A stretch of 64,000 nt of DNA. Source: an uncultured bacterium. GTDB taxonomy: Bacteria > Patescibacteriota > Doudnabacteria > UBA920. This document shows positions 1-64,000 of this stretch, in pieces. The stretch lies in assembly GCA_963749445.1 (NCBI GenBank), contig CAVVMJ010000007.1, forward strand, positions 9,971 to 73,970, given 5' to 3'. The notes under the pieces are model-generated. The model made no database searches. It saw nothing but the letters and a program-made list of their open reading frames with translations, and was not told the origin of the DNA. Both the position numbers and the translations under genes were made by a program. Every line of letters starts with the position of its first letter. Positions within the stretch are counted from its first letter, which is position 1.

Positions 1-573
1 TAAACTTTCCAAAAAATCCCTGGCGTACCACTGCCGCAAATTCCAGAGATCAACGAAAGTCTGCACAGGCGGCGTCAGTTGGCCGAAAACTTTCAGGCGC
101 GGATCCGCGGCCAGGATCGCCAGATTGGGGAAGTCGGACGAGGCCAAAGGGAAGCGCTTGATAATCTCCGGCAAAAAATTTTCGTCCGCGTAAACGTAAA
201 CGTCCGCGTAATCGGCCGGAGTTAAACGGTACTGCCGGACAAACGCGCTGAACGCGCCATAAATTACTCCGGGCGGCATTAATCCCTCTATATCCAGGGG
301 CGAGTTTACCGAAACCTTTGTCTGGTATATTATATCATTCTCCAATTTGCGGTTGCTGGCCCAGAGCAGCAAAAACTTTTCCCTGTCCCGAACCCTAAAA
401 TTCCTGCCGGTTATTTCAATTGCCCCAGCTCTTTTTGGCAAGGCCATGGCGTTATTAACGGTGGATAGCGAAAAACCCAAACGGCCCGCCAGTTCCTTTT
501 GCGTAAAAACATACTGTTTCTTTTGGAAACAATCGTTTAATATTTCTCTCCAGATTTGTTCCTTTTTGAGCAT
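1..573 (-). CDS. winged-helix/HTH DNA-binding protein, C-terminus off-window (partial)
   Basis: Runs off the left edge, so it is absent from the ORF track. Hand translation of the minus strand from ATG (cat at 571-573) gives MLKKEQIWREILNDCFQKKQYVFTQKELAGRLGFSLSTVNNAMALPKRAGAIEITGRNFRV..., open to base 1 (191 codons). HTH-like core is TQKELAGRLGFSLSTVNNA. Track ORF 347..637(+) is its antisense shadow. Confidence 0.6.
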   Translation of the reverse strand, partial: MLKKEQIWREILNDCFQKKQYVFTQKELAGRLGFSLSTVNNAMALPKRAGAIEITGRNFRVRDREKFLLLWASNRKLENDIIYQTKVSVNSPLDIEGLMPPGVIYGAFSAFVRQYRLTPADYADVYVYADENFLPEIIKRFPLASSDFPNLAILAADPRLKVFGQLTPPVQTFVDLWNLRQWYARDFLESL

Positions 574-819
574 ATCTGATATGTTTCGGTTTACTAACTA
601 TTTGATTAACCTCTTTTCTATTATATTAGAAACATAATAATTGGTCAAGTTACAAAATAATATGTGTAGTTTTTATGAGTGATATTATATTATTTGCCTT
701 ATATAAAAGGCTTTATTATTTAAATAGTTGATAAAAACCTTATTTTGTGCTATCATTGATGGTTAATTTCATAAAAGTACTTGTTTTGCTTGTGGTGGGC
801 AAAACCCTGTAAATTCATG

Positions 820-849
820 CCCCCAAAGTCTTTTTGGGGGTTTTTGTTT
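820..849 (+). terminator. rho-independent terminator-like hairpin with no obvious upstream gene
   Basis: CCCCCAAA (820-827) pairs with TTTGGGGG (833-840) around a 5-nt loop, followed by TTTTTGTTT. The T-tract exists only in + orientation. No + strand ORF lies between 640 and 820. Confidence 0.5.
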
Positions 850-1068
850 CTCCCAAACAATTCGTCTGGCATTACCACCACTAATGCTTAATGAATTGCC
901 GGGTAGAAACACAAGGAGTTATTTCCGATAAATCCGACTTTCTGATTTATCTGACTGATTCCGAATTTACCGGGTTTTCCTCTCCATAAGTCGTCCCGAC
1001 TTAATACATTCAATTTATACGGGACATTATGAGAGGGCGATGGCAATATCGCAGCGGCAATTTTATAA

Positions 1069-1797
1069 TTGAGCCGCAGACGTGCACGGCGTTTCCCGTG
1101 CGGGCACCTTAACAATCGAGAAAACCAAATGTTAAAACTAACGTCTGACCCGGTTCGGACCATGGGTCCGAACAATCACTCGGTTGTGATTGGCGTTACG
1201 ATTATCGGCGACAGAAGAACGCCGGTGGTGAACGCAGACGTGCTCCTAAAGCTGGACTCACGAGATTGGGGCACACGAAAGACAAACCGTAATGGCCAAA
1301 TCGAACCGACGGAAGTGACTGCCATCCCCGATGGCAGTTTCAATGGCAACGGCAAACTGACGGTGGAGGCAATCCGCGTCGGCGCACCGGGGGATATGGA
1401 TCGCAAGATTATTGACATCCCAATGCCTCAACCCAAACCCGAACCCGCGGCAGTGGAAAGCATTGCCGTGACCAACGCGACTGAAGGCATTGTCTTGTGC
1501 TCCGGTTTCAACGGAACGCTCGAGATCGCCTTAGGGTTTGAGCAGGGAAAGAAGTCTCGCCCTGTCAGACTGAAAGTTTCGGCCGACCACAGGGTAGATT
1601 TTGCCAACGATAAAACGGGCACGCCTTTAGGCGCGAACGTAAAGTCGTGCGCGGCAACTACTTCGGCAGACGGAGTGCTCCGTCTGCGCGTCAACTTCCT
1701 GGCCTGCGGTCGGGACGAAGTCGAGATCAAAGTATCGGTCCCGAACTCGTCCAAAACTGCTACCGCCAAACTCAAATACAAAATGTTCGAAACTTAG
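1069..1797 (+). CDS. hypothetical beta-rich protein, first gene of the G+C-rich block
   Basis: Maximal ORF starts at TTG 1069, with in-frame ATGs at 1129 and 1162. No SD and no signal peptide. Strand-like segments include VVIGVTIIGDRRTPVVNADVLLKL, GKLTVEAIRVG and RLRVNFLACGRDEVEIKVSV. No family recognised by eye. Confidence 0.55.
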   Translation: MSRRRARRFPCGHLNNRENQMLKLTSDPVRTMGPNNHSVVIGVTIIGDRRTPVVNADVLLKLDSRDWGTRKTNRNGQIEPTEVTAIPDGSFNGNGKLTVEAIRVGAPGDMDRKIIDIPMPQPKPEPAAVESIAVTNATEGIVLCSGFNGTLEIALGFEQGKKSRPVRLKVSADHRVDFANDKTGTPLGANVKSCAATTSADGVLRLRVNFLACGRDEVEIKVSVPNSSKTATAKLKYKMFET

Positions 1798-1810
1798 GAG
1801 AGATAGACTG

Positions 1811-2788
1811 ATGACTCGTCACACACCCACATCCGCTGCACCGCCGCCGGCACCACCCGTGGCAACCGCACCGGCACCCCTCGCACCCGCAGTCATCCCG
1901 GCACAGGCACCCCTCGCACCCGCCACAATTCCGATCCCGGGAGGACACCACCTTAGCGACAAAACTTTGGTGACACTCGACATCCTCGTTGGAATCATCA
2001 CCGCTCTGTTCGGCCACGAAATCGGCCGCCAAGCGGGAAAGTGGTTCCAGGGAGCCAAACGCGGCTTGCAACAGATCGGTACGCCCGGGACAGCAACCGG
2101 GGTCACCATCTCAGGCAACGCACCCGCTCACATCGACCCCACCATCCATAGCGCCCTCCTAGGCATTGGACCGTGGGACGAAGCCGCCACTGGCATGACG
2201 CTGGGTGCTGCTTTCCGGCGGGCATTTCAACGCTTGTTGGAAGCAACCGGCACGCCAATGGAAGCGCCCATCCGCGCCGCGCTTGCCCAGCTGGAACAGA
2301 CTGTCGGCTTCATCGCCAACAAGCTCAACCAGCACCAGCGCGACTTCCTCCGCGAAGTCGTCGGCAAGCTCAAGACGGCTGAACTCCAGAACCTCTTCTG
2401 GCAGGACTTGGTCCTCGCCAGCAAGGACGAAACCGGTTTCATAAACTTTATGAAGGCAATGGGGATCGTCCACGAGCCGAACGAACTCACCCAGGAACTC
2501 GCGATTGCTATTGCCTATGGTTTCGAGCAGGCGAATGTGATCCGGGTCCAAATGGTGACCACGCTCACAGTTCGCTACGACGCCCGTTCCGACGCTGCCA
2601 GACAGCGCTGGTTCACCGCACATGGGCAACTCGCTCAAGGGCAGCCCGTTCAACAAAACGCGACGCCGTTCTGGCGCCGCCGCACGATATGGCTCGTCAT
2701 TGGACTGGCCATTCTGGCAGTGGCTCTATTTCTAGGCCTGCCCCACATCTACCTCAACCTTCGAAATTGGGAATGGAGTTGGAAATGA
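1811..2788 (+). CDS. hypothetical Pro/Ala-rich protein with C-terminal TM anchor
   Basis: ATG 1811 is preceded by AGGAGA (1794-1799). Has an N-terminal tract SAAPPPAPPVATAPAPLAPAVIPAQAPLAPATIPIP, a hydrophobic segment LVTLDILVGIITALFG and a C-terminal TM TIWLVIGLAILAVALFLGL. Stop TGA 2786-2788 overlaps the next start (ATGA). Confidence 0.6.
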   Translation: MTRHTPTSAAPPPAPPVATAPAPLAPAVIPAQAPLAPATIPIPGGHHLSDKTLVTLDILVGIITALFGHEIGRQAGKWFQGAKRGLQQIGTPGTATGVTISGNAPAHIDPTIHSALLGIGPWDEAATGMTLGAAFRRAFQRLLEATGTPMEAPIRAALAQLEQTVGFIANKLNQHQRDFLREVVGKLKTAELQNLFWQDLVLASKDETGFINFMKAMGIVHEPNELTQELAIAIAYGFEQANVIRVQMVTTLTVRYDARSDAARQRWFTAHGQLAQGQPVQQNATPFWRRRTIWLVIGLAILAVALFLGLPHIYLNLRNWEWSWK

Positions 2789-4197
2789 CGAATCTAGGAA
2801 GAATCGGAAGGTCGATCGGCACAATGGTGTCCGGTCTGGAAGCGAGGATTTTGGGCTGGATTAGCGCTCATGTCTCGCTAACGCCGCGCGCCTTCGGCAC
2901 GTGGCTTGACGAACACAATTTCATCCGGCTGGAAAACGGCGCGCCTGTCACGGACTACGCCGGTTTCTTCCGCTGGACACGCAACTCGCTCCTGTCCCTG
3001 ATGGCACTGACTTTATTGCTCGAAGCCTACACCATAGTCATCGGGACATTCAACAACACCCCGCTCGGCCTCGGCATAAGCTTAGGTTTCGGTGTGGCAG
3101 TGTTCGGCATCGCGTCGGTGGTCTGGATTTGGAGGACCATCGGCCGCGTCAACGAAGGCTTGGCCTGGATTTTCACTCTGGCCACTGCCACCCTTGCCCT
3201 AATTGGCTTAGGGACTCCGACTTACCAGTACTACGCCGCGGGGAACCTCGCCAAACTTTCGGCAAAAGATATCCAAAATCTGATCGCGGCAGGCATTCCG
3301 CGAATCTGGGCTATGGCGGGCTTTTGCCTGCTCAGCCTGATCGTTCTTCCGCTTACCTGGATGACCACTCTGGGGCCCGCCCTGCTGTCCCTGGCTTTCG
3401 CCAAGACGGCAGAAGGTCTGGAAACGGCGTGGACAGAAATCCGGAAAATATTCTCGCACGATAGGGAAGTAGCGGAAGCCGCTGCGGAAAACCTCCGCAA
3501 GCGGACAGAAACACAGACCGGCCTGCTCATGCTCACATGGGCGATCCTGGCGCTGTTTACTCTCTCTATTATTCTCTCGTCCACGGTCTGGGGGCCTTTC
3601 GGCGGCTTGGTCATCGGTATGACCGCAATCGTGCCGGTATGGATACGACGGTGGAATATGTTCTTGGGAACTTTCTTAACCAAGGCACTCTACGGCGTAG
3701 CCACAGGAGGGCTGATCTTTATCTGCTTCCTGTACGGCCTTTCACTCTCGGCCTTGATGCTGATTCCCGACCAAATTTCGCTCAACGCACTGCTAGTAAT
3801 CAAGTGGGCCAGCTTCCTAATCGGTCTCGCTTCGGCAGTTGGAGTGTTGTTTACCTCCACCACGGCCAGCAAACAGAACGAACTGGAAGCCGGCATGGGG
3901 GAAATTCAGCCCTACACCAGAAAGGTCACGGGTTTCGGGACTGATGGGCAGCCGATTTTTGAAGCTGTTCACCCCAAACCGACGTCCTTCGCCTGGGTCA
4001 AGCCCACGGTCTTCGGTGCTGTTGTCATCGCTCTGGTTGCCTATGTGCACTACAACGGCAACCCGCTTTCCGGCACCAGCCCGCTCAAGCTGGTCGCTTA
4101 CACAATGGTTGTCGGCTTGATCCTTATTCTCTTTGGGATCTTTTCCGGCGGCAAGACGCAAGCCACCCCTACACAGGAGGTGCGCCATGACCACTAG
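2785..4197 (+). CDS. polytopic integral membrane protein, unknown family
   Basis: The track ORF starts at 2689, but ATG 2785 forms an ATGA overlap with the upstream stop and has GGAG at 2775-2778. About ten hydrophobic helices, e.g. LLSLMALTLLLEAYTIVIG, LGISLGFGVAVFGIASVVWIW, GLLMLTWAILALFTLSIILS, AYTMVVGLILILFGIF. Confidence 0.65.
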   Translation: MTNLGRIGRSIGTMVSGLEARILGWISAHVSLTPRAFGTWLDEHNFIRLENGAPVTDYAGFFRWTRNSLLSLMALTLLLEAYTIVIGTFNNTPLGLGISLGFGVAVFGIASVVWIWRTIGRVNEGLAWIFTLATATLALIGLGTPTYQYYAAGNLAKLSAKDIQNLIAAGIPRIWAMAGFCLLSLIVLPLTWMTTLGPALLSLAFAKTAEGLETAWTEIRKIFSHDREVAEAAAENLRKRTETQTGLLMLTWAILALFTLSIILSSTVWGPFGGLVIGMTAIVPVWIRRWNMFLGTFLTKALYGVATGGLIFICFLYGLSLSALMLIPDQISLNALLVIKWASFLIGLASAVGVLFTSTTASKQNELEAGMGEIQPYTRKVTGFGTDGQPIFEAVHPKPTSFAWVKPTVFGAVVIALVAYVHYNGNPLSGTSPLKLVAYTMVVGLILILFGIFSGGKTQATPTQEVRHDH

Positions 4198-4771
4198 GAA
4201 AAAGTGCATCGTCATCGGCACTTTAATCGTCGGCGCAGCAGCCGCTGTGCTCCTCGGCTATTACGTAGGCATTGGCAAGTACGCGCCCAGCGAACAGGCG
4301 GCCTACAACCGCCTTCACGCGGCGAACAACTGGGAGTTTGAGGGGAAAACAAGCGATGTTGAAGACAAGCAAGTTCCCCTCGCCGACAAGGTTGCTCAAG
4401 TCAACGTCCTAGCCGTGCAAAAACGCACTCTGGACGCGCAAATCGGCCACCCGGAGCTGACCAACTGCCGGACGCAACCCGGCAAGGACAAGGACGGCAA
4501 GCCAATACTGGTGTCCGAGCCGTGCCCCGGCGGCGTCTCCGCGGCAATCTACAGGGGCAAAGAGGCCGTCATAACGGTCCAGCTCCTAACTTACAGCAAC
4601 GACGAACTCCCGCTCAATGTCGCACCGACCCTCGTCGGCGACGAGCAACTCGGTGGGACAGCAGTACCCCTGGGCAACAACCGGTTCCGCGTGTCGGGAC
4701 TGGTGTATGACCAGGAAAAAATCGCCGGCGGATACAAGATTCGCGTTACGCCGGAAGGAGGAGGAAACTAA
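4187..4771 (+). CDS. N-terminally membrane-anchored protein, unknown family
   Basis: The track ORF starts at 4133. ATG 4187 has AGGAGG at 4175-4180 and overlaps the upstream stop (4195-4197). Anchor CIVIGTLIVGAAAAVLLGYYVG is followed by a soluble domain of about 170 aa. Confidence 0.6.
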   Translation: MTTRKKCIVIGTLIVGAAAAVLLGYYVGIGKYAPSEQAAYNRLHAANNWEFEGKTSDVEDKQVPLADKVAQVNVLAVQKRTLDAQIGHPELTNCRTQPGKDKDGKPILVSEPCPGGVSAAIYRGKEAVITVQLLTYSNDELPLNVAPTLVGDEQLGGTAVPLGNNRFRVSGLVYDQEKIAGGYKIRVTPEGGGN

Positions 4772-4896
4772 TGAGAGACAGGATCCCGTGGCCTCGATCG
4801 ACAATTGACAGTAATGATTGCCCGACGAGGTGTAGGGAACCGACTTGGACAGGAGAGAAAAACAAATAATTAAGCAATTATTTCTCTCCCGTCCGT

Positions 4897-4998
4897 TTTA
4901 AAAGCCGTCATAGATTAACCTTATCATTCTCCCCCAAATCATGAGGAGATACCCCGCCGAAGGCGGAACAGAGAGGTTAAACTATGGCGGCTTTTAAA
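4897..4998. other. compound stem-loop element (long rod plus two internal hairpins), candidate structured RNA
   Basis: TTTAAAAGCCGTCATAG (4897-4913) pairs with CTATGGCGGCTTTTAAA (4982-4998): 17 bp, with one G-U if read on +. TTAACCT (4915-4921) pairs with AGGTTAA (4974-4980). Inner hairpins are TCTCC/GGAGA (4928-4932 / 4945-4949) and CCGCC-GAA-GGCGG (4954-4966). Confidence 0.4.
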
Positions 4999-5000
4999 TT

Positions 5001-5027
5001 GGCCACATTCCATTTTGGAATGTGGCC
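5001..5027. terminator. hairpin between convergent genes
   Basis: GGCCACATTCC-ATTTT-GGAATGTGGCC, a perfect 11-bp stem between the + operon end (4771) and the minus pilin gene end (5061). No clean U-tract on either strand. Confidence 0.4.
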
Positions 5028-5060
5028 ATCCCGAACGAAGTGAGGAATCTATTTAACTTT

Positions 5061-5765
5061 TTAATTAGTTGTCTGGGTTGTAGTGCCCCGCTGTAAAATG
5101 TCGGAGGTCGTTAAGGTGGAGGTAATAATCGTAACAATGGAGTAAGCCAAAATTACCACTACCAAACCGACAATCGCGTTAATCAAAGCTTTTTTGCCTT
5201 TTTCCGACTGCTCCTCATTGCCCGCGGACGTAATGTACCAAAACCCGCCGACAATTAACGCGACCACCGCTATCAATCCGGAAAGAATCAATAAATACTT
5301 TATAACGACAAAAATCAAATCCACCAAGGTTCCCGCGCCTGCCGGGCTGCCGGCAGTATAAGTATTTGCCGGTACGCAAAAGCCGTTGATTTGCACCAGT
5401 CGGCTGTCGCCGCAAGGGCCACTCACCGTGGAAGGGATGGTTGGATTTAAGTTCACTCCTCCGCTATTTTGATACGCAGTACAAACCGGATCGTTCGGGT
5501 AGCTGTTGCAACAAGCTAACCCGGTTAAGCCCGAAGAGGCGCAGTCAACTTGCTTTGGCCCGACAATTCCGCCGGCAACGCAGGCACTTCCTGAATAAGT
5601 GCATCCCACTGTATTTGCGCACTGGATCGGATCAGCAATACCGGTACAATTATCGGCTTTAGCCAACAAAGGCCCACATGCCAAAAAACTAAAGGCCAAA
5701 GCAAAAACTGCAAAAAACACAAGTCCTGTCAGTTTATCAAATTGCAATTTGCTATTTTTTTTCAT
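5061..5765 (-). CDS. TrbC/VirB2-like (T4SS-pilin family) membrane protein with Cys-rich ectodomain
   Basis: Signal/anchor LTGLVFFAVFALAFSFLA, a Cys-rich N-terminal region, then the family core GGFWYITSAGNEEQSEKGKKALINAIVGLVVVILAY (two TM helices around a charged loop). Confidence 0.8.
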   Translation of the reverse strand: MKKNSKLQFDKLTGLVFFAVFALAFSFLACGPLLAKADNCTGIADPIQCANTVGCTYSGSACVAGGIVGPKQVDCASSGLTGLACCNSYPNDPVCTAYQNSGGVNLNPTIPSTVSGPCGDSRLVQINGFCVPANTYTAGSPAGAGTLVDLIFVVIKYLLILSGLIAVVALIVGGFWYITSAGNEEQSEKGKKALINAIVGLVVVILAYSIVTIITSTLTTSDILQRGTTTQTTN

Positions 5766-5774
5766 CGCGAAAAT

Positions 5775-6173
5775 TTAAACCCCGAGCCCGCCGGTAATGG
5801 TATTTTCAATGACCGTAATAATTGTATAAGCCAAAATAATAATCACAATGCCGATAATGGCATTGATTAAAGTTTTTTTGCCTTTTTCCGACTGCTCCTC
5901 GTTGCCGGACGCGGTAATGTAATAGTACCCGCCGATAATAATGAACAGCACGGCAATGGCGCCGGCAAACAGCAGCATCAGCTTAATGACATCATAAATC
6001 AAATGCGGCAAATCCGGCTCCTGGGACAGCCCGCCGATGCCGAACAAATCCCTTAAACCGCCTATGCCGGTCAGCCCCTGGCCGACCGCGCTGGTCTGGG
6101 CAAAAACCATAGCCGGCAAAAATAGCAAAGCGGAAGATATCCAGGCAAATATTTTTTTGACTGTTTGTTTCAT
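5775..6173 (-). CDS. TrbC/VirB2-like (T4SS-pilin family) membrane protein, short form
   Basis: Signal IFAWISSALLFLPAMVFA; core GGYYYITASGNEEQSEKGKKTLINAIIGIVIIILAY. Confidence 0.8.
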   Translation of the reverse strand: MKQTVKKIFAWISSALLFLPAMVFAQTSAVGQGLTGIGGLRDLFGIGGLSQEPDLPHLIYDVIKLMLLFAGAIAVLFIIIGGYYYITASGNEEQSEKGKKTLINAIIGIVIIILAYTIITVIENTITGGLGV

Positions 6174-6235
6174 AAGATTGTGCTTCTAATTATTAAAAGT
6201 TAATTAAACACCAATCAGAATGTCGGAATGTCGAA

Positions 6236-6298
6236 TTAATCGGAGGGGTCATTTCCAAAATTTTTCCAATTTGTTATTAACCGATTAATTTGTTCAGA
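6236..6298 (-). pseudogene. remnant of a four-helix-bundle (Avd / 23S rRNA IVS protein-like) gene, C-terminal about 20 codons only
   Basis: Minus-strand reading EQINRLITNWKNFGNDPSD* matches the C-terminus KQINRLITNWKNFRSDNSD* of the gene at 7966..8350. The adjacent non-coding stretch 6303-6350 matches 8362-8410. Confidence 0.6.
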
Positions 6299-6448
6299 AA
6301 CTAAGACCAATCTTTATTGCCTGTATACGTCCAACTACCCGACCTCCGATATTCTGATTTATCCGATTATTCCGACTTCTGATTCCAAACTCAGGGGCAG
6401 AACCAGTTCCGCCCGAGAGCCCGGAGCCGAAATTTTCGGCCGACCGTT

Positions 6449-6542
6449 TAGTGTCATTGCGAGGAGGCCGGGGCTTTGTCCGGCCGACGCGGCAATCCCT
6501 TCTTTTGATAAGATTGCTTCGGCTGCTACTGCAATGACACTA
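6449..6542. repeat. palindromic intergenic element (TAGTGTCATTGCGAGGAG...GCAATGACACTA)
   Basis: Terminal inverted repeats TAGTGTCATTGC / GCAATGACACTA. The internal GCGGCAATCCC...GATTGCTTCGGC motif is shared with the GAAATTGCGAGG family copies. Confidence 0.6.
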
Positions 6543-6548
6543 AATTTT

Positions 6549-6941
6549 TTAGCTGGATGACTTGGAAACCAAACCGGCCACCACGTTAACGATTACGTAG
6601 GACAAAAGAATAATGACAATACCGATAATGGCGTTAATGGCCGTGTTCTTGCCTTTTTCCGCGGTTTCCTCATTGCCGGCGGAGGTAATGTACCAGAAGC
6701 CGCCAATGATTAAGAACAACACGGCAATACCAAAGGCGATCCCTAGGAGCCAATTGATGATATTTTTAATCAACGCGTTAGCATCGGTAGTGCCGCAGTT
6801 TAATCCGGTTCCGGAGCAGTTAGGAGCGGTCAGCTGCGCCTGTCCAAAATGCAATGGGACAAACACAAAAATCGCCACCAACACCAGCTCAGCGACCACT
6901 AACCAATTGATTTTCTTGATTATTTGTTTCAAGCTGTTCAC
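6549..6941 (-). CDS. TrbC/VirB2-like (T4SS-pilin family) membrane protein, short form
   Basis: Signal WLVVAELVLVAIFVFVPLHFGQA; core GGFWYITSAGNEETAEKGKNTAINAIIGIVIILLSY. Confidence 0.8.
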   Translation of the reverse strand: MNSLKQIIKKINWLVVAELVLVAIFVFVPLHFGQAQLTAPNCSGTGLNCGTTDANALIKNIINWLLGIAFGIAVLFLIIGGFWYITSAGNEETAEKGKNTAINAIIGIVIILLSYVIVNVVAGLVSKSSS

Positions 6942-7061
6942 CCCCTCTCGTTTCCCTTTCCCTCTCCCTCGGGGAGAGGGCAGGGTGAGGGTTAATTTGC
7001 TGACATTATTATACTACGATTCCTAATTTTTGGCCATCTCTATCTTTTTGGCACACGGTTG

Positions 7062-7946
7062 TCATCTCGGGCTCGGCCCAGGCGTAGGATAGGTTAAATT
7101 CTTATTGGTGGCTTGGCCGCAAACAAAAGTTTGCACCTCCTGCCCGGGCTGTATGGGTTTCTGGGAAGCCATGGCCACGGCCCAGCCGCTTGCGTTTTGC
7201 GTATAGTTTGATTGCATATAATCCGCGCCGTCAACTTTTACGGTAAAAGAGATAGGACTTACATCGCCACATATCATCGCAATCTGTGCCAATAAATCTC
7301 TTTCGCCAGTAGAAATTGTGGAATTCACTAACAGGCCGGGATTTTTGGGCGTAATGACAATATTGTCCCCCAAATAATTTTTATTGGTGCTCCTAGCATT
7401 ACTGACATCCTGTAAACTGATGCCCGCGAACATCGGGTTGGAATAAGCATTGCCTCCTTGCGTACCCGCGACCGCCGGATTGGTGTTGGTATTAGCCGAC
7501 GGATTAGTTACTGCCGGGGTATTGCCATTGCCGGTACTGCCCCCGGTCAACCCGCTGGTTAGCAAATTAACCGTGATGCGGACTATGGCATAAGCCATAA
7601 TAATTACGACCAAACCGATAATCGCGCTGGTAATGGCCTTGCGGCCTTTTTCGGATTGCTCCTCGTTGCCCGCGGCCGTCAGGTACCAAAAACCGCCCAA
7701 AATTATGAACACTACGGCCACCAAGGCGGCAAATTCCAGCAATAACTGGATAACATTGCCCACGGCCTGCTGGGGCGTACATAGTTTGGGGAGGCCTTCA
7801 ATGGTATTTACCGGTTTGCCGTTAACGGTAATTTGAAACTGGCCAAAAAACTTGTTGCAATCAAATTGCGCCGACGCCGGCATGGCCAACAGCCAGCTGA
7901 AAAGGATTATCACCAGAAAAAATTGAAGCTTATGCGTTTTCTTCAT
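7062..7946 (-). CDS. TrbC/VirB2-like pilin-family protein with about 150-aa C-terminal extension
   Basis: Signal LQFFLVIILFSWLLAMPASA; core GGFWYLTAAGNEEQSEKGRKAITSAIIGLVVIIMAY. Followed by a Gly/Asn/Thr linker and a C-terminal domain (…ISFTVKVDGADYMQSNYTQNASGW…). Confidence 0.8.
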   Translation of the reverse strand: MKKTHKLQFFLVIILFSWLLAMPASAQFDCNKFFGQFQITVNGKPVNTIEGLPKLCTPQQAVGNVIQLLLEFAALVAVVFIILGGFWYLTAAGNEEQSEKGRKAITSAIIGLVVIIMAYAIVRITVNLLTSGLTGGSTGNGNTPAVTNPSANTNTNPAVAGTQGGNAYSNPMFAGISLQDVSNARSTNKNYLGDNIVITPKNPGLLVNSTISTGERDLLAQIAMICGDVSPISFTVKVDGADYMQSNYTQNASGWAVAMASQKPIQPGQEVQTFVCGQATNKNLTYPTPGPSPR

Positions 7947-7965
7947 AATTTTTCGGAAAATCGGA

Positions 7966-8350
7966 TTAATCGGAATTATCGGATCTGAAATTCTTCCAAT
8001 TGGTTATTAGTCGATTAATTTGCTTGGATACTATTTTATAGTGCTTGATTAGTGCTTCGCAGGTTTCGGGTTTAATATTCGGGAAACCAATGAGTTTAAT
8101 TTGTCTTAGATGGGTTATAACTTCATCCGAAGATCCCAACGCAATCCGCAAGTAACGCTTGAATTCTTTTTCCGAATTTCGTTTGGCAAAACCTTCGGTA
8201 ATTTGCGCCGGAACTCCTTTTGCCGCGCCCGTTAACTGGTCTTTTGTCCGAAACTCATTTTTTGGCAACAAATCTGCTAACCGGTAAATCGGCCTAATCA
8301 ACTTCATTGACCTTCTGATAAACCTCTAAATCCTCAACATCCTTTATCAT
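7966..8350 (-). pseudogene. four-helix-bundle protein (Avd / 23S rRNA intervening-sequence protein family), frameshifted near N-terminus
   Basis: Track ORF 7966..8307 reads ...GAAKGVPAQITEGFAKRNSEKEFKRYLRIALGSSDEVITHL. The family N-terminus MIKDVEDLEVYQK is encoded from ATG 8350 in another frame. One extra nt near 8308-8314 separates YQK from SMKLIRPIYRLA. Confidence 0.7.
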
Positions 8351-8394
8351 AATTAAAAAATTAAGACCGGTTTTTATTGCCTATATCCATCCAA

Positions 8395-9978
8395 CTATCC
8401 GACCTCCGATTTATCCGACATTCCGACATTCCGACATTCCGACATTCCGACATTCCGATTTATCCGAATCATACTCGTACTCTGGCTGACGTTTTGGATT
8501 TGCGTCTGCAAAATATATTGGACAATGGCAATGATGCTAAAGGACAGCAAAGCAATGGCTAAACCCAAAATGGCCCAGGTGATGGTCTTGCGCGCGGCCG
8601 TGACCGCCTCTTCGTTGCCCTGGGACATGACGTAGCGGAAGCCACCGATGACTATAAAAGCCACGGACCACAAAGCAATGACGCCCAAAAAGGCGCGCAT
8701 TATCAACAGCAAAGTCGCAGTCAAAGAATCCACGGGCAGGGGGTTATATAAACAATTGTTGGCATCGGGACCGGTACAATTAGCGGTGGAAGGAGTGCCG
8801 GCGGCAGAACATGTCCCTCCCGTGGCGGCTGAACATATCTGCCCGGAACTGCAAGTCCCCTGCTGCCCGGGACCTCCGGTACAAGAAGCACCAGGCGCGA
8901 CAGCCGCGGTCGGACTTACAGTAATATTAAAAGTAGTCGGTCCAACCCCATTTAACGCTGTGGTTCCGTCAGCGGCCACCGGAGTCGCGACAATTGAATT
9001 AACGCCGCTAATATTAAAACCGGAGTTTGCGTCCAAGGTAAAATTTTGGCTCCATTGTTTTGAACTGTCAAGTTTTACATCTTGATTACCCGCGTGCACC
9101 AATAAAATGCCGCCACTGGGCATATTGGTGGCAGAAATTGTTATGGTAGTTCCGGGCGCATAAGTACTATTGGCCGCAGGCGGCGATAAAACAACCGTCG
9201 GCGCGTTACCACTTGCGCCTGTGGCCTGAGTTAAAGTATAAGTTTGATCATAAATTCCCTTGCCGCTACTATCAGTCAGGACAAATCTTAACTTGTTATC
9301 CCCATTGCTAATAAATCCATTTGTGGCATTTACCGCTATTTGGTTGCCGCCTGAGTATATTGCAACAAAGTGATTATTATCGTTGACATAAATGTTTCCC
9401 TGCGCACCGGGCGGAAAATCTGTATAAGTAATTTTTAAGGTATCGCCAATTTTAGCGGTAGGCGGTGAAACTGTAAAGTTAAACCCCTCTCCTAAAGGAT
9501 TATTAGAAACATTTAGCTGTTTTCCCCAATTTTTTGTATCTCCCAAGTCACCCAAACTTGAATGAACATCCAAATAGTAAGGAAAAATGTAATCTGACCC
9601 TGACTTGGTAACATCACTCCAACGGGAAAAATTTGATAAATTAAAAGGGCAGTCAATATTAACATTGTTAGGAACAGGCGGGCTGACCTGGCACCTGGCC
9701 AAATACCAAGGGCTACCACTGATAGGGGCAATAAAATCAAACTCCATGATATTATTGGCACTACAGCCGTTTGTATTAACTATGGTATTAAATTTTGCCG
9801 AATCGCCTTTATAAATTCTGGTTGGAACTGCCTCCATAGAGGTAATTTGCACCTGGCAAATTCCTGCGGCTATTGCAGATTTTATGAATCCACGCCCAAA
9901 AACCCCGGCCAGCATCAATAAAATTATGACGCTGCTTTTTAGTGCGCTTAATATTTTATTGTACTTGTTCTGCGTCAT
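8395..9978 (-). CDS. TrbC/VirB2-like pilin-family protein with about 400-aa N-terminal ectodomain
   Basis: Signal SSVIILLMLAGVFG, a beta-rich repeated ectodomain and a Cys/Gly/Thr linker (CTGGPGQQGTCSSGQICSAATGGTCSAAG). Core is GGFRYVMSQGNEEAVTAARKTITWAILGLAIALLSF. The last about 25 codons run into the CCGACATT tandem repeat. Confidence 0.75.
   Translation of the reverse strand: MTQNKYNKILSALKSSVIILLMLAGVFGRGFIKSAIAAGICQVQITSMEAVPTRIYKGDSAKFNTIVNTNGCSANNIMEFDFIAPISGSPWYLARCQVSPPVPNNVNIDCPFNLSNFSRWSDVTKSGSDYIFPYYLDVHSSLGDLGDTKNWGKQLNVSNNPLGEGFNFTVSPPTAKIGDTLKITYTDFPPGAQGNIYVNDNNHFVAIYSGGNQIAVNATNGFISNGDNKLRFVLTDSSGKGIYDQTYTLTQATGASGNAPTVVLSPPAANSTYAPGTTITISATNMPSGGILLVHAGNQDVKLDSSKQWSQNFTLDANSGFNISGVNSIVATPVAADGTTALNGVGPTTFNITVSPTAAVAPGASCTGGPGQQGTCSSGQICSAATGGTCSAAGTPSTANCTGPDANNCLYNPLPVDSLTATLLLIMRAFLGVIALWSVAFIVIGGFRYVMSQGNEEAVTAARKTITWAILGLAIALLSFSIIAIVQYILQTQIQNVSQSTSMIRINRNVGMSECRNVGMSDKSEVG
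8415..8460. repeat. tandem octamer (CCGACATT) x5 plus partial copy
   Basis: ccgacatt repeated five times from 8415 to 8454, then ccgatt. It forms the 3' tail of the 527-aa pilin ORF. Confidence 0.9.
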
Positions 9979-9990
9979 ACTTTTTGATTT

Positions 9991-10485
9991 TTACTTCCCT
10001 GCCGGCGCGATGCCTTCTTCCACGTTATAGGAATTTGGGACGCAGGTATAACTGCTCGGGTTGGTCAAAGTAATGTAAGTCCACGGACTGGCAAAATCAA
10101 TTTTGCATTTGGACATTAATAGAATATTAACTGCGGTATTGACGAACATATACGCGGCCACGACCACAAAAAATCCTATGAATACCTGGGTTAACGCTCC
10201 CTTGTGTTTGGTAATGTCCTCCTCGTTGCCGCTGCTCGCCACCAGCCAAAAAGAATGTTCAACAATCTTGTAAACCGCGTAAAGCCCGGCCATGGCTATC
10301 AGCCAGTTGGTCACCCGCGCCACCCCGTAAAAAGCGTCCAAAACTCCGCAGGGATGATTATCCGTCGGCCCGCTGCCGCCGCAGGGAACTAGTCCAGCGG
10401 CATGGACGAAAAATGGCATAGAAAAAGCTATTGTTATTGTTAAGATTACCGCAACTAAAAGCCTTTTTTGTTTCAAGATAATCAT
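9991..10485 (-). CDS. TrbC/VirB2-like (T4SS-pilin family) membrane protein, divergent member
   Basis: Signal LLVAVILTITIAFSMPFFVHA; core FWLVASSGNEEDITKHKGALTQVFIGFFVVVAAY. First gene of the minus-strand pilin array. Confidence 0.7.
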   Translation of the reverse strand: MIILKQKRLLVAVILTITIAFSMPFFVHAAGLVPCGGSGPTDNHPCGVLDAFYGVARVTNWLIAMAGLYAVYKIVEHSFWLVASSGNEEDITKHKGALTQVFIGFFVVVAAYMFVNTAVNILLMSKCKIDFASPWTYITLTNPSSYTCVPNSYNVEEGIAPAGK

Positions 10486-10542
10486 TTTTCTACAATAACT
10501 CTACCACATTTTTGGCAAATTTTCAATTTTTGTCGCTTTGTT

Positions 10543-10619
10543 GAAATTGCGAGGGCGTGCATCCGACCGAAGCAATCCCCAAAAAATAACCGGATTGCTC
10601 CGGCCACCCTCGCAATTTC
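10543..10619. repeat. palindromic element, GAAATTGCGAGG...CCTCGCAATTTC family
   Basis: GAAATTGCGAGGG...GAAGCAATCCCC...GGATTGCTCCGG...CCCTCGCAATTTC. Same termini and core as the copies at 28170, 43436 and 48538. Confidence 0.75.
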
Positions 10620-10727
10620 ATAAAAAACACAACTTTGCAAAAACAACAACTAGTTTCCCAATTTCCAATTTTTCTGTCGTTTTGGCTTTGCATTGGAAAT
10701 TAGTAATTGGGTATTGGAAATTCGCCA

Positions 10728-12024
10728 TCACTGCCCCGCAGTGATTGCGGCCGCTTGTTGTTCGGCTTGACTAAGCGAATCCTGCGCGCTCAACCCGTTT
10801 AAAATTACGTTATCAATCGCCTTGCCGAAAATGTTGTCCATCTTGGCCTGGTCCGGGCGGTAAAAAGATTTAGCGGTAAGGTTGGCGTTGGCAAACACGC
10901 CGATGTCCGGGTCCGGAATTTGCAGCTCAATAAGGTCGCGGCGCGAAGACGGCACTTTGTTTTGCGCGTAATATTGGTCCAGGCTGTCCTTGCTCGTTAA
11001 AAATTTTACCAAATCCCAGGCTGCGGCCAGTTCTTACTCTGTTTGCTCACCACCTCTCCCCAGTAGTTGGCAAAATTCACGGATGGGTTATTCAAATCCG
11101 GCTGCGGCACGCCGGCCACGTCAAAATTCAAATTGGGAGATTTTTGTAAGATGGTGGCGCGACTATAGGAATAGCTGTACAAAAACGCGGCGCGGCCGTT
11201 GGCAAAAGCGTCAATGGAATAATCGCTTTGGGCGTTCCAGTTGTAATTAGGGCTGGAAGGATTGGCAAAAGATGTGTAAAAACTCAAAGCACTGACTCCG
11301 GGATTGGTAAAATTGCCGTTTTTCTGAACCGGGTCGGCAAAAGTCGGCTGCATGCCGGTATAAGGCATGGTGCCCTGCTGCAGCATCATCAAATACAAAA
11401 TATCCACCGCGCGATTGACATTGGCGTTAGTACCTAATGCTACGCCGCTTTGCAAAAAATAACCGTGGCTGTCCTGCCGCTTGATTTTCTGCACATCCGT
11501 TGCCAGCTCGCTCCAGGTCTTCGGCGGCGTGGCAATCCCCGCGCTGCCCATCATATCCTTGTTATAATACAGCGCCAAAGAATCCACGGACATGGCCGCG
11601 CCGTAAATTTTTCCTGGCTGGTAAAATCGTTGACCACCGCGTCCACAAAGGTATCCTTAAAATCCTTCAAAGTAAAAATGGAAGCCGGCGAAGGCGTGGC
11701 TTTGTCCAAATACTGCGGCAGCCAGGCGTTGTTGATGGAAAAAATATCCGGCCCGTTGCCTGCGGCCAAAGCGTTCAGCAAATCCTGCTGGTAAGTGTTA
11801 ATGTCTTTTTTGGTGTAGACGATGGTAATATTGGGATTTTTTTGGCGGTAAGCGTCGAGCAGCGGCTGCAGGCTTTGGCTGTCCATAAACGGATTCCACA
11901 TGGTCAGGGTAATATTCCGCTGAACCGTAGTTGTCCCTCCCCCGCCGCATCCCGCCGCAAGCAAACTAAGGCCGATGGCGGATAAAAGCAATTTTGGTTT
12001 GAAAAATTTTCTTTTTGGTTTCAT
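10728..12024 (-). pseudogene. ABC transporter extracellular solute-binding lipoprotein (family 1), two frameshifts
   Basis: Three track ORFs (11551..12024, 11006..11593, 10728..11012) are consecutive parts of one SBP. Lipobox is LSLLAAGCGG. Junction 1 ...NDFTSQEKFT / PGKIYGAAMSVDSLALYYNKD lies near 11615; junction 2 ...VVSKQSKN / ELAAAWDLVKFLTSKDSL lies near 11030. Confidence 0.8.
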
Positions 12025-12123
12025 ATGCCGCGGATATTCACGCGGATTACTACGCGGATCTACCGCTGACAGCCGCGCCTTCCGCGTCTGATCTGCGTTG
12101 CTATCCGCATTTAATCCGCAATT

Positions 12124-13038
12124 TTAAATTTTTAGACCTTTTAAAAATTTGCCAAACTCTTCCCTCAAATCCTCGTGTTTAAGTCCGAATTCCACCACGG
12201 TCTTTAAATACTCCAGCTTGTTGCCGCAGTCGTAATATTTGCCTCCTTTAATCTCCAGGGCGTGGCACGGCTTGCCTTTTTCCAGCAAAATATTGACGGC
12301 GTCAATGTAAACCAGCTCTTTCGGCGTGTTGTCCTCCTTTACCCGCCACATGGCTTCCTCAATAGCGCCAAACATTTCCGGCCCGTAAACCGCTCCGGAA
12401 ATCACCGCGTAGTCGGAATCAATTCTGCCGGGCCCGGGTTTTTCTATCAACCGGTCAATTTTCAAAAGCCCCGGCTTGATTTCTTTGCCGACCGCGTAAC
12501 CGTAGCGCTTGTAATCTTCGTCTTTGTTCATCCGAATGCTGGCCAGCATGGCGCTGGAATCGCTTGAGCCAAAAGCTTCCACCAATTGCCGGCTCCGCGA
12601 AGGCTCGGCTTCTATAAAATCATCTCCCCACAAAACCAAAAACGGCTCATTGCCAACAAAGTCCCGCGCGTTCCAAATCGGCGTGGCATTGCCCAGCGGC
12701 CCTTTTTGCCGGACAAAATAAAAGTTGGCCATGTTGGCGATGTTGCGGATTTGTTCCAGCTCCTCGTATTTGTTGGCTTCTTCCAACCGTTTTTCCAGTT
12801 CAAACGGATAGTCAAAATGGTCCTCAATGCTGCGCTTGCTCTGGCCGGTGACGATAATGATGTCTTCAATGCCCGCGCTCACCGCGTCTTCCACCACGTA
12901 CTGAATAATTGGCTTATCCACTATGGGCAGCATCTCCTTTGGCTGGGCTTTGGTGGCCGGCAAAAACCTGGTCCCATACCCCGCCGCCGGAATAATAGCT
13001 TTTCTGATTTTCTTGTTCATGATGATATTATACATCAA
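12124..13038 (-). CDS. galU: UTP--glucose-1-phosphate uridylyltransferase
   Basis: AIIPAAGYGTRFLPATKAQPKEMLPIVDKPIIQYVVEDAVSAGIEDIIIVTG is the GalU signature. The likely start is MNKKIRK at 13020. Confidence 0.85.
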   Translation of the reverse strand: MMYNIIMNKKIRKAIIPAAGYGTRFLPATKAQPKEMLPIVDKPIIQYVVEDAVSAGIEDIIIVTGQSKRSIEDHFDYPFELEKRLEEANKYEELEQIRNIANMANFYFVRQKGPLGNATPIWNARDFVGNEPFLVLWGDDFIEAEPSRSRQLVEAFGSSDSSAMLASIRMNKDEDYKRYGYAVGKEIKPGLLKIDRLIEKPGPGRIDSDYAVISGAVYGPEMFGAIEEAMWRVKEDNTPKELVYIDAVNILLEKGKPCHALEIKGGKYYDCGNKLEYLKTVVEFGLKHEDLREEFGKFLKGLKI

Positions 13039-13041
13039 CTT

Positions 13042-13122
13042 CTACTAAATACGAAAGTGGCTAAAAATACTAAACTTATGGTTTATAAGTTTAGTATTTT
13101 TAGATAATTTAGTATTTAGTAA
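13042..13122. terminator. long nested hairpin built from ACTAAAT-type words
   Basis: A perfect 19-bp stem: CTAAAAATACTAAACTTAT (13061-13079) with ATAAGTTTAGTATTTTTAG (13085-13103). It is nested in outer arms TACTAAATAC / GTATTTAGTA. Lies downstream of comM and upstream of galU. Confidence 0.5.
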
Positions 13123-13125
13123 AGA

Positions 13126-14631
13126 TTATTCCGTCTTCGGGCGGTACTGAATGGCTTCGGACAGATGTTTGATGATGATATTCTCGCTGCCGTCCAAGTC
13201 GGCTATGGTGCGGCTAACTTTGAGTAGGCGGTGCATGCTGCGGCCGGAAAAATTGTAGCGTTGCATGGCGGTTTTCATCAGCTGCTGGCCGGCCTGGTCC
13301 AGCCGGCAAAATTCCTTCAGCTCCACCAAGCTCATTTCGCTGTTGGTCTTGGCGCGGCCATAACGCGCGGTTTGGATTTCCCGTGTGCGCTCCACGCGCA
13401 GTTTAATATCGGCTGATTTTTCACCGGCTTCAGGCTGCGACATTTTATCGTAAGAAAGGCGCGGCACTTCCACGTGCAAATCAATGCGGTCAAGCAATGG
13501 ACCGGAAATTTTTTTCTGGTATTTAAAAATCTGCCCGGGGGTGCAGGCGCACGGCTTGCTGCCGTCGCCCAAATAGCCGCACGGGCAGGGATTCTGCGCC
13601 GCTATTAGAGTAAACTTGGCCGGAAAAGTAAAACTGCCCGAGGCGCGCGCCACAGTGACCACGCCGTCTTCCAACGGTTGCCGCAGCGCTTCCAAAACAT
13701 TGCGCGGAAATTCCGGAAATTCATCCAAAAATAAAATTCCCCGATGGGATAACGTCACTTCCCCGGGTTTAGGGTTGGCGCCGCCGCCCACCAACGCCAC
13801 GTTGGAAGTAGTGTGGTGCGGGCTGCGCACCGGCCGGCTGGCCACAAACGAACCGGTTAGCTTTCCCGCAATGCTGTAAATTTTGGTCAGCTCCAAAGCC
13901 TCTTCCAAAGCCAAATCCGGCAACAGGCCGGCCATGGCGCGGGCCAGCAAAGTCTTGCCGCTGCCCGGCGGGCCCGAAAGCAGCACATTATGCCCGCCAG
14001 CGGCCGCGATTTCCAGCGCCCGCTTGGCCAGTTCCTGCCCGGCAATATCGCTCATGTCCAAAGCCGGCGCGGGATTAATTAAAATTTTCTCCAAATCAAT
14101 AGGCGGCTGTTTGGTCAAATTGCCGCTGCCTAACAAATGCTCCAATAACCCTTTCAGGTGGGCCACCGGAAAAATTTTCAGTCCACTAACCAGCGCCGCT
14201 TCCCGGGAATTTTCCCGGGGCACAAAAATTTCCTTAAACCCCAATTCTTTGGCCCTAAGCGCCGCGGCCAAAACCCCGGGCACCGGCCTGACCTGTCCGT
14301 CCAGGGACAATTCTCCCAAAAACAGTTTACCTTTGCCGTCAAAACTGATTTGCTCCGAGGCCGACAAAATCGCCAAGGCAATCGGCAAATCAAACTGCGT
14401 GCCCAACTTTGGCACGTCGGCCGGCGCCAAATTCACGGACACGCGCGTCGGCGGATAAAAACAGCCGGAATTTTTTATCGCCGCCTTGACGCGCTCGCGG
14501 CTTTCCTGCACCGCCGTATCCGCCAGCCCCACGACAACCGTAGCCGGAAGTCCGTTAGTAATGTCAGCTTCCGTTTCCACCAATTCCGCGCCCAAGCCCA
14601 CCACGGCCGCGGAATAAATTCGCGCGATCAT
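13126..14631 (-). CDS. comM: YifB/ComM family Mg-chelatase-like ATPase
   Basis: N-terminal Lon-like domain MIARIYSAAVVGLGAELVETEADITNGLP, Walker A LSGPPGSGKTLLARAM, and C-terminal ...HRLLKVSRTIADLDGS. Confidence 0.9.
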   Translation of the reverse strand: MIARIYSAAVVGLGAELVETEADITNGLPATVVVGLADTAVQESRERVKAAIKNSGCFYPPTRVSVNLAPADVPKLGTQFDLPIALAILSASEQISFDGKGKLFLGELSLDGQVRPVPGVLAAALRAKELGFKEIFVPRENSREAALVSGLKIFPVAHLKGLLEHLLGSGNLTKQPPIDLEKILINPAPALDMSDIAGQELAKRALEIAAAGGHNVLLSGPPGSGKTLLARAMAGLLPDLALEEALELTKIYSIAGKLTGSFVASRPVRSPHHTTSNVALVGGGANPKPGEVTLSHRGILFLDEFPEFPRNVLEALRQPLEDGVVTVARASGSFTFPAKFTLIAAQNPCPCGYLGDGSKPCACTPGQIFKYQKKISGPLLDRIDLHVEVPRLSYDKMSQPEAGEKSADIKLRVERTREIQTARYGRAKTNSEMSLVELKEFCRLDQAGQQLMKTAMQRYNFSGRSMHRLLKVSRTIADLDGSENIIIKHLSEAIQYRPKTE

Positions 14632-14706
14632 TTTTGAATGGAATTATGAATCAAAAATTATGAATCATGGGCCAAATCCCCTAATTCTTAATTCCTGATT
14701 CCTGAT

Positions 14707-15150
14707 TCAATCTTTATCCGCAATTCCCTTTTTATTCCAACCGGATGAGAAAAATAAAATAACTATGCCAATAATAATATATCCGTCCGCCAAATTATAA
14801 ACCCCCACCCACTTCCAAAAATGGATATAAATAAAATCCCGGACGTAACCCAAAACCAAGCGCTCGCCGACGTTCAAAGCGGCACCGGTAAAAATCAACA
14901 GCCAGGCCAAACTCTGCCCAAAACTAAATTGCCGAAAGTTTTTTGTACAATAAATTACCATGCCCAAAATTACCACAGCGTAAATTGTAAACATCAATCC
15001 GTTCGGCAGCGGCAGGCTGAACGCGAATTGCCTGTTCAAAAATTGATGGCTGACGATTTTTTTGGAGGCTTGATCAAAAACAATCAACAAAGCAAACAAA
15101 AAAACACCCAGCCCCCAAAAGCTCCTGGATGTTTTTTGAAAATTTTCCAT
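14707..15150 (-). CDS. lspA: lipoprotein signal peptidase II
   Basis: Four TM segments. Has FDQASKKIV and the C-terminal VRDFIYIHFWKWVGVYNLADGYIIIGIVILF motif (FNxAD). Confidence 0.8.
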   Translation of the reverse strand: MENFQKTSRSFWGLGVFLFALLIVFDQASKKIVSHQFLNRQFAFSLPLPNGLMFTIYAVVILGMVIYCTKNFRQFSFGQSLAWLLIFTGAALNVGERLVLGYVRDFIYIHFWKWVGVYNLADGYIIIGIVILFFSSGWNKKGIADKD

Positions 15151-15172
15151 TCCGGATTCTGAAATGAATGCT

Positions 15173-15268
15173 TTCCATTTCGACCGAATGCACCTGAGGG
15201 AGAAATCTATTAACTTCTAACTTCGGATATTAACGGATCTCTCCTCGACTGCACTCGTCGAGATGGGA
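15173..15268. repeat. CCATCCCGA-type imperfect palindromic element (family X)
   Basis: Left half TTCCATTTCGACCGAATGCACCTGAGGGAGAAATC is mirrored by GGATCTCTCCTCGACTGCACTCGTCGAGATGGGAA. Related copies at 38231, 57900 and 62440. Confidence 0.6.
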
Positions 15269-15284
15269 AAAAATATGCTAAGTT

Positions 15285-15638
15285 CTATAATGCCTTATCA
15301 GCCCACGGCATAGCGCGCAAACGGGCTTCGGGTATCTGTTTGCCTTCGTCGTCCGTCCCGTAAGTCCCCTGGCCGATTTTCGCCAAGGCTTTGTCAATTT
15401 TGGCCAAATCCGCCTGCATTACGGCAATCACGTCCTGGCTGGCTTCGTCCACGTTAATTTCCTCGGCATTTTCGTCTTCTTCGTCGCCCATTTCAGTATG
15501 AGCCGAAAGGCCGGCCAAATCATTCTCCAGTTGCCGCTTTTTTTGCAGCAGCTGTTTTTTCATTTCTTCGGTAAAAGATTGCGATAGCATATTTTTTTGA
15601 TTATCTGATGTAATTTCATTATAGCCGATATCCGTCAT
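15285..15638 (-). CDS. DksA/TraR-family protein lacking the C4 zinc finger
   Basis: A coiled-coil N-terminal part and a C-terminal GQGTYGTDDEGKQIPEARLRAMPWA, which aligns with the CxxC...IPxxRLxAxP region of DksA/TraR but has the Cys residues replaced. Confidence 0.6.
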   Translation of the reverse strand: MTDIGYNEITSDNQKNMLSQSFTEEMKKQLLQKKRQLENDLAGLSAHTEMGDEEDENAEEINVDEASQDVIAVMQADLAKIDKALAKIGQGTYGTDDEGKQIPEARLRAMPWADKAL

Positions 15639-15653
15639 TTATCAAAACTCTCG

Positions 15654-15822
15654 GGCAGGGCTTACGCATTGGCCAAGTGCGAGGCATTTTGCGAGGATGT
15701 TTGGAGGCGTACTAAAGGTACGACGACAAACACCGCAGCAAAATAACGAAGCAATTGGCCAAAGCCACTTTTTTGGAACCCGGACTTCCTCTGCCAAAAA
15801 ACGGCGGTGCGTAAGTCCTGCC
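15654..15822. ncRNA. candidate structured RNA (169 nt, three-way architecture), class unknown
   Basis: Closing helix 15654-15667 / 15809-15822: 14 bp, with one G-U on + (A-C on minus). Next helix is built on TTGGCCAA at 15669-15676 and 15755-15762. Further helices: ATTTTGC/GCAAAAT, GTTTG/CAAAC and hairpin CGTAC-TAAAG-GTACG. A side hairpin TTTTTTGG (15769-15776) / CCAAAAAA (15794-15801) carries a 17-nt loop. Confidence 0.5.
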
Positions 15823-15851
15823 AAAATTGAAAAAGCGCCCCGGTTAGGGGC
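15821..15851 (-). terminator. terminator-like hairpin
   Basis: GCCCC (15837-15841) pairs with GGGGC (15847-15851). On the minus strand it is followed by GCUUUUUCAAUUUUGG; the + strand tail is weaker (CGUUUAUAAAAU). Confidence 0.45.
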
Positions 15852-16486
15852 CGTTTATAAAATAAAATGCCCACGCGAGGCGCTTGTAACCCGAAATTAA
15901 TCGGATACGCTTCGCGCAAACGAGTTGCGCAAAGAATACCACACTGTTAATTCCAGGCCTTCCCAACTTTACAGTCGGGAGAAAGCGTCTGAAGTCCAAT
16001 CGCATTTCAAACTGCACTCTAAACTTCTCTTGTGGTAGTTTAACAACTACCTAAAAACTTTGATTGCCTATTTTGGGCAATTAATGCTAATCCATTGGGG
16101 AATAAATTAGCCTACATTTTTGTTTTTGTTTTTCAAACAGCTTAGATTGGAATAAGCTATGACGAGAAGTTTAAAGGAAAATACCCTCAAATATCAAAAT
16201 TAAGAGCAACTTCCTTTAGTTCAGTTTACCTCGACCTTGCGTCGGGGTTTGAAATCAATTTTTAAAGTGCTTTTGTTTCCGAATCTGCTTGAATAACTGT
16301 GTATTTATCATAGCAATGTTTGCCTAAAATGTCAATTACTGACGTCTTTTGTAACTAAACTCCTTTTAAATAAAAGCGATTTAAATTTTGCTGATATAAG
16401 TTGGCTTGCTTTACCGAATTTTTGATTATTTTATCTTTTGGGGATAACCCATATAAACCTTTTAATTATGCCGGGAATAGGAAAAT

Positions 16487-18799
16487 TTAATCACCTTTGG
16501 TCAGCCTAATCCTAAAAAGAGATTTTAAATGGTTCTGATATAATTCCTTATATTTAAAAGCTTTTTTTGCATCTAGAATTATAATTTGTTTCAATTTGGC
16601 TGTATAAAAAAATCGCAGTAAACTTTGAAAGTCATACATGCTCCGCGGCAAGAAAAACTCCCTATCCGGATCAGCAGACTTTTGAGCCAAAGCTTTGCTA
16701 TAAGGATCAGCTACTTTCATACTTGGCCACTGCGAAAAAATGACGGTTTTTGCCTGCAATTGGGCCACCGGCTGGACCTGCTGGACGGAGCGCAAAAAAT
16801 TTAAAACCCCGCTGCTGCTTATTAAAAGCAAGCTGTCTTTATGGATACTGAAATTGCGGAACAGTCTGTTGCTTCCTCCGCCGCTGCGTTCAACCAATAA
16901 AAACGCGCGCTTTTTCAGTTCTCCGTAATATTCTTTGTAAAGCTTCGTAATTTCCGCCGGCGAGTCAAACACCATTACTGCCGGCAAGTCGGCTTTGCTT
17001 AAAATTTTGACGGGATTTGAATCGACGGCCGGCGTAATCCGGCAAATCGGCTGATGATGCAGAATTCCGACTAATTTGCTTCGTAATTTTTTTACCGGCC
17101 ATGGTATCAAAGAAAATTTCCCCATACCGAGGCGATTAATAAAATAGTCGAGCGCGACTTGTTCTCCTTGCGGTTCAATGACGCAAACCTTTTCAAAGCC
17201 TGAAAAACTTTTGCCAACGATGCCGCCAATATCTAGCGGCAAGGAATGGAAACTGCAGGAACGCTCCCCAAAACTTATCCATTTTACTTCCGTAGGCCTA
17301 TCCTCAAAAAAATCCTTGAGGTTACTGGCAAAGTCCGTGAGGCTTTGGAGCTTTAAACTTTGGTTTGCCGATGATAACTTTTCCGTAAAATTTTCCGCGG
17401 CACTCATAATCTTTAAAAATTCTTCGGAATTTCTTAATTCATCCGTTACGCTCACTTCGCCCCAGCCTTTGTTAAATTTTAACAATAGCGCGTTGGTCAA
17501 ACCAAAAAATAAATCCGCGTCCGAAAGCAATCGGCTGATAATATCTCTATATTCGGCATCGCCAAAGCCGGTTTCCGGATCGTAAACGGTTTTTAATAAA
17601 TAAGATAAAAAGCCCCAGCTGCTGCGCTGCCCAATAGTAGCCGTGATTACGGCCTCAAAATCACCAAGACCGATAACAATCAGGCCGCGCTGGCGGAATA
17701 GCTCGGAACTTTTCAATTCTAAAAAAGTTTGCTGGTCGCAACATAACACCCTATCGGGTAATTTCTCCGGCAGTTGCCGGCCTGAAACCAAACCCTGAAA
17801 CTGACCGCCGAAAAATGACAGATTCAAATCCAACAAGCACTCCGTTTGCCAATTTGTGGCCTGCCAAACCAAAAGCTTCATTAAAAACCTAGCCTGCTCC
17901 GGATTTTGGATGTCCTGATGAAGCAGTACTTCAAATTTTTGGCGGTCAAACATATGCCGCGGCTGGAAAATTCCCCGCGCCAAATTTTGCCGCCATGTTT
18001 CCAAAACCTGATAGCGCTTGGGTACCACAATCAGCAGTCGCTCGGCTGTCCGGCTGACAATTTGCCCGATAATATCCTCAACGGGAACAAAAGGGTCAAC
18101 GATGTAAACCGTTTTGTCCTGCATAACAACAGAGCCCAAGCGTGATTTAGCCACTGATATTTTTTTGACTGGTTTGGCTGGCTCTAATTTGTAGGGTTTG
18201 ATTTTTGCTTTTAACAAATCCGACCACGGAGCCTTGACGCGTTCCGCCAGTCCGGTAATCTGGGTCTTAGCTTCGTTGGGCAAACTTTGATAAACGCCGA
18301 GCAGCCGCTCCAGCAACTCCATGGATGCCATGGCGTCCGCCAAAGCGCGGTGCGCGTTTTTGTGCGAAATTTTAAAAATACTCGCCAAATTTTCCAAATT
18401 GTAACTATGATGCGTAGGCAGCAAAAACTGCACCAAGTCCATAGTGTCAATTACCGGCCCGAAAAATTTTATGCCGCACTTTTGCAAAAACTTAATGTCA
18501 AAACCCACGTTATGCCCAACTATCGCCGCCGTCCCCAGCTTCCCCTGCAAAAAAAACAGCTCGTCCGAAATCGCGCCGCCTTTTTCTAGGTCGGCTGATG
18601 TGAGTCCAGTCAGTCCCAAAACATGGTGCGACACCTCGCCCTTTGGCTTAAACACCCTGTCCCATTTTTCAACAATCCGAAATCCGAAATCCGAAATCCG
18701 AAATCCGGCTATCCCCACTTCCAAAATCTCATTGGTTACCGGGTCAAACCCGCTCGTCTCAATATCCAAGCTGTAATAAATTTTTTCTTGATTTGCCAT
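16487..18799 (-). CDS. DnaQ-like 3'-5' exonuclease fused to a DinG-like C-terminal region
   Basis: DEDDh motifs YYSLDIETSGFDP, GHNVGFDIKFL and HRALADAMA. About 560 aa follow in which I see no Walker A. ATG 18799 (MANQEK) avoids overlap with the upstream TrmB gene (the track start 18844 overlaps it). Confidence 0.75.
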   Translation of the reverse strand: MANQEKIYYSLDIETSGFDPVTNEILEVGIAGFRISDFGFRIVEKWDRVFKPKGEVSHHVLGLTGLTSADLEKGGAISDELFFLQGKLGTAAIVGHNVGFDIKFLQKCGIKFFGPVIDTMDLVQFLLPTHHSYNLENLASIFKISHKNAHRALADAMASMELLERLLGVYQSLPNEAKTQITGLAERVKAPWSDLLKAKIKPYKLEPAKPVKKISVAKSRLGSVVMQDKTVYIVDPFVPVEDIIGQIVSRTAERLLIVVPKRYQVLETWRQNLARGIFQPRHMFDRQKFEVLLHQDIQNPEQARFLMKLLVWQATNWQTECLLDLNLSFFGGQFQGLVSGRQLPEKLPDRVLCCDQQTFLELKSSELFRQRGLIVIGLGDFEAVITATIGQRSSWGFLSYLLKTVYDPETGFGDAEYRDIISRLLSDADLFFGLTNALLLKFNKGWGEVSVTDELRNSEEFLKIMSAAENFTEKLSSANQSLKLQSLTDFASNLKDFFEDRPTEVKWISFGERSCSFHSLPLDIGGIVGKSFSGFEKVCVIEPQGEQVALDYFINRLGMGKFSLIPWPVKKLRSKLVGILHHQPICRITPAVDSNPVKILSKADLPAVMVFDSPAEITKLYKEYYGELKKRAFLLVERSGGGSNRLFRNFSIHKDSLLLISSSGVLNFLRSVQQVQPVAQLQAKTVIFSQWPSMKVADPYSKALAQKSADPDREFFLPRSMYDFQSLLRFFYTAKLKQIIILDAKKAFKYKELYQNHLKSLFRIRLTKGD
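18677..18707. repeat. tandem heptamer (CCGAAAT) x4 inside the exonuclease CDS
   Basis: ccgaaat x4 (18677-18704) plus ccg. Encodes GFRISDFGFRI between exonuclease motifs I and II. Confidence 0.9.
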
Positions 18800-18809
18800 A
18801 ATTGTTACT

Positions 18810-19547
18810 TTAGGCAGGTAAACTGATTTGCCAAAGCGCTTCAAATAAGTAACCCAAATTCTGGTTCAGCTCCGCGCTTTCAACAATCATGCCAAAATTT
18901 TCTTTTGTTGAAGAAATAATCCCAACTTTATCGTCATAGATATATAAGGTCATGGCAAAAATCATATTTGCTGGGGCGTAACGCAATAACCTTAATTCAG
19001 AAGGGTCGGTCGGCCAAGTTTCTTTTACATCTTTTTGCTTGCTTCTAACAACCCTCAAAGCATAACCTGATTTAATTCTCCGCGCAACATATTCTTTCAT
19101 AAATCTTTCGCCGGGGATTTTAAATAAGTCAACTATCGATAACACGCCTCTTATATTTTTGTCCGGGGTTGAAATTGTATCTTCTAAAACCGTTTTAATT
19201 CCCTCCACTCCTTCGTAAAAAGAAGTTTTCGGCTTAGACTTTAAAGTATTGTAAACAGACTTAAGTTCCGGCAACAAGCTGTCAAAAGTTCGTTGTTTTT
19301 CGGCCAAATTCCGTTTAATTTTTTCCGGGTCATTGGCGATATAATACCGGACTTTATGTTTTTCATATGCCCCCACTAATCCTTCTTCCGCGAGTTTTTC
19401 CAAAAGATCGTAGGCAGTCGGCCTGGCCACCTTGGCTCTCAAAGCAATCTCGTGGGCCTTGGCCTGCCCCATTTCCAAAAGCGCCAAATAAACCCGCGCT
19501 TTTTTATCGTCCAAACCGAATTCCTTTAAGTCTTCTTTTAATGCCAT
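18810..19547 (-). CDS. TrmB-family transcriptional regulator
   Basis: From MALKEDLKEFGLDDKKARVYLALLEMGQAKAHEIALRAKVARPTAYDLLEKLAEEGLV (TrmB-type wHTH) plus a C-terminal domain. The track start 19685 adds an AT-rich, implausible leader. Confidence 0.8.
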   Translation of the reverse strand: MALKEDLKEFGLDDKKARVYLALLEMGQAKAHEIALRAKVARPTAYDLLEKLAEEGLVGAYEKHKVRYYIANDPEKIKRNLAEKQRTFDSLLPELKSVYNTLKSKPKTSFYEGVEGIKTVLEDTISTPDKNIRGVLSIVDLFKIPGERFMKEYVARRIKSGYALRVVRSKQKDVKETWPTDPSELRLLRYAPANMIFAMTLYIYDDKVGIISSTKENFGMIVESAELNQNLGYLFEALWQISLPA

Positions 19548-19718
19548 AAAATTGCGTTTACGATGCTTTTTTGATATTTGTCGAAACTTTTCGACTACAT
19601 AAATATTATATAATAATGCCTTATTTATGTCAACTATTGATAATAAAACTGTTATTAGTCGAATATTATTAACATCGTACGACAAAACTGTTATGCTTGC
19701 AGATTATAAGGAGGAAGT

Positions 19719-20102
19719 ATGCGCTTTGAATCCCAACAGACTACACACGGTCTACCGACAGTTGCCATCGACGACTTCGAAAAGCTCGGCAAAGGAGAGC
19801 TTCTCTGGTTTTTCCTTTTACGGATACAACGCCGCTGGAGACCATGGACTAACCGACGTCTTATGAGAGTTAGCTCAGACAATGGTGTGGTGTTCGTCAA
19901 CAACTTTCTTAACAGATTGCCGAAAGAACTGATTTGCTCCGGGGGTGAGGGAACCCACGGTCTGATCTGCAAAGGTGATGACGGCAAAATAAACGTGCTC
20001 TTGGGCTCTTGGGGGCCAGAACTTTCACTCCCCCTTGCGAAACAGGCTGTTCAGTTGCTGTCCGAAGCCGGCCTACCAGCCAAAATCTTCGGAAAAGAAT
20101 AG
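19719..20102 (+). CDS. hypothetical protein (SD-bearing orphan divergent from TrmB regulator)
   Basis: ATG 19719 has AGGAGG at 19709-19714. 127 aa with no recognisable family. Followed by a strong terminator. Confidence 0.5.
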   Translation: MRFESQQTTHGLPTVAIDDFEKLGKGELLWFFLLRIQRRWRPWTNRRLMRVSSDNGVVFVNNFLNRLPKELICSGGEGTHGLICKGDDGKINVLLGSWGPELSLPLAKQAVQLLSEAGLPAKIFGKE

Positions 20103-20138
20103 CCTCCAATCCCTGCCGTCTGCCACTAAAAAACGCAA

Positions 20139-20208
20139 AACCGCCCCGGGCAACCTGTCCTCCGTAGCTTTATGCGGAGGAGGGATGCGAAGGGCGGTTG
20201 TTTTTTTA
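20139..20208 (+). terminator. compound rho-independent terminator
   Basis: Outer stem AACCGCCC (20139-20146) / GGGCGGTT (20192-20199), inner CCTCCG/CGGAGG, then GTTTTTTT. Confidence 0.65.
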
Positions 20209-20214
20209 TACATT

Positions 20215-20478
20215 TTACGGTTTATATTCCAGCCCAATCTTGGAGCCGGCTTTTGTAATCCAATTTTCTGTGGTCGTGACTCTGCTGTTTACAACCAAAA
20301 TTTCATCGGCATTTTTCTTTGTGCCAACCGCAAAGGATTCCACGGACGCTTGGAGGTTATTAAAATCCTTGCGCTGACCTTCAAACTTTTCATCCATTTC
20401 CAGCTTATCGTAAAATAACTGTTTGTTGGCCTCAATCACCTTATTCACAATTTTAGTTGTGTCTTCGTCGGTAATCAT
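20215..20478 (-). CDS. hypothetical small protein
   Basis: 87-aa ORF MITDEDTTKIVNKVIEANKQLFYDKLEMDEKFEGQRKDF..., co-oriented with and downstream of recA. No family recognised. Confidence 0.5.
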   Translation of the reverse strand: MITDEDTTKIVNKVIEANKQLFYDKLEMDEKFEGQRKDFNNLQASVESFAVGTKKNADEILVVNSRVTTTENWITKAGSKIGLEYKP

Positions 20479-20486
20479 ATACGCGG

Positions 20487-20660
20487 CTATTTATTTTTTG
20501 GTTTTTCGATTAAATGATGACTATTTAAAAATCTTATTACGGGCTTGCCGCAATTCAAACAAAAAGTTAAACTAGACAGTTTGCCCGGGGGAGCGACATT
20601 AACTTCCTTGTTATAATCTTTAATTTGCTTTTTACAAATATCACATTTTGTAACATGCAT
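20487..20660 (-). CDS. small zinc-ribbon protein (57 aa, below ORF-track cutoff)
   Basis: Hand translation: MHVTKCDICKKQIKDYNKEVNVAPPGKLSSLTFCLNCGKPVIRFLNSHHLIEKPKNK*. Has CxxC...CxxC pairs. Sits between recA and the 87-aa ORF on the same strand. Confidence 0.5.
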   Translation of the reverse strand: MHVTKCDICKKQIKDYNKEVNVAPPGKLSSLTFCLNCGKPVIRFLNSHHLIEKPKNK

Positions 20661-20728
20661 ATGATTTTATTTTAAGGCTTGGGATAAAATCATAAACCCA
20701 AGAAAACTTTCCGTCAACTGTGGAAAAC

Positions 20729-21832
20729 TTATTCCGCCGCGTCTTCTTCCTCGGCCGGCTTGGCGGCCACAACGACTTCGCTTTCTTTGACGCGCTTACG
20801 CACTTCGGCATCTATTTCTTTAAAAACTTTGGGAGTTTCTTTAAGGAAAGCTTTGGCATTCTCGCGGCCCACGCCCAATTTAACGTCTTTGAACATAAAC
20901 GTGTTGCCGTTCTTTTCTATGGCGCCAATTAACACGCCGGTATCCAGCAAATCGCCGGAAGCGGAAATGCCTTCGTTGTACATAATGTCAAATTCCGTGG
21001 TGCGGAAAGGCGGCGCCACTTTGTTTTTGACGACTTTGACCTTAACGCGGTTGCCCACAACCTTGTCGCCGTTTTTGATTTGCGCCGACCGGCGGACTTC
21101 TATCCTGATTGAAGCGTAAAACTTAAGCGCGTTGCCGCCGGTGGTGGTTTCCGGATTACCGAACATCACGCCGATCTTCATACGGATCTGGTTAATGAAT
21201 ACCACGGTGGTCTGAGTTTTGCTGATGATAGCCGTAAGCTTGCGCAAAGCCTGCGACATTAGCCGCGCGTGCAAGCCCATATGGCTGTCGCCCATTTCGC
21301 CCTCAATTTCGTTGCGCGGGGTCAGCGCGGCCACGGAATCAATCACGATTAAATCCAAGCCGTTTGAGCGCACCAAAGTTTCGCAAATATCCAAAGCCTG
21401 CTCGCCGTTGTCCGGCTGGCTAATCAACAAATCTTCCAGTTTGACGCCGATGCGCTTGGCATACTCCGGATCCAGCGCGTGCTCGGCGTCTATAAACGCG
21501 GCGAGTCCCCCGCGCTTTTGCACTTCCGCGATCATATGCAAGGTCAAAGTGGTTTTGCCCGAACTTTCCGGACCGTAAATTTCAATGACGCGGCCTTTGG
21601 GAAAACCGCCCACGCCCAGAGCCAAATCCAAAGAAATGGAACCCGTGGGAATGGAAGCCACGTCCATAGTTCTGGAATCAGACAACTTCATGATGCTGCC
21701 AGCGCCGAACTTTTCCTGGATTTGGTCCATGGCGCTGGTCACGGCCTTCCATTTGCCTGTCTCGGGCTTAGCCGAGGAACCGGAATCCGCCGGCGCGGTT
21801 TTTGGTGTTGGTTTGGTCATAAATTTGCTCAA
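20729..21832 (-). CDS. recA: recombinase RecA
   Basis: [20 protein letters not shown] (Walker A), [17 protein letters not shown], and an [31 protein letters not shown]2 region. Confidence 0.97.
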
Positions 21833-22014
21833 ATTCTAATTTCTAAAGCCTAAAATCTAAACAATATTCAAATCCCAAATTTTCAAAGTTTAAACTGTTT
21901 GATATTTTGGGTTTTAGAGTTTGTTTAAAATTTAGCGTTTCGATTTTAGATTTTAATGATTACTTATATAGTATACAATCGTTCACCATATGTCAAATAA
22001 TCCCTGTGGATAAT

Positions 22015-22968
22015 TCACGGCGCGCTGCTGGTAGCGGTATTTTCCGCGGTAAACGGGATATCGGACAGCTGTTCGCCTCGGCGGCCGAGCGGCCCCAGGC
22101 GCTGGCCGTTCAAAGTGGCCGCGGTGGCGCCGGCATTGCTGGTGGAAATGACGATTTTATTCTGGCCCGTCAATGTTTTGACGTCGCCGGCATGAAAAGA
22201 AATCTGCTGAGACGGGCTGTTATCAATAGCGTAGGTTAAACTGCCGTCAGCGGAAAATTCCAATTTTAAACTGACCTGGTTGGGGGAGCTCGGCAAGTCC
22301 GCCTGGCCGATTACCGACATTTTTGCCGCAGCGGTTTTGCCCATCTTGTTATCGGCCACAATGTTAATTTCCTCAGGGCCTGGCTTTAAGCTGAGCTGGG
22401 TCTGAAAATTCCCGCCGCTGTCCACGAACACGCTCTGCCCGTTTACGGTCACGCTGGAGCCCGAATCGGTTTGGCCGCGCACGTTGACAAAAGAATCCTT
22501 AATAATTTGCCCGTCACGCGGCTGGAAAATTTCCAACGACGGAGTTTTATTAATGGATAAAACTTGCCAAACAATATAGAGCAATGTCAGGGCCACAAAC
22601 AAGCTGCCTACCGTGATGCTCAAAACTTTCGGCGTTATCACCAGCTTGCCAAAATGACGGCCCGCCCAGCTCTTACGGACAGCGGTGGAACGCTGCATTT
22701 GGTTGGCAATGGCCTTTTCTTTTTTGTACTGGCTGATCAGCGCCAAGCCGTCCACGGCATACAGTTCGGCCAGCTGGCGCAAAAATCCAAACACATAGAC
22801 ATCAGGAGGCAAAGCGTTAAACTCGCCGGCTTCTAAGGCCCGCAAAAATTCCAGTCTTATCCCAGTCTGCCCGGCGGCGGTCTCCACGGACAGCCCATGT
22901 CCGCTTCTTATGGCTGACAGATATTCGCTTAGGGTTTCGGCCTGGATTTTTTTCTTTTCAAAAGACAC
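22015..22968 (-). CDS. RodZ-like HTH/transmembrane protein
   Basis: N-terminal HTH TLSEYLSAIRSGHGLSVETAAGQTGIRLEFLRALEAGEF, a single TM VLSITVGSLFVALTLLYIVW, and a beta-rich C-terminal domain. Confidence 0.7.
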   Translation of the reverse strand: MSFEKKKIQAETLSEYLSAIRSGHGLSVETAAGQTGIRLEFLRALEAGEFNALPPDVYVFGFLRQLAELYAVDGLALISQYKKEKAIANQMQRSTAVRKSWAGRHFGKLVITPKVLSITVGSLFVALTLLYIVWQVLSINKTPSLEIFQPRDGQIIKDSFVNVRGQTDSGSSVTVNGQSVFVDSGGNFQTQLSLKPGPEEINIVADNKMGKTAAAKMSVIGQADLPSSPNQVSLKLEFSADGSLTYAIDNSPSQQISFHAGDVKTLTGQNKIVISTSNAGATAATLNGQRLGPLGRRGEQLSDIPFTAENTATSSAP

Positions 22969-23050
22969 AAATTAATTGAACAAGATTGACATGATTGATC
23001 AAGATTGACAAGATTGCCATTCCCAAATCATGCTCAATCTTTTAATTCTT

Positions 23051-25276
23051 TTAAATCTTGTCAATCTCTTCTATTCCATACTCCGCCTTCTCATCCCGCG
23101 GCACTACCCCATAGACTTCCCTCGGTTTGGCTCCCTCGCCAGGGCCGATGATTCCTCTCCCTTCCAAAATATCCAAAACCCGCGCCGCGCGCGCGTAACC
23201 GATTTTCAAACGCCGCTGCAGCAGCGAGGCGCTGGCTTTGCCCGCGCGCCGCACTTCTGCTATGGCTTCTTCCAAAAGCGGCTCATCATCATCGCCTTCG
23301 CCTTCAAATCCGGGCACGCCAATTCCCCGCTTGGGCTTTTCCAATATCGCCTCATTATAAATAACCGCACCGGTCTGCTGCTTAAAAAAATCCACCACGC
23401 GCCTGACTTCTTTTTCGCCGACGAACGCGCCCTGGATACGCCGCGGCTTGTTGAATTCCGCGGAAATATAGAGCATATCGCCGTTGCCCAAAAGTTTTTC
23501 CGCGCCGCTACTGTCCAAAATGGTGCGGCTGTCAATCTGGCTGGCCACGGCAAAGGCAATGCGCGAGGTAATGTTGGCCTTAATCAAACCAGTGATAATA
23601 TCCACGGACGGGCGCTGGGTCGCCACCACCAAATGGATGCCCACGGCGCGCGCCATTTGCGCCAAACGCACAATGGCCGCTTCCACGTCGACCTGGGCCA
23701 CGGCCATCAAATCGGCCAACTCATCCACCAAAATCACAATGTACGGCAATTTCAAACTTATTGCTTCATTGTATTCAATGATGTTGCGCTTGTTGGCTTC
23801 GGACAAAAGTTTATAACGGCGGTCCATTTCGGCAACCGCCCACTTTAAGGCATTGACCGCTTTCTCATGGTCAATGACCACGGGCGTCAGCAAATGCGGG
23901 ATGCCGTTGTACAAATTCAGCTCCACCCTTTTGGGGTCAATGACAATAAATTTAACGTCCTGCGGCGTGTTGCGGTAAAGCAGCGAAATAAATAAAGAAT
24001 TGATGGCCACGCTCTTACCCGTGCCCGTGGCGCCGGCGATAAGCAAGTGCGGCATCTTGGCCAAGTCCGCCACCATGGGCCGGCCGGCCACGTCGCGGCC
24101 CAAAGCCATGGCCAGCTTGCTCTTGTGATCCACAAAATCTTTGGTCTGCATGACCTCGCGAAGGCGCACGATGGCCGTGGCTTTGTTAGGCACTTCAATG
24201 CCCACCAAGGCCTTGCCCGGGATCGGCAATTCCATGCGGATGCTGTGCGCGGCCAGGGCCAAAGCCAAATCGTTCTGCAAAGTGGCGATCTGCGACAATT
24301 TTACCCCCACTGTCGGCCGCAAAGTGTATTGCGTCACCGTAGGCCCGACATTAACCTCGCCCATTTCCACTTCAATGCCAAAATCCGCCAAAGTTTTTTT
24401 AATAATGGCCACATTGGCCTCAATGTTACCGCTGTCCACCGCGGTCTGGTTGTCATCCAACAAATCAAACGTCGGCAGTTTCCAGTCTTTGCGCTCCAGC
24501 GGCAGGGTTTCAATCTGCGGGCCTTTGGATTTTTGATTGGTGTTAATAACTGTGCCTTTGGGTTTTTCCGGCTCATCCTGTTCTTCCTCATCTCCAACAA
24601 TGGCCTGGTTTTTGCCGGCCACCTTTTCGCTCACAAACCCCTGCGTACCCATGGCATTAATCTTCAATGTAGGCAAAGCGGTTTGCGCGACCGCGGTTGA
24701 TTCGGCAGGCTCTTCTTTTGATTTAGAAAAGAACGCGCGCAGCGATATGTCAAAAGCAATTAAGATGCCAATGACCAATAAGGCAAATAGCACCAAACTG
24801 CCCGCCCAAAAACCCAAAAAATTATAGGCAGGCGAGGCAAAAATCGCGCCAAAATAACCGCCGGCGCGGCCCTGGGACGCCAAATCAAACGCGCTCGCGC
24901 CATTGCCCAAACTAAAAATATGGATTAACCCCGTAATGCCCCCAATCAGCAAAATCGCGCCAAGATAAGTCCGCGCATAAGCGCCGCGGTGCTCCAGCTG
25001 TTCATCCGTTTGCCGATAAAGCAGCACAGCCACCATAATCAAAAGCAGCGGCACAATGTAAACCATCACCCCGAACATTTGCGCCAAAAAGCCAAATAAA
25101 GACGCGCCGAAACTGCCGGCCAAATTTGCCAAACCGAGCAAACAAACAAGCGCCAAAACCACAAACACCACCACTACAATCCCGCGCTTGGTTTCGGCGG
25201 ATAAATTTAAAGTCGGCTTCTCGCGCCTTTTCTTGGCCTGCCTTTCTTCTTCCTTGTCTTTTTTGTTTCTCGCCAT
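23051..25276 (-). CDS. ftsK: DNA translocase FtsK/SpoIIIE
   Basis: N-terminal TM helices, Walker A LLIAGATGTGKSVAINS, VILVDELADLM, ATQRPSVDIITG, and a C-terminal gamma wHTH ASASLLQRRLKIGYARAARVLDILE. Confidence 0.95.
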   Translation of the reverse strand: MARNKKDKEEERQAKKRREKPTLNLSAETKRGIVVVVFVVLALVCLLGLANLAGSFGASLFGFLAQMFGVMVYIVPLLLIMVAVLLYRQTDEQLEHRGAYARTYLGAILLIGGITGLIHIFSLGNGASAFDLASQGRAGGYFGAIFASPAYNFLGFWAGSLVLFALLVIGILIAFDISLRAFFSKSKEEPAESTAVAQTALPTLKINAMGTQGFVSEKVAGKNQAIVGDEEEQDEPEKPKGTVINTNQKSKGPQIETLPLERKDWKLPTFDLLDDNQTAVDSGNIEANVAIIKKTLADFGIEVEMGEVNVGPTVTQYTLRPTVGVKLSQIATLQNDLALALAAHSIRMELPIPGKALVGIEVPNKATAIVRLREVMQTKDFVDHKSKLAMALGRDVAGRPMVADLAKMPHLLIAGATGTGKSVAINSLFISLLYRNTPQDVKFIVIDPKRVELNLYNGIPHLLTPVVIDHEKAVNALKWAVAEMDRRYKLLSEANKRNIIEYNEAISLKLPYIVILVDELADLMAVAQVDVEAAIVRLAQMARAVGIHLVVATQRPSVDIITGLIKANITSRIAFAVASQIDSRTILDSSGAEKLLGNGDMLYISAEFNKPRRIQGAFVGEKEVRRVVDFFKQQTGAVIYNEAILEKPKRGIGVPGFEGEGDDDEPLLEEAIAEVRRAGKASASLLQRRLKIGYARAARVLDILEGRGIIGPGEGAKPREVYGVVPRDEKAEYGIEEIDKI

Positions 25277-25406
25277 CTTTGTTGTTTCCCTTCTCCCCCT
25301 CTGGGGGAGATGTCCCGCCTTTGGCGGGACAGAGAGGGTGCATTAAATAAAATTAATCGATTATAATTTCTCGCCTCCCTATTTTACCATTTTTTTACCC
25401 GCCTTA

Positions 25407-26168
25407 CTAGCCTAAACTTTTCCAAATTAACTGGTACATCACCTTAACCACTTCCACTACCTCTTTGCTCTTTATTACCGCGGCAAAAGGCTTGTTTTCA
25501 AGATTCAAGATGGCCAGTTTGTCTTCATAAATAATAAAACCCGTTCCCACGCTTATTACCCCGGGCAAAATTTTCATTTCCCGCCACGGGGTTTTGGTTT
25601 TTTGCCATTCTTTCCCCAAAGCGAAAACCCCGGAATCCGTAATTATATAAATTTTTGGCCGGTCAGGATTGCCGCGCAAAGCCCAGGCCTCATTTAGGAT
25701 ATCCATTCTTTTTGATTTAACCAGTTTATCCAAAATTTTCGCGCCTGAGCCAAAAAAAAGCCAGGAAGTCGGGCACGCCGATATTTCCAAAGCGATATTT
25801 TTTAAGCCTTCCACCCCGGAATAAAAACTAACCTTTGGCTCTTCCGCGTATTGTTTAGGAAATTTAATAAGCCCGGGTAAAATACTTTCCAATAAAATTT
25901 CCGCATCAACAACCTGCCGCCGCATCCGCTTGGTCAGCTTTCCCAGCTTTTGCGGCTTTTCGGCTTCAAACAGCCTTTTCTTTCCGGCAAAACTTTCTAT
26001 AATCAACCCTTGTTTAATAAGATTCTCCAACGCCAAATAAACCGTCGGCCGCTTTATGCCTGACTGCTCCGATATTTGCCATGCCGATGAAGGCCCCAAA
26101 CTCAAAGCCGCCAAATAAACTTTGGCTTCGTGCTCACTTAACCCCAATTTTTGCAGTTCTTCTTCCAT
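25407..26168 (-). CDS. TrmB-family transcriptional regulator
   Basis: From MEEELQKLGLSEHEAKVYLAALSLGPSSAWQISEQSGIKRPTVYLALENLIKQGLI. Paralogous in architecture to 18810..19547. Confidence 0.8.
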   Translation of the reverse strand: MEEELQKLGLSEHEAKVYLAALSLGPSSAWQISEQSGIKRPTVYLALENLIKQGLIIESFAGKKRLFEAEKPQKLGKLTKRMRRQVVDAEILLESILPGLIKFPKQYAEEPKVSFYSGVEGLKNIALEISACPTSWLFFGSGAKILDKLVKSKRMDILNEAWALRGNPDRPKIYIITDSGVFALGKEWQKTKTPWREMKILPGVISVGTGFIIYEDKLAILNLENKPFAAVIKSKEVVEVVKVMYQLIWKSLG

Positions 26169-26329
26169 ATATATTTTGTCATCAAATTCTGACAACAATA
26201 ATATAACATAATCATTCAATGTTTGCAAGCAAGTTAATCCAATTTATATGAATTAGTCATAAAATATTGATCATAAATTCAATCGTATGGAATAATGACT
26301 AGTTGTAAACCTTAAGGAGGAAGAAAAAA

Positions 26330-27091
26330 ATGGAAATAAAGGAAATCTGCGAAGCGTACTCCGCGAGTGATGACGTCGCGTTGTTGAAAGCTTTGAACGA
26401 ATTCAGCCTTCGGCTGTCTTATTCTTGCCATTCGATTGGGCCAGCCGCCACGGCAATGCAGTTGCGCGAAACTCATCTGCTTGGGATCTTAAACAAGACC
26501 GCGGCTGAGGCAGAAGATAAGCCGGGGGGGTCTTTAGCTTTGGTAGTTGGACGCCTCTCCGCTTACATCCATTTTGTTGGACTAATCGCTGACCGTGAGC
26601 GTGTAGATTCGGTGGTCGCCCAGCTGTCTGATCTCCCTAACGCCGACTTGACTAACTTTTTCCTCAGAAATAGCTTCTGCCAAGGAGGACTGCGTCGTGA
26701 ACAGTTAGTTTACGCAGCCGCACGCTTTATCAAAGTCAAGGACGTTTTGGCGAGGTCTCGGTTCAGGCAACTTTTACGGATGGAGATGATTGAGTCATTC
26801 AAGGTGTACGAGACGCTGGAGGCGCAAGCGGAGGATCGGGCAGTGTTGCATTACAAGATAACCCATCTTGGCGAGGCAGTCCTGGAGCGCCTCATGCACC
26901 CGCACGAACTTGCGCTGTGGTTTGTAGATGAAGCGGCGTTTAATCCAGAACTGCGCGCCGCGATGAGGAACGAGATTAAACACACGTGGCCACTGGAAGA
27001 CCTGACGGTGCCTGACGCGGAACTACGCGCCATAACCGCAAGGCGGGATGAGATTAAACGCAAATGGTCATCAGATGAGCCGTCCGTCTGA
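26330..27091 (+). CDS. hypothetical protein (SD-bearing orphan divergent from TrmB regulator)
   Basis: ATG 26330 has AGGAGG at 26315-26320. 253 aa, helical, with a possible wHTH-like stretch RFRQLLRMEMIESFKVYETLEAQAEDRAVLHYKITHLGEAVLERL. No family recognised. Confidence 0.55.
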   Translation: MEIKEICEAYSASDDVALLKALNEFSLRLSYSCHSIGPAATAMQLRETHLLGILNKTAAEAEDKPGGSLALVVGRLSAYIHFVGLIADRERVDSVVAQLSDLPNADLTNFFLRNSFCQGGLRREQLVYAAARFIKVKDVLARSRFRQLLRMEMIESFKVYETLEAQAEDRAVLHYKITHLGEAVLERLMHPHELALWFVDEAAFNPELRAAMRNEIKHTWPLEDLTVPDAELRAITARRDEIKRKWSSDEPSV

Positions 27092-27130
27092 ACGGAATTA
27101 GGTTGTCCTGTTCGACGGGACAACCATCTT

Positions 27131-27174
27131 AAAACTGCCGGTACGCGTACCACGCCCCGGCAGTTTTTCTTTTG
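27131..27174 (+). terminator. rho-independent terminator
   Basis: ACTGCCGG (27134-27141) pairs with CCGGCAGT (27157-27164), followed by TTTTTCTTTT. Confidence 0.7.
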
Positions 27175-27290
27175 GTATTTTCACCCCTCCCTAACCCTCC
27201 CCCTCCAGGGGAGGGGAATAAAGAACGAAAAATCCCGCTCCGAATGGGGCGGGATTCCTATATGCTAATTACTAAATGCTATCTGCTAAT

Positions 27291-27888
27291 TACAAGCCCT
27301 TAACTTTAACCTTCTTCGTCTTCGCCTTCGCGGCCTTGGGGATTATTACCGTCAATATCCCGTCCTTCAAATCCGCCTCTATCTGCTCGCTGTCAATGTC
27401 TACCGGAATTATGACCGAGCGGGAAAATTGCCCCAGTAGCATTCCTGGTAAAAATAATCGTCCTGAACAATGGCTTCCTCTTTTTTGCGCGCGCCACGGA
27501 TAGTCACCATGTCGTTGGCCACGGTGATGTCAATGTCCTCGGGTTTGACGCCGGCAATGGTGGACTTGATAATCACGTTGTCCTTGGTCTGGTACATGTC
27601 TATGTTCAGCTGCCCTTCAAAATCCGACATCCATTCCTCGCCGCCGTTATTGTTGGCCCCGGCCGGAGCCACAACCGCGGGCTTGGCCGCCGCCGGAATT
27701 TCCGTAACCTGCTCCTCTATTAACACAGTTTCCTGCTCGTCGTCGTCGTCGGCATCGGCACCCAGCTCTTCGGCCTCCACAGTTTGCTGCGCCATGCCCT
27801 GTGAAACGCGCGGCTGTTGGATGTCTTCATCTGTCACACTGCCCCCCATAATTTTCCCGAAAAACGAAGCTCTGTCTTTCTTGGCCAT
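27291..27888 (-). CDS. Hsp20/alpha-crystallin small heat-shock protein, interrupted by a 1-nt frameshift as sequenced
   Basis: The track ORF ends ...VTIRGARKKEEAIVQDDYFYQECYWGNFPARS*. A second frame continues QFSRSVIIPVDIDSEQIEADLKDGILTVIIPKAAKAKTKKVKVKGL* to stop 27291-27293. Shift near 27412-27425. Confidence 0.8.
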
Positions 27889-28169
27889 AGATTTATAATT
27901 ACTGATAATTGTTCTTTGCCTCCGCTTTTGTTTTAGTTCAAAATCTCAGATTTAGCTTATGCCTGTATAATAAAGCATTTGATTACATCCGTCAAACCCC
28001 CACACCAATTCCCCAAAACATCAGTTTGGTTGATAAACTGGGGTAGAATGGTGCTTTTTGAAAATTAAAATATAACCAAAATTGGTGCGGAGGCCAAACC
28101 CCATAAAACAATGTGCAACATCTGAGTATTAAAGCCACCGGAGTGGTGAAACTCCCGCAACTCTAAAAT

Positions 28170-28265
28170 GAATTTGCGAGGAGCCAGGGCTTTATCTGGC
28201 GACGAAGCAATCCCAAAATTTGAATGGGATTGCCGCGCCCCTCTCTGCATCGGGGCTCGCAAATT
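28170..28265. repeat. palindromic element, GAAATTGCGAGG family
   Basis: GAATTTGCGAGGAGCC...GGCGACGAAGCAATCCC...GGGATTGCCGCGCCCCTCTCTGCATCGGGGCTCGCAAATTC. Near-identical to 48538..48637. Confidence 0.8.
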
Positions 28266-28279
28266 CTGTTATTTGATAT

Positions 28280-29367
28280 TTAATTCCCGCCGGCCAAGTA
28301 CTGCGCCAAACTAGCGGCTGCGGAAGGGTAAGCAAGCAGCTGATGAGCGGCCGGATTATTTTCCAAAGACTGCCGAAAGTCACCGGCATCCAGCTCCTGC
28401 CTGATTTGTTGCAAAACATCTTTGGCCTCGGGCATAATCAAACGTTGCCTTCGCAAATATTCCAAATTCAACTTTTCCTGGCCGGGCAGCATAGAAGTTA
28501 TAATCATCGGTAAACCAAAACGCAAAGCTTCGGACGTGGACAGGCCGCCGGGCTTGGTTAAAAAAATATCCGCGATGGCGTAAAGCTCATCCATGGGTTG
28601 ATAAAAGCCGACTACGGAAATGTTGGCATGATGATGCCGCCCCGATAATTTTTCGCGGATGATTTGATTATTGCCGCAAACCACTATGGTATGCCAATTT
28701 GGGCGCGCGGATAATTGGGCTAGCAGACGATTATTAAGGCCTATGCCGAGTGAACCGCTACCTAACACTATAACTTTTTGATTATCGCTGATGTTAAACT
28801 TGGCGCGCACCGCCTGTTTATCAACGGCTAAAGGCGTGGACAAATTGAATCCGGTGACAAAGATTTTATTTGCCGATATACCCGCGTTAACCATTTGCTG
28901 TTTTTGCTCCTCGATGTTCACCAAATAAAAATCCGCCTGACGATAAAGCCAATACGGATGCAAATGGTAATCACTAAAGGCAATACCAAATGGATTTTTG
29001 TAATATCCTTTCTTCTTTAAATACGCAATGACTGCCGAAGCCGCGGTCTGGGTAGTAATAATAATATCGGGCTGATATTCATCAACCAAAACCTTGGCGC
29101 TTTTATAATTAAACCCCGCAATGTATACGCGGAAAGGCAAAATTAGATAATGCCCAAAACGGTAAATAAAGCCCCAGACAAACGGCAAGTACTTATTGAT
29201 AAACTGATGAATGCCAACGACGATCTGTTCAAATTTACCCTTTTGCACAGCGCCGATATCGGCCAATTTAACCTCAAACCCGCCCTCTCTTAAAGACCGG
29301 CCGATGTTTTCAGCAATGGTCTTGTGTCCAGGCCTACTGAAGTGTGTACAATTAAAATTCTTTTCAT
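28280..29367 (-). CDS. GT28-family glycosyltransferase (MGDG synthase/UgtP-like), N-terminal frameshift as sequenced
   Basis: The track ORF starts at ...KLADIGAVQKG. Upstream, ATG 29367 gives MKRILIVHTSVG, then another frame gives PGHKTIAENIGRSLREGGFEVKLADIG. Shift near 29323-29336. C-terminal FLTKPGGLSTSEAL motif. Confidence 0.7.
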
Positions 29368-29372
29368 AATCT

Positions 29373-29473
29373 CTACTAAATACTAAAGAATACGAAAGGT
29401 ACTAAATACGAAACTTAATGGCATGCTGATAGTTTCGTACATTTTAGTATTTCGTATCTTTAGTATTTAGTAG
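29373..29473. terminator. about 40-bp imperfect hairpin built from ACTAAAT/ACGAAA words
   Basis: CTACTAAATACTAAAGAATACGAAAGGTACTAAATACGAAACT faces AGTTTCGTACATTTTAGTATTTCGTATCTTTAGTATTTAGTAG. Lies downstream of the SH3 gene on the minus strand. Confidence 0.5.
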
Positions 29474-29536
29474 AAAAACAAGTCCCATCCCGACCAACCG
29501 GCCAAGACGGGACATATCAAACTTTATATTAAATTC

Positions 29537-30403
29537 CTATTTCACGACCTGAACATACTGCCCCGTGACCCAGCCCTGGCTGCCGTCTGAAAGTGTAATG
29601 TAATACCAGCCGTTCTTGGTTTGGGTGTAAGTATAAATTTCGCCGGGATGGACTTTAGTCAAAAGTTTGCCCGAAGTGGAAGGCGCGTTTCTGACGTTGA
29701 GGTAGCCGGTCGGGGTATTGCTGATTTTTACCTGAGTGAGGTTAGCAACAGGGGTGGAAGTCGGGACCACGACAGGAGTTGAGGTCGCGGCCGGAACAGT
29801 TACAGGAGAAGGGGTCGCCGCAACGGGATTTTGCGGGGCCTGATTGACCGGAACATTGGGCCGTTGGGGAAACAGGCTGAAATTCTGGCCGGCATTGCCG
29901 CCGCTTTTATTGTTGTACCAAAGCAGCAGGCCGAAAACCAGGCATACGGCCAGCAGGGAAATCAACAGGCTCCAGCCGATTTTGCGGACCGAAGAAGACT
30001 TGGTCGGCAGGCTGATTTTTTGGGAAGTGGACGGGGTGGGAAAAATTTTTGGCTTGGCCGCGGGCACGCCCGTAAACGAAGGCGAAGCCGGCTCTTCTAT
30101 GAGCTGTTTTTCTGAATTGGTGAGGGTAATCTTTGGCGGCACCACAATGCTTTGCCCCTGCATCGCGCCGGCAGGCACAGGTTCCGGCTGGATCGGAGCC
30201 GGAGCCAGCGACACAGGCGCCGGCTCGCCGCCAACAGGCGTATTAATGCCTTCCACTAATGGCTTCGGGCTTTTCCGCGCACGGGCCGGCTTAATATCGC
30301 CGGTATCGGTCGGCCTTTGCGGCACTTTATCAACTTCGGGGATCAAATCGCTTGCCGAAGCGGTCGGCTGGACGGGGAAGTCATTTTTTTTGTCTAGAAC
30401 CAT
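29537..30403 (-). CDS. membrane-anchored Pro-rich protein with C-terminal SH3b domain
   Basis: TM IGWSLLISLLAVCLVFGLLLW. C-terminal GYLNVRNAPSTSGKLLTKVHPGEIYTYTQTKNGWYYITLSDGSQGWVTGQYV (bacterial SH3). Confidence 0.7.
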   Translation of the reverse strand: MVLDKKNDFPVQPTASASDLIPEVDKVPQRPTDTGDIKPARARKSPKPLVEGINTPVGGEPAPVSLAPAPIQPEPVPAGAMQGQSIVVPPKITLTNSEKQLIEEPASPSFTGVPAAKPKIFPTPSTSQKISLPTKSSSVRKIGWSLLISLLAVCLVFGLLLWYNNKSGGNAGQNFSLFPQRPNVPVNQAPQNPVAATPSPVTVPAATSTPVVVPTSTPVANLTQVKISNTPTGYLNVRNAPSTSGKLLTKVHPGEIYTYTQTKNGWYYITLSDGSQGWVTGQYVQVVK

Positions 30404-30490
30404 AAAAAGTAATGCTAAAATTTAACGTTGGATAAATCCATTATACCACCTTTTTAAAAAATGTTTAAATTTTGTCAAACTGGTTTGATT

Positions 30491-31108
30491 TTATCCAACT
30501 TTCGCCACGACCCGGCAGGGTGCCGCGTCGGTCGCAAGCTTCATCGGCAGGGCGACAACCTCAAAATTTGGATGGCCGATGAGGGCTGCCAGGTTAATCA
30601 GGTTTTCAATAATTAAAATATCGCGCCCAAACAAAATTTTGTGTGTGCTGTAAGGAGCGCGGTCGGGGCTTGGCGTGTCCAACCCGACTATCGAGGCACC
30701 GGATTCAGCCAACTTTTTGGCAAAGCCCTCACTAAGTTCGGGATAGTTTTGGTAATATTCCTCTTCCTGGAATTCGCTGGACCAGCCAAAACAAACAAGG
30801 ACAATGTCACCGCGATGAATATCAACATGGGATAACAAATTTTCTCCAGCCGATGTCTTTCCCCGAGCGTCGATGATGATGCCGCGGCCAAAAAACTTTT
30901 CGGACGGATAATCGGACAACATTTTCCCGCCGGAGAGCATATGCGCCGGCCCTTCCATATGCGTACCCACATGCATGCCGGTTTTAAGTTCGTAGTCAAC
31001 AAACCCGTCTTTGCCTATATCAGCAATCCGGTGAAGCGCCGGCGCGGGATCGCCCGGATATACCGGCGCCTGATCGGTAAAAATATGGGTTAAATCAGTG
31101 TATTTCAT
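30491..31108 (-). CDS. cyclase-family protein (kynurenine formamidase-like)
   Basis: MKYTDLTHIFTDQAPVYPGDP...GMHVGTHMEGPAHM, a cyclase-family HxGTHxDxPxH-like motif. Confidence 0.7.
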   Translation of the reverse strand: MKYTDLTHIFTDQAPVYPGDPAPALHRIADIGKDGFVDYELKTGMHVGTHMEGPAHMLSGGKMLSDYPSEKFFGRGIIIDARGKTSAGENLLSHVDIHRGDIVLVCFGWSSEFQEEEYYQNYPELSEGFAKKLAESGASIVGLDTPSPDRAPYSTHKILFGRDILIIENLINLAALIGHPNFEVVALPMKLATDAAPCRVVAKVG

Positions 31109-32411
31109 TTTTGTTCAAAAGCAAATCTTTTAATTCTTTGTAATCATTTTTTATTATAACCAATCTCTTTTGCTTTTTCATTGCCGCCCGGAGCTGTTTA
31201 GGCAAAACAAGCTTGCGATGAATTACGGGCTCCACAATTTCCCTGAATTTGGCCGGATGGGCTGTGGCAAGCACGACCAGCGGATGAATGTCTTCCGATG
31301 ACTCCCTATATCGTAACGCCGCGGTGATTCCCACGGCCGTATGCGGGTCGCAAACATAACCGGTTTGTTCATAAATCTTTTTTATAGTTTTTCGCGTCTC
31401 GGTATCGCTTATGCCGATTCCAACAATGTCCTTGCCCATCTTCCTATAATCGTTACCATACAATTCCAACATACGGACAAAATTACTTGGATTGCCCACA
31501 TCCATGGCATTGGATATGGTCTTTTTGGATTTTTTTGGATTAAAATCGCCCGTACGCAAGTATTTTGGCACACTATCGTTAATATTAGTAGCGGCGATAA
31601 ATTTGTAAACCGGCAAACCCATTTTTTTGGCAATTAAGCCTGAGGTTAAATTGCCAAAGTTGCCGCTTGGCACAACAAAAATCGGCGGCTGATTTATCCC
31701 TTGCCTTCTAAGTTGCCCCGTCGCCCAAAAATAATAGAACGATTGTGGCAATAACCGGCCAAAATTTATTGAATTTGCCGAAGAAAAAACCATAATCTTG
31801 CTTAAACTCGCGTCTAATAAAACCTGCTTAGCCAATTTTTGGCAATCGTCAAAACTGCCCTTAACTTCAATTGCCGTAATATTGTGTCCGTAAGTTGTCA
31901 GTTGCTTTTCCTGAAGTGGACTGACCTTGCCGCTCGGGTAGAGAATAAATACCCCGATGTTTGGCACTTTAAAAAATCCGCCGGCCACCGCGCTGCCGGT
32001 ATCTCCGGAGGTGGCCACGATAATATTTAAAATTTGGTTTTGATTTTTTAAAAAATAACCCAAAGCGCGGGCCAATAACCTTGCGCCGAAATCTTTAAAA
32101 GCCATGGTCGGGCCATGGAATAATTCCAGCACGAACAAATTGGAACCTATCTGTCTTAAAGGAACTGGAAAATTAAAAGCATCCCTAATGATTGCCTTTA
32201 ACTTTTTTTCGGGGATTTCTTTTATAAAATTCCCGGCAACGGCAAAGGCAATTTGCTTAAAACTTAAACTGTCCAAATCCGCAAAAAAATCCCGCGGTAG
32301 CCTCGCCCAGCGGTCAGGCATAAAAAGGCCCCCGTCGGGAGCCAAACCTTTCTGTAAAACTTCGGGCAAACTAAAATTTTTTGACTTTTTATTGGTGCTG
32401 TGAAATTTCAT
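31095..32411 (-). CDS. thrC: threonine synthase
   Basis: PLP-lysine motif HGPTMAFKDFGARLLA, plus ATSGDTGSAVA. 438 aa. Confidence 0.85.
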   Translation of the reverse strand: MKFHSTNKKSKNFSLPEVLQKGLAPDGGLFMPDRWARLPRDFFADLDSLSFKQIAFAVAGNFIKEIPEKKLKAIIRDAFNFPVPLRQIGSNLFVLELFHGPTMAFKDFGARLLARALGYFLKNQNQILNIIVATSGDTGSAVAGGFFKVPNIGVFILYPSGKVSPLQEKQLTTYGHNITAIEVKGSFDDCQKLAKQVLLDASLSKIMVFSSANSINFGRLLPQSFYYFWATGQLRRQGINQPPIFVVPSGNFGNLTSGLIAKKMGLPVYKFIAATNINDSVPKYLRTGDFNPKKSKKTISNAMDVGNPSNFVRMLELYGNDYRKMGKDIVGIGISDTETRKTIKKIYEQTGYVCDPHTAVGITAALRYRESSEDIHPLVVLATAHPAKFREIVEPVIHRKLVLPKQLRAAMKKQKRLVIIKNDYKELKDLLLNKNEIH

Positions 32412-32938
32412 ATATTTTTAAGCGTAAAGTTTATTCCCGCTGCCCGCAAGCCGGCAATAACTTTCTCGGCCATCTCTTGCTTGGTCTGCTCCGCGGAATC
32501 AAAAATGTAATCCGCATATTTTTCGTACAAAACCGCCCGCTCCGCCATCAATTTTGGCAGTCCTTTTCCTTCCAACCCGATGATGCCGTTTTTGTACAAG
32601 CGCTCTCCCAGACGTTTTTCCACAATCCCCGGAGTGGTCCTTAAATAAACAACCAGGGAATCCCGCTTGATTCTTTCCATGGCCCGCTCCGCGTAAACCA
32701 TGCTGCCGGGCGGGGCAAAAACGGCATTTTGCAAATCCAGCGACATAGCGTATTGCTCTTCCAACTGGCTTAAAGACTGTTCTCCGTTGCGCTTCATATA
32801 TTCATGGTGGCTAATGCCCTGCCTTTCCAGAATAATTTTGTCCAAATCCCAAAATTGCCAACCCAAAAGTTCAGCCATAGACCTGCCCACGGCGGATTTG
32901 CCCGCTCCGGCCATGCCGATTAAAGTTATGCCGTTCAT
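32408..32938 (-). CDS. aroK: shikimate kinase-like P-loop kinase
   Basis: ITLIGMAGAGKSAVGRSMAELLGWQFWDLDKIILERQG. ATGA overlap with the thrC start. Confidence 0.7.
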   Translation of the reverse strand: MNGITLIGMAGAGKSAVGRSMAELLGWQFWDLDKIILERQGISHHEYMKRNGEQSLSQLEEQYAMSLDLQNAVFAPPGSMVYAERAMERIKRDSLVVYLRTTPGIVEKRLGERLYKNGIIGLEGKGLPKLMAERAVLYEKYADYIFDSAEQTKQEMAEKVIAGLRAAGINFTLKNI

Positions 32939-32947
32939 GAATGAGCC

Positions 32948-34267
32948 TTAACTTATTTTTACCAATTTATCAAATTCCTTATTGGTCAGCCATTCTTTCT
33001 CCAGCACCACCTCGCGCAAAGTTTTGCCCAAAGCCAGCGATTCTTTTACGGCTAAAGCGGCGTTGTCGTAGCCGATTTTCGGGGAAAGCAGCGTGGCAAA
33101 AGCCGTGGAATTTTCCAAATGCTTTTTGCAGTTTTCGCGGTTGGCTTTCAGCGTCTTTATGCAGGATCGGGTGAATTTGTCCAGGACTTCCGCGGACAGG
33201 GTCAGGCTCTGCAGCAAACGGTCGGCCAAAATGGGGAACATTACCCCCAGCTCAAGCTGGGCCGCATGCGCCGCGTGCTCAATGCTTAAATTATTGCCGG
33301 AAATCAGGTAGTAAAATTGGTTCACGGTTTCCGGCAAAATCGGGTTGATCTTGCCCGGCATTATGGAAGAGCCTTTTTGCAGCTCTTGGAGTTTTATTTC
33401 GCCCAATCCCCCGCGCGGGCCGCTGGCCAGCAGGCGCAAATCACTGGCAATTTTGGAACAGTCAACCATCAGGGCCGTCACGGCCTGCGATATCGCCAAA
33501 AAATCGGTCTGGCTGGAAGTTTGGGACATTAAATTTTTGGCCGGATGGAATTTTTGGCCCGTAATTTTATTGAGCTCGCGGTAAACCGCCCGAATGTATT
33601 TCGGACTGGCATTCAGCGAATTGCCAATGGCCGTGCCGCCCAGGTTCAATTCCTGGCAATAAGCGACCACGCGGTTTATTTTTTCCTGGTGCCATTTGAC
33701 AATGGCGGCATAAGACGCGAATTCCGCGCCCAATGTGGTGGGGATTGCGTCCTGCAAATGCGTCCGCGCCAGTTTTTGGATATTTTTATACTGGCGCGAC
33801 TTTTGTTCCAGGACTTCCACCATATGGCCCAAGACCTGCTGCAAATTTTGGGTCAGGCCGATGGAAGCGATTTTTATGGCCGACGGGTTGGCATCGTTGG
33901 TGGACATACTGCAGTTAACGTGGTCGTTGGGATGGACCGTAACGTTTTTGCCGGCTTTCGCCAGAATCTCCGTAGCCCGCCCGGCCAGAACTTCGTTGAC
34001 ATTCATGTTAATGGACGTGCCTGCCCCTCCCTGCAAAGCCGGCAAAGGGAACTGGCCGTCTAACCTGCCGGCCAGGACTTCATCGGCCGCCTTGACAATG
34101 GCGTCGCTGATGTCGCGGTGGAAATTTCCGGCTTCGTGGTTGGCTATGGCGGCGGAACGCTTAATCTTCGCCAAGGCGGCAATAAATTCCTTGTGCACTT
34201 TGTACACATGGAACGGAAAATTTTTTATGGCTTTTTGCGTTTGCGCGCCGAAGTATTGTTTGGTCAT
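32948..34267 (-). CDS. class II fumarate hydratase / aspartate ammonia-lyase family enzyme
   Basis: Fumarate-lyase signature GSSIMPGKINP, plus GGAGTSINMNVNEV. I cannot separate AspA from FumC by eye. Confidence 0.8.
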   Translation of the reverse strand: MTKQYFGAQTQKAIKNFPFHVYKVHKEFIAALAKIKRSAAIANHEAGNFHRDISDAIVKAADEVLAGRLDGQFPLPALQGGAGTSINMNVNEVLAGRATEILAKAGKNVTVHPNDHVNCSMSTNDANPSAIKIASIGLTQNLQQVLGHMVEVLEQKSRQYKNIQKLARTHLQDAIPTTLGAEFASYAAIVKWHQEKINRVVAYCQELNLGGTAIGNSLNASPKYIRAVYRELNKITGQKFHPAKNLMSQTSSQTDFLAISQAVTALMVDCSKIASDLRLLASGPRGGLGEIKLQELQKGSSIMPGKINPILPETVNQFYYLISGNNLSIEHAAHAAQLELGVMFPILADRLLQSLTLSAEVLDKFTRSCIKTLKANRENCKKHLENSTAFATLLSPKIGYDNAALAVKESLALGKTLREVVLEKEWLTNKEFDKLVKIS

Positions 34268-34323
34268 AAAATAGAGGTTAAATATCTGACTTAACTATAC
34301 TCTTTTTGAGATTGGGATTCAAG

Positions 34324-34483
34324 GATTATTTGCGGAGCATCCCCTCCTATCTTAAGCTCTTTATTAGCACATAGGAGGGGTGTCCCGACTTGTCGGGACG
34401 GGGTGGTATCGTCATAATTTTCTACCACCTCCCCCGCCTGCGGCGGGTACTCCTCCTATAATAGGAGGAGGGGCTCCGCGGTT
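34324..34483. repeat. composite GC-rich palindromic block bounded by GCGGAGC...GCTCCGCGGTT
   Basis: Contains CCCCTCCTAT...ATAGGAGGGG, GTCCCGACTTGTCGGGAC, CCGCCTGCGGCGG and CTCCTCC-TATAATA-GGAGGAG, then GGGCTCCGCGGTT. The same tail occurs at 55112-55124 and 60274-60286. Confidence 0.65.
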
Positions 34484-34548
34484 GTCCTTTAATACAGTCA
34501 CCGCCGAAACCTTGGTGTAGATGGATGGCCGAACCGATAATCCATAAG

Positions 34549-35707
34549 CTATACCATCGCCCTCGCCACCGCTGCCACCGCGGATTTATCCAAAGGGCTC
34601 GGAATAATGTTTGCCGGATTTAGTTTGGTTACGCAACCCGCCAGGTTTTTGGCCGCCCTAATGAGCATCGGCTGGGTAATTTGTTTTATCTGATTGTCCA
34701 GCGCGCCGCGGAAGATTCCCGGAAAAACCAAAACATTGTTAATCTGGTTGGGAAAGTCCGACCGGCCCGTGGCCACAATAAAAGCTCCGGCCCGCTTGGC
34801 CGAAACGGGATTTATTTCCGGATCCGGATTGGCCATGGCAAAAATTACCGGGTCTTTGGCCATGCTTTTAACCATCCGCTGGCTTAAAATATTCGGCGCG
34901 CTCACGCCAATGAAAACATCGGCTGATTTTAAAGCGCCTGATAAATCCCCGGCAATTTTACAGCCGGTCAGTCTTGCCAGCTGGCGTTTGTGCCAGTTCA
35001 AGTCTTTGCGATGACGGCCGATGATTCCCCTACTATCACATACGATAACATGCCGGAAACCGTATTTCATCAGCAATACGGTAATGGCCGTGCCTGCCGC
35101 GCCTGCACCGCAGATGACCACTTTGGTTTTTCCAGCGGTCTGACGTTTTAGCTTTAGCGCGTTAATCAGCCCGGCCAAAACCACCACGGCCGTGCCGTGC
35201 TGGTCATCGTGCATCACCGGTATATCCAGTTCCGCTTTGAGCCGCCGCTCTATTTCAAAACAGTGCGGCGCCGAAATATCCTCCAAGCTTATGCCGCCAA
35301 ACGCCGGCGTGATATTTTTGATGGTGCTGATAACGGCTTCGGTATCCTGCGTGTCTAGGCAAATGGGGACAGGCGTCAACTCCAGCCAACCGTTTAAATA
35401 AAACACACTTGCCTTCCATAACCGGCAACGCCGCCAAAGGCCCCAAATTCCCCAATCCCAAAACCGCGCTGCCGTCTGTCACCACGGCTACGGTATTTTT
35501 TTTGATGGTATAAATTTTGGCCAGAGATTTATCTTGAAAGATTTTTTGGCAGACATCGGCCACGCCCGGGGTATAAGCCAAAGAAAGATCCCTACGGTTT
35601 CGCAGGGGTATTTTGCTTTTTATTTCCAGTTTCCCGCCGTGCTTTTTGTGCAGGGCTAAAGATTGTTTGCCGAGGTCGTTCATTTTTTTTATCAACACCG
35701 TGCTCAT
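34549..35707 (-). CDS. NAD(P)-dependent malic enzyme, interrupted by a 1-nt frameshift as sequenced
   Basis: The N-terminal part ends ...PVMEGKCVLFKRLAGVDA, then goes out of frame. The C-terminal part resumes VPICLDTQDTEAVISTIKNITPAFGGISLEDISAPHCFEIERRL. Extra nt near 35368-35375. Confidence 0.85.
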
Positions 35708-35853
35708 TTATGGATAACCGATGATAATCGTGTGTTTCCTTCTCCCCTGCCTGTCCGCCAAAGCCTTGGCGACGGCGGGGCGAGGGGAGATGCCCACACC
35801 CGGACTCACGAGGGGCAGAGAGGTCGAACGGATGACAATCCTAAACGATACCA

Positions 35854-36555
35854 TCACCGCGCATTAAACAGCTTCCCCAATTTTTCCACACTCAATCCGG
35901 AAAAATCCTTTATTACCAAATCCGCCTGCCTTAAATCTTTGGCTTTATTGGTAGTAGTTATGGCCACAATTTTCATTCCTGCCCTTTGCGCCGCCTTTAT
36001 GCCATTTAAGGCATCTTCAAACACCACGCAATTTTGTGGTTTGGCTTTTATCAGCTTTGCGGCTTTTAAGAAAACTTCCGGGTTGGGCTTGCCTTTTTTG
36101 ACCTGGGATGAATCTATAATTTTGTCAAAAAACCTTCCCGTTCCCGTTTTGCCCAAAACGAATTTGATATTTTCCGCTGGCGCGGACGTAGCCATGGCAA
36201 CTTTAATCCGATTTTTCTTCAGGGTCGATAAAAAACCGACCAATCCTTTCACCGGTTTTATAAACTTTTTGTAGCTGTCCCTATAGAATTTTTCCTTTTC
36301 GCCGGCCAGACGGGCAATTTCCCGCGCGGAAACTTTTTCTTTTGCGATAATTTTGACGTCTTCTTCCGCCCGCCTGCCGTTGATTCTGGTTTTAAAAAAT
36401 TTCCAGGTCAGCCTTACCCCAAACTTTGCAGCTATAAACTGCCAGGACTTAAAATGATACTTTGTGTTATTAACCAACACGCCGTCCATGTCAAATATCG
36501 CGGCAAATTCTATTTTTTTATCTTGATGAGTCCCAGTTTCTTTTTTCTTGGCCAT
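35854..36555 (-). CDS. HAD-superfamily hydrolase (beta-phosphoglucomutase-like)
   Basis: Motif I AAIFDMDGVLVNN; later SAPAENI and KGKPNPEVFL...VVFEDALNGIKAA. Confidence 0.8.
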   Translation of the reverse strand: MAKKKETGTHQDKKIEFAAIFDMDGVLVNNTKYHFKSWQFIAAKFGVRLTWKFFKTRINGRRAEEDVKIIAKEKVSAREIARLAGEKEKFYRDSYKKFIKPVKGLVGFLSTLKKNRIKVAMATSAPAENIKFVLGKTGTGRFFDKIIDSSQVKKGKPNPEVFLKAAKLIKAKPQNCVVFEDALNGIKAAQRAGMKIVAITTTNKAKDLRQADLVIKDFSGLSVEKLGKLFNAR

Positions 36556-36755
36556 TTTTTTACTTCCATTTCCCGCCGCAACGCCTTGCTTAATGTCCTA
36601 AACTTTTCCGAATAAACAATTTTCCCGCCGCCGCGGCTCCTGACATATTTGGATCCTTTGCCGCTGTTATGTAACATCAATCGCCGCGCTAAGTCTTTCG
36701 CGCTCCCGCTGTACAGCGTCCCGTCTTTGCATTTAAGGATGTAGAAATAAAACAT
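36510..36755 (-). CDS. GIY-YIG nuclease-family small protein
   Basis: MFYFYILKCKDGTLYSGSAKDLARRLMLHNSGKGSKYVRS...EKFRTLSKALRREMEVKKW. Confidence 0.8.
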   Translation of the reverse strand: MFYFYILKCKDGTLYSGSAKDLARRLMLHNSGKGSKYVRSRGGGKIVYSEKFRTLSKALRREMEVKKWPRKKKLGLIKIKK

Positions 36756-36757
36756 AA

Positions 36758-37093
36758 CTAGCCAATAGACAAGAGCACGATGGATATTACCGCCAACACC
36801 ATTCCAGAAATGCCAACAATGCTCAATTTTTCTTTAAACACCGCAATGCCGATTAAAACCGTGGCAAACAAACTTAATACCGACCAAATGGTGCCCGCTA
36901 TGGAAAGCGAATTTTTTTGCAAAATCGCCGGCAGCCAGGCCAGCGTCCCTAAAATATAGGCTAAAAGGATCAGCAGCGCCAGCGTAAACCTTGGGCCGAG
37001 GGCGAACTTTTTTGAAAAAAATTCGCCGACGGCAAAAAACACAGCCGACAGCACCAGCCAATATAAATAATTTATTGATAACAAAAATTTCAT
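36758..37093 (-). CDS. small four-TM membrane protein (SMR/EamA-like)
   Basis: 111 aa with four hydrophobic helices and a conserved Glu in TM1 (FFAVGEFFSKKF). Confidence 0.55.
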   Translation of the reverse strand: MKFLLSINYLYWLVLSAVFFAVGEFFSKKFALGPRFTLALLILLAYILGTLAWLPAILQKNSLSIAGTIWSVLSLFATVLIGIAVFKEKLSIVGISGMVLAVISIVLLSIG

Positions 37094-37097
37094 ATAT

Positions 37098-37127
37098 TTG
37101 TATTATAACCTCTTTTCCAGGTATAAT
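37098..37127 (+). promoter_or_regulatory. sigma70-like promoter for tRNA-Ser
   Basis: TTGTAT (37098-37103), an 18-nt spacer, then TATAAT (37122-37127). The tRNA starts 12 nt downstream. Confidence 0.45.
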
Positions 37128-37139
37128 AAATAGCGGCTC

Positions 37140-37229
37140 GGAGAGGTGCGAGAGTGGTTGAATCGGGCGGTCCCGAAAACCGCTAGCTCCGCAAGGGGCT
37201 CGTGGGTTCGAATCCCACCCTCTCCGCCA
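37140..37229 (+). tRNA. tRNA-Ser(CGA), type II with long variable arm, CCA encoded
   Basis: Acceptor GGAGAGG/CCTCTCC. Anticodon stem GCGGT/ACCGC with loop CCCGAAA (anticodon CGA; position 33 reads C, not U). Variable arm TAGCTCCGCAAGGGGCT, T arm GTGGGTTCGAATCCCAC, then GCCA. Confidence 0.85.
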
Positions 37230-37341
37230 AGACAATTTCTTATCGGAGCAACCCGATTAATCGAGAGCGAGTTGCGACCCGAGTAGTTAAATTTTGTAAT
37301 TTTTCTATCCATGTGAAAGAAGTCATGGTAGAATTACACAT

Positions 37342-37788
37342 ATGAAAGAAATTACACTTCATGATCAGTGGCTTGTTAAAGCACCTGTTGAAGATGTATT
37401 CAGGATGATGACAGACTTCGAGAAATTTCCGGAGCATTTCCCGAAGGTTGCCGAATCAATACAGGTGAAGAAACGGGAAGGAAATTATGTAGAAATGGAT
37501 GCAATTGTCAGATCGTTCGGCAAAAAATTTCCGGTACAAATGAAAACCCACATTCTCCCGGGGGAAGGCTTTATTTCAGACAATGACAGTTTTAAATTCG
37601 GAACTTCCGGACATGAAGAGATGCTACTTTCCAAATCCCCCGAAGGAACCTTAATTGATTACACCTATCGCGTTTCAATTCATAAGGCATGGCTACGCGT
37701 AGTTGCAACGCCACTTATCCGCTGGTATTCGATGAAGTACTGGGAAAAAGCAGTTATAAGCGAATTAAGGAAGGCGCTTGAGAAATAA
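37342..37788 (+). CDS. SRPBCC (START/polyketide cyclase-like) family protein
   Basis: 148 aa: HDQWLVKAPVEDVFRMMTDFEKFPEHFPKV...; typical SRPBCC N-terminus and length. Confidence 0.65.
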   Translation: MKEITLHDQWLVKAPVEDVFRMMTDFEKFPEHFPKVAESIQVKKREGNYVEMDAIVRSFGKKFPVQMKTHILPGEGFISDNDSFKFGTSGHEEMLLSKSPEGTLIDYTYRVSIHKAWLRVVATPLIRWYSMKYWEKAVISELRKALEK

Positions 37789-37950
37789 CGGTTCCAATTC
37801 TGGAATTTCAAACCATTCTGGCTTATCCCTGTAAATTCTCCTCAATTTCTGTATACTTTTATCAATAACCGCGAAGTTTAGGCGTTTTACCGGTTCAAAG
37901 TTCCGGCAATCGTCTCCGCCAGAAAAAAATCCCGTGTTTCGGAATTTTTT

Positions 37951-38664
37951 TTATATCAGGTGACTGCAAAAAGTTAGACGATGGATATCACTCAACCCGT
38001 GCCTAATAATCATTGTTCGATGAAACAACGTGCCGTAGCCTTTATGCTGGGCGAAGTTATAGATTGGATATTGCTGATGATATTTTTTCATCAAGTCATC
38101 GCGGAAAACTTTGGCCACAATGGACGCGGCGGCAACTGATAAAATTTTGTTGTCGCCGCCGACCACGGCTTCCTGGGCAAGGTTGACGCCGGGGATGGTG
38201 AACTTGCCGTCGATAAACAAAAATAGGCCGCCACCCCGACCGACGAGTGCATCCGAGGAGTGGAGGGGTCTGTTTATCTGTGTCTTTGACAGATTCCTCG
38301 ACTCGTCCGGCTGATGATGTTCCAATGCGGACTCGCTCGGAATGGAAGCTAATAAATTCTCTGCCGCCCTTTTCATCGCCAACAATGTTGCGTGGTGAAT
38401 GTTAACTCCATCAATAATTTTTTCATCCACCACCCCAATTCCCCACCAAGCGTGCTTTTTTATCGTAGACGATAATTCCTCGCGCTTCTTTGGTAATAAC
38501 AGCTTGCTATCCCTTATTCCCCGCTTCATATTCCATGTTTCAGGCTTCAAGATTACTGCCGCCGCTACTACCGGTCCGGCCAAACTTCCCCTGCCCACTT
38601 CATCGCAGCCGATAACGTAAGTATAGCCTTGTCTAAATTTTTGATTTTCGTATTTTGGAGACAT
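37951..38664 (-). CDS. rnhB: ribonuclease HII carrying an in-frame repeat-derived insertion
   Basis: From MSPKYENQKF...VIGCDEVGRGSLAGPVVAAAVIL, then IHHATLLAMKRA, DGKF, and SVAAASIVAKVFRD. The track start 38718 (MILDPGSRLHSAGMD) is read from an upstream repeat. Confidence 0.85.
   Translation of the reverse strand: MSPKYENQKFRQGYTYVIGCDEVGRGSLAGPVVAAAVILKPETWNMKRGIRDSKLLLPKKREELSSTIKKHAWWGIGVVDEKIIDGVNIHHATLLAMKRAAENLLASIPSESALEHHQPDESRNLSKTQINRPLHSSDALVGRGGGLFLFIDGKFTIPGVNLAQEAVVGGDNKILSVAAASIVAKVFRDDLMKKYHQQYPIYNFAQHKGYGTLFHRTMIIRHGLSDIHRLTFCSHLI
38231..38345. repeat. family X palindromic element inserted inside rnhB
   Basis: CCACCCCGACCGACGAGTGCATCCGAGGAGTGGAGGGGTCTG...CAGATTCCTCGACTCGTCCGG...GCGGACTCGCTCGGAATGG. 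It translates in frame as IPSESALEHHQPDESRNLSKTQINRPLHSSDALVGRGGG. Confidence 0.7.
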
Positions 38665-38890
38665 AAAAAATGTGTCCATCCCGGCCGAGTGCAGCCGAGA
38701 GCCGGGATCCAGAATCAAGCTTTATACTGGATCCTGGATATTTTTCACAGCCCTAAAAAATTCCAGGATGACTGCAATAAAGCATCGGCAGCTATCCGCA
38801 TATCCGGATCGGTTTTACATCAAACTCACCACGTGGAAAAAGGTTCCACCGTCTTTTTGGCTTATCTGCAACCCCGTGGCTGATGAAACA

Positions 38891-40091
38891 CTATTGCAAT
38901 TTCGCTGATCCGAATTTTTTTGAATTTAGGTGTTTGAGCACGTTTGATTCAAAAGTAAACGTCACGCTACGTTTTTGCTGATACCTTGCCTCGGCGAAAG
39001 CTATCAATTTTTGCAGCAACTGGCCAAATTCCACTCCGCTGGCTTTCCATAAATGATGATACAGCGTGCCGGGCAAAGGATTAACCTCATTGGCAAAAAA
39101 TTTATTGGATGATTTGTCCAGCAAAAAATCCACGCGCGCGATGCCGCAGCAGCCAAGCGCGCGGTACACCTCTTTGGCTGTATTTTGAATCGCCGATGTT
39201 ACGCCCGCATCCAGCCGCGCCGGAATTATCACCCCGCCCTGCGATTTGCCCAATTGCGCGCCCCCGCCTTTTAAGTATTTTTCCTCAAAATCAAACAAAT
39301 CGGAAGCAAACGTCGATTCCTGCAAAGCTGATGCCGTCAAGTCGTCGTTACCGATAATACAACACGTCACATCCATCACATTTTCCACGCCCTCTTCCAC
39401 CAGAACCTTGTTATCATAATGCAGGGCCACCTCAACCCGGAATTCCAAATCTTTCAAGTCCTGATTTTTGACTTTGGCGATGCCAATGGACGAACCCAAA
39501 TGCACCGGCTTTACAAACAGAGGGTATTTTAATTCACTAATTCTCTTATTCACTAATTCTTTATTTCTCTCCCATTCGTTTTTAGTAAAATAAACAAATT
39601 TTGTGGTCGGGATGCCCGCCTGCCGCATCACGATTTTCGTCAGCGCCTTGTCCATGGAAACGGCGGACGACGGCACATCGCAGCCCACGTAAGGGATGCC
39701 GAACATTTCAAACAAACCCCTGGATGGTGCCGTCTTCGCCGTAAGAGCCGTGCAGCGCGGGAAACGCCAGGTCGATGGTTATTGATTTTCCCATCAGCCC
39801 TTTCTTTCTGAATACCATTTTTCCGATTGATTCTTCAAGATCCAAATAATACCGCGCGTAGGCCGGCTTGCCCTCCGTAGCTTTAGCGAAGGAGGGGTCC
39901 GTAAATAACTTCATATTGCCCAAATCCTCGCCGAGCATCCACTTACCCTGCTTGGTAATGTAAACCGGCGTCACTTGATAGCCCAAACCTTTTAGCCCGG
40001 CGATAATCAGCTGGCCGGTAATAATGGACACGTCATGCTCCGGCGATCCACTTCCAAAAAACACCCCGATATTTTTGTTCAATTTTGTCAT
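38891..40091 (-). CDS. ddl: D-alanine--D-alanine ligase, interrupted by a 1-nt frameshift as sequenced
   Basis: The N-terminal part ends HGSYGEDGTIQGFV*. The C-terminal part starts (L)FEMFGIPYVGCDVPSSAVSMDK. The expected GEDGTIQGLFEMFGIPYVG is restored by removing one T in GGGTTTGTTTG (about 39708-39720). Confidence 0.9.
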
Positions 40092-40109
40092 TTATGTCAA
40101 TTTTGTCAA

Positions 40110-41571
40110 TTATAAATACTGGTCTCCCCAGTCATTCTGGAACACCACCACGTCGCCAGGCTGCACGATGTTTTTTAACGACTCATGCATGTCCAGCGCC
40201 GTGTCAAACCAGACGATTTGTGGTTTGTCTCCACCCTTAGCCCTTAGCCCTATACCCTCTGCAATCCACGGCGTCGCGCTGTCCCTAATCAGTATAACCA
40301 CATCGGCCACCGCTGCCAACTGCCGGCCGATTTGCCGGTGGACTTCGGCCGTAGCGGCGCCGATTTCCACCAGACCGGGCGTAATGTAGATTTTGCGCCG
40401 GCCATTAAAGCGCGACAAAACACTTACGGCCTCGGCCGCGCCGGCCGGGTTACCGTTATAACTGTCGTCAATCACCAAAACCCCGCTGGCCGAAATTATG
40501 GGCTTCAGCCGGTGCTCCACGGCCCGGACCTGCGACAGCCCAACCTTAATGTCCACAACGCTCAACCCCAAATGTTCGCCCACGGCCATCGCCGCCACGG
40601 CCGCGCCAATGCTGTATTCGCCGAGCAAAGCCAAGGAAAACGCGCCGTGATTTTTGACATTAAAACTCCAGGCCAGCTGACTTTGGTCAAATTTTTGGTC
40701 ACTGACAAAATAATCGGTCCGACCGCCTTCGCGGCCGGAATAAAAACGCACTTCCCGGCCACCGGTATAGTCCTTAAAATGGCTCACCACCCGCTCGTCG
40801 TCGCCGTTCATAATCACCAACGCTTCCGGCTTGGCGAATTCCGCGGCTTCAAAAATCGTGGCGATGATGTTACCCAAACTGCCCATGCGCTCCAAATGCG
40901 CTTCGTTAATGCCCGTGATTATGGAAATATCCGGCCGCGCGATGTCGCACAACTCTTTAATGTCGCCGCGGTAATGCTCGCCCAGTTCCAAAATTAATAT
41001 TTTCGTGTCATCGCCGACTTTATTCAAAATAAACCGCGCAATACCCACCGGCGTATTCACGCTCTCCGGTGGGCTAAGAACTGCGTACTGTGTACTGAGC
41101 ACTGATCGCAGCACTTCACTTCACCGTAGTCTTGCCATAGCTGCCGGCTATGCCGATAATCTTTAAATCTTTCAATCTTTCAATCTTCAATCTCGCCTGT
41201 TTGGCCAATTTATTTTTGGCGTAACCGTCCAGCGGCCGAATCAAAATCAGCGCAATGCTGTACCATAAAAAATAAAGCCAAAAACCGGCTATAAAACAAA
41301 CAATCACAAAAATTTGCGCCCCGTCAGTCCCGCCAAAAACCAAAAACGAGGCCGCTGCCGGAAAAATCGCAAACAGCAAATGCAAAGCAACGGCCATAAC
41401 CATCAAAGCTTTGGCCTTGGCCGTCCACACCAGCTCTTTTCGCTGCGGCTGGTGCTTGTCCGGAAAAAATCCCTTAATCTTAAGCAATTTCCAATACCTC
41501 CCCAGCTCATAATTTTCCAGTTGGAGCAGGTAAAGTTGATATTTGATGAATTTTGGGACAAATATGTCCAT
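40110..41571 (-). CDS. murF: MurF-like Mur ligase with N-terminal two-TM domain, interrupted by a 1-nt frameshift as sequenced
   Basis: N-terminal part: TM helices ALMVMAVALHLLFAIFPAAASFLVF and IFVIVCFIAGFWLYFLWYSIALILI, then IIGIAGSYGKTTVK*. The C-terminal part from GTG 41114 reads VLRSVLSTQY...NTPVGIARFIL...DDSYNGNP. Junction GTGAAGTGAAGTG at 41108-41120. Confidence 0.8.
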
Positions 41572-41617
41572 AAGTTACTGAGCATGGGCTAATTCGTGCG
41601 AATAAGCCTATGATGAG

Positions 41618-42398
41618 TCAGGTGATAAATTTTTTCAAAATCTCTGCAAACTCCTCCGGCTGGTCCAAAAAACTAAAATGCCCGGCGTTTTTTAGAATTG
41701 CGAATTGCGAATTGCGAATTAACGAATTCATTTTTTTGCCAAAACTGACAGGGGTGTCCGCGTCGTTTTCACCGCTGATAATTAAGGTTGGACATTTTAT
41801 ATTTTCCATATCGGACGATAAATCTTCGCCTGTGATGTTAACAAACGTTTTTTGCAGTTCCGGCGTAGCCAGGTAATCTTCCGCGTCGATTTTTTGGTAG
41901 ATTTTTTTCCTCAATCCTTGCATAAATGCCGACTTAAAAAACGGTTTTGCGATTTTTGCCGCGGACCGATAAAAATTTTTCTTGGGTGTGTCCATGGCAA
42001 ACCCCGCGCTGTCCACCAAAACCAATTTTCTGACAAGTTCCGGATGCGCAGATGACAATTTTATCCCAACCCTTCCCCCAAACGAATGACCGATAACAAT
42101 TACGTCAGTCAAATCCAATTTTTTTATAAACTCCGCCACCACTTCCGCATAATCCCCCACCGTCATCGGCAACTTCAGGAGCCTGTGATCCGCCAAACCC
42201 GGGTAAATCTATAGCAAACAATTGACGATTGACGATTGACGATTGACTCATCACGTTCGCCCAAACTTCCTTGCTGCTCCGCCATCCGTGCAAAAACAGC
42301 AGAGTCCCCGCGCCCTGGCTTTTATCCTCGCTGTAGCTGATTAACAAATCCTTGATGATTATCTGCTTATCCATATCTATATAATACCATTGCTTCAT
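41618..42398 (-). CDS. alpha/beta-fold hydrolase, interrupted by a frameshift as sequenced
   Basis: The N-terminal part reads LLFLHGWRSSKEVW...FAIDLPGFGGS. The C-terminal part reads ...MTVGDYAEVVAEFIKKLDLTDVIVIGHSFGGRVG (nucleophile elbow GHSFGG) ...AGHFSFLDQP. Shift near 42185-42200. Confidence 0.8.
41695..41720. repeat. tandem heptamer (GAATTGC) x3.7 inside hydrolase CDS
   Basis: gaattgc x3 plus gaatt. Encodes NSQFAIL in the minus-strand gene. Confidence 0.9.
42221..42247. repeat. tandem heptamer (ATTGACG) x3.9 inside hydrolase CDS
   Basis: attgacg x3 plus attgac. Encodes QSSIVNRQ in the minus-strand gene. Confidence 0.9.
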
Positions 42399-42435
42399 CT
42401 AAGATAAAACCCCCAATAACTTGGAGGTTTTATCA

Positions 42436-42509
42436 TGGTCGGGATGCTGGGAATCGAACCCAGTCTCCACGCACCCGAAGCGTGTGTACTACCGGTATAC
42501 TACATCCCG
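42436..42509 (-). tRNA. tRNA-Pro(CGG), CCA encoded
   Basis: Minus-strand read: CGGGATG TA GTAT..GTAC A CACGC TTCGGGT GCGTG GAGA CTGGG TTCGATT CCCAG CATCCCG A CCA. 74 nt. Confidence 0.9.
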
Positions 42510-42632
42510 ATATCTTGTTTATTGTTCCGGACAAAAATAACCCTTATTAGGGTTCAATTATTAGCGGTTTGGTCAAAGCCCGTTAGGGCGCAGACCGCGA
42601 GCGAGTCCCGATATCAATCGGGATGAGTGAAG

Positions 42633-42706
42633 TGGTGGACCTGGGGGGAATCGAACCCCCGACTGAACTATGCCATAGTCCCGTATTACCATTATACTAC
42701 AGGCCC
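42633..42706 (-). tRNA. tRNA-Ala(GGC), CCA encoded
   Basis: Minus-strand read: GGGCCTG TA GTATAATGGTAATAC G GGACT ATGGCAT AGTTC AGTC GGGGG TTCGATT CCCCC CAGGTCC A CCA. Has the G3:U70 identity pair. Confidence 0.9.
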
Positions 42707-42882
42707 TTATGAAAATAACGATGAACAATTAACCATTCACGATTAACCATTTATGTTCGGGTTAATTGTCAATCGTAAATTGTTAATTGTATTTGGGTAT
42801 TTTACTGGTTTTGATTGATTTCGGCAAGAGCCAATCCCCTATTGCGTCACATTGACCTTATATTGCTGGCCGTTGGGCAAAG

Positions 42883-43197
42883 TTACGGTTGTCGCTCCCC
42901 GCCGGCCGGCTGACTGGGGTTGGAAGATTTTTGATCTGTGGGAATTAACTTTTTTGCCGAATCCACGAGGTCGGTAAAATTTTTCACCTGGGCCTCAAAC
43001 GCCGGCAACAAGCCTGTCCTTTGCAAAATCCAACCAAGGATGACAACCACAATTGCCAGCCCGGCAACATACCCCAAAGCGCTGAACACACCGTTAAAAA
43101 ACGACCTCCAAATGCCGGTTTTACCGCTTTTTTTGTTGATTTGATTTAAATTTTCGGTGATAGAATCCAGCTGGATTTTAAGCTCCGGGTCGATCAT
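42883..43197 (-). CDS. small membrane protein (DUF5665-like)
   Basis: 104 aa: GIWRSFFNGVFSALGYVAGLAIVVVILGWIL, a single hydrophobic hairpin after an N-terminal helix. The family call is from memory and tentative. Confidence 0.5.
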   Translation of the reverse strand: MIDPELKIQLDSITENLNQINKKSGKTGIWRSFFNGVFSALGYVAGLAIVVVILGWILQRTGLLPAFEAQVKNFTDLVDSAKKLIPTDQKSSNPSQPAGGERQP

Positions 43198-43326
43198 TCA
43201 CCCGCCTAAATTTTGCCCAAACTGCTTGGGCAAACTTAATTTATAAAAAAATTAAACAAAAGGCTAACTTTTTCAAATCCCCGGCAAAATTTTGGCGGGT
43301 AAATTTATTATATCATAGATAACTTT

Positions 43327-43401
43327 TGGTCTCCTCGGCAGGAATCGAACCTACATCGTCTCGTTAGGAGTGAGATGCTCTATCCATTGAGCTACGAGGA
43401 G
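43327..43401 (-). tRNA. tRNA-Arg(CCU), CCA encoded
   Basis: Minus-strand read: CTCCTCG TA GCTC AATGGATA GAGC A TCTCA CTCCTAA CGAGA CGAT GTAGG TTCGATT CCTGC CGAGGAG A CCA. Has a C1:G72 pair and one A-C mismatch at 31:39. Confidence 0.8.
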
Positions 43402-43435
43402 ATACAAAATTCAAATTGCAAAACTTAAAACAAGC

Positions 43436-43550
43436 TGAAATTGCGAGCCCCGATGCAGAGGGGCGCGGCAATCCCATAAAATTGACGGGATTGCTTCGCC
43501 CGCCTTCGCTGAAGCTTCGGCGGATAAATCGGATGCACTCCTCGCAATTT
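43436..43550. repeat. palindromic element, GAAATTGCGAGG family, inverted orientation with internal insertion
   Basis: GAAATTGCGAGCCCCGATGCAGAGGGGCGCGGCAATCCC...GGGATTGCTTCGCCC...CCTCGCAATTTC. Confidence 0.8.
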
Positions 43551-43724
43551 CTGATGGAAAGAAAGGCTTAAAAGCCCCAAAATTATAACATAGATGGAGA
43601 ATTTGTGCTAAAATGGCCTTATAAAAGCAAAAATGGCACTCCAATGGCCATTATATATATTATAGCATAATTATAAACTATTGTCAATAGATTAAACAAC
43701 AAACCTTTCTTTCTGTCAAATATT

Positions 43725-45068
43725 TTGTTACATATGGAACACTTTTTTAAAAAATCGGTAAATCCTCTTAACATAGCGACAATTTTCCTATTTTTGTTTA
43801 TTTTAAGCTTATTTTTTCCTATAAGATATGTTTTCCCTAGTAATTTTAGCTTAATTACAGGCATTTATTCGGACTTTACCAGCTTTTCTTTATATTTAAG
43901 CGACATTTTCTTAGTATTTACCTTTATTTTTGTTTTAATTGATTCAGCAAAACTTTGGATTTTCCACGTGAAAAAGCTAAAATGGCTCGTTCTTTGGCTA
44001 ATTTTGGCTTTTATCGTTAGTTTTAATGCAAACCACAAGGAAACCATATATTATCTACTTAAATTCCTGGAATTGGTTGTTGCATATGGAACGATTGCCA
44101 CGATCTTATCAAAAAAACCCATAAAAACGGCGCTGTTAACCTTTTTTGTTTGTTTGTCAGCCTTTCAAAGCTTGATAGCACTGTTGCAATTCTATCTCCA
44201 GCACCCAATTGGGTTGTTCAAGCTGGGAGAGCAACAAGTTTACCCCTGGCAACAGGGGATTGCCAAAATCATCCTAAACGGCCAAGCCTATGTCCGGGGT
44301 TACGGGACCTTTTTTCACCCCAACCCCTTGGCCGCTTTTTTGCTGGCCGGAATTTTCTTTAATCTTTATTTGTTTGCGATAGCAAAAAAACGCTTTGCCC
44401 AAATCCTCCTAAGTTTGACACTTTTGATCAATATTTTGGGGATGGCTGTCACATTTTCCCGCGCCGCTTTTTTGGCTTTGGCAGTCGGCCTGGTAATTTA
44501 TTTTGGGTTCCTAATGATGAAAAAAATTGAATTGAAAAAAACTTACCAGTCCCTGGGTTTGGTAATTTTAGGATTGCTGATTGCGCTGTTTTGTTTTAAA
44601 TCTTTTCTTTTGACCCGGGCGACTGTCACCGATTCAGCGTCGCTCGATAGAATTACCTACGACAAAATCGGTTTGCGGATAATTGTCAGCCACCCGCTAT
44701 TCGGCGTCGGGCTAGGGGAGAGCGTGCCGCTGATGAATCAGTATTCCCCGATAAAGCTCCTGCCCTGGGACATCCAGCCCATCCACAACTACTTCCTCCT
44801 CGCCGCCGCGGAACTCGGCATCCCCGGCGCCCTGATTTTAATTTGGATATTTTTGTCTCATTTAATAAAAATCACCAAACACGAGCTGGCTACTAACTAC
44901 TTACTACTAACTACTAGCCTGGTTTGCATCCTAATCCTGATGATGTTTGATCATTATTTTTATACCCTGCAACAAACCCAAATGCTCCTGTGGCTAATTT
45001 TAGGCTTAATTGCGGCGGAAATTTTTCCTAACAAATATGACCAAAGCCCAAAAAGTCAATCTGATTGA
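43725..45068 (+). CDS. O-antigen ligase/polymerase (Wzy_C) family membrane protein
   Basis: Polytopic, with about 11 helices. The loop FSRAAFLAL and motif IQPIHNYFLLAAAELGIPGAL are typical of O-antigen ligase-like proteins. Confidence 0.75.
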   Translation: MLHMEHFFKKSVNPLNIATIFLFLFILSLFFPIRYVFPSNFSLITGIYSDFTSFSLYLSDIFLVFTFIFVLIDSAKLWIFHVKKLKWLVLWLILAFIVSFNANHKETIYYLLKFLELVVAYGTIATILSKKPIKTALLTFFVCLSAFQSLIALLQFYLQHPIGLFKLGEQQVYPWQQGIAKIILNGQAYVRGYGTFFHPNPLAAFLLAGIFFNLYLFAIAKKRFAQILLSLTLLINILGMAVTFSRAAFLALAVGLVIYFGFLMMKKIELKKTYQSLGLVILGLLIALFCFKSFLLTRATVTDSASLDRITYDKIGLRIIVSHPLFGVGLGESVPLMNQYSPIKLLPWDIQPIHNYFLLAAAELGIPGALILIWIFLSHLIKITKHELATNYLLLTTSLVCILILMMFDHYFYTLQQTQMLLWLILGLIAAEIFPNKYDQSPKSQSD

Positions 45069-45435
45069 AGGAACAATTTTTATTGCCCTGATGGCTTACG
45101 GATACTACCGCCATCCGGTTTTAGATTTTTGGACAATTGCCGGCGGCGTGCTGTTCATAGTTGGAGCAATATTGGGCGTGACGGCTCGCCACGAGTTGGC
45201 GGAGTGTTTTTCGGGCACGCCAAAAGCCAAGAGAATCGTCCATTCCGGAATTTATGCCAAAATCCGCCACCCGATTTATATCGGAGGATTATTAATTTGC
45301 GTTAGCTTATGCCTGCTGTACCGGAATTTGATTTTTTATTCCGTTTTATTAATTATCTTTGTTATCCAAAGTATTCGAGCCAGAGCAGAAGAAAAACTTT
45401 TGCTCAAAACCTTTGGACAAGAATATATAAATTAG
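45037..45435 (+). CDS. isoprenylcysteine carboxyl methyltransferase (ICMT/PEMT) family protein, C-terminus truncated by IS insertion
   Basis: GIYAKIRHPIYIGGLLICVSL...RARAEEKLLLKTFGQEY. The present stop TAG (45433-45435) is formed at the IS junction. The pre-insertion reading would continue YKKSTWF*. Confidence 0.75.
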   Translation: MTKAQKVNLIEGTIFIALMAYGYYRHPVLDFWTIAGGVLFIVGAILGVTARHELAECFSGTPKAKRIVHSGIYAKIRHPIYIGGLLICVSLCLLYRNLIFYSVLLIIFVIQSIRARAEEKLLLKTFGQEYIN

Positions 45436-46462
45436 GCTTAATGGTAAATATTAGTGCTTAGATTTCGGCGTTTGTGCCATACTTAAGATAAATAATTAAC
45501 TTTGATTATGTATGGCTTGTAAAAAAAGTGCCCAAGATGCCGTTCTTCGGCAATTATTAAGAAAGGGAAACAGTTAGGGCTCCAGCGTTACCAGTGCAAG
45601 AATTGCGGAAAGAATTTTGAGAATAAACGGCGTAAACAGAAACTTCAACGCGCCCTCTGGCGGCAATACATCTGGGGCAAACAAACAGTTAAGCAGCTGG
45701 TTAAAAAATATCAGCGGAGTGAAAAGTGGATTCGGCAGCAGCTGGATAAAGCTCCTACAAAGTCATTTCGCCTTTATCCGCAACCTGTAGTTGCCATCGC
45801 TGATTGCACATTCTGGGGTCGGGGTTACGGGGTGTTGGTTTTTAGATCCTTTGACCTTAAACAGAACCTGTACTGGACGGAGGTTAAAACTGAAACGGCT
45901 GATGTGTATCGGGAAGCCAGACAACTGCTGGAAGAATTGGGCTACACCTTTGAAGCAGTGGTCTTAGACGGTAAAAAGGGCGTCAGAGAAGTGTTTTCCG
46001 ACATTCCGGTACAAGTCTGCCAGTTCCACCAAATGGCCATCGTTACCAGGTATTTGACCAAACGGCCGAAGCTGGAAGCGGGAAAAGAACTGCGGATGAT
46101 TGCCTTGGCTTTAACTGAATTAACTGAAAACATGTTGCTGTTGTTGCTGGATGCCTGGCATGAAAAATGGGGAGACTTTTTAAAAGAACGAACCGTTAAT
46201 CCCTTTAATCCTAAAAAGTGGTTTTACACCCACAAGCGAATTAGGTCTGCTTATCGGAGTTTGAAAACCAACGCGCCTTACCTGTTTACTTACCAACGAT
46301 ATACCGGTTTAAATATTCCCAATACTACGAATTCTTTAGACGGCAGTTTTAAATATCTTAAACAACTGATTGGCATCCATAGCGGTCTGAAACGCGACAG
46401 GCGCTGGCGGTTAATCGAGGAAGTTTTAGCCGGTTTCAAGCACTAGAATTTACCATTAAACC
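45435..46462 (+). mobile_element. IS element (IS1/IS1595-like), 1028 bp, with 8-bp target-site duplication
   Basis: IRL GGCTTAATGGTAAAT (45435-45449) faces IRR ATTTACCATTAAACC (46448-46462), a 14/15 match. Flanking direct repeat ATAAATTA at 45427-45434 and 46463-46470. Confidence 0.85.
45512..46446 (+). pseudogene. DDE transposase with N-terminal zinc ribbon, frameshifted in an A7 run
   Basis: ATG 45512 gives MACKK; the A7 run is at 45521-45527. The next frame reads CPRCRSSAIIKKGKQLGLQRYQCKNCGKNF...AIADCTFWGRGYGVLVFRSFD...VVLDGKKG...NTTNSLDGSFKYLK to stop 46446. One extra A would join the frames. Confidence 0.8.
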
Positions 46463-46576
46463 ATAAATTACAAAAAATCCACTTGGTTTTAAAAACCCCT
46501 CTTTACCAAAAAGGGGATTAAATGGGTTATCTGCGGTTATCCGTATATCCGTATCCTATCCGTACTCCGTAGACGT

Positions 46577-47047
46577 TTACTTGTGATACTCCCGACCAGC
46601 TAAAATCATGCACGCGCGATATACCTGCTCTTCCAAAAGCACCCGAGCGAAGTTGTGGGTAAAAGTGAGAGGGGAGAGCGACACCGAATAATTGCTGTAC
46701 TGCTTTAGCGACTCGTGCAGACCCAAACCGCTGCCGATGACAAATACCAGCTCCTTGCCCAAACCGCCGGTACGCTGTAAAAACGCGGCAAAATCTTTGG
46801 AATTGCGGAGAGTGCCTTTTTCTTCCAGCAAAATAACCATCGCGCCGGCCGGCAGCTGCTTGGCGATCATCGCGGCTTCTTTTTCTTTTATCTGATTGAT
46901 ATCATCCTTGGCGCGATAAGAAACTTCCGGCAATTCCACCACCTTGATTTTGGCAAACTGATGAAGGCGTTTTAAATATTCCTTTTCCAAATCCAAAAAC
47001 GCCTTCTCCTTAAATTTTCCCAGCGCGATAATCTTTATTTTAAACAT
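46577..47047 (-). CDS. rlmH: 23S rRNA (pseudouridine1915-N3)-methyltransferase RlmH
   Basis: 156 aa, SPOUT fold: MFKIKIIALGKFKEKAFLDLEKEY...VFVIGSGLGLHESL...LSLSPLTFTHNFARVLLEEQVYRA. Confidence 0.85.
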   Translation of the reverse strand: MFKIKIIALGKFKEKAFLDLEKEYLKRLHQFAKIKVVELPEVSYRAKDDINQIKEKEAAMIAKQLPAGAMVILLEEKGTLRNSKDFAAFLQRTGGLGKELVFVIGSGLGLHESLKQYSNYSVSLSPLTFTHNFARVLLEEQVYRACMILAGREYHK

Positions 47048-47100
47048 AGCTTTACTACTTTACCATATCCAGATAAAATACAATAGATACCTCTAAAACG

Positions 47101-47730
47101 ATGGAAATAAAAACAAAATCTGGATTTACCTTAATAGAATTATTGGTGGTCATAGCAATTATCGGCCTGCTGGCATCGGTGGTGTTGGTGGCGTTAAATA
47201 ATGCCAGAAACAAGGCAAAATCGGCACTAGCCTTGACTAATCAAAGACAACTGCAAAAAGCAGTGGAAATGTACAATCTTGATGTGGGCTTTTACCCGCC
47301 AGACGTAAACAGAGGATGGGATCCGGGTATTGCCAAGCCTCTTCCTTCAAATAAGGATCTGGGATTTGATTGTAATATTGACGCAACTGCCTGCACCTGC
47401 CCCAGCACTGATTTTCCCCCATGCTCCATCACACCATTTCCTTTACCGGCAGACTGGATGAATCAAGTAAAAAATAACTGGAAAGGTCCTTATGTGGCTG
47501 TCTGGCCAAATACGGCACCCTGGGGGGGCAAGTATGACTTCAATAATTGGAATGTACCTACGGTACGATATGGCTGCACCGTGCCGGCCGGCATTTACAT
47601 AGGCACCCAAAGAAACTACGATGATAGTAATCCTATTCCCCAAGATCAGGAACAATGGTTTTTGGATCAAAAAATGGACGCGGATAATTGCCTAAACGGC
47701 GAGGTTCAACTTATGCTTATTAAATATTAG
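47101..47730 (+). CDS. type IV pilin / T2SS pseudopilin-like protein
   Basis: Prepilin cleavage/methylation motif KSGFTLIELLVVIAIIGLLASVVLVAL, followed by a Cys-containing globular domain. Confidence 0.85.
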   Translation: MEIKTKSGFTLIELLVVIAIIGLLASVVLVALNNARNKAKSALALTNQRQLQKAVEMYNLDVGFYPPDVNRGWDPGIAKPLPSNKDLGFDCNIDATACTCPSTDFPPCSITPFPLPADWMNQVKNNWKGPYVAVWPNTAPWGGKYDFNNWNVPTVRYGCTVPAGIYIGTQRNYDDSNPIPQDQEQWFLDQKMDADNCLNGEVQLMLIKY

Positions 47731-47806
47731 CCGGATTTACCAGGTAGGCATAATCGGCTAAGATTATTCGGTAGAGACTGTATTAATTGTTAATTACTCC
47801 TGATAA

Positions 47807-47880
47807 GGGCCTGTAGTAAAGTGGTATTACGCGGCATTCGCATTGCCGAGGCGGGGGTTCGATTCCCCCCAGGTCCACCA
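47807..47880 (+). tRNA. tRNA-Ala(CGC), CCA encoded
   Basis: GGGCCTG TA GTAAAGTGGTATTAC G CGGCA TTCGCAT TGCCG AGGC GGGGG TTCGATT CCCCC CAGGTCC A CCA. Has G3:U70. Acceptor and T arms are identical to the tRNA-Ala at 42633. Confidence 0.9.
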
Positions 47881-47883
47881 AAG

Positions 47884-47918
47884 AAAAACGCTCAAAATTT
47901 TTTGAGCGTTTTTCTTTG
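47884..47918 (+). terminator. rho-independent terminator after tRNA-Ala
   Basis: AAAAACGCTCAAAA / TTTTGAGCGTTTTT, then CTTTG. Confidence 0.7.
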
Positions 47919-47940
47919 TCTCAGACTGAGAGATTATATT

Positions 47941-48510
47941 TTAGATTTCTTTTTTCAGGCGTTTTGATACCAGCCATTTGGCAAAAAAGTAAAGGCCGAT
48001 AAATATTAACGGGATTACTTCCGCAAACCGGAGATAATTTTTAAATTGATGGTAAGAAGCGCTAAAAATAAATCCTAAACTGCCGATTATGGCCAGCCAA
48101 ATTACCCCAATGTAAGCGGAGTCTTTCATAAATTTTTTAAAAGGCAACCTTATCATACCGCTTCGAATAAGTAGGCCGTGATGCAGGCCGTAAATAAATT
48201 TGGATATCAGCAGAGTATGGAAAGGCCGCGCCAGCAAATGCCGGTCAAACGGCGCGGCGACTTTATTGGCCCATTTGGCCAGCCATTCCCGCTTGGATAA
48301 TTTCATCCCCAACCAGTAAAACCCCAACTGCTCGGCAAAAATCCCGAGCAATAAAACCAAAAGCCCCGGCGCGATGCCGATAATTTTATCGGCCATCAAA
48401 AAAACCGCAGCAAACACGGTCAGTGCGGCGTCAATGAACATCCCGCAAAATAGGGCAAAATAGATGTAATTTTGCAACTGGTGCGCCTGGATAAAATGGA
48501 CGATGTGCAT
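47941..48510 (-). CDS. DedA/VTT-family membrane protein
   Basis: From MHIVHFIQAHQL...; pattern FAEQLGFYWLGMKL...FDRHLLARPFHTLLISKFIYGLHHGLLIRSGMIRLPFKKF. The track start 48633 (MRAPMQRGARQS...) is read out of the adjacent repeat. Confidence 0.6.
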   Translation of the reverse strand: MHIVHFIQAHQLQNYIYFALFCGMFIDAALTVFAAVFLMADKIIGIAPGLLVLLLGIFAEQLGFYWLGMKLSKREWLAKWANKVAAPFDRHLLARPFHTLLISKFIYGLHHGLLIRSGMIRLPFKKFMKDSAYIGVIWLAIIGSLGFIFSASYHQFKNYLRFAEVIPLIFIGLYFFAKWLVSKRLKKEI

Positions 48511-48537
48511 AAATATTGATGGATCATCTAAGCAGAT

Positions 48538-48637
48538 GAAATTGCGAGGAGCCGAGGGCTTTTTATCTGGCGACGAAGCAATCCCGATACTTAACTGGGA
48601 TTGCCGCGCCCCTCGCTGCATCGGGGCTCGCAATTTC
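48538..48637. repeat. palindromic element, GAAATTGCGAGG family
   Basis: GAAATTGCGAGGAGCCGAGGGC...GGCGACGAAGCAATCCCGATACTTAACTGGGATTGCCGCGCCCCTCGCTGCATCGGGGCTCGCAATTTC. Confidence 0.85.
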
Positions 48638-48692
48638 CGGGCATTTGGGATTTTGCAATTAAAGACTGACTCTACCTATCAAGGAACATTAG

Positions 48693-51128
48693 CTAGTCAG
48701 AAAACCGCCGGTAAAAACGGCGCTTAATCAATTCCACCAAAACCAGGTAAACCGCGGTTATCAAAATAATTCCGCCTACCGCAGTTACCGGCAATACAGC
48801 AAATTTAAATACCGCGCCAAACCTTGACAGCGCCACCCACCAGCCCGCGGCAATGGCGGCCAGCACGGAAAACGCCAAATACTTGGACGGATTGCTTTGC
48901 AGGAACGGAATTTTTTTGGTGCGGATAATAAAAATCACCAAAGCCTGGGTGGCTAGGCTTTCTAAAAACCAGCCGGTCTGAAACTTACTGCCGGAAAATT
49001 TAAATACCACGAACAGCAAATAAAAAGTGGCAAAATCAAACACGGAACTGACCGGGCCGAACACCAGCATAAACTCCTTAATGAATTTTAGGTTCATTTT
49101 GCGCGGTTTCTGAACCTGTTCGTGATCTACCCGGTCAAGGGGAATGGTGAATTGGGAAGAATCGTATAAAAGATTGTTAAATAATATTTGCGTCGGCAGC
49201 ATGGGCAAAAATTTAAAAAACAGCGAAGCTCCGGCCATGGAAAACATATTACCGAAATTGGATGACAGCGCCATCATTAAATACTTCATGGTGTTGGCAA
49301 ACGTCTGCCGTCCCTGGATAACGCCGTTGGCCAAATCACGCAGGCTTTTGTGCATTAAAATCAGATCAGCCGAGTCTTTGGCCACATTGACCGCGTTGTT
49401 CACGGAAATGCCCACGTCCGCGGCTTTCAGGCTCGGCGCGTCATTTATGCCGTCACCCATATATCCGACCGTGTGGCCGTTTTTTTGCAAGGCTATGATG
49501 ATGCGCTTTTTCTGCTCCGGATTGACGCGCGCGAAAATCGTGGTGGCCTCAACGGCTTTAACCATTTCGTGGTCGGATAACTTTTCTATTTCCTCGCCGA
49601 GCAATACTCCTAAAACCGGCAGCTCAATTTCCTGGGCGATTTTTTTGGTCACCAAATCGTTATCACCGGTAATAATTTTAATGCTAATGCCGTAATGTTC
49701 CAGCAATTTTAAAGTTTCCGTAACGGTTTTTTTGGGCGGATCCAAAAACGCCACAAAGCCCAAAAATATCATAGCTGATTCATCCGCTTTATCGTAAACT
49801 CTTTTGGATTCACTAATGGGTTTGTAAGCGATGCCGAGCACTCGAAATCCGTCCTGACTTAATTTCCGGTATTCATCTTCCAGTTCTTTTAACACATGCG
49901 GTGTAAGCTTGGTCTCTTCGTTTTTATAATGACCACAAGTCGTCAATAACCCCTCGGGCGCGCCTTTGGCCACCAGCTCTTTGCCTGCCGCGGATTCCAC
50001 CACCACGCTGTCCCGCCGGCGGTCAAAGTCAAACGGGATTTCATCGAGCTTCTGATAATGTTTGGTTTCGATCTTTTTAAATTTCTTGATGGCGGCATCC
50101 AGCGGGTTATGGAAACCGCTGCGGAACGTGCTGGTCAAATACGCATACTCAAAAATTTTCTCATCCGCCTCGCCCTTGGCATCCAAATATTTTACCAGGA
50201 CAATGTTGTCCTCGGTCAAAGTTCCGGTTTTGTCCGTGCACAGTACGTCCATACTGCCGAAGTTTTGGATGGATGATAGTTTTTTCACGATAACGCCGTG
50301 CTTGGACATATTCAAACTACCTTTGGAAAGGTTTAACGCGATAATCATCGGCAATAACTCCGGGGTCAAACCGACTGCCAGCGCGGCCGAAAACAAAAAC
50401 GATTCCAAAATGTTGGCCTTAAGCAGGGCGTTTATCAAAAAAATGCAGATTACCAAAACAAAGGTAATCTTCATAATCAAATAACTAAAATCTTTGATGC
50501 TGCGGTCAAATTCCGTGGGCTGTTCGCTGCCTTCCAGAGATTGCGCAATATGGCTAAACTTGGTTTGCCGGCCGGTAAGCTCCACTTCCATGGTCGCCGT
50601 GCCGCTTATGACGCTGGTGCCCAAAAACAGGGGAGTACCCGGCTCTTTTTCCGTGGGGAACGATTCGCCGGTCAACGCCGACTCGTTCAGAAAAAAATCT
50701 TTGGCCTGCAAAATTTTGCCGTCAGCCGGCACTAAATCGCCGGCTTCCAATTCCACCGCATCGCCGGGCACGATTTGCCGAAGCGGTAAATCAACGGTTT
50801 TGCCATCGCGGATGACGCGCGCCAGGACCTGGACTTTTTCCTTTAATTCCTCTGCCGCGCGGCTGGACCTAAAAGTATTAATAAAATCCAGCAGCACGCT
50901 TACCAAAATAATGGCGATGATAATCGTGGCGCTCACCGGATCGCCGGTCAAAGCCGATATGCCGGCCGCAAACACCAAAATCAAAACCAGCGGATTCTTA
51001 AACCTTACCAAAAAATCCACCAACCCTGAAATCTTTTTCCCCTCCGCCATCTGGTTCGGCCCATACTGCTTAAACCGCTTTACGGCTTCGGCTGATGTTA
51101 AACCTAAATTTTGATTTGTTTCTCCCAT
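48693..51128 (-). CDS. cation-transporting P-type ATPase (MgtA/Ca-ATPase-like)
   Basis: CTDKTGTLT phosphorylation site, TGES, ITGDN, MGDGINDAPSLKAADVGISV, and ten TM segments. 811 aa. Confidence 0.9.
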   Translation of the reverse strand: MGETNQNLGLTSAEAVKRFKQYGPNQMAEGKKISGLVDFLVRFKNPLVLILVFAAGISALTGDPVSATIIIAIILVSVLLDFINTFRSSRAAEELKEKVQVLARVIRDGKTVDLPLRQIVPGDAVELEAGDLVPADGKILQAKDFFLNESALTGESFPTEKEPGTPLFLGTSVISGTATMEVELTGRQTKFSHIAQSLEGSEQPTEFDRSIKDFSYLIMKITFVLVICIFLINALLKANILESFLFSAALAVGLTPELLPMIIALNLSKGSLNMSKHGVIVKKLSSIQNFGSMDVLCTDKTGTLTEDNIVLVKYLDAKGEADEKIFEYAYLTSTFRSGFHNPLDAAIKKFKKIETKHYQKLDEIPFDFDRRRDSVVVESAAGKELVAKGAPEGLLTTCGHYKNEETKLTPHVLKELEDEYRKLSQDGFRVLGIAYKPISESKRVYDKADESAMIFLGFVAFLDPPKKTVTETLKLLEHYGISIKIITGDNDLVTKKIAQEIELPVLGVLLGEEIEKLSDHEMVKAVEATTIFARVNPEQKKRIIIALQKNGHTVGYMGDGINDAPSLKAADVGISVNNAVNVAKDSADLILMHKSLRDLANGVIQGRQTFANTMKYLMMALSSNFGNMFSMAGASLFFKFLPMLPTQILFNNLLYDSSQFTIPLDRVDHEQVQKPRKMNLKFIKEFMLVFGPVSSVFDFATFYLLFVVFKFSGSKFQTGWFLESLATQALVIFIIRTKKIPFLQSNPSKYLAFSVLAAIAAGWWVALSRFGAVFKFAVLPVTAVGGIILITAVYLVLVELIKRRFYRRFSD

Positions 51129-51247
51129 ACTTTGTGCTTTTCTTTATTTTAGCACAAAAAAACCGAACTTTGCTCCAAATAGCTCGGCCTCCTGAACGAC
51201 GTTCGTACCTGTGTGGAAATTGCCCCGGTTTAACCCCGACTAGTACT

Positions 51248-52245
51248 TTAAACTTGGTTATCTAAATCTTTAGCATTAACACCCATTTTTTTATAATAGC
51301 AATCAGCCAGTTCCTGTAATTTTTTTAAGTTGGACAACATTTCTTCTTCTAAAAGCAACGGCCTATAAGTATCCATTATAATCCTAATAAGTAAACCGGC
51401 CACAAAAATACAATCTACGTACGCGTTCTGGACATCTTTGTCTGATGAACTGCCCCCAACGTTTATCCGAACCTGTAAACGTCCGTCTTTGACACCGCCT
51501 TGTGTAACCTTTGATTGAATGTACTTAAAAGTGGCGTGGAACCCATTTCTGAAAATTTGCTATAATATTCGTCTCGGGCTGGCTTACCTAATTTTTTTCT
51601 TACGGCAGCAGGTTTTAACTCTTCCCAACGTTCTTTTGTATCTTCGCCGGCCCAAAGTTTTATAAGTTCAGGACGCAGATTGAATAGCTCTATTTTATCA
51701 ATAATGTCTAAAACAATTCTCGTATGCGCTATGGATTGCGGCGCAAATCTATGCTCTGCCAGGTGATATGCGACAACAATTTCATCTATAGCGGAGAACA
51801 ACAAACCCAACTTCGCCATATCTGCTGACTTTAAACCGCTGTCCGAAACGTCAGAAAGATAATTAAGTAAAGTTTGCCCTATAAAAATAAAAATCTCTTT
51901 TGCTTCCGCAGCCAAGTTAGTTGTTGGGTTGGGCGCTTTATTTAAACTATCCAGGAAAGTATTCAGGTCAAAATGTTCATTTTTAACTTGTTTGGATAGC
52001 CGCAGGGCTTTCCTTTTGTCTAAACTGTCTGGCTTACTTTTCCAAGTTTTAGTAATTTCATCATTTGCTTCTTCCAGAAGTTTAATTTGTTTATCAATCA
52101 GCTCTTTTGCCTCGGGTGTTAACTCTTCATAATGTTCCGACGCAAATTTGAGGTGTTCGGATATAGCATTAGCTAAATCCGCTTCTGTCTTGGCTTGTGT
52201 TGCTGCGTCTTTAAGTTTATTTTTTAAGAAATCGGCATCAATCAT
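51248..52245 (-). CDS. hypothetical helical protein (DUF5677/AbiV-like, tentative), C-terminal frameshift as sequenced
   Basis: The track ORF ends ...KTDVYRFG* at 51463. Another frame continues VGGSSSDKDVQNAYVDCIFVAGLLIRIIMDTYRPLLLEEEMLSNLKKLQELADCYYKKMGVNAKDLDNQV* to stop 51248-51250. The segment VVAYHLAEHRFAPQSIAHTRIVLDIIDKIELF recalls HEPN-type AbiV/DUF5677. Confidence 0.45.
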
Positions 52246-52347
52246 TTTTATAGCGCCATTAGTTCTATGGTAAAATTTAGCCCCCAGCCCAACTCATGGT
52301 ATCTTTGGGGAGGTTCACGGGGTTCACTGATTCACGTTCTTAAATGT

Positions 52348-52563
52348 TTATTTTCTTAAAAAATAAGCTAATAAATATCCAACAATGGCTGTCGCAACAA
52401 TCGCTATAATAATCTTATAGCTTTTACTAAGTATGTCTTTAGCGAGTTTAGAAATGCCCTTCCAAATTCCCCAAAAAATTAGCATGATGGGTGCCAAAAT
52501 ATAATTTAGCAGAAATTCTATAACACTTATTTTTTTATCGTATTTGTTCCATCTTTTTTTCAT
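52348..52563 (-). CDS. small two-TM membrane protein
   Basis: From MKKRWNKYDKKISVIEFLLNYILAPIMLIFWGIWKG...IIIAIVATAIVGYLLAYFLRK. The track start 52641 would overlap the upstream gene. Confidence 0.5.
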   Translation of the reverse strand: MKKRWNKYDKKISVIEFLLNYILAPIMLIFWGIWKGISKLAKDILSKSYKIIIAIVATAIVGYLLAYFLRK

Positions 52564-52573
52564 AATGGTCTGA

Positions 52574-52786
52574 TTATGGCTTTCTCCATTTATCCCGGCC
52601 ACCGACTTTCGTATCCCGCACTCGTTCAACATGCGGAGCAACGCCGGGGTTTAATTCTTGAGCTATCTCGATCGCTTCTTGCTGGGTAGGAGCGGTTGCG
52701 GAAGCCCTATCCGCGTCCGCCCTTCTCACGGCGTAATCGCCTTGTTCGCGCCGCTCCACATACAATCTTTTGTCCGATTTACTCAT
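52574..52786 (-). CDS. DUF2188-like small protein
   Basis: MSKSDKRLYVERREQGDYAVRRADADRASATAPTQQEAIEIAQELNP...HVERVRDTKVGGRDKWR. A G+C-rich patch inside an AT-rich island. Confidence 0.55.
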   Translation of the reverse strand: MSKSDKRLYVERREQGDYAVRRADADRASATAPTQQEAIEIAQELNPGVAPHVERVRDTKVGGRDKWRKP

Positions 52787-52805
52787 AAGTAACAAAGTTA
52801 ATTTT

Positions 52806-54311
52806 TTAGGTAGTGATTTTTTCTTTCTTCTTTTGACTTAAATTTTCTTTTGCCAAGTCTACATTATTACAGAAGAAAGAATATAATTCATCGAAACTAG
52901 CAATGTATTCTTGAGGTGTAAGTTTTTCGTCGTCTTCTGGTACTGCCAACTGTATAGCGGCAGTTTCTATAAGATATAGGATTTGACCTCGGCTGGCTTT
53001 ATAACCTGAAAATAAATTGTTTATTACCAAAGTTTTTTTACTATTAACTTCCTCAATCATACTTCTGAGACTTTCATCCATAGGCCTAATATCCCAGTCC
53101 AAAAATTCCTTGAGCCTGCGGCGCTTTCCAGTTGCATCAGGTGGAGGGGGTGTTCGTGGGTTGTACTTTCGATTTAAGATTTCAGGTTTGGGTTTGGGAT
53201 CAACGGGTTCCACAGTCTTGATGCGGGGTTTTTGACCTTGGGTAAACGTATCCATTAAATTGGAACCTTTTATGTCCTTGTTACGCATTTTCATTAATTC
53301 GGCAACCAAATCTTTAGCGTTCTTTACCCGGTCTTTTTCTTCATCTGTTGCTTCTTGTATTTCCCTACCGAGCAAATCATCGATATGGGGTTTGAGAACC
53401 TCAAACATAAGCTGGCTAACCTCCTGCCACTCATCTGTATCCCTGTCAAAATCAGTTTTATTGGTTGTTGCGTGAACGTGGTTGAGGTAAACTTCGCCAA
53501 ATAGTGAATTAAGTGTTTGTTTATAATGAGCGTCGGGGTGTCCGAAATACTCTCTATCGCAGATAAGCCGACCAAGCTTATAACATCTTATTCCTCCCTT
53601 AACTCCGGTTCTTGGGGCAAGCCTGCCAACCCATCCCTTAATTTTTTTATAATGTTCATCACCAAACCGTAGAGGAAACTCGAATTTTTGAATTTTAAAT
53701 GACTCCTCAAGGGGAAAGTCTTTGGTTTTAACTAATTCGTCATTAATTCGAAATTCAACCTCGTAGTTATCTATAAGCGGTTTGTATCTATCGACAACTA
53801 GCAATTTTAATTCGTCGTTCTTAACTTTACGTTTTAATTTATGCACTTCGACTGAGACAAATCCGTCTTGATTGTTTGTATCAAATTGTTCAACTTGAAA
53901 TTTTTTAAGTCTGTAGTCGTGAAGATTATCGTCCTCAATTTGATAAACTATTTTGCTTTTGTCCGGAGAAGCCTTAACAATCATAGTACCACCCAAATAA
54001 CCCATAGCCGCTTTACCACCTTGTGAGTACGCTCCTAAATCGTGAGACTCCCTCTCTTTTATTTTTCCCCAAGCCAAAAAATCCTGTAATTGATCCGGGC
54101 CCATTCCCTTGCCCCCTTTGTTTGTAATAGAAATAAATTTTGGAGAAGTGAGTATTTCAACAATTAGTTTTTTCCCAATTATCCGATTACTAACAGCATT
54201 GTCTAGTAGTTCCAAAACAGCCTCTTCCCAATTTTTAAAGTTGGAGTAAAGGGAGTGTTTTAGCCCACCTTCGAAGCTTTCTTGTAATATTAATTTTTTA
54301 TTCTTTTTCAT
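52806..54311 (-). CDS. GHKL-superfamily (HATPase_c_3 / MORC-Hsp90-like) ATPase with uncharacterised C-terminal half
   Basis: N box ELLDNAVSN, G1 NKGGKGMG, G2 GAYSQGGKAAMGYLG. The C-terminal 250 aa are unassigned. 501 aa and intact. Confidence 0.7.
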   Translation of the reverse strand: MKKNKKLILQESFEGGLKHSLYSNFKNWEEAVLELLDNAVSNRIIGKKLIVEILTSPKFISITNKGGKGMGPDQLQDFLAWGKIKERESHDLGAYSQGGKAAMGYLGGTMIVKASPDKSKIVYQIEDDNLHDYRLKKFQVEQFDTNNQDGFVSVEVHKLKRKVKNDELKLLVVDRYKPLIDNYEVEFRINDELVKTKDFPLEESFKIQKFEFPLRFGDEHYKKIKGWVGRLAPRTGVKGGIRCYKLGRLICDREYFGHPDAHYKQTLNSLFGEVYLNHVHATTNKTDFDRDTDEWQEVSQLMFEVLKPHIDDLLGREIQEATDEEKDRVKNAKDLVAELMKMRNKDIKGSNLMDTFTQGQKPRIKTVEPVDPKPKPEILNRKYNPRTPPPPDATGKRRRLKEFLDWDIRPMDESLRSMIEEVNSKKTLVINNLFSGYKASRGQILYLIETAAIQLAVPEDDEKLTPQEYIASFDELYSFFCNNVDLAKENLSQKKKEKITT

Positions 54312-54329
54312 AAGATTGTTTTTAACTGG

Positions 54330-54554
54330 TTATAACCTAAATTCTCCTTTTTGCCTAGGAAAATAAAATTTTGTCTTTATATCCTTTGTGGCTCTTTCTA
54401 TTTCTGAAAATATTTTGTTTATCTCTTCCGGAGTGTAGTCGTAAGCGCTACGATTCGAGCAATTACCTAAAACCCTAAGCTTTTTTAAGACCTCGTTTGT
54501 TCTATAAACTGCCAGCCTTTTAAACCTTTCCTTTTTATTATCAATGGATACCAT
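54330..54554 (-). CDS. hypothetical small protein upstream of the GHKL ATPase
   Basis: 74 aa: MVSIDNKKERFKRLAVYRTNEVLKKLRVLGNCSNRSAYDYTPEEINKIFSEIERA... An 18-nt gap separates it from the ATPase start. Confidence 0.5.
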   Translation of the reverse strand: MVSIDNKKERFKRLAVYRTNEVLKKLRVLGNCSNRSAYDYTPEEINKIFSEIERATKDIKTKFYFPRQKGEFRL

Positions 54555-54786
54555 ATATTTATATCCTGTGTATATTTAATGCTTATACGGTAATAGTATA
54601 CTCCTATTGCGTATTTTGTCAATAGGTACTTTTAAAAATCAAAAAAGTACCTCATTTAAAACATTTTGTTATCATTTACCTTTACCTAAGGCTCGCTCTC
54701 CAGGAGAGATGAAAATGCCAAGGCATTTGACAAACCCAGTAACAACAAGTAAGATTAAGTCATACTCATTAATTAACCATAAATTT

Positions 54787-54996
54787 ATGCGCACGACGCA
54801 AACCATGACAATTTCCCTGCCGCCGCAGATTATGGAATACTTGGAAACTTACAGAAAAAAACACGATTTTACCCGGTCGGAACTAGTAAGACACGCTTTG
54901 CGGGAATTATTCAATAAACAATCTCCTGTTAATAAGCCGACAAAATCCGAGCAAGTATACCCAAAAAGGTTGGGGAGAAACAAAAAACACTACTAA
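54787..54996 (+). CDS. ribbon-helix-helix (CopG/Arc/MetJ-like) protein
   Basis: MRTTQTMTISLPPQIMEYLETYRKKHDFTRSELVRHALRELF, an RHH pattern. The track ORF from 54607 has an implausible leader. Confidence 0.65.
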   Translation: MRTTQTMTISLPPQIMEYLETYRKKHDFTRSELVRHALRELFNKQSPVNKPTKSEQVYPKRLGRNKKHY

Positions 54997-55033
54997 AATC
55001 CCGCCCCGAGCGAAGCCGAGGGGCGGGATTTTA
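54995..55033. terminator. bidirectional terminator hairpin
   Basis: AAATCCCGCCCC ... GGGGCGGGATTT, flanked by A-run and T-run. Lies between the convergent RHH gene and murA. Confidence 0.7.
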
Positions 55034-55122
55034 AACAGTTAATTAGATGGCAACCAATACACCTCATCTGTCGCTCCGATGCAGTCGCGACATCTTCCCC
55101 TCCAGGGGAAGAGGCTCCGCGG

Positions 55123-56694
55123 TTAAACCCCGCGCAATAATTCTATTTTGGCGCCAATCTTGCGCAGGCGCGAGACGAGGTCTTCGTAGCCGCGGTTGAT
55201 GGAGTAGGCGTTGCGGAGGATGGAGGTGCCTTTGGCCGCCAGCATGGCGACCAGAATGTTGGCGGCCGGGCGCAGGGCGGGAGGACAAATGACTTCTGCG
55301 CCGCGGAGCTCGGTCGGCCCTTCAATGTATACCCGATGGGCATCGGCCAAAATTATATTGGCGCGCAGCTTGGTTAATTCCATATAGTAAATTGCGCGGT
55401 TTTCGTAAACCCAGTCGTGGATTAAAGTTGTGCCCTTGGCCTGCGTGGCAATGGGCACAAAAAACGGCAAATTGTCTATATTTATGCCCAATCCGCCGGG
55501 CAACGGGTGCAATTTTTCCTCCAGCGCCTTGAGTTTGGAAGGAAAAGCTTGCACATCGGCCAAATTGGTTATGCCGTTATAACTTTTGTACTGTTTGATA
55601 ATTTTATAGCGGAAACCCATTTTTTCCAGCTTTAAAAGTTCAAGCTCCAAAAAATCAATCGGGCAACGCTCAATCGTCAGCGAAGAATTCGTCGTGGCCG
55701 CGATGGCCAAAAACAGCATTGACTCAATCGGGTCTTCGCTTAAATAATAACTGACGGTTTGGTTGATATGCGGTTTGCCGTGGACAACAAGAGTGGAAGA
55801 ACCGACCCCGTCTATTTTTACGCCCAGGGCAATAAGGAAATGGCACAAATCCCGCACCATATAATTGGCGCTGGCCATTTTGATGATGGTAATGCCGGGC
55901 AAGCGCGCGGCAGCCATTAAGGCATTTTCCGTAACCGTATCACCGGTTTCATAAAGTACGATTTCGGAGGTTTTCCCGCCGGAGGCGGATCCGCCTTTGG
56001 CGGAAAGTCCAACCGATGTGACCTGGTAATTATCATGGGTGGTTTTAACTTTAACGCCCAGTTTTTCCAAAGCGAACAAATGCGGCCGCACCGTGCGCGC
56101 GCCAAGGCGGCAGCCGCCGGGGTGGGGAAGGGCAAAATTTTGCAGCAGATGAACCAGCGGCCCAAGCAGCATCAGCACGCTGCGCGTTTTGGCCGCGGAC
56201 TCCACGTCCATAGCCTTTAAATTCAGCCTTTTTGGCGGAATAATTTGCAAATCCCGGTCTTTCCATTTCACATCCACGCCAATGCTTAAAAGAACTTCCA
56301 CCATCCGATAGACCTCTTCAATCTTGGGAACTCTTTTGAGTATGGTCTTGCCCGAATTGAGCAGGCTCGCGCACAGCAGAGCCACGGCCGCGTTTTTAGA
56401 GGTGTTGGTGGTTACTTTGCCGGAAAGTTTAAACCCACCTTCAATTTTAAAATTAACGCTTTGGCCGCCCAAAGTAATAATTTCCCGCCCCAGCACGGCG
56501 CTGATTTTAGCCAGGGTTTCCGTTGTTAAATTCTGCAAACCGTTTTCCATGCGGGCCACGGCCGATTGGGAAGTTTTCAGCAGCACGGCAAACTCCGCCT
56601 GGGTCAAGCCCTTTTGTTCGCGCGTCTGGCTAATAAACCGGCCGATTCTGGCCTGTTCTTGGGCGATATTTTTAGTTAAAGCCACATTTGGCAT
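55123..56694 (-). CDS. murA: UDP-N-acetylglucosamine 1-carboxyvinyltransferase with N-terminal XRE-type HTH domain
   Basis: N-terminal FISQTREQKGLTQAEFAVLLKTSQSAVARMENGLQN (XRE HTH). Then the MurA body: KIEGGFKLSGKVTTNTSKNAAVALLCASLL...GGCRLGARTVRPH...IIKMASANY...IHDWVYENR. 523 aa versus about 420 for typical MurA. Confidence 0.9.
   Translation of the reverse strand: MPNVALTKNIAQEQARIGRFISQTREQKGLTQAEFAVLLKTSQSAVARMENGLQNLTTETLAKISAVLGREIITLGGQSVNFKIEGGFKLSGKVTTNTSKNAAVALLCASLLNSGKTILKRVPKIEEVYRMVEVLLSIGVDVKWKDRDLQIIPPKRLNLKAMDVESAAKTRSVLMLLGPLVHLLQNFALPHPGGCRLGARTVRPHLFALEKLGVKVKTTHDNYQVTSVGLSAKGGSASGGKTSEIVLYETGDTVTENALMAAARLPGITIIKMASANYMVRDLCHFLIALGVKIDGVGSSTLVVHGKPHINQTVSYYLSEDPIESMLFLAIAATTNSSLTIERCPIDFLELELLKLEKMGFRYKIIKQYKSYNGITNLADVQAFPSKLKALEEKLHPLPGGLGINIDNLPFFVPIATQAKGTTLIHDWVYENRAIYYMELTKLRANIILADAHRVYIEGPTELRGAEVICPPALRPAANILVAMLAAKGTSILRNAYSINRGYEDLVSRLRKIGAKIELLRGV
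55976..56003. repeat. 28-nt GGATCC-centred mini-palindrome inside murA
   Basis: CCGCCGGAGGCGGATCCGCCTTTGGCGG. In the gene sense it encodes SAKGGSASGGK. A near-identical copy lies at 63182-63209. Confidence 0.8.
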
Positions 56695-56875
56695 ATTTTA
56701 TCCGCCTAAATTTTATATTTAATAGAATAAAATTAAACTCAATTATCCACCCTAACTTATTGGGTGTTTGATAATAAACAACCAAAATTTTGCGGATTTA
56801 TATCACCTATGATATTTATTGCATTCTAATTATAGCAAATCTAACTAATTCCGTCAAAATATACCATATATGACA

Positions 56876-56897
56876 AAACCCGCACGTAGGTGCGGGT
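56876..56897 (-). terminator. terminator hairpin
   Basis: AACCCGCAC-GTAG-GTGCGGGTT. On the minus strand it is followed by TTTTGTC. Lies downstream of the small membrane protein gene. Confidence 0.55.
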
Positions 56898-57017
56898 TAA
56901 AGTTTTAAGTTATAAGTTGTGGCGGCCGGTACGGTCATAGGGATATGGTTTTAGGCGACTTACAACCTATTACCTACAACTATACTGGCCGCCATACCTT
57001 ATAACCTATTCCCCATC

Positions 57018-57227
57018 TTAAAAATGAAACAGCTTCCCAAACCAGTGTTCCAAATACTGCGAGCGCTGGTTAGTAAAATAAACCACTAACAACGCAGCAA
57101 GATAAATCAAATTCAAATACAACACCTTCCATAAATCATGCCGGATAATCCGGTATTCTGCCGCGTGCATTGAGCCGCCGGAAACGGTTACGTTTTCCTG
57201 GACGATTTTTTTGTGCTTTTTGGACAT
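57018..57227 (-). CDS. small membrane protein
   Basis: From MSKKHKKIVQENVTVSGGSMHAAEYRIIRHDLWKVLYLNLIYLAALLVVYF..., with one TM. Confidence 0.45.
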   Translation of the reverse strand: MSKKHKKIVQENVTVSGGSMHAAEYRIIRHDLWKVLYLNLIYLAALLVVYFTNQRSQYLEHWFGKLFHF

Positions 57228-57371
57228 AAATAGTAGCGTTCCCAAATATACAAATCAACACAAATATACAAATTACTGACAGTGCTATAGATTTGTATAT
57301 TTGTTAAAATTTGTATATTTGCGATTACTACAATTATAGCATTTGAAAGGATTTGAACGCAAGCCGCCGGA

Positions 57372-57881
57372 GTGCTACAATACCAAAAGCTTATGACTTC
57401 ACCGCTTCTCAGTTTAGCCGCTTTAATCATCGGCATTTTGGCTTTAACCGTGGCCATTGTCGGCTGGTTAAGTTTGCGTTCCTTTAACCGCCTGCGGCAA
57501 ACGTTTTTTACCGGCAGCGGGGGAGCCAACCTGGAGCATATCCTCAATAGCCTGGCCGCAGATTTCCGGCAACTGCAAAGCCAACAAACGGCCCTGGAGC
57601 AGACCTTATTAAAGCTCAAAAAAGATTTCGGTTTCGCCGTGCAGAAAATCGGCGTGGTGCGCTTTAATCCGTTCGCGGACGGCGGCGGCAATTTTAGTTT
57701 CACTCTGGCCCTGCTCAACGGCCACGACACCGGGGTGGTCATAACCAGCATGCACGGCCGCGAGCAGAACCGAATTTATACCAAAAAAATCCAAGACGGA
57801 AAAAGCGAAACAGCGCTGACCGAAGAAGAACAGCAGGCCATTGAACGCGCGGTTGACCAGCATCGCAAACAGATGGAATAA
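57372..57881 (+). CDS. DUF4446-family protein
   Basis: N-terminal TM LLSLAALIIGILALTVAIVGW, then VVRFNPFADGGGNFSFTLALLNGHDTGVVITSMHGREQNRIYTKKI...LTEEEQQAI. Confidence 0.7.
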   Translation: MLQYQKLMTSPLLSLAALIIGILALTVAIVGWLSLRSFNRLRQTFFTGSGGANLEHILNSLAADFRQLQSQQTALEQTLLKLKKDFGFAVQKIGVVRFNPFADGGGNFSFTLALLNGHDTGVVITSMHGREQNRIYTKKIQDGKSETALTEEEQQAIERAVDQHRKQME

Positions 57882-57899
57882 TATTTCTCCACCCTTGGA

Positions 57900-58027
57900 T
57901 TCCATCCCGAGCGAGTCCTCAATGTACTCTCAAGACGAGCCGAGGGATCTATCCAATATAGCAGATCCCTCCACTCCCCCTCGACTCGTCCGCTTCGCGG
58001 TGCTCGCTCGGGGTCGGTCGGGATGGA
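57900..58027. repeat. family X palindromic element
   Basis: TTCCATCCCGAGCGAGTCCTC...GAGGGATCTATCCAATATAGCAGATCCCTCC...CTCGCTCGGGGTCGGTCGGGATGGA. Confidence 0.7.
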
Positions 58028-58118
58028 CACTTATCTAGACAAGTTATGAAGTTGTTAAATCAAAAAGGTAAATAAAACAAAACCGGTTATCAGCAATTAA
58101 TCATAGAAAGGAAAAACA

Positions 58119-58562
58119 ATGGACAAAACGTTGAGTGACGAAAATTTAAGCCAGCAGGCCGAGACCGTGGTCGGGCCGTCCGTAAAAATTCAGGGCGACC
58201 TGAATTCCGAAGGCAACATCCGCATAGAAGGCCAGGTCAGCGGCAAAGTCAAAACCAGCCAAAGCGTGTTCGTCAACCAGGGCGCCAAAATCGCGGCCGA
58301 CGTTGTGGCCGGCAACGCCGTCATCGGCGGAGATGTCCAGGGAAATCTTAAAATTTCCGGGCACTTAATTCTCCAAACCACCGCCAAAATTACCGGCGAC
58401 GTCACTTGCTCAATTCTGCGCGTGGAAGACGGCGCCCAGTTTACCGGCAAATGCGCCATGAACGGCGCCGTGGCGGGAGCCCAACCGCCCACCAACGGCC
58501 ATACTGAACGCGGCGCCAGCAAAAAAACCGGCCGTGAGGAAATTTTGGAGATGGAAGAATAG
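58119..58562 (+). CDS. bactofilin-family cytoskeletal protein
   Basis: Beta-helix repeats: VKIQGDLNSEGNIRIEGQVSGKVKTSQSVFVNQGAKIAADVVAGNAVIGGDVQGNLKISGHLILQTTAKITGDV. Confidence 0.85.
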   Translation: MDKTLSDENLSQQAETVVGPSVKIQGDLNSEGNIRIEGQVSGKVKTSQSVFVNQGAKIAADVVAGNAVIGGDVQGNLKISGHLILQTTAKITGDVTCSILRVEDGAQFTGKCAMNGAVAGAQPPTNGHTERGASKKTGREEILEMEE

Positions 58563-58662
58563 ATAGCGATACTAATATACGAATGCATACGAATGATACT
58601 AATAATACGAATTCGTATTATTCGTTTCATTAGTATCAATTAGTATACTGGTATCTTTTAAT

Positions 58663-59505
58663 ATGTACTACTATATTCTCGACCAAGGCAATCTGCCTCT
58701 TGAAAAATACGAGAAGCTGCAAACCCAACTTTCGGGGCTGTTGGCCGAGTTTAAAATTTCCGGCGAAAACGCCCGCGTCACGCCGCTGCGCAGCATCACC
58801 GATTTGGTGGATACCGCCAGCCAGCGCGGCACCAACACTTTGGTGGCCTGCGGTTCGGACGATACCTTTAACGTCATGCTGGCCGCGCTCAAAGGCCGCG
58901 ATTTTACTTTGGGTTTTATTCCCTTGGACGAAAATTCCATTTTGAGCACAATCTTAGGCATCCCAGATTTGTTTACCGGCGTCAAAACCATTGCCGCGCG
59001 CCGCATTGAAAAAATTGATTTGGCCAGAATTTCCGGCAGCTACTTTATCAGTTTTTTGGAATTTGGCGTTATGAGCCAGCGCCTGCAATCCGCCGGGCTG
59101 TGGCAGTCGTTAAAACTTCTGTCCAGCGAATCCAAAAACTTTACCATCCGGATTGATGATTCTTACACCGTCAACTTAAGCGGGCTCGGGGGGCTCGTGG
59201 CCAACATCCGTTCCAACTCCGGCAAAGACCAAAAAATCGCCAACCCCACGGACGGCAATTTGGATTTATTGATGCTGGAACGGCTGAAAAAAACCCAAGT
59301 TTTGGCTTACCGCCGCAGCATTGTGGACGGCCTCTTGGAAAAAGTGCCCAAGACCACGGTCATCAAATGCAAAAAAATCCAATTTTTGGAGCCGCGCGGT
59401 TTCCCCTTAACTATGCTTGGCCGCATGGTGACCAAATTCCCCGCCACCGTGGAAATTATTCCCAACCGGCTTAAAATGATTGTGGGGAAAAACCGGACAT
59501 TTTAA
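58663..59505 (+). CDS. diacylglycerol/lipid kinase catalytic-domain-like protein (YegS/BmrU-like, degenerate)
   Basis: NTLVACGSDDTFNVMLAAL sits in place of the GGDGT motif. Overall length and pattern fit DAGK_cat proteins. Confidence 0.55.
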   Translation: MYYYILDQGNLPLEKYEKLQTQLSGLLAEFKISGENARVTPLRSITDLVDTASQRGTNTLVACGSDDTFNVMLAALKGRDFTLGFIPLDENSILSTILGIPDLFTGVKTIAARRIEKIDLARISGSYFISFLEFGVMSQRLQSAGLWQSLKLLSSESKNFTIRIDDSYTVNLSGLGGLVANIRSNSGKDQKIANPTDGNLDLLMLERLKKTQVLAYRRSIVDGLLEKVPKTTVIKCKKIQFLEPRGFPLTMLGRMVTKFPATVEIIPNRLKMIVGKNRTF

Positions 59506-59726
59506 GTTCACGGATACGCGGATTGAATCAGATATCGCGGATGTAGCGGCACGCCGTGGCGTGCCGCTTTGTTTACGATCTCACCCGCCCGGTGTAGTGT
59601 GCCGATTTATCGGCTCTGACGTTACCCGCTGTAATACGGGCCCGTGGCCTGCTTTTTTTATCCAAAACAAAACCGGCGGGGCTCGCTTGCGAACCAACCG
59701 CCGGTTTCATTATCTAAACATAATTT

Positions 59727-59962
59727 TTAATGTATTGGCGGGCCGTCAGGCGGATTCTTGCCGTTGGTAACCACAAAGCTCACGCAATCGCCCTGGTTCT
59801 TGAACGTATCGCCAAAGTCTCGCCAGTCGTCTTTCTTGCACTGGTCTTTGCTGGTCGGCACAGTCGGCGGGGGGGCGGCGTAAAATCCGCCAAAGCTGTC
59901 CCGGCGGCGACAAACAAGCTTGCCGCGGCCAGCAAAGAGGAAACAACAATTTGTTTTTTCAT
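59727..59962 (-). CDS. small secreted Cys-containing protein, frame broken in a C7/G7 homopolymer
   Basis: Signal MKKQIVVSSLLAAASLFVAAGTALA DFT(P)PP, then the poly-C run (G7 at 59869-59875 on +). The next frame reads PPPTVPTSKDQCKKDDWRDFGDTFKNQGDCVSFVVTNGKNPPDGPPIH* to stop 59727-59729. Confidence 0.65.
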
Positions 59963-60168
59963 TTTTGATTTCTTTCCGAAAAAATAATCTTTTCGACCTT
60001 TTACAATATTATATCATAGAAAAAAACCGGCAAGTTTACCCCGTACCGTCCCGACTTGTCGGAACCAGTGCGGGGTTATTCATACGTAACTATCGGAAAG
60101 CCCAAAAATCGCTTATAGCGAGCGCAAGAATTTTGACATCATTTGGGGACTGACAACCGCGGCAAACG

Positions 60169-60197
60169 CTTGATTTTATTAGAGTTTGCAAGTATAA
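60169..60197 (+). promoter_or_regulatory. sigma70-like promoter upstream of infB
   Basis: TTGATT (60169-60174), a 17-nt spacer, then TATAAT (60192-60197). About 130 nt upstream of the infB ATG. Confidence 0.55.
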
Positions 60198-60329
60198 TCA
60201 ATGGGTTAAACATTATTTTCCCTCCAACCACCCCGTCTCGCGAAGCTCACCACCCCTCCTCAGCAAGGAGGGGAAGCTCCGCGGTTCAGCGACATATCAG
60301 CGTCCCTATCAGCGACGTATCAGCGGAAT

Positions 60330-62249
60330 ATGAATTTATCCAGCCTCTCGTCACAATTAAATATGTCCATCCAAGACCTCCGCCTCAAAGCCAAGGAGAA
60401 GGGGTATTTTATTTCACCCAAGGCCAACAAGGTGGACAATTACGTGGCCAGAAAAATGATGGAAATTTTCGGCAAGCCGGCGCCAACTCCGTCGGGACCC
60501 AAAGAAATCAAAAAAATCAAACTGCCGGGCTTCATTAAAGTGCGCGACTTGGCCGACTTGCTCAAACTGCCCGTCACCGAAGTCATTAAAACTTTAATCA
60601 AAAACGGCGTCATGGCCACCATCAACGAAGAGGTAGATTTTGACACGGCCAGCATTGTGGCCCAGGATTTGGGTTTTGAAGTGGAAACCGAAGCCGACCA
60701 AACGCACAAAGAATTCGGCTTGGGATTCTTGCAGGAAATTTTAGCCAACGAAAAAGAAGAAAATTTAAAGCCGCGCTTTCCGATTGTCACCATAATGGGC
60801 CACGTGGACCACGGCAAAACCACGCTGCTTGATACCATCCGCAAAACTAAAGTTGCCGAAGGCGAAAGTGGGGGCATTACTCAGCACATCGGCGCCTACC
60901 GCGTGCAAAAAAACGGCAAGTGGATTACGTTTTTGGATACCCCGGGCCACGAAGCGTTTTCCGAAATGCGCGCCCGCGGCGCCAATGTTACGGACATTAT
61001 CGTGCTGGTAGTGGCCGCGGACGACGGCGTCAGGCCGCAGACTTTGGAAGTCATCAACCGCGCCAAATTTACCGAAACGCCGATGATTGTGGCCATCAAC
61101 AAAGTGGACAAGCCCGAAGCCAACGTCATTAAAGTCAAACAGGAGCTGGCCGGCGTTGGGGTTTTAACCGAAGAATGGGGTGGCAAAACCATTGCCTGCG
61201 AAATTTCCGCCAAACAGGGTTTGGGCATAGACAATCTTTTGGAAATGATTTTACTGACCGCAGAGTTGGAAAATTTACGCGCCAACCCGCAAGGCAAGAC
61301 AATCGGCACGGTCATTGAAAGCAAAATTAGCCAAGGTATGGGAGCCACGGCCACGGTGATCATCCAAAACGGCACCTTAAAAATCGGCGATATTTTTGCC
61401 GCGGGAACCGCTTTTGGCAGAATCCGGTCGCTGGAGGACGAAAAAGGCCGCAAGCTTAAAGACGCCGGCCCTTCCATCCCGGTGCAAATCTCCGGCCTGT
61501 CCGAAACGCCCAAGGCCGGCGACATTTTGCAGGTTATGGAAAATTTGGACGAGGCGCGGCAGATTGCCATGTCCGCCAAAAAAAAGGAGCAAAGCCACCG
61601 CTTTGCGCGCCACGGCCTGGCCGGGGACATAACCAGCAAAAGCTTAAATTTGGTTTTAAAGGCCGACGTGGCCGGCAGTTTGGAAGCCATTAAGCAAAGC
61701 ATTGCCAAATTAAAAAATGATGAGGTAAAAATTAATATTTTGTCCGACGGCGTGGGTGAAATAAACGAGTCCGATGTCCTGCGGGCCTCCAGCGCCAAAG
61801 CCACCGTTTTGGCGTTTCGCGTCAAGACCAATCCCAAAGCCGAAAGCCTGGCCAAACAAAGCAAGGTTACGATTGACAGCTACGAGGTTATTTACGAACT
61901 GCTCGAAGACGTAACTTCGGCGGTCATTAAAATGTTCACGCCCGAGCTGGAAAAAGTCGCCTACGGCACGGCCAAAGTTTTGGCGATTTTCCGCACGGAA
62001 AAAGGCGTAATGATCGTGGGCGGCAGCGTGCTCTCCGGCCAAATCAAAAAAAACAGCCGCATCGCGATTTTTAGAAATGACGTTGAGTTGGGTCGAGGCG
62101 AAATTATGGAACTCCAGCAAACCAAAGTCGCCGCCAAAACCATCGGCATCAACGAAGAATTCGGCATCAAACTAAAAACCCCGGTCAAAATTTTAGTCGG
62201 GGATATTTTGGAAAGCTTTGAGGAGAAAATAAAGATAAAAACTTTGTAA
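60330..62249 (+). CDS. infB: translation initiation factor IF-2
   Basis: G domain [28 protein letters not shown]. 639 aa. Confidence 0.97.
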
Positions 62250-62439
62250 AGAAATTGGTAGAAATATGCCCCGATAAATCGGGACGAAATTTATTGAAAT
62301 TGGTTGCTGTAGGGGCGGGTCTAGACCCGCCCTTTTCTTTGCCCGAAAACGGATTTAGCCTGCCCTTGCCCAAACTGTGGAAATTGATTATACTATGGGG
62401 CTGATATAATAAATATTGAAGCGAGATTATCTAGTTGTG

Positions 62440-62509
62440 CCATCCCGACCGAAGTGGATGGATCTATTATTAACAGATTCCTCGGCTCGGATGCACTCGA
62501 TCGGAATGG
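62440..62509. repeat. family X palindromic element, short form
   Basis: CCATCCCGACCGAAGTGGATGGATCTATTATTAACAGATTCCTCGGCTCGGATGCACTCGATCGGAATGG. Ends 9 nt before the rbfA start. A half copy lies at 5025-5055. Confidence 0.7.
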
Positions 62510-62517
62510 AATAATGT

Positions 62518-62880
62518 ATGAGACCAGTAAAAAAAGACACCAACCGCATTGCCAAGGTCAATTCGCTAATTAGGCGCGAGTTGGGACCGATTTTGTTAGT
62601 GTTTTTACAGGGGATGGAGGGATTAGTGACCATTACCAAAGCCGACACCAGCAAGGATATGAAGTGGTGCAAGGTTTGGATTTCCATTTTGGGCGGAGAT
62701 GATGATAAAATTTTAGGTTATCTTGCAAAAAATATTTACGACATCCAGGGCGAGCTGAATAAATATTTTTTCACTAAAATTATCCCGCGGATTTCCTTTC
62801 ACCTGGATACCAGCCCAAGGTACGCGCAGCATATTGATGAAGTGATACGGAAGATACACGATGAAGAAGAGACAATTTAA
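62518..62880 (+). CDS. rbfA: ribosome-binding factor A
   Basis: RIAKVNSLIRRELGPIL...VTITKADTSKDMKWCKVWISIL...IPRISFHLDTS. Canonical position after infB. Confidence 0.9.
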   Translation: MRPVKKDTNRIAKVNSLIRRELGPILLVFLQGMEGLVTITKADTSKDMKWCKVWISILGGDDDKILGYLAKNIYDIQGELNKYFFTKIIPRISFHLDTSPRYAQHIDEVIRKIHDEEETI

Positions 62881-62946
62881 GAATTACGGATTGCGGATTA
62901 CGAATTCGTAATGCGCAATCCGTAATTAATAATTCCTATTAAGTTA

Positions 62947-63932
62947 ATGCAGCAAGATTTTATTAAAGCCAAACAACTAATTGACCAATCCCAAAACATC
63001 CTCCTGACAATGCATGAGCGGATGGACGGGGATGACGGCGGCAGCGTGCTGGCCGTTTTTCATCATTTGGCCAAAAACGGCAAGCAGGTCACCTGCGCCA
63101 TCAAAAAGGGCGTACCGCTCGCTTTGCGTTTTCTGCCCGGCAGCGAAAAAATCGCCGATGACATCAGCCATCAAAATTTTTCCGCCGAAGGCGGATCCGC
63201 CTCTGGCGGAGACTTTGATCTACTGATAATGTTCGGATGCTCTGCCAAAGACCGCTGCGGCAGCGAAGATATTATCAATTTGAACGTGCCTACGATTAAT
63301 TTTGACCACCATCCCGACAACTCCCATTTTGCCGACGTGAACGCCGTGGATCCGGCCAAATCTTCCGTGGCGGAGATAATTTATGACTTTTTCCGCTTCC
63401 ACAACTGGCCCATAACCCCCGAAGTCGCCACTTGTCTTTTGACCGGAATTATTACCGACACAGGCTCATTTATGCACGCCAACACCAAAAACTCTACGCT
63501 CAAAACCGCGGGCGAGCTGATGCGCAAAGGCGCCCAAACCAACCTTATCATTAAACACACTTCCCTGGGCAAAAATCCCCAAATTTTAAAAGCCTGGGAC
63601 AGGCTTTGGAAAACTCGCATTACGATAAAAAACACAAAATTATTTACGCTGTAATGACGGGAGAAGATTTACTCAATTTTAAAAACCTGCCGCAGGCGGC
63701 CTTTGAAGGATTCGTGGAAACGTTGAATACTTACCCGGATGCAAAGTTCGCCATGTTTTTGCGGCAGGACGGCGACGTAATTAAAGGCAGCCTGCGCTCC
63801 GACCCTTATAAAAATATTGATGTTTCCCAAATCGCCAAAGCCTTTGGCGGCGGCGGCCACAAACTGGCGGCGGGGTTTTCGCTGGCGGGAAAACTGACTA
63901 AGGACGAGGCGGGAAAATGGCGCGTAATTTAA
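62947..63932 (+). CDS. DHH-family phosphoesterase (NrnA-like), interrupted by a 1-nt frameshift as sequenced
   Basis: The N-terminal part has HERMDGDDGGSVLAV, FDHHPDN and GIITDTGSF. The C-terminal part (track 63606..63932) has SLRSDPYKNIDVSQIAKAFGGGGHKLAAG. Joined as QILKAWGQALENSHYDKK by adding one G at 63596-63598. Confidence 0.85.
63182..63209. repeat. 28-nt GGATCC-centred mini-palindrome inside the nrnA-like gene
   Basis: CCGCCGAAGGCGGATCCGCCTCTGGCGG encodes SAEGGSASGGD. It differs at 2 of 28 positions from the murA copy. Confidence 0.8.
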
Positions 63933-63961
63933 TTGAACAAAATTAAATAAAATTTAAAAAA

Positions 63962-63993
63962 TTGACATAATTGCCAACCGGTAATTATGTCAA
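63962..63993. terminator. hairpin after the nrnA-like gene
   Basis: TTGACATAATT-GCCAACCGGT-AATTATGTCAA: 11-bp arms and a 10-nt loop. Confidence 0.45.
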
Positions 63994-64000
63994 TTCTGTT

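What the first reader, a model, noticed from the sequence alone, without database searches (positions are those of the whole stretch)
25407..27174. TrmB-like regulator divergently paired with an SD-bearing orphan gene (module B)
This is a second instance of the module. It has a TrmB paralogue (25407-26168) and a 161-nt AT-rich region with the inverted repeat TTGTCA-N8-TGACAA (26176-26195). TTAAGGAGGAAG and ATG 26330 follow, opening a 253-aa helical protein with a possible C-terminal winged-helix segment. It ends in two hairpins (27101-27125 and 27134-27164) with a T-run. The protein matches no family I can recognise.
Basis: partly seen in the sequence, partly recalled or inferred. Interest (0 to 1): 0.5.

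Follow-up and report, generated by a model that had tools for sequence, protein, structure and literature searches.

The report
TrmB repressor guarding a swappable gene slot
A very conserved TrmB-type regulator of an uncultured Doudnabacteria (CPR) bacterium sits back-to-back with a two-operator control region that, in related genomes, drives quite different genes; here the gene encodes a rare winged-helix DNA-binding-type protein whose function is unknown.

Summary
There is a TrmB-family gene (25407-26168, minus strand) and a 161-nt intergenic region with 24% GC. It contains the perfect repeat TTGTCA-N8-TGACAA, a strong Shine-Dalgarno (SD) site, a 253-aa ORF and two hairpins, the second a terminator.

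The repeat alone could be chance. What makes it real is conservation. In about 20 related loci the same palindrome (O1) lies next to the TrmB start. In most of them a second site of the same form (O2) lies exactly 78 bp away, over the -35 of the divergent promoter. Paralogous module A has the same 78-bp layout.

The regulator is 70-93% identical across Doudnabacteria, more conserved than FtsK. It keeps a fixed position between ftsK and hsp20. The ORFs it faces are replaced by unrelated genes in relatives.

The window's cargo belongs to a tiny family (22 clusters among 1.84 billion representatives). It has a MarR/PadR-like winged helix at residues 105-177, flanked by unmatched helical domains. 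Outside the CPR, members are coupled to a KGGVGR-type ATPase or lie near Lamassu, transposase or Rep genes.

Best reading: an autoregulated repressor controlling an exchangeable accessory-gene slot. The cargo's function is unknown. This is a new variant of a known kind, of moderate interest.

The parts
25407..26168 (-). TrmB-B: TrmB-family regulator, 253 aa. N-terminal winged helix at residues 5-71; C-terminal domain of about 140 aa not assigned.
   Evidence: Pfam PF01978 E 1e-16. NCBIfam TrmBL1/TrmB N-terminal matches. PDB profile hit to TrmB 3QPH, E 0.003. Orthologues 70-93% identical in Doudnabacteria loci.
26176..26195 (.). Operator O1: TTGTCA-N8-TGACAA. It lies 8 nt from the TrmB start codon and covers the predicted TrmB transcription start.
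   Evidence: Read directly. Unique perfect copy in the window. Both arms are kept in about 20 related loci, while the 8-nt spacer varies in sequence but not in length. Top PWM score in the window, 26.0.
26200..26228 (-). Predicted TrmB-B promoter on the minus strand: -35 TTGCAA (26228-26223), 17-nt spacer, extended -10 TGtTATATT (26208-26200).
   Evidence: Consensus scan. Both hexamer blocks are conserved in register in related loci as CAAAAATATAACA and TTTACAA/TTGCAA. The promoter assignment is inferred.
26254..26273 (.). Operator O2: TAGTCA-N8-TGATCA (core GTCA 26256-26259, TGAT 26268-26271). Its right half overlaps the -35 of the cargo promoter.
   Evidence: Second-best PWM hit in the window, 19.0. 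The G-to-G distance from O1 is 78 bp here and in most loci that carry O2. Most relatives have a perfect GTCA-N8-TGAC.
26267..26296 (+). Predicted cargo promoter: -35 TTGATC (26267-26272), 18-nt spacer, TG-extended -10 AATAAT (26291-26296).
   Evidence: Consensus scan. TTGACC/TTGATC and (A)ATAAT are conserved in register in relatives. Inferred.
26312..26323 (+). Strong Shine-Dalgarno site TTAAGGAGGAAG, 6 nt before ATG 26330.
   Evidence: Read directly. An SD precedes the first ORF behind the control region in nearly all related loci where that ORF is held, whatever the ORF. Canonical SDs are rare in this window.
26330..27091 (+). Cargo B: 253-aa protein. N-terminal helical domain (1-100), MarR/PadR-like winged helix (105-177, insert in the wing), C-terminal helices (179-247).
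27080..27102 (+). 3' junction motif CCGTCCGTCTGAACGGAATTAGG, spanning the last three codons and the stop (P-S-V-TGA).
   Evidence: Expected 0.02 copies per window at up to 2 mismatches. The same motif lies at or just after the stop of unrelated cargo ORFs in L008 (three copies), L009/L010, L011, L013, L017 and L023. Its role is unexplained.
27101..27125 (+). First 3' hairpin, 11-bp stem.
   Evidence: RNA fold.
27131..27173 (+). Intrinsic terminator: AAAACTGCCGG...CCGGCAGTTTT stem followed by TCTTTT (element T1).
   Evidence: RNA fold, z = -4.6. The same element follows the cargo in L001/L002 (regex scan), with close variants after the unrelated cargo of L023 and the module A cargo of L017 (read).
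18810..19547 (-). TrmB-A: paralogous regulator of module A, 245 aa.
   Evidence: tblastn 24% identity, E 8e-24. NCBIfam TrmB hits. Orthologues 77-82% identical in L003, L017 and L022.
19578..19675 (.). Module A control region: O1-A TTGTCGAAACTTTTCGACTA (19578-19597) and O2-A TAGTCGAATATTATTAACAT (19656-19675), again 78 bp apart.
   Evidence: Third and fourth best PWM hits in the window. In L003, O1-A shows a symmetric change on both arms, GTCGAAAC..TTTTCGAC to GTCGGAAC..TTTCCGAC.
19719..20102 (+). Cargo A: SD-led 127-aa orphan ORF (ATAAGGAGGAAGTATG).
   Evidence: 67% identical orthologue next to the TrmB-A orthologue in L003. No family hit.

Best explanation
Module B is a self-contained regulatory unit.

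1. TrmB-B is a TrmB-family dimeric DNA-binding protein. It recognises two 16-20-bp palindromes of the form (T/A)GTCA-N8-TGAC in the 161-nt divergent intergenic region.
2. O1 lies across the start of its own transcript, which gives autorepression.
3. O2 lies over the -35 of the opposing promoter, which represses the cargo gene.
4. An unknown signal, probably sensed by the C-terminal domain of about 140 aa, would release both promoters. The cargo would then be translated efficiently from its strong SD.

This unit is inherited vertically at one chromosomal site (recA-rodZ-ftsK | slot | hsp20-MGDG synthase) in Candidatus Doudnabacteria. The unit comprises the regulator, O1, both promoters, O2 and the SD, together with recurring 3' junction and terminator elements. 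The ORF or ORFs between SD and terminator are exchanged among relatives. It therefore behaves as a regulated slot for accessory genes.

In this window the slot holds one gene. It encodes a member of a rare family with a MarR/PadR-like winged helix between family-specific helical domains. The protein most likely binds nucleic acid itself.

Shown: the sequence features, their conservation and spacing, the fold, the synteny and the cargo turnover. Inferred: that TrmB-B is the binder, the sign of regulation, the existence of an effector, and the cargo's activity.
For: TrmB assignment.

Operators:
- O1 and O2 are conserved colinearly in about 20 loci with a fixed 78-bp spacing. This holds even where the cargo is unrelated, as in L012 and L013. 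TrmB-B is the only protein-coding gene found next to the control region in every locus, so it is the likely binder.
- Paralogous module A has its own 16-bp palindrome at the same positions and the same 78-bp spacing. In L003 that palindrome carries a symmetric change on both arms.
- A third module in L003 has yet another 16-bp palindrome (AGCCGATTTATCGGCT) next to its TrmB start.
- No further sites rise above shuffled controls in the 64 kb, which fits local action.
- Promoter hexamers sit in the expected register with the operators.

Synteny and conservation: flanks are conserved, and TrmB is 82-86% identical where FtsK is 67-82%, HSP20 59-66% and the cargo is 34% identical or absent.

Cargo turnover at the ftsK/hsp20 site:
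- the 253-aa family alone;
- a small membrane protein plus a family member;
- a family member plus a CxxC protein;
- an unrelated 198-aa protein;
- a membrane protein plus a CxxC protein;
- a 153-aa protein;
- further types.

Cargo fold.

Shared 3' elements.
Against: - No binding, expression or effector data exist.
- O2 is centred about 40 bp upstream of the predicted start. That position also suits class II activation, so repression of the cargo is not proven.
- O2 is weak or absent in L016, L017, L021 and L023.
- The C-terminal domain of TrmB-B gave no family hit and was not modelled, so an effector-binding role is assumed from family knowledge.
- The window's O2 has an imperfect right arm (TGAT instead of TGAC).
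- TrmB-B is more conserved than FtsK. That is unexpected for a purely local regulator of a dispensable gene, and may point to further targets outside the window.
- Some close TrmB-B relatives (L018, L019, L023, L024) lie in other contexts and may be paralogues.
Confidence: 0.7

Rival explanations
1. TrmB-B autorepresses through O1 but activates the cargo promoter through O2. It would contact RNA polymerase from a site overlapping the -35, as a class II activator does. Archaeal TrmB can also act as activator or repressor depending on site position.
For: O2 is centred about 40 bp upstream of the predicted cargo start. The cargo -35 (TTGATC) and -10 (AATAAT) are imperfect, as in activator-dependent promoters. 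The dual behaviour of archaeal TrmB is from my own knowledge of the family.
Against: In most relatives the -35 is a good TTGACC/TTGACA, and the -10 is TG-extended. That should allow activator-independent transcription, and a site covering the -35 hexamer is more typical of occlusion.
Confidence: 0.2
2. The slot carries conflict or defence-type accessory genes. The 253-aa winged-helix protein would be a sensor, regulator or effector of such a system, kept silent by TrmB-B. This would be analogous to WYL regulators (BrxR/CapW) placed next to varied defence systems.
For: - The cargo is hypervariable at a fixed site, with toxin-antitoxin-type genes nearby: a HicB-like gene in L003, HicAB-like ORFs in L013 judged by eye from their sequences, and a DUF2283 gene in L012.
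- Family members outside the CPR are translationally coupled to a KGGVGR-motif ATPase (NF047398). That ATPase hits the PADLOC candidate PDC-M28B. In L049 the pair lies next to a full-length Lamassu LmuA, E 2e-212.
- Other members lie next to an IS200-type transposase, or near a rolling-circle Rep gene and a Fic gene on the same stretch.
Against: - The window protein has no PADLOC or PHROG hit.
- The PDC-M28B match covers only the P-loop region of the ATPase.
- Only one defence-gene adjacency was seen.
- No ATPase partner is present in the window.
- One cargo (L023) is a polyprenyl synthetase, an ordinary enzyme.
- There is no similarity to viral protein structures beyond generic winged helices.
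Confidence: 0.25
3. This is an ordinary two-step regulatory cascade. TrmB-B controls a second transcription factor (the 253-aa winged-helix protein), which regulates housekeeping or stress genes such as the adjacent hsp20. Cargo differences between genomes would be ordinary lineage-specific gene turnover.
For: The cargo has a MarR/PadR-like DNA-binding fold. Its codon usage and GC are native-like. hsp20 is the conserved neighbour. JGI labels one homologue 'predicted transcriptional regulator'.
Against: hsp20 and the flanks persist unchanged in genomes where the family is absent from the slot (L012, L013). A needed housekeeping regulator would not be replaced by unrelated small proteins. The family is extremely rare and patchy.
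Confidence: 0.2
4. The inverted repeat and the pairing are chance features of an AT-rich spacer between two unrelated genes.
For: By my own estimate a 6+6 perfect repeat with some spacer is not improbable in 161 AT-rich bases. Promoter-like hits are only about twofold above shuffles.
Against: The same palindrome, at the same distance from the TrmB start, and a second site 78 bp away are kept in about 20 loci and in the paralogous module. The gene pairing recurs in every family locus from Doudnabacteria with enough sequence.
Confidence: 0.02

Closest known systems
Archaeal TrmB / TrmBL1 / TrmBL2 regulators (Pfam PF01978; TrmB structure PDB 3QPH)
   Same: N-terminal winged helix matching PF01978. 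Size close to TrmBL2 (about 250-265 aa). Recognition of an inverted repeat with a fixed spacer. Autoregulation and control of a neighbouring gene fit family behaviour, from my own knowledge of the family.
   Different: It is bacterial (CPR). NCBIfam equivalog scores are far below cut-off, 34 against 650. The C-terminal domain has no detectable match to the TrmB sugar-binding domain. The operator TTGTCA-N8-TGACAA differs from the known Thermococcales and haloarchaeal TrmB motifs. The target is not a sugar-metabolism gene.
MarR / PadR families of winged-helix regulators (for the 253-aa cargo)
   Different: No Pfam MarR or PadR hit reaches gathering score. The protein is about twice as long. It has an unmatched 100-residue N-terminal helical domain, a helical insert in the wing and extra C-terminal helices. 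No full-length structural match exists in PDB or BFVD.
BrxR/CapW-type (WYL-domain) regulators next to varied phage-defence systems
   Same: It works alike in outline: a conserved winged-helix repressor with its own operator placed next to, and presumably silencing, cargo that varies between genomes. The comparison rests on my own knowledge of those systems.
   Different: No WYL domain is present; it is a different protein family. The cargo here is not a recognised defence system. The gene orientation is divergent.
Integron cassette arrays (one promoter, cassettes bounded by 3' attC repeats)
   Same: A fixed expression platform is followed by one to three exchangeable ORFs. A short recurring 3' element with hairpin potential lies at the ORF ends. 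L008 has three ORFs, each followed by the motif.
   Different: No integrase or other recombinase appears in any locus. The motif is about 23 nt, overlaps the stop codon and is absent from many loci. Each ORF has its own SD. The platform is repressor-controlled.
Operons of KGGVGR-motif variant AAA ATPases (NCBIfam NF047398; PADLOC candidate PDC-M28B)
   Same: Non-CPR members of the 253-aa family (P0010, P0023) overlap the start of such an ATPase gene by 1-4 nt, and P0012 is followed by one after a gap of about 210 nt.
   Different: The window and the other Doudnabacteria loci have no such ATPase; a TrmB regulator stands there instead. I found no paper on these ATPases in the library.

Membership tests
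TrmB family transcription regulator (PF01978) | N-terminal winged helix-turn-helix matching the TrmB model above the curated cut-off | tested here: met
   PF01978 E 1e-16, 61 bits against 25.6, residues 5-71. PDB profile hit to TrmB 3QPH over residues 4-73.
TrmB family transcription regulator (PF01978) | C-terminal effector-binding domain related to that of TrmB/TrmBL (PLD-like subdomain, with or without the sugar-binding subdomain) | tested here: inconclusive
   No Pfam or NCBIfam match beyond about residue 75 for TrmB-B. The NCBIfam haloarchaeal TrmB alignment reaches residue 175 only in paralogue A.
TrmB family transcription regulator (PF01978) | Equivalog-level identity with a characterised member (TrmB, TrmBL1, TrmBL2) | tested here: not met
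   NCBIfam scores of 34, 24 and 18 bits against cut-offs of 500-650.
TrmB family transcription regulator (PF01978) | Sequence-specific binding of a dimer to an inverted-repeat operator near the regulated promoters | not testable with these tools
   Indirect support only: palindromes conserved in about 20 loci, fixed 78-bp spacing, and a symmetric two-arm change in module A.
MarR / PadR winged-helix regulators (253-aa cargo) | Winged helix-turn-helix fold | tested here: met
MarR / PadR winged-helix regulators (253-aa cargo) | Sequence match to the Pfam family models at gathering score | tested here: not met
   No hit for the window protein. Among 26 members only sub-threshold hits appear: HTH_20, HxlR and HTH_5 in 5 members each, MarR in 1.
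MarR / PadR winged-helix regulators (253-aa cargo) | Family-typical size and dimerisation helices (MarR about 140 aa; PadR 110-180 aa) | tested here: inconclusive
   The protein has 253 aa with about 100 extra N-terminal residues. Foldseek alignments to whole MarR chains have a TM-score of only 0.34-0.47, normalised to the target, and large rmsd.
Known anti-phage defence systems (PADLOC-DB v2) | Match of the protein to a defence-system model | tested here: not met
   No PADLOC hit for the cargo at E up to 1. TrmB-A and TrmB-B hit only the generic winged helix of Csa3/CasR/CARF models.
Known anti-phage defence systems (PADLOC-DB v2) | Recurrent embedding among defence genes | tested here: inconclusive
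   One LmuA neighbour (L049), and partner ATPases with a P-loop-only hit to PDC-M28B. Toxin-antitoxin-type genes lie near the slot in L003, L012 and L013. The sample is too small.
Integron-like cassette system | Site-specific recombinase (IntI) adjacent to the array | tested here: not met
   No recombinase gene in the window flanks or in the related loci examined.
Integron-like cassette system | Repeated recombination site at the 3' end of each cassette | tested here: inconclusive
   A motif of about 23 nt lies at the stop codon of unrelated ORFs in 7 loci, three times in L008. It is absent from many other loci. No recombination evidence exists.

The most novel reading that the evidence does not exclude
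Doudnabacteria carry a dedicated gene-cassette expression platform that works without an integrase. It consists of a highly conserved TrmB repressor, two operators at fixed spacing, back-to-back promoters and a canonical SD in an otherwise SD-poor genome. A short junction motif spans the stop codon, and shared terminators follow. Unrelated accessory ORFs are swapped in and out of this frame, possibly conflict or host-interaction genes such as this rare winged-helix family. The platform has been duplicated into paralogous modules (A, B and a third in L003), each with its own operator specificity.
Probability: 0.3. Interest if true: 0.75.

Novelty: new variant of a known kind. Interest (0 to 1): 0.55.

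Why it matters
CPR/Patescibacteria have very few transcription factors, and I found no paper on their regulation by TrmB-type proteins in the library.

This finding gives a concrete, testable regulatory circuit for an uncultured lineage. It specifies the regulator, two operators with defined sequence and spacing, both promoters and the target.

It also shows an unusual evolutionary pattern. The regulator is more conserved than FtsK, yet it faces a gene slot whose content turns over between close relatives. The slot is marked by strong SD sites that the rest of the genome largely lacks, and by a shared motif over the stop codon.

If the slot is a general site for accessory or conflict genes, it would be a handle for finding such genes in CPR genomes, where standard defence-system catalogues find little.

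The 253-aa protein also defines a new, very rare winged-helix family. Its non-CPR members pair with uncharacterised KGGVGR ATPases.

Tried and rejected
- Family scans of the 253-aa protein in Pfam, NCBIfam, PHROGs and PADLOC gave nothing.
- A single-sequence AlphaFold2 model was useless, pLDDT 38. The model built with the 26-sequence alignment was good.
- A profile search of the 5.8-billion-protein collection added no members beyond the phmmer search.
- Two family scans of GTDB species genomes failed: one alignment was too diverse to give search patterns, and the other found no relatives through its patterns. L011 and L014, fetched later through TrmB, do carry members, so the pattern scan under-reports.
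- The 3' junction motif in IMG/VR gave 99 hits. This is about my rough chance expectation, and none has the extended motif, so I see no viral link.
- Rfam at gathering score and at permissive thresholds gave no RNA family in the region.
- A PWM scan for further O1/O2-like sites found none above shuffles, apart from module A.
- The idea that the cargo binds O1 and O2 was set aside, because the operators persist where the cargo is unrelated (L012, L013).
- The inverted repeat AATTAGTCAT/ATGACTAGTT (26251-26304) is not conserved in relatives and was dropped.
- Compositional evidence for recent transfer of the cargo was looked for and not found.
- Literature searches for TrmB with CPR or Patescibacteria, for KGGVGR and for PDC-M28 gave no papers. 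Searches for TrmB-like with defence and for Shine-Dalgarno with Patescibacteria gave nothing relevant.
Full report
**1. Observation**

- A 253-aa ORF on the minus strand (25407-26168) matches Pfam TrmB (PF01978): E 1e-16, 61 bits against a cut-off of 25.6, residues 5-71.
- The 161-nt spacer (26169-26329) has 24% GC. It contains TTGTCA-N8-TGACAA at 26176-26195, the only perfect copy in the 64 kb.
- TTAAGGAGGAAG (26312-26323) precedes ATG 26330, which opens a 253-aa ORF ending at 27091.
- Two hairpins follow, at 27101-27125 and 27131-27167, the second with a T-run. The stretch folds at -39.9 kcal/mol, z = -4.6.
- Module A is also real. It has a TrmB paralogue (18810-19547, minus strand, 24% identical, E 8e-24) and a divergent 127-aa ORF (19719-20102) behind ATAAGGAGGAAGTATG.

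By my own estimate, a perfect 6+6 repeat with some spacer is not improbable in AT-rich DNA. The case for function therefore rests on comparison with relatives.

**2. Organism and context**

- The window carries type IV secretion pilins, RodZ, RecA and FtsK.
- TrmB-B orthologues of 82-86% identity lie in three Candidatus Doudnabacteria MAGs, and one of 62% in another Patescibacteria MAG.
- The order recA-rodZ-ftsK-TrmB-B-[slot]-hsp20-MGDG synthase is conserved in these genomes and in several metagenome contigs.

**3. The control region**

I extracted the sequence next to the TrmB start in about 20 loci. These came from family look-ups, GTDB genomes and metagenomes. The regions align colinearly without gaps.
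- **O1.** The site (T/A)TGTCAT-N6-TCTGACAAC is present in all of them. Both arms are kept, and the spacer varies in sequence but not in length.
- **TrmB promoter.** Next comes a conserved CAAAAATATAACA block, then TTTACAA/TTGCAA. Read on the minus strand these are an extended -10 (TGtTATATT) and a -35 (TTGCAA/TTGTAA) with a 17-nt spacer. This places the TrmB transcript start inside O1.
- **O2.** Exactly 78 bp from O1 (G to G; one locus has 79) lies (A/T)GTCAT-N6-ATTGAC. Its right half is the -35 (TTGACC, TTGATC here) of a plus-strand promoter with a TG-extended AATAAT -10.
- **PWM scan.** A matrix built from these sites scores O1-B at 26.0 and O2-B at 19.0 in the window. The next two hits are in module A (19578 and 19656), again 78 bp apart. 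Nothing else exceeds shuffled controls.
- **Module A and a third module.** O1-A is GTCGAAACTTTTCGAC. In L003 it is GTCGGAACTTTCCGAC, a symmetric change on both arms. A third TrmB module in L003 carries AGCCGATTTATCGGCT next to its start.

So three paralogous regulators each have a 16-bp palindrome of the same geometry but different sequence. This is what is expected of dimeric regulators that diverged together with their operators.

O1 and O2 persist where the cargo is unrelated. The binder should therefore be TrmB-B, the only protein-coding gene found next to the control region in every locus. That step is an inference.

**4. The cargo protein**

- **Rarity.** No Pfam, NCBIfam, PHROG or PADLOC family matches. 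Seven homologues turned up in the 5.8-billion-protein collection, and 22 representatives among 1.84 billion.
- **Fold.** With a 26-sequence alignment, AlphaFold2 gives pLDDT 86.9. The model has six helices (1-100) and a winged helix-turn-helix (helices 105-118, 123-134 and 138-150; strands 154-159 and 172-177, with a helical insert in the wing). C-terminal helices run to residue 247.
- **Sequence profile.** The family profile hits the MarR protein AdcR (E 0.0026) across the recognition helix and wing. Some members give sub-threshold HTH_20, HxlR or ArsR hits.

The flanking domains have no detectable relatives.

Codon usage and GC (0.53; GC3 0.59) are within the genome's range.

**5. Conserved regulator, exchangeable cargo**

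Every Doudnabacteria-type family member with enough flanking sequence is divergently paired with a TrmB-B orthologue.

The reverse is not true. At the same ftsK | hsp20 site the first ORFs behind the conserved control region vary:

| Locus | ORFs in the slot |
|---|---|
| window, L001, L007, L014 | one member of the 253-aa family |
| L052 | a 222-aa family member, then a GerE-type gene on the opposite strand |
| L004, L005 | a 92-aa membrane protein plus a family member |
| L008, L010 | a small ORF (88 or 89 aa) plus a family member; ftsK/hsp20 flanks not held on these short contigs |
| L011 | a family member plus a 226-aa CxxC protein |
| L012 | an unrelated 198-aa protein plus small genes |
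| L013 | an 81-aa membrane protein plus a 100-aa CxxC protein, with HicAB-like ORFs (judged by eye) |
| L020 | a 153-aa protein |
| L021, L022 | yet other ORFs |

- Close TrmB-B relatives in other or unknown contexts face a polyprenyl synthetase (L023) or further orphans (L016-L019, L024).
- Identity to the window: TrmB-B 82-86% (L011-L013), FtsK 67-82%, RecA fragments 78-83%, HSP20 59-66%, MGDG synthase 44-58%.
- Cargo identity is 79% in L004 but only 34% in L011, although the FtsK identities of those two genomes are alike. The cargo therefore does not co-diverge with the genome.

**6. SD sites and 3' elements**

- **SD usage.** A scan for GGAGG followed 3-10 nt later by a start codon and an ORF of at least 60 aa finds only about five plausible gene starts in 64 kb. 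Two of them are the cargo genes of modules A and B. RecA, RodZ, HSP20 and both TrmB genes lack an SD. In relatives an SD precedes the first ORF of nearly every slot where that ORF is held, whatever it encodes.
- **Junction motif.** The motif CCGTCCGYCTGAACGG(G)AATCAGG spans the last codons and the stop (P-S-A/V-stop) of unrelated ORFs:
  - the window cargo (27080-27102);
  - the 258-aa member in L009/L010;
  - the 226-aa CxxC protein in L011;
  - the 100-aa CxxC protein in L013;
  - the polyprenyl synthetase in L023;
  - a module A cargo in L017;
  - L008, where it follows each of three consecutive ORFs, each in turn followed by the next SD.

  At up to 2 mismatches the expectation is 0.02 copies per window. 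The motif can form a short hairpin (GCCTGA-N7-TCAGGC). The window copy keeps the pairing only through G-U pairs.
- **Terminators.** Three terminator elements recur after cargo ORFs of different kinds. In L003 the same element ends all three TrmB modules.
- **Negative checks.** An IMG/VR scan for the motif returned only chance-level, unrelated hits. Rfam has nothing in the region.

I leave the role of this motif open. It could be an intercistronic RNA element or a short-homology recombination junction.

**7. The family outside the CPR**

- P0010 and P0023 overlap by 1-4 nt the start of a 537-557-aa ATPase, and P0012 is followed by one after a gap of about 210 nt. The ATPase matches NCBIfam 'KGGVGR-motif variant AAA ATPase' (E about 1e-30). 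Over its P-loop region it also matches the PADLOC candidate PDC-M28B.
- In L049 a full-length Lamassu LmuA (E 2e-212) lies upstream.
- P0014 lies next to an IS200-type transposase. P0009 lies near a rolling-circle Rep gene and a Fic gene on the same stretch.
- No such ATPase is encoded in the window.

These are accessory or mobile contexts, but the sample is small.

**8. Mechanism**

Best supported (confidence 0.7): TrmB-B is an autoregulated local regulator.
- It binds O1 on its own transcription start and O2 on the -35 of the cargo promoter.
- It keeps both promoters down until an unknown signal acts on its C-terminal domain.
- The strong SD then gives efficient translation of whatever ORF occupies the slot.

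Rivals:
- Activation rather than repression at O2 (0.2).
- A conflict or defence role for the slot (0.25).
- A plain two-regulator cascade serving housekeeping or stress genes (0.2).
- Chance (0.02; refuted by the comparative data).

**9. Comparison and membership**

- **TrmB-B.** It meets the TrmB-family winged-helix criterion but no equivalog threshold. Its C-terminal domain could not be assigned. I file it as a TrmB-family member of uncharacterised subtype.
- **Cargo.** It has the MarR/PadR-like fold but fails the sequence models and the family architecture. It works like a winged-helix nucleic-acid binder but is not a member of those families.
- **The unit as a whole.** It resembles WYL-type (BrxR/CapW) regulator-plus-variable-cargo arrangements and, more loosely, integron arrays. 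It has neither a WYL domain nor a recombinase.

**10. Verdict**

- The finding is real and conserved, and richer than the first description.
- Novelty: a new variant of a known kind. It is a local repressor with a divergent target, here as a conserved platform with exchangeable cargo in a CPR lineage, together with a new rare protein family.
- Interest: 0.55. The circuit is directly testable and the evolutionary pattern is unusual. The cargo's function and the meaning of the 3' motif remain unknown.

Noticed in passing
window 27290-27888 (minus strand): The hsp20 gene is split into two overlapping ORFs (27409-27888 and 27290-27442). Orthologues read straight through (...QECYWGNFSRSVIIPVD...), so the window has a one-base frameshift near 27430-27440. 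It is either an assembly error or a pseudogene.
   Followed up: partly
whole window: Canonical Shine-Dalgarno sites are almost absent from gene starts in this 64 kb (RecA, RodZ, HSP20 and both TrmB genes lack one). The two TrmB-module cargo genes carry TAAGGAGGAAG. The 16S anti-SD sequence of this lineage was not available to check.
   Followed up: partly
window 25290-25340 and 27183-27250: GC-rich hairpin elements flank the module (CTCCCCCTCTGGGGGAG, TGTCCCGCCTTTGGCGGGACA, CCCTCCCCCTCCAGGGGAGGGG, AATCCCGCTCCGAATGGGGCGGGATT). Similar CCCCTC...GAGGGG hairpins occur in distant loci (L038, L039). They may be a family of intergenic terminator or REP-like repeats.
   Followed up: no
L001 910-958, L008 and L010 (between the TrmB start and O1): An insertion of about 50 nt containing the hairpin GTCATTCCGGCC...GCCGGAATC sits between the TrmB start codon and O1 in three loci. 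It is absent from the window and looks like a small mobile palindromic element.
   Followed up: no
L003 1-6622: Three TrmB modules lie in a row: TrmB-A with a 127-aa ORF; a third TrmB with a methyltransferase and a 200-aa ORF; then TrmB-B with a 257-aa family member. A HicB-like gene lies between the last two. All three cargo operons end with the same terminator hairpin (CCCTGTACC...GGTACAGGG, then a T-run).
   Followed up: partly
L047 621-7373, L049 4001-8867, L050 297-4986: In non-CPR relatives the family member and its KGGVGR ATPase are followed by UbiA prenyltransferase, PcrB (GGGP synthase-like) and an MFS transporter. A geranylgeranyl-reductase-like flavoprotein lies upstream in L047 and L050. 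This is an ether-lipid-type gene set. One TrmB-B-like slot (L023) holds a polyprenyl synthetase, and the window's slot neighbours an MGDG synthase. A lipid connection is possible but untested.
   Followed up: no
window 5061-5765 and 7062-7946 (minus strand): Two proteins carry the T4SS_pilin domain (PF18895), a domain I associate with CPR bacteria.
   Followed up: no
L018-L021, L024 (about 60 bp after O1): A subgroup of TrmB-B-like loci has an extra palindrome, TTGTCAAT-N-TTGACAA, between O1 and O2. It may be a third site or a variant promoter.
   Followed up: no

What the first reader, a model, noticed from the sequence alone, without database searches (positions are those of the whole stretch)
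38231..38345. Palindromic repeat inserted in frame inside RNase HII (RPE-like behaviour)
rnhB carries about 38 extra codons (IPSESALEHHQPDESRNLSKTQINRPLHSSDALVGRGGG) between the conserved HATLLAMKRA and IDGKF segments. From memory, E. coli RNase HII has only about 9 residues there.

The inserted DNA belongs to the CCATCCCGA-type palindromic family seen in intergenic regions:
- 15173-15268
- 57900-58027
- 62440-62509
- half copies at 5025-5055, about 38675-38745 and about 42575-42620

The intergenic copy at 57900 translates in one frame to the parallel peptide IPSESSMYSQDEPRDLSNIADPSTPPRLVRFAVLARGRSGW. In-frame colonisation of protein genes by palindromic repeats is established for Rickettsia palindromic elements. 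I am not aware of it being characterised for this lineage.
Basis: partly seen in the sequence, partly recalled or inferred. Interest (0 to 1): 0.7.

Follow-up and report, generated by a model that had tools for sequence, protein, structure and literature searches.

The report
Hairpin repeat inside RNase HII gene
A 117-base hairpin-forming repeat that lies between genes of this ultra-small (Patescibacteria) bacterium also sits in frame inside its RNase HII gene, adding a floppy 38-residue loop. About two thirds of related genomes carry such repeats at the same spot, so the "selfish DNA inside proteins" behaviour known from Rickettsia also occurs in this lineage.

Summary
rnhB (37951-38664, minus strand) carries a net 38-residue insert where T. 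maritima and E. coli RNase HII have 4-5 residues. The inserted DNA (38231-38347) is an imperfect palindrome. A profile built only from the three intergenic copies (15172, 57898, 62435) finds it at E = 7.7e-10.

AlphaFold predicts an intact RNase HII core with the insert as a low-confidence loop.

The case is not isolated:
- 70 of 104 parsed Patescibacteria orthologues have 12 or more extra residues at this loop.
- These come from at least four palindrome families, verified at DNA level, and the families are mixed across the gene tree.
- The element's paired arms are 98-100% identical between genomes whose flanking rnhB codons are 64-74% identical.
- The insert lacks the codon-position pattern of its host gene, so conservation acts on nucleotides, not on the peptide.

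Other genes also carry in-frame palindromes: murA-like and DHH genes in the window; murF, recJ-like, atpG and mnmA in related contigs.

Best reading: a non-autonomous REPIN/MITE-like palindromic element, translated through and tolerated in a permissive loop. This is RPE-like behaviour in a new lineage. The mobilising enzyme, target rule and expression remain untested. No paper describing this in Patescibacteria was found.

The parts
37951..38664 (-). rnhB (RNase HII) coding sequence, 237 aa, intact reading frame
   Evidence: Pfam RNase_HII 4.3e-32 in two stretches. An identical 237-aa protein, P0001, is in the public collection. Catalytic D21, E22, D152 and D171 and the HKGY motif are invariant in the alignment. 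The AlphaFold core matches E. coli and T. maritima RNase HII.
38231..38347 (-). Palindromic repeat element inside rnhB, 117 nt from terminal repeat to terminal repeat. In gene sense it reads TTCCATTCCGAGCGAGT...GTCGGTCGGGGTGG.
   Evidence: nhmmer with a profile of the intergenic copies only gives E = 7.7e-10; with the wider family profile, 7e-20. Predicted hairpin -45 kcal/mol, z = -2.2 as RNA.
38227..38343 (-). Codons for residues 108-146 (IPSESALEHHQPDESRNLSKTQINRPLHSSDALVGRGGG), the insert as translated
   Evidence: Coordinates. The region has pLDDT 45-54 and lies between helix 89-107 and strand 147-152. It is absent from solved RNase HII structures.
38231..38254 (.). Outer-stem arm; pairs with 38329-38347
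   Evidence: Terminal pairs show compensatory changes between subfamilies.
38329..38347 (.). Outer-stem arm; pairs with 38231-38254. This is the left arm in gene sense, and it is identical in five orthologues.
38258..38304 (.). Inner stem (38258-38273 / 38289-38304) with a variable apical loop
   Evidence: The inner-stem pairs CG<->UA covary.
15172..15271 (.). Intergenic full copy, between two minus-strand ORFs (14707-15150 and 15285-15638) whose families were not checked
   Evidence: DNA hairpin z = -3.3.
57898..58030 (.). Intergenic full copy, after the DUF4446 gene
   Evidence: DNA hairpin z = -3.7.
62435..62514 (.). Intergenic short copy, between the 639-aa ORF ending at 62249 (IF-2-like by eye) and the ORF starting at 62518
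   Evidence: Its hairpin is weak (DNA z = -1.0).
38672..38733 (.). Partial (left-half) copy in the ddl-rnhB spacer, just upstream of the rnhB start. It forms its own 8-bp hairpin.
   Evidence: nhmmer E = 0.01-0.04. Hairpin z = -2.6. A related relative (L081) also has a palindrome in the ddl-rnhB spacer.
5025..5057 (.). Possible truncated copy; weak support
   Evidence: One mismatch to the terminal-repeat core. nhmmer E = 0.05.
55972..56006 (-). A different 35-nt palindrome, in frame in the HTH + EPSP-synthase-fold (murA-like) gene; read as SAKGGSASGG
   Evidence: (I8).
63179..63211 (+). A second copy of the same short palindrome, in frame in a DHH-family gene; read as SAEGGSASGG
   Evidence: (I8).

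Best explanation
The 117-nt segment is one copy of a non-autonomous palindromic repeat. The family has two inverted arms of about 40 nt around a variable loop, is 75-145 nt long, and is built like a REPIN or MITE. Copies are dispersed through this and related Patescibacteria genomes.

**Shown**
- One copy lies inside rnhB, in the loop between the helix ending ...AMKRAAENL and the beta strand FLFIDGKF that carries a catalytic Asp.
- It keeps the reading frame and contains no stop codon.
- It shares nucleotide sequence with intergenic copies.
- Its arms are conserved as nucleotides, not as codons.

**Inferred**
- The ribosome reads through it and makes a 38-residue disordered surface loop.
- The enzyme tolerates this because the loop lies at the end of the strand away from the active site.
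- The peptide itself is not selected.
- The loop is a recurrent site of insertion or retention. Out-of-frame or disruptive insertions elsewhere are removed by selection.

**Speculative**
- How the element moves. The absence of target-site duplications and the hairpin architecture suggest a single-strand (HUH/Y1, RAYT-like) transposase acting in trans.
- Gene conversion between copies may keep the arms uniform.
For: **Same family as the intergenic copies**
- Profile built from intergenic copies alone finds the rnhB copy at E = 7.7e-10.
- All four window copies share the CCAT terminus and the ATCT(A/G)T inner-stem variant.

**A real insertion**
- Net +38 residues against solved RNase HII structures.
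- The segment is about 9 residues in most of 64 parsed distant orthologues.

**Core enzyme intact**
- All invariant catalytic residues are kept.
- AlphaFold model: mean pLDDT 87.8, target-normalised TM 0.93 to E. coli RNase HII. Insert pLDDT is 45-54.

**Mobile and recurrent**
- 70 of 104 parsed orthologues have 12 or more extra residues at this segment. The next most variable internal segments have 14, 3, 0 and 0.
- Families a, b, c and d are each palindromic DNA at the same site and are intermingled on the gene tree.
- P0003's core is closest to P0030 (81% aa), but its element is nearly identical to the window's: 79 stem positions with no mismatch.

**Nucleotide-level, not peptide-level, conservation**
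- Identity at codon positions 1/2/3 is 75.8/82.1/50.6% in the core and 72.4/73.0/64.7% in the element. The contrast (position 3 minus mean of 1 and 2) is -28.3 [-32.0, -24.6] against -8.0 [-16.0, -0.3].
- The element's first 17 nt are 97.6% identical in five orthologues. The adjacent, amino-acid-invariant helix codons are 74% identical and the DGKF region 64%.
- 5 of 20 consensus pairs show double compensatory changes.

**Same behaviour in other genes**
- Window: murA-like and DHH genes.
- Relatives: murF in two loci.
- Metagenome contigs: RecJ-like, ATP synthase gamma and MnmA-like ORFs (identified from their translations, no family scan), read in different frames and orientations.
- A short palindrome is nested inside the element in L090 and L163.

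**Mostly intergenic**
- 24 of 27 canonical copies are not in long ORFs. They average 1.8 open frames of 6, and their lengths show no multiple-of-3 bias.

**Precedent**
- RPEs, REPs and BRE elements are documented in frame in coding genes (PMC10969869, PMC3733652, PMC3184786).
Against: - No empty-site/filled-site pair among close relatives was available. The best homologue is 62% identical, so the insertion event, its exact boundaries and any target duplication are not shown.
- No transposase was found:
  - Neighbours of 64 ORFs near copies are ordinary genes, judged from the 25 most frequent families shown of 92.
  - None of the roughly 37 window ORFs scanned is a transposase.
  - The only lead is a weak Y1_Tnp hit in one relative's contig.
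- Translation of the insert is inferred only from frame conservation. The rnhB orthologues were found through intact proteins, which biases toward in-frame cases.
- The window's rnhB copy is closer to the rnhB copies of P0003 and P0004 than to its own intergenic copies. This fits old inheritance plus constraint at least as well as recent transposition.
- Extreme conservation of the arms could mean function rather than selfishness.
- The rnhB copy is a weak hairpin as DNA (z = -1.2).
Confidence: 0.78

Rival explanations
1. The palindrome is a functional nucleic-acid element kept by selection. Possibilities are a hairpin in the rnhB mRNA or in single-stranded DNA that controls expression, stability or replication/repair, or a protein-binding site. 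On this view the peptide is a by-product.
For: - The arms are 98-100% identical where host codons are 64-74% identical.
- Conservation follows the paired regions, while the loop and the bulge vary.
- Compensatory changes occur in 5 of 20 pairs.
- The site is occupied in about two thirds of orthologues.
- The window copy resembles rnhB copies of other genomes more than its own intergenic copies.
Against: - At least four unrelated palindrome sequences occupy the site, and 29 of 120 orthologues have none. No particular sequence is therefore required.
- The same elements sit in unrelated intergenic and genic contexts.
- There is no sense/antisense folding asymmetry.
- There is no Rfam family.
- The rnhB copy itself is partly decayed.
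- Replicative spread plus gene conversion can also explain conserved arms.
Confidence: 0.12
2. The element is removed before translation, at RNA level like an intervening sequence or intron, or by DNA excision. The protein would then lack the 38 residues.
For: - Patescibacteria are unusually rich in introns and rRNA intervening sequences (PMC13011429, abstract seen).
- A 23S-rRNA-IVS protein gene lies in the window.
- Long hairpins are natural RNase III substrates (general knowledge).
Against: - All 11 rnhB inserts checked at DNA level (8 of family a plus one each of b, c, d) keep the frame without stops.
- So do the 9 other genic copies seen.
- Intergenic copies have only about 31% of frames open and no length bias. 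Excision would not require an open frame.
- No ligation system for bacterial mRNA hairpin removal is known (general knowledge).
- There is no Rfam intron match.
Confidence: 0.05
3. The segment is a lineage-specific protein loop inherited vertically from an ancestor of this clade, and the resemblance to intergenic DNA is secondary.
For: - Homologous peptides occur at the same site in orthologues of 52-63% identity.
- The right-hand boundary is within two residues in all of them.
- The closest relatives of the window copy are other rnhB copies.
Against: - The insert does not show the codon-position pattern of a selected peptide.
- Amino-acid identity is lower than in the core, yet third-position identity is higher.
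- The distribution is patchy and does not follow the tree, with several unrelated families at the site.
- Intergenic copies match significantly.
- Distant lineages lack it.
Confidence: 0.04
4. Assembly or binning artefact: a repeat wrongly joined into rnhB.
For: The window contains genes split by apparent single-base frameshifts (ddl, murF, a solute-binding protein), so the assembly is not error-free.
Against: - Independent assemblies from JGI, ENA, NCBI and Logan show the same arrangement in many orthologues.
- The insert is exactly in frame, and both flanks are contiguous rnhB.
Confidence: 0.01

Closest known systems
Rickettsia palindromic elements (RPE; Ogata et al. 2000, as summarised in PMC10969869 and PMC3733652)
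   Same: - Palindromic repeats of about 100-150 bp, with copies both between genes and in frame inside unrelated housekeeping genes.
- The host proteins keep their conserved residues.
- The insert is predicted at the protein surface.
- Several families coexist.
   Different: - The host lineage is different (Patescibacteria, not Rickettsia).
- The termini are different (GTCAT/TCCAT...ATGAC/ATGGA, not CGTC-tagged).
- Here one loop of one gene is occupied in about two thirds of orthologues by several families. I did not find this reported for RPEs.
- No sequence comparison with RPE consensus sequences was possible.
REP / REPIN elements mobilised by RAYT tyrosine transposases (PMC2817692, PMC3337134, PMC3733652)
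   Same: - A doublet of two inverted units around a spacer forms a long hairpin.
- Single half-units also occur as short hairpins (38672-38710; L081 murF).
- Copies are mostly extragenic with occasional in-frame genic copies.
- There is no evident target duplication.
- G-T pairs occur in the stems.
   Different: - There is no GTAG or CGTC tag.
- No RAYT gene was found in the window or next to copies; there is one weak Y1_Tnp hit in a relative.
- The units are longer (about 40 nt) than classical REPs.
Bacterial MITEs (Correia/NEMIS, ERIC, RUP, BRE)
   Same: - Small non-coding elements with terminal inverted repeats and a variable interior, present in multiple copies.
- Some are fused in frame to ORFs (BRE sits inside about 9 genes; PMC3184786).
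   Different: - No target-site duplication is seen.
- No parent insertion sequence with the same terminal repeats was identified.
- The whole element is palindromic, not only its ends.
Palindromic coding repeats of Methanocaldococcus jannaschii (recalled from memory: Suyama et al. 2005; not checked here)
   Same: Palindromic repeats with coding potential inserted in genes.
   Different: These are archaeal and unrelated in sequence as far as I recall. Not tested.

Membership tests
RNase HII (host gene) | Pfam RNase_HII domain, the DEDD catalytic residues, and the RNase H-like fold | tested here: met
   Pfam hit 4.3e-32. D21, E22, D152 and D171 are invariant. Foldseek to 3o3g, 7uwe_C and 3o3f gives E about 1e-20 to 1e-21, with target-normalised TM 0.79-0.93.
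RPE-like in-frame palindromic elements (behavioural class) | A multi-copy palindromic repeat of about 100-150 bp in the same genome | tested here: met
   Four full copies in 64 kb. Hairpin folds.
RPE-like in-frame palindromic elements (behavioural class) | Copies inserted in frame in conserved protein genes that otherwise look functional | tested here: met
   rnhB. Other genes in the window and in relatives.
RPE-like in-frame palindromic elements (behavioural class) | The insert is compatible with the protein fold, as a surface loop | tested here: met
   AlphaFold: insert pLDDT 45-54 between helix 89-107 and strand 147-152, core pLDDT above 90. This is a prediction only.
RPE-like in-frame palindromic elements (behavioural class) | The inserted peptide is actually expressed | not testable with these tools
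   Needs transcriptomics or proteomics.
Rickettsia RPE families proper | Sequence homology to RPE-1 to RPE-10 and a CGTC end tag | tested here: not met
   The termini are (G/T)(T/C)CAT...ATG(A/G)(C/A), with no terminal CGTC. No RPE consensus sequences were available for direct alignment. The host is a Patescibacterium.
REP/REPIN | A GTAG (or CGTC) tetranucleotide at one end | tested here: not met
   Alignment of 27 canonical copies and the window copies.
REP/REPIN | An associated RAYT (Y1 transposase) gene flanked by the repeats | tested here: inconclusive
   None among the roughly 37 window ORFs scanned. None appears among the 25 most frequent families shown (of 92) for 64 ORFs near copies. 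There is one weak PF01797 hit in the P0005 contig. Whole genomes were not available.
REP/REPIN | Inverted doublet of short hairpin units around a spacer; mostly extragenic | tested here: met
   (half-unit hairpin at 38668-38745). 24 of 27 canonical copies are not in long ORFs.
MITE | Terminal inverted repeats, small size and no coding capacity of its own | tested here: met
MITE | Target-site duplication flanking each copy | tested here: inconclusive
   Flanks of about 12 canonical copies and 3 window copies were inspected by eye. No consistent duplication was seen. No empty sites were available for comparison.
MITE | A parent insertion sequence with the same terminal repeats | not tested
   Would need complete genomes.

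The most novel reading that the evidence does not exclude
The rnhB loop is not merely permissive. It may be a preferred landing or retention site for hairpin elements, by homing-like targeting or by insertion into earlier palindromes. Alternatively, the hairpin embedded in the coding sequence may itself be under selection. Either would explain three observations:
- The paired arms are identical across genomes whose rnhB genes have diverged by a third of their nucleotides.
- About two thirds of orthologues carry a palindrome at this site.
- Element type does not follow the gene tree.

Patescibacteria would then hold a class of conserved nucleic-acid elements living inside essential genes, and their proteomes would be systematically decorated with palindrome-encoded disordered loops.
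Probability: 0.15. Interest if true: 0.8.

Novelty: new member of a known kind. Interest (0 to 1): 0.55.

Why it matters
- **Genome streamlining.** Patescibacteria have tiny, streamlined genomes, yet here selfish or structured palindromes persist inside essential genes. This bears on how streamlining and mobile DNA coexist.
- **Annotation.** Many "lineage-specific insertions" and odd low-complexity segments in CPR proteins (peptides such as VIPSECSRVEES...GRDD, CHCE...PRND, GGSASGG) may be repeat-derived. They can distort alignments, phylogenies and structure predictions.
- **A natural experiment.** A single loop occupied by different families in most orthologues allows study of insertion tolerance, element turnover and possible target preference.
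- **Open question.** Arms that are conserved far beyond the host gene raise the testable question of whether these hairpins are purely selfish.

Tried and rejected
**Searches that gave nothing usable**
1. A profile of 14 insert peptides was searched against 5.8 billion proteins. It gave only 3 hits at E <= 10, because the peptides are too short for the database size.
2. The 39-residue window peptide was searched with phmmer against 1.84 billion representatives: 0 hits at E <= 0.001. A protein-level census of host families was therefore not possible.
It returned only distant orthologues (37-43% identity), useful as insert-free controls but not as close relatives.
4. Looking up the source contig of P0001 failed: not on record, and no name is attached.
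5. P0005, the nearest neighbour on the tree, had no retrievable DNA.
6. Rfam found no family at gathering threshold or at E <= 1.
7. The viral contig scan gave a single hit in a 63%-GC contig that was also in the metagenome set. There is no sign of phage carriage.

**Tests with negative or inconclusive outcomes**
1. Transposase near copies: not found.
2. Target-site duplications: none consistent, judged by eye.
3. Sense versus antisense folding of genic copies, to test for an RNA-strand-specific structure: no consistent difference.

**Candidates rejected**
1. The half copy at 42575-42620 and the pair of terminal-repeat-like motifs at 29485/29651 are not supported by any profile.

**Method caveats**
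1. In high-GC metagenome contigs, several matches to the 19-mer were unrelated coding sequence (by eye it resembles actinobacterial trpC; not verified). These were excluded.
2. The first anchor-based measurement of distant loop lengths mis-anchored sequences with IDAM instead of IDG, such as Streptococcus. It was corrected by inspection.
Full report
**1. The observation**

The minus-strand ORF 37951-38664 encodes a 237-aa RNase HII. The Pfam RNase_HII match (4.3e-32) comes in two stretches separated by the region in question. An identical protein is already in the public collection (P0001).

Against T. maritima RNase HII (3o3g), residues 9-105 align to chain 5-97 and residues 148-232 to chain 102-184. 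The solved enzyme has 4 residues where this one has 42. E. coli RNase HII has 5.

The extra peptide IPSES...GRGGG is residues 108-146 (codons 38227-38343). The DNA element runs from terminal repeat to terminal repeat at 38231-38347.

**2. Is it the same repeat as the intergenic copies?**

Yes.
- A search for the terminal core CCATCCCGACCGA with mismatches recovers both ends of four elements: 15175, 38231/38345, 57902/58026 and 62440/62509.
- An nhmmer profile built from the three intergenic copies alone finds the rnhB segment nearly end to end (38240-38347) at E = 7.7e-10 within the window.
- The three other copies lie between genes.
- All fold as long hairpins with an outer and an inner stem.
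- Against dinucleotide shuffles, the intergenic copies at 57898 and 15171 are strong (DNA z = -3.7 and -3.3). The copy at 62437 is weak (-1.0). The rnhB copy is a partly decayed palindrome (RNA z = -2.2, DNA z = -1.2).
- No Rfam family matches.

**3. The host and the protein**

The nearest homologues are unnamed metagenome proteins. The named ones are Candidatus Doudnabacteria or Patescibacteria. Gene order (abhydrolase, murF, ddl, rnhB) is shared with all relatives fetched.

All invariant RNase HII residues are present. An AlphaFold model built on 34 orthologues has pLDDT above 90 for the core and 45-54 for residues of roughly 108-146. These residues lie between helix 89-107 and strand 147-152. 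The core superposes on E. coli and T. maritima RNase HII (target-normalised TM 0.93 and 0.79).

I infer, but could not measure, that the loop is remote from the active site. It precedes the N-terminal end of the strand whose C-terminal end carries the catalytic Asp152.

**4. The same loop in orthologues**

This is the main new result.
- In 120 homologues (47-63% identity), the segment between the helix and the IDGKF strand ranges from 11 to 73 residues.
- In 104 sequences that could be parsed with fixed anchors, 70 have 12 or more extra residues at this segment. The next most variable internal segments have 14 and 3, and two core segments have none.
- The inserts fall into recognisable peptide families:
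  - a: (V/S)IPSECSRVEES...SLHSSSDAL.LGRDD, the window's family, 19 cases.
  - b: CHCE...PRND, 20 cases.
  - c: GLP..KQAEGLHY, 7 cases.
  - d: VILRP...AQDD, 6 cases.
  - e: VIPEFF...GSRL...GRDD, about 11 cases.
  - n: NSHEL, 7 cases.
  - 20 are unclassified and often look degenerate.
  - 29 have no insert.
- At DNA level, eight family-a inserts and one each of b, c and d are all palindromes.
- Families a, b and d share GTCAT...ATGAC termini.
- On a rough neighbour-joining tree of the core (202 columns), families are intermingled, with sister pairs such as a/d, a/c, a/e, a/b and a/none. The tree is weakly resolved, but the mixture is too thorough for a single gain.
- Most of the 64 parsed distant orthologues from other phyla have about 9 residues here. 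A Pseudobdellovibrionaceae genome and some Clostridiales have their own inserts, so the loop is generally permissive.

**5. What is conserved: nucleotides, not the peptide**

Across eight family-a orthologues, the host core shows the usual codon pattern. Identity at positions 1/2/3 is 75.8/82.1/50.6%, with amino-acid identity 69.7%. The element shows 72.4/73.0/64.7%, with amino-acid identity 57.1%. The contrast (position 3 minus the mean of positions 1 and 2) is -28.3 [-32.0, -24.6] for the core and -8.0 [-16.0, -0.3] for the element.

In the five orthologues of the TCCAT subfamily (window, P0003, P0004, P0012, P0031):
- The element's first 17 nt are 97.6% identical, and the next block CGAGTCGAGGAATCTGT is invariant.
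- The adjacent codons of the amino-acid-invariant helix are 74% identical, and the DGKF region is 64%.

Between the window and P0003, all 79 aligned stem positions are identical. Differences are confined to the apical loop and to indels, including a 20-21-nt extra stretch in the window's left arm. The flanking gene is 67% identical, and 48% at third positions.

Conservation follows the paired regions; the loop and a right-arm bulge vary. Between subfamilies, 5 of 20 consensus pairs changed on both sides and kept pairing, for example terminal GC/UA to UA/CG and inner CG to UA. There is no sense/antisense folding asymmetry.

P0003's core is closest to P0030 (81% amino-acid identity), but its element is closest to the window's. 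The window's copy is closer to the rnhB copies of P0003 and P0004 than to its own intergenic copies.

These facts exclude a protein loop evolving under peptide selection. They do not decide between three alternatives: recent or repeated insertion, concerted evolution with other copies, and selection on the hairpin.

**6. The family elsewhere**

Low-GC contigs (38-50% GC) carry a well-defined canonical element:
TGTCATTCCGAGCGAGTGCATCCGAG(Y)CGAGGAATCCCTTAA - variable loop - TTAAGGGATCCCTCCRCTCC.TCAGATGCATTCGGTCGGTCGGGATGACA.
There are shorter variants. In two cases a GGSASGG-type palindrome is nested in the right arm.

Of 27 such copies:
- 24 are not inside long ORFs. They average 1.8 open frames of 6, and their lengths are spread over all residues modulo 3.
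- 3 lie in frame in conserved genes: a RecJ-like protein, ATP synthase gamma (two inserts) and an MnmA-like protein (two inserts). I identified these from their translations and ran no family scan on them. They are read in different frames and orientations.

High-GC contigs carry related GTCATTCCGAGCGA...TCGCTCGGAATGAC palindromes, so the superfamily is wider than Patescibacteria. About 1.2 Mb of other bacterial DNA gave no significant hit to the family profile.

In the relatives' loci, murF carries in-frame palindromes in L083 and L081, and the ddl-rnhB spacer of L081 holds another.

In the window itself, a different 35-nt palindrome is in frame in a murA-like gene (SAKGGSASGG) and in a DHH gene (SAEGGSASGG).

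**7. Mechanism**

- **Shown:** a multi-copy palindromic element; an in-frame, stop-free copy in a predicted disordered loop of an otherwise intact enzyme; recurrence of several families at the same loop; nucleotide-level conservation of the stems.
- **Inferred:** read-through translation, tolerance rather than selection of the peptide, and purging of disruptive insertions.
- **Speculative:** mobilisation.
  - No consistent target duplication is visible.
  - No transposase lies near copies or among the roughly 37 window ORFs scanned.
  - The only lead is a weak Y1_Tnp hit in the contig of P0005.
  - The doublet-of-hairpins architecture, with half-units also occurring alone (38672-38710; L081 murF), resembles REP/REPIN elements moved by RAYT transposases (PMC3337134, PMC2817692). 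The GTAG/CGTC tag that defines those superfamilies (PMC3733652) is absent.

**8. Rivals**

- A functional hairpin is the strongest rival (0.12), because of the extreme conservation of the arms and the high occupancy of the site. Against it are the unrelated families at the site, the insert-free orthologues and the decay of this copy.
- Removal before translation (0.05) is disfavoured. Every genic copy examined keeps the frame, whereas intergenic copies mostly do not. The rnhB set was ascertained through intact proteins, so this argument is not airtight.
- An ancestral loop (0.04) and an assembly artefact (0.01) are disfavoured for the reasons above.

**9. Comparison with what is known, and novelty**

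In-frame palindromic repeats are established for:
- Rickettsia RPEs.
- GTAG/CGTC REPs in Opitutus terrae, Thauera and other species.
- BRE and other elements.

Seven full-text searches found nothing on palindromic, REP or MITE-type repeats in Patescibacteria/CPR. The library is incomplete, so prior description cannot be excluded.

I therefore class this as a new member of a known kind. Two features go beyond the precedent as I found it described: a single loop that is a clade-wide hot spot for several families, and stems conserved far beyond the host gene.

**10. Limits**

- No close empty site, no complete genome, no expression data and no coordinates for distance measurements were available.
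- The gene tree is rough.
- The 120 orthologues were ranked by similarity to an insert-bearing query, which may slightly favour family a.
- The window has several apparently frameshifted genes, so sequence quality is imperfect. This does not affect an insert that is in frame.

Noticed in passing
window 39700-39720, 41105-41120 and 11551-11593: Three genes are each split into two ORFs by apparent single-base frameshifts. ddl splits into 39708-40091 plus 38891-39715, with the shift in GGGTTTGTTTGAA. murF splits into 41116-41571 plus 40110-41114, with the shift at AAGTGAAGTG. A solute-binding protein splits into 11551-12024 plus 11006-11593. The abhydrolase gene 41618-42196 also looks N-terminally short. 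These are either assembly indels or real pseudogenes.
   Followed up: partly
window 55972-56006 and 63179-63211: A second palindrome family (TTTCCGCC..AGGCGGATCCGCCT..GGCGG) occurs twice in the window. Both copies are in frame in genes: a murA-like gene (SAKGGSASGG) and a DHH-family gene (SAEGGSASGG). The same peptide appears at another loop of rnhB in P0030 and P0045, and the palindrome is nested inside the larger element in L090 and L163.
   Followed up: partly
window 10568-10605, 28191-28266, 43414-43501, 48562-48660: A third palindrome family (CGAAGCAATCCC...GGGATTGC, with GCGAGCCCCGATGCAGAGGGGCGCG) has four copies. The first three look intergenic from the ORF map. The copy at 48562 runs into the mechanical N-terminal extension of ORF 47941-48633. 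Peptides of this type (IASS...) resemble the family-b inserts at the rnhB loop of other genomes.
   Followed up: partly
window 13043-13121, 29372-29474, 42712-42803, 56906-57008, 57229-57335, 58568-58655, 62877-62932: Long AT-rich palindromes built from TACGAA/TACTAA/ATACAAAT-like units, most of them between mechanical ORFs. They may be terminators or another repeat family.
   Followed up: no
window 39708-40091 (ddl N-terminal part): The peptide SFAKATEGKP is encoded by a small hairpin (CCCTCC...GGAGGG). The same peptide (FAKATEGKPNF, or FAEATEGKPNF) is inserted after the IDGKFTIP strand of rnhB in P0045 and P0012. This is probably yet another short in-frame repeat.
   Followed up: partly
window 5061-10485: A cluster of genes with the T4SS-pilin domain (5061-5765, 5775-6173, 9991-10485 scanned; a 187-nt direct repeat D1 has four copies at 5132-7766). 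A 23S-rRNA intervening-sequence protein gene (7966-8307) lies among them.
   Followed up: no
window 34449-34483, 55090-55124, 60252-60286: A short hairpin followed by the conserved GGCTCCGCGGTT occurs three times, near the ends or starts of mechanical ORFs. This may be a regulatory or terminator motif.
   Followed up: no
window 37140-37229: ARAGORN calls a tRNA-Ser(CGA), but Rfam at gathering threshold did not list it. Mechanical ORFs overlap it on the minus strand.
   Followed up: no
contig of P0005 (no DNA retrievable), genes at 928-1413: A 161-aa product with a weak Y1_Tnp (PF01797) hit lies between the abhydrolase and murF genes, in the same syntenic block as rnhB. It is the only candidate mobilising enzyme seen.
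   Followed up: no
L027 (Pseudobdellovibrionaceae) and L032/L042/L064 (Clostridiales) rnhB: Distant lineages have their own 10-30-residue inserts at the same helix-to-strand loop, so the site is permissive well beyond Patescibacteria.
   Followed up: no
L088, L114, L122, L140 and other high-GC loci: Related palindromes (GTCATTCCGAGCGAGTGCAGCGAGTCGAGGAATCGC ... CTTCGCTCGGAATGAC) occur in 64-69% GC contigs. The GTCAT-ended superfamily therefore extends to other phyla.
   Followed up: no

What the first reader, a model, noticed from the sequence alone, without database searches (positions are those of the whole stretch)
55976..56003. 28-nt GGATCC-centred mini-palindrome translated as GGSASGG inside two unrelated essential genes
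CCGCC(G/A)(G/A)AGGCGGATCCGCC(T)(T/C)TGGCGG occurs inside murA (55976-56003, minus-strand gene; peptide SAKGGSASGGK). It also occurs inside the nrnA-like DHH gene (63182-63209, + strand gene; peptide SAEGGSASGGD). The two copies differ at 2 of 28 positions and are read in the same phase relative to the palindrome, although the genes are on opposite strands. Half of the motif (CCGCCGAAGGCGG) also appears in the structured element at 4954-4966. Identical nucleotide strings in two unrelated proteins argue for insertion of a tiny mobile or templated element rather than convergent protein evolution.
Basis: seen in the sequence. Interest (0 to 1): 0.65.

Follow-up and report, generated by a model that had tools for sequence, protein, structure and literature searches.

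The report
Tiny palindromic insert inside essential genes
The two 28-base strings are copies of a very short (30-36 base) palindromic repeat found in many uncultured bacterial phyla; it has landed inside essential genes such as murA, rpoB, rpoC and dnaE, where it is read as a harmless Gly/Ser/Ala loop.

Summary
CCGCCNNNGGCGGATCCGCCNNNGGCGG occurs exactly twice in the window, in murA and in an nrnA-like gene (0 expected by chance).

- **Insertions.** The closest orthologues (80-86% identical) lack 30 nt in murA and 36 nt in nrnA.
- **Family.** A capped scan of one genome per species found at least 119 loci, all MAGs. They are about half Patescibacteria, plus Omnitrophota, PVC phyla, Ignavibacteria, Chloroflexota and others. 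Plasmids and phages of cultured hosts have none.
- **Consensus.** TTTT-CCGCC-NRA-GGCGG-AT-CCGCC-TYN-GGCGG-AAAA, which is two tandem 15-nt hairpin units.
- **Phase.** 54 of 59 confidently intragenic copies use the one phase that reads (F)SAxGGSAxGG(K).
- **Hosts.** RpoB, RpoC, DnaE, DnaG, UvrB, Mfd, PheT, CysRS, DnaJ and others, at loops, linkers or termini.
- **Target duplication.** Flanking direct repeats with a 36-37-nt period are enriched, which hints at a duplication of about 6-7 bp.
- **Rejected.** There is no sign of a GGATCC restriction link, no terminator geometry and no neighbouring transposase.

Best reading: a non-autonomous, REP/MITE/RPE-like selfish palindrome, filtered by selection to one reading phase. 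How it moves is unknown. I found no description of it in the literature I could search.

The parts
55975..56004 (-). 30-nt core of copy 1 (sense strand TCCGCCAAAGGCGGATCCGCCTCCGGCGGG), two tandem 15-nt hairpin units, read as SAKGGSASGG inside murA. The 28-mer of the finding is 55976-56003.
   Evidence: It is a 30-nt insertion relative to P0002 and P0003 (L126, L127).
55972..56006 (-). Extended palindrome of copy 1, including the T-run and A-run flanks (sense CTTT...GAAAA).
   Evidence: Family flank profile: position -1 is T in 97%, -3 in 83%, and -2 and -4 in about 60%.
55123..56694 (-). Host gene 1: an HTH(XRE)-MurA fusion of 523 aa. The insert occupies residues 231-240, in a low-confidence loop between two beta strands.
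   Evidence: AlphaFold2 model: pLDDT is below 50 for residues 234-240, between strands 222-227 and 242-246.
63181..63210 (+). 30-nt core of copy 2 (TCCGCCGAAGGCGGATCCGCCTCTGGCGGA), read as SAEGGSASGG inside the nrnA-like gene. The 28-mer of the finding is 63182-63209.
   Evidence: It is a 36-nt insertion relative to L003 and L004. An identical 45-nt block occurs in L001, whose gene is otherwise 69% identical.
63175..63180 (+). AATTTT, a possible left copy of a 6-nt target duplication (imperfect, 4 of 6 matching).
   Evidence: Family-wide, direct repeats with a 36-37-nt period are enriched. Inferred, not shown.
63211..63216 (+). GACTTT, a possible right copy of the 6-nt target duplication.
   Evidence: Inferred.
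62947..63932 (+). Host gene 2: an NrnA-like DHH/DHHA1 phosphoesterase, split into two ORFs (62947-63654 and 63606-63932) by a 1-nt deletion in a G run.
4954..4966 (.). It is part of a different repeat (4945-4976, second copy 25306-25337) inside a strongly folding intergenic region. Its relation to the double-hairpin family is uncertain.

Best explanation
The two strings are copies of a dispersed, non-autonomous palindromic repeat. Its core is 30 nt, made of two tandem 15-nt hairpin units TCCGCC-NNN-GGCGGA, usually bounded by a T-run and an A-run to give 34-36 nt.

**How it most likely works.**
- Copies are added to new sites within a genome and, over longer times, reach unrelated phyla.
- I commit to mobilisation in trans by an unidentified enzyme that recognises the hairpin arms and makes a staggered cut at A...TTT targets, leaving a duplication of about 6-7 bp.
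- Insertion itself is blind to genes. In these compact genomes most insertions fall within coding sequence.
- Selection then removes every copy except those that (i) add a multiple of three bases, (ii) lie in the one phase that reads SAxGGSAxGG, small flexible residues, on either strand, and (iii) sit in surface loops, interdomain linkers or protein termini.
- The murA and nrnA copies are two such survivors, and both are young, because relatives 80-86% identical lack them.

**Shown:** the family, the insertions, the phase filter and the permissive sites.

**Inferred:** the mobility mechanism, the target duplication and horizontal spread.
For: **Not chance.**
- 2 matches in the window against 0 in shuffles.
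My own estimate of the chance expectation is at most a few.

**Insertions relative to close orthologues.**
- murA +30 nt.
- nrnA +36 nt.
- rpoC in L073: 39 nt replace 15 nt, relative to a gene 88% identical at the nucleotide level.
- NrnA carries the element at two different sites in different lineages (P0125, P0156). It is present in 3 of the 120 listed homologues (the window's own protein, P0125 and P0156) and in 0 of 80 metagenome loci.

**Phase filter.**
- 54 of 59 confident intragenic copies are in the SAxGGSAxGG phase. The other two phases (PPxADPPxAE and RxRRIRxRR) are seen almost only in short ORFs, that is, between genes.
- The orientation of the asymmetric loops follows the gene in coding copies (27 against 6) but not the neighbouring genes in non-coding copies (15 against 16). 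This points to selection on amino acids.

**Permissive sites.**
- The MurA insert lies in a low-pLDDT beta-hairpin loop, where P0044 carries an unrelated 27-aa insert.
- Other sites are the DnaJ region between the J domain and the C-terminal domain, the E2 lipoyl linker and C-terminal tails.
- Hosts include RpoB, RpoC, DnaE, DnaG, UvrB, Mfd, PheT, CysRS, a class II Asp/Lys/Asn-type tRNA synthetase and HsdR.

**A family at the DNA level.**
- Copies found by protein similarity alone have the consensus codons.
- Conserved T and A flanks.
- Loop variation is mostly by transitions.
- Two degenerate copies carry compensatory stem changes.
- The element is one module of a mosaic intergenic repeat in a Kiritimatiellae MAG.

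**Target duplication.**
- Abutting direct repeats of 6 nt or more occur in 9.5% of copies against 1.7% in permuted controls.
- The period peaks at 37, with z of about 4 in both coding and non-coding copies, and has a secondary peak at 36.
Against: - No transposase or other gene recurs within about 4 kb of copies, and none turned up in the 20 window ORFs scanned, all within 1069-30403.
- Only about 10-17% of copies show a clear target duplication. Its modal period (37) is not a multiple of three, although intact genes carry such copies, for example L074.
- Insert sizes differ between cases: +30, +36 and a 39-for-15 replacement. That fits an imprecise or templated process at least as well as a classical transposase.
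- The T and A flanks are conserved more strongly than a decaying duplication would predict.
- Apparent stem conservation is partly an effect of how copies were found, because the scan required exact stems. Only about 17 copies were found independently of that requirement.
Confidence: 0.7

Rival explanations
1. Templated or short-patch spread without a dedicated transposase. A nuclease-resistant hairpin fragment, taken up from the environment or copied from another locus, is incorporated at replication forks or breaks by microhomology at A/T runs. This resembles template switching or short-patch illegitimate recombination. The family is the same as in the best explanation; only the means of spread differs.
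For: - Insert sizes vary: +30, +36 and a replacement of 15 nt by 39 nt in rpoC.
- A/T-run junctions are suited to microhomology.
- No associated enzyme gene was found.
- Distribution across phyla that share habitats fits environmental DNA as the vehicle.
- The window and L001 share an identical 45-nt block in genes otherwise 69% identical.
Against: - The direct-repeat period is sharply peaked at 36-37. That is more typical of a defined staggered cut.
- No donor flanks are co-transferred: apart from orthologous copies and one composite repeat, flank similarity between copies stays near the tail of the background distribution, the L002/L044 pair (16 of 20) being borderline.
- Nothing has been tested experimentally.
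Confidence: 0.2
2. The palindrome is a functional cis-element kept by selection at the DNA or RNA level, for example the binding site of a conserved dimeric protein, a recombination site or a structured RNA. Intragenic copies would then be tolerated or useful sites rather than junk.
For: - Stems are invariant while loops vary.
- Loop position 3 (A in the first loop, T in the second) is 94% conserved, which gives a 14-bp central palindrome AGGCGGATCCGCCT.
- Two degenerate copies have compensatory stem changes.
- Copies ascertained by protein similarity keep the consensus codons.
- The 11-6-11 layout resembles recombinase sites (my own knowledge).
- Folding is stable: -12 to -20 kcal/mol as DNA and -22 to -28 as RNA.
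Against: - Density is low (2 per 64 kb here), and there is no positional rule relative to genes: flanking genes are co-directional, divergent or convergent.
- Orthologues do well without the element.
- There is no terminator geometry, because the T-run precedes the hairpin.
- No Rfam family covers it.
- Most of the apparent stem conservation comes from how copies were found.
Confidence: 0.1
3. Independent convergent evolution of Gly/Ser/Ala linkers, or a laboratory or assembly artefact such as a BamHI linker or GS-linker cloning scar.
For: GGSASGG and GGCGGATCCGCC appear in the literature only as synthetic linkers and primers.
Against: - Copies share identical synonymous codons in unrelated genes and genomes.
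- There are many non-coding copies.
- The element is present in MAGs from dozens of independent studies, assemblers and very long (0.7-1.6 Mb) contigs.
- It is in frame inside conserved genes whose domains continue on both sides.
- It is absent from plasmids and phages of cultured hosts.
Confidence: 0.02

Closest known systems
Rickettsia palindromic elements (RPE)
   Same: Palindromic repeats that insert in frame into unrelated, often essential, protein-coding genes and are translated as extra surface segments. They also occur between genes (review PMC10969869).
   Different: RPEs are about 100-150 bp, fall into ten families and are confined to Rickettsia. This element is 30-36 nt, encodes 10-12 residues, and occurs in many phyla of uncultured bacteria. 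No sequence relationship was tested.
REP / BIME / REPIN elements mobilised by RAYT (IS200/IS605-like Y1) transposases
   Same: Short (20-40 nt) GC-rich imperfect palindromes, paired into double units and combined into mosaic intergenic repeats (compare). They lack coding capacity of their own.
   Different: REPs are extragenic by definition, carry a conserved GTAG head, occur in hundreds of copies, are specific to a lineage, and leave no target duplication (my own knowledge). Here about 45% of copies are intragenic, the head is a T-run, density is low, and no RAYT was seen.
Prokaryotic MITEs (for example Correia/NEMIS, ERIC, Chunjie)
   Same: Non-autonomous, with terminal inverted repeats and (suggested here) a target-site duplication. 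Some make occasional in-frame fusions with host ORFs (PMC10969869).
   Different: The MITEs named in that review are far longer (about 150-235 bp; to my knowledge described MITEs are not shorter than about 50 bp) and can usually be tied to a parent IS. This element is only two abutting 15-nt arms, and no parent was found.
Mitochondrial GC clusters, double-hairpin elements and 'byps' of fungi; coding palindromes of Nematomorpha mtDNA
   Same: Very short GC-rich hairpin elements that colonise AT-richer genomes, including coding regions (PMC6649704 abstract; the rest from my own knowledge).
   Different: Those are in organelles. Byps are skipped by the ribosome rather than translated. No phase-specific Gly/Ser/Ala reading and no cross-phylum bacterial distribution are known for them.
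[quoted passage not shown]
   Same: Coding sequence with dyad symmetry, scattered patchily across distant microbes and thought to spread by HGT (PMC2996958).
   Different: PARCELs are 25-residue units in tandem arrays within accessory membrane proteins of unknown function. This element is a solitary 10-12-residue insert in housekeeping enzymes.
HIP1 of cyanobacteria and DNA uptake sequences (DUS/USS)
   Same: Short palindromic or paired motifs, found in both coding and non-coding DNA with a preferred reading phase. HIP1 is also centred on GATC (my own knowledge).
   Different: Those are 8-12 nt, occur about once per kb, arise by point substitution rather than by a 30-36-nt insertion, and are specific to a lineage.

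Membership tests
Rickettsia palindromic elements | Palindromic repeat inserted in frame in protein-coding genes | tested here: met
Rickettsia palindromic elements | About 100-150 bp, homologous to one of the RPE consensus families, host genus Rickettsia | tested here: not met
   The element is 30-36 nt. None of the 119 record titles names Rickettsia; the named hosts are Patescibacteria, Omnitrophota, PVC phyla and others, and 11 titles give no taxon. Sequence comparison with RPE consensus sequences was not done.
REP/REPIN-RAYT | Short imperfect palindrome able to form a hairpin, often in inverted doublets | tested here: met
REP/REPIN-RAYT | Extragenic location | tested here: not met
   59 of 130 copies are confidently intragenic.
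REP/REPIN-RAYT | Conserved GTAG (or similar) tetranucleotide at the 5' foot | tested here: not met
   The flank consensus is TTTT, not GTAG.
REP/REPIN-RAYT | A cognate RAYT (Y1 HUH transposase) gene in the same genome | not testable with these tools
   None was found within about 4 kb of copies or in the 20 window ORFs scanned. Whole genomes could not be searched.
MITE (non-autonomous DDE transposon) | Terminal inverted repeats | tested here: met
   The two 15-nt halves are inverted repeats of each other. This is trivially true of any palindrome.
MITE (non-autonomous DDE transposon) | Target-site duplication of fixed length | tested here: inconclusive
   Direct repeats of 6 nt or more in 9.5% of copies against 1.7% in controls. 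The period is 36-37, z about 4. Most copies show none, and insert sizes vary.
MITE (non-autonomous DDE transposon) | Related autonomous IS with the same termini | not testable with these tools
   Not seen in about 1.2 Mb of loci. A genome-wide search was not possible.
Intrinsic (rho-independent) terminator | GC-rich hairpin followed by a T-run on the transcribed strand | tested here: not met
   The T-run precedes the hairpins and the A-run follows them, on both strands. There is no excess between convergent genes.
CRISPR repeat | Regularly spaced array of repeats separated by unique spacers | tested here: not met
   Copies are solitary. The few pairs within one locus lie about 0.8-3.4 kb apart.
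Restriction-modification-linked GGATCC motif | Avoidance or enrichment of GGATCC in the genome | tested here: not met
   12 observed against 11.2 expected.
DNA uptake sequence | About one copy per kb, arising by substitution, specific to a lineage | tested here: not met
   2 copies in 64 kb, insertions of 30-36 nt, cross-phylum distribution.

The most novel reading that the evidence does not exclude
This is the smallest self-propagating DNA element yet seen in bacteria. A 30-nt double hairpin is actively moved between sites and across at least six to eight phyla of mostly uncultured, often ultra-small bacteria. The mover would be a still unknown hairpin-specific enzyme, or uptake of hairpin DNA from the environment. 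The stems are kept intact by selection at the nucleotide level, and the element repeatedly adds flexible loops to core enzymes such as RNA polymerase, DNA polymerase III and MurA.
Probability: 0.3. Interest if true: 0.85.

Novelty: new variant of a known kind. Interest (0 to 1): 0.7.

Why it matters
- **A new case of coding-sequence colonisation.** If confirmed, palindromic selfish DNA invading coding sequence would no longer be known mainly from Rickettsia and organelles. It would extend to the Candidate Phyla Radiation, Omnitrophota and PVC bacteria, with an element several-fold shorter than the MITEs and RPEs named in the review I read (about 150-235 bp).
- **Annotation.** It gives a sequence tag, (F)SAxGGSAxGG(K), that explains otherwise puzzling lineage-specific loops in highly conserved proteins. 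It can also mislead alignments and phylogenies of marker genes such as rpoB and rpoC.
- **Gene flow.** It is a marker of recent DNA exchange among uncultured lineages that share habitats.
- **Testable questions.** What is the minimal substrate for DNA mobilisation, and which enzyme moves it?

Tried and rejected
- **GGATCC restriction-modification link.** GGATCC is neither avoided nor enriched, at 12 against 11.2 expected.
- **Terminator.** The T-run is on the wrong side, and there is no excess between convergent genes.
- **Linked mobilising gene.** All-against-all clustering of 2202 ORFs from the loci found no family in more than 6 of 125 sequences (124 loci plus the window). No transposase appeared in the 20 window ORFs scanned.
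- **Longer conserved flanks or a larger parent element.** Only orthologous copies and one Kiritimatiellae composite repeat share flanks. The L002/L044 resemblance sits at the tail of the background distribution for AT-rich flanks and may be chance.
- **Bias by replication strand.** Orientation is unrelated to local GC skew, Fisher p 0.28-1.0.
- **More NrnA alleles.** A metagenome search returned 80 loci, none with the element.
- **Exact boundaries from a third filled/empty pair.** In rpoC (88% nt identity) the element replaces 15 nt in a hypervariable loop, so the boundaries stay ambiguous.
- **Triple or other spacer variants.** No three-unit arrays were found. Only two near-variants of the central AT exist (GT, AC).
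- **Literature.** Searches on the sequence, the peptide and general terms found no description.
- **Source record.** An exact-sequence look-up of the window's own MurA found nothing on record.
- **Rfam.** Only four tRNAs in the window.
Full report
**1. The observation**

- Allowing 3 mismatches, CCGCCNNNGGCGGATCCGCCNNNGGCGG matches only these two sites in 64 kb. None of 100 dinucleotide-preserving shuffles gave a match.
- murA lies on the minus strand (55123-56694) and the DHH/NrnA-like ORF on the plus strand (62947-63654).
- Both read the palindrome in the same phase, as SAKGGSASGG and SAEGGSASGG.
- In gene-sense orientation the two copies share 29 of 31 nt (I8).
- The 13-mer at 4954-4966 is real. 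It belongs to another two-copy repeat, at 4945-4976 and 25306-25337, inside a strongly folding intergenic region. I treat it as a different, possibly related, hairpin family.

**2. Both copies are lineage-specific insertions**

The window comes from a Patescibacteria (Doudnabacteria-like) MAG.
- **MurA.** All 19 aligned relatives, including four at 80-82% identity, lack exactly 10 residues. At the DNA level this is 30 nt. None of the other 119 listed homologues contains the motif.
- **NrnA.** The closest relative, P0122 (85% aa, 86% nt), lacks 12 residues, or 36 nt.
- **A shared insert.** P0125, only 68% identical, carries the identical insert at the same site. The two genes are 69% identical overall but 100% identical over a 45-nt block around the insert.
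- **A second site.** P0156 carries SAQGGSASGG at a different site in NrnA.
- **Rarity.** None of 80 further NrnA loci from metagenomes carries the element.
- **A third pair.** In rpoC (L073 against L208, 88% nt identity), 39 nt containing the element replace 15 nt of a hypervariable loop.

**3. It is a large, cross-phylum family**

My own estimate of the chance expectation for 22 fixed bases in 596 Gb is well below one for even base composition and a few at most for GC-rich genomes.

All 119 loci are MAGs. My tally of the record titles:

| Group | Loci |
|---|---|
| Patescibacteria lineages | 62 |
| Omnitrophota | 10 |
| PVC (Kiritimatiellae, Verrucomicrobia, Lentisphaerae, Planctomycetes) | 12 |
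| TPA MAGs labelled Gammaproteobacteria | 12 |
| Ignavibacteria/Bacteroidota | 4 |
| Chloroflexota | 2 |
| Other phyla | 6 |
| Unclassified | 11 |

- Some hits lie on contigs of 0.7-1.6 Mb, and they come from many independent studies and assemblers. This excludes an assembly artefact and simple mis-binning.
- IMG/VR holds two copies. One forms the C-terminus of a reverse-transcriptase ORF.
- Plasmids (7.3 Gb) and phages (2.3 Gb) of cultured hosts have no true match.

**4. Anatomy**

- **Flanks.** Symmetrised flank profiles show T at position -1 in 97% of copies, at -3 in 83%, and at -2 and -4 in about 60%, with background composition beyond that.
- **Consensus.** TTTT-CCGCC-NRA-GGCGG-AT-CCGCC-TYN-GGCGG-AAAA. 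This is two tandem 15-nt units TCCGCC-NNN-GGCGGA, read as (F)SAxGG-SAxGG(K).
- **Loops.** They vary mostly by transitions. The two middle loop positions are non-complementary (A opposite C) in 58% of copies and complementary in 22%. The family therefore has a polarity and is not simply a set of perfect palindromes.
- **Folding.** As DNA, the window's two copies fold into two small hairpins (-12 to -13 kcal/mol), while the perfectly palindromic consensus forms one long hairpin (-20). As RNA all three form one long hairpin with a GAUC loop (-22 to -28).
- **Decay.** In about 1 Mb of loci there are 130 exact copies, 4 with one stem mismatch and 5 with three or four. Two of the degenerate copies carry compensatory stem changes.
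- **Single hairpins.** They are more frequent in motif-bearing loci (28 per 959 kb) than in control loci (1 per 220 kb).
- **Mosaic context.** In a Kiritimatiellae MAG the element is one module of a ~160-nt mosaic intergenic repeat, reminiscent of BIMEs.

**5. Selection filters the coding copies**

- **Phase.** Of 59 copies confidently inside genes, 54 are in the phase that gives SAxGGSAxGG. The other two phases are essentially confined to short ORFs, that is, to intergenic DNA.
- **Residues.**

| Position | Counts among the 54 in-phase copies |
|---|---|
| First x | K 16, E 13, R 7, G 6, Q 4 |
| Second x | S 39, F 9 |

- **Orientation.** The asymmetric loops follow the gene in coding copies (27 against 6) but are random relative to neighbouring genes in non-coding copies (15 against 16). 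The bias therefore reflects amino-acid selection, not the insertion mechanism.
- **Hosts.** RpoC, RpoB, DnaE, PheT, HsdR, ArsA, Mfd, UvrB and DnaG. Also PolX, the E2 acyltransferase (in its lipoyl linker), GH57, a class II Asp/Lys/Asn-type tRNA synthetase, an amylase and a subtilase. Also MraY/WecA-like GT4, CysRS and DnaJ (in the region between the J domain and the C-terminal domain). Domains continue in frame on both sides of the element.
- **Structure.** In the AlphaFold2 model of the window's MurA, the insert is a low-confidence loop (pLDDT below 50 at 234-240) between strands 222-227 and 242-246. This is the same loop in which P0044 has an unrelated 27-residue insert.

**6. How it spreads (inferred)**

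- Direct repeats of 6 nt or more abut the element in 9.5% of copies, against 1.7% in permuted controls.
- The excess identity peaks at a period of 37 nt (z 3.7 in coding copies, 4.0 in non-coding), with a secondary peak at 36.
- Clear cases have the form A...TTT [T-28-A] A...TTT, for example AGGATTTT, AATATTT, ACAATTT and AAAGTCT.
- This suggests a 30-nt core plus a target duplication of about 6-7 bp at AT-rich sites. In the window's nrnA copy, AATTTT and GACTTT flanking the core would be such a duplication, imperfect at 2 of 6 positions.
- Against a classical transposase:
  - most copies show no duplication;
  - the T and A runs are better conserved than a decaying duplication would predict;
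  - the modal period is not a multiple of three, although intact genes carry such copies;
  - insert sizes vary;
  - no enzyme gene is linked.
- A templated or short-patch recombination route therefore remains a serious rival.
- Orientation is unrelated to GC skew, which gives no support to a mechanism specific to one replication strand.

**7. Comparison with what is known**

- **What it works like.** The element behaves like Rickettsia palindromic elements: in-frame colonisation of essential genes (review PMC10969869). It looks like REP/BIME or a minimal MITE, and it recalls the GC clusters of fungal mitochondria.
- **Why it is not a member of those families.** It fails defining features of each:
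  - RPE: length, family homology and host;
  - REP: extragenic location and the GTAG head;
  - MITE: size and a parent IS.
- **What it is not.** It is not a terminator, a CRISPR repeat, an uptake sequence or a motif linked to restriction-modification.
- **Literature.** Searches with the nucleotide string, the peptide and general terms returned only synthetic linkers and primers, plus the analogues named above. Within the library available to me, the family appears undescribed.

**8. Verdict**

- The restriction-site idea is not supported.
- I rate the finding as a new variant of a known kind: palindromic selfish repeats that invade coding sequence.
- It is of clear interest because of its extreme shortness, its presence in core information-processing enzymes and its cross-phylum reach.
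- The means of mobilisation is unresolved.

Noticed in passing
window 63590-63610 (ORFs 62947-63654 and 63606-63932): The nrnA-like gene is split by a frameshift. The window has GGG where the 86%-identical orthologue L003 has GGGG. This is either an assembly error in a homopolymer or a real pseudogene.
   Followed up: partly
window 55123-56694 (-): MurA carries an N-terminal XRE-type helix-turn-helix domain of about 75 residues. All 120 closest homologues, all Patescibacteria-like, share this HTH-MurA fusion.
   Followed up: partly
window 4945-4976 and 25306-25337; 4890-5005: A two-copy repeat GGAGATNNCCCGCCNNNGGCGGNACAGAGAGG. The first copy sits inside a 116-nt region that folds at -51 kcal/mol (z -7.4) with 25-nt outer arms. 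It could be a structured RNA or a nested palindromic repeat. None of the 207 fetched loci has a copy.
   Followed up: partly
window 10568-10605, 28191-28266, 43414-43501, 48562-48660: A four-copy hairpin repeat, CGAAGCAATCCC...GGGATTGC followed by CCCCTC..GCATCGGGGCTCGCAA. Two copies lie next to tRNA genes (43330-43401 and 47807-47877).
   Followed up: no
window 34449-34483, 55090-55124, 60252-60286: A three-copy motif: a variable hairpin followed by the conserved GGCTCCGCGGTT. One copy lies immediately 3' of murA and one 5' of infB. It might be a promoter, terminator or RNA motif.
   Followed up: no
window 13043-13121, 57229-57335, 58568-58655, 62877-62932: Long AT-rich intergenic palindromes (arms of 32-45 nt), mostly built from words such as TACGAAT and ATACTAA.
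   Followed up: no
whole window: GATC is under-represented about two-fold (101 observed, 209 expected from trinucleotides), while GGATCC is at expectation (12 against 11.2).
   Followed up: partly
window 5061-10485: Four paralogous genes with a T4SS-pilin domain (PF18895), interspersed with other ORFs in one cluster. They account for the direct-repeat families D1-D3.
   Followed up: partly
P0044 (MurA); P0161, P0176, P0199 (NrnA); P0336 (RpoC): Other lineage-specific inserts occupy the same protein loops as the element. They are a 27-aa insert in MurA, 18-26-aa inserts next to NrnA site A, and FGGSAVGGK in the RpoC loop, which may be a decayed copy. These loops are hot spots for insertions.
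   Followed up: partly
L100 (Planctomycetia MAG), 680, 944, 3542: One giant ORF (over 1679 aa) holds three copies of the element, two of them with one stem mismatch. It also holds an in-frame stretch 'VILSAAKDL..', which I recognise as the translation of another widespread palindromic repeat (my own knowledge).
   Followed up: partly
L006 384-1820 (-), IMG/VR contig: The element encodes the last residues (…SALGGSASGGK*) of a reverse-transcriptase ORF (RVT_1; PHROG 1423, E 4.5e-98), with a DNA methyltransferase gene nearby. This is a single case and may be coincidence.
   Followed up: partly
L009, L012 (x2), L059, L035: In Kiritimatiellae and Verrucomicrobia MAGs the element has fixed flanks (CATAGGAATTTT ... 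ACAATCCG). In the Kiritimatiellae MAG STD1_155 (L012, L059) it forms the left end of a ~160-nt mosaic repeat made of several other hairpin modules.
   Followed up: partly
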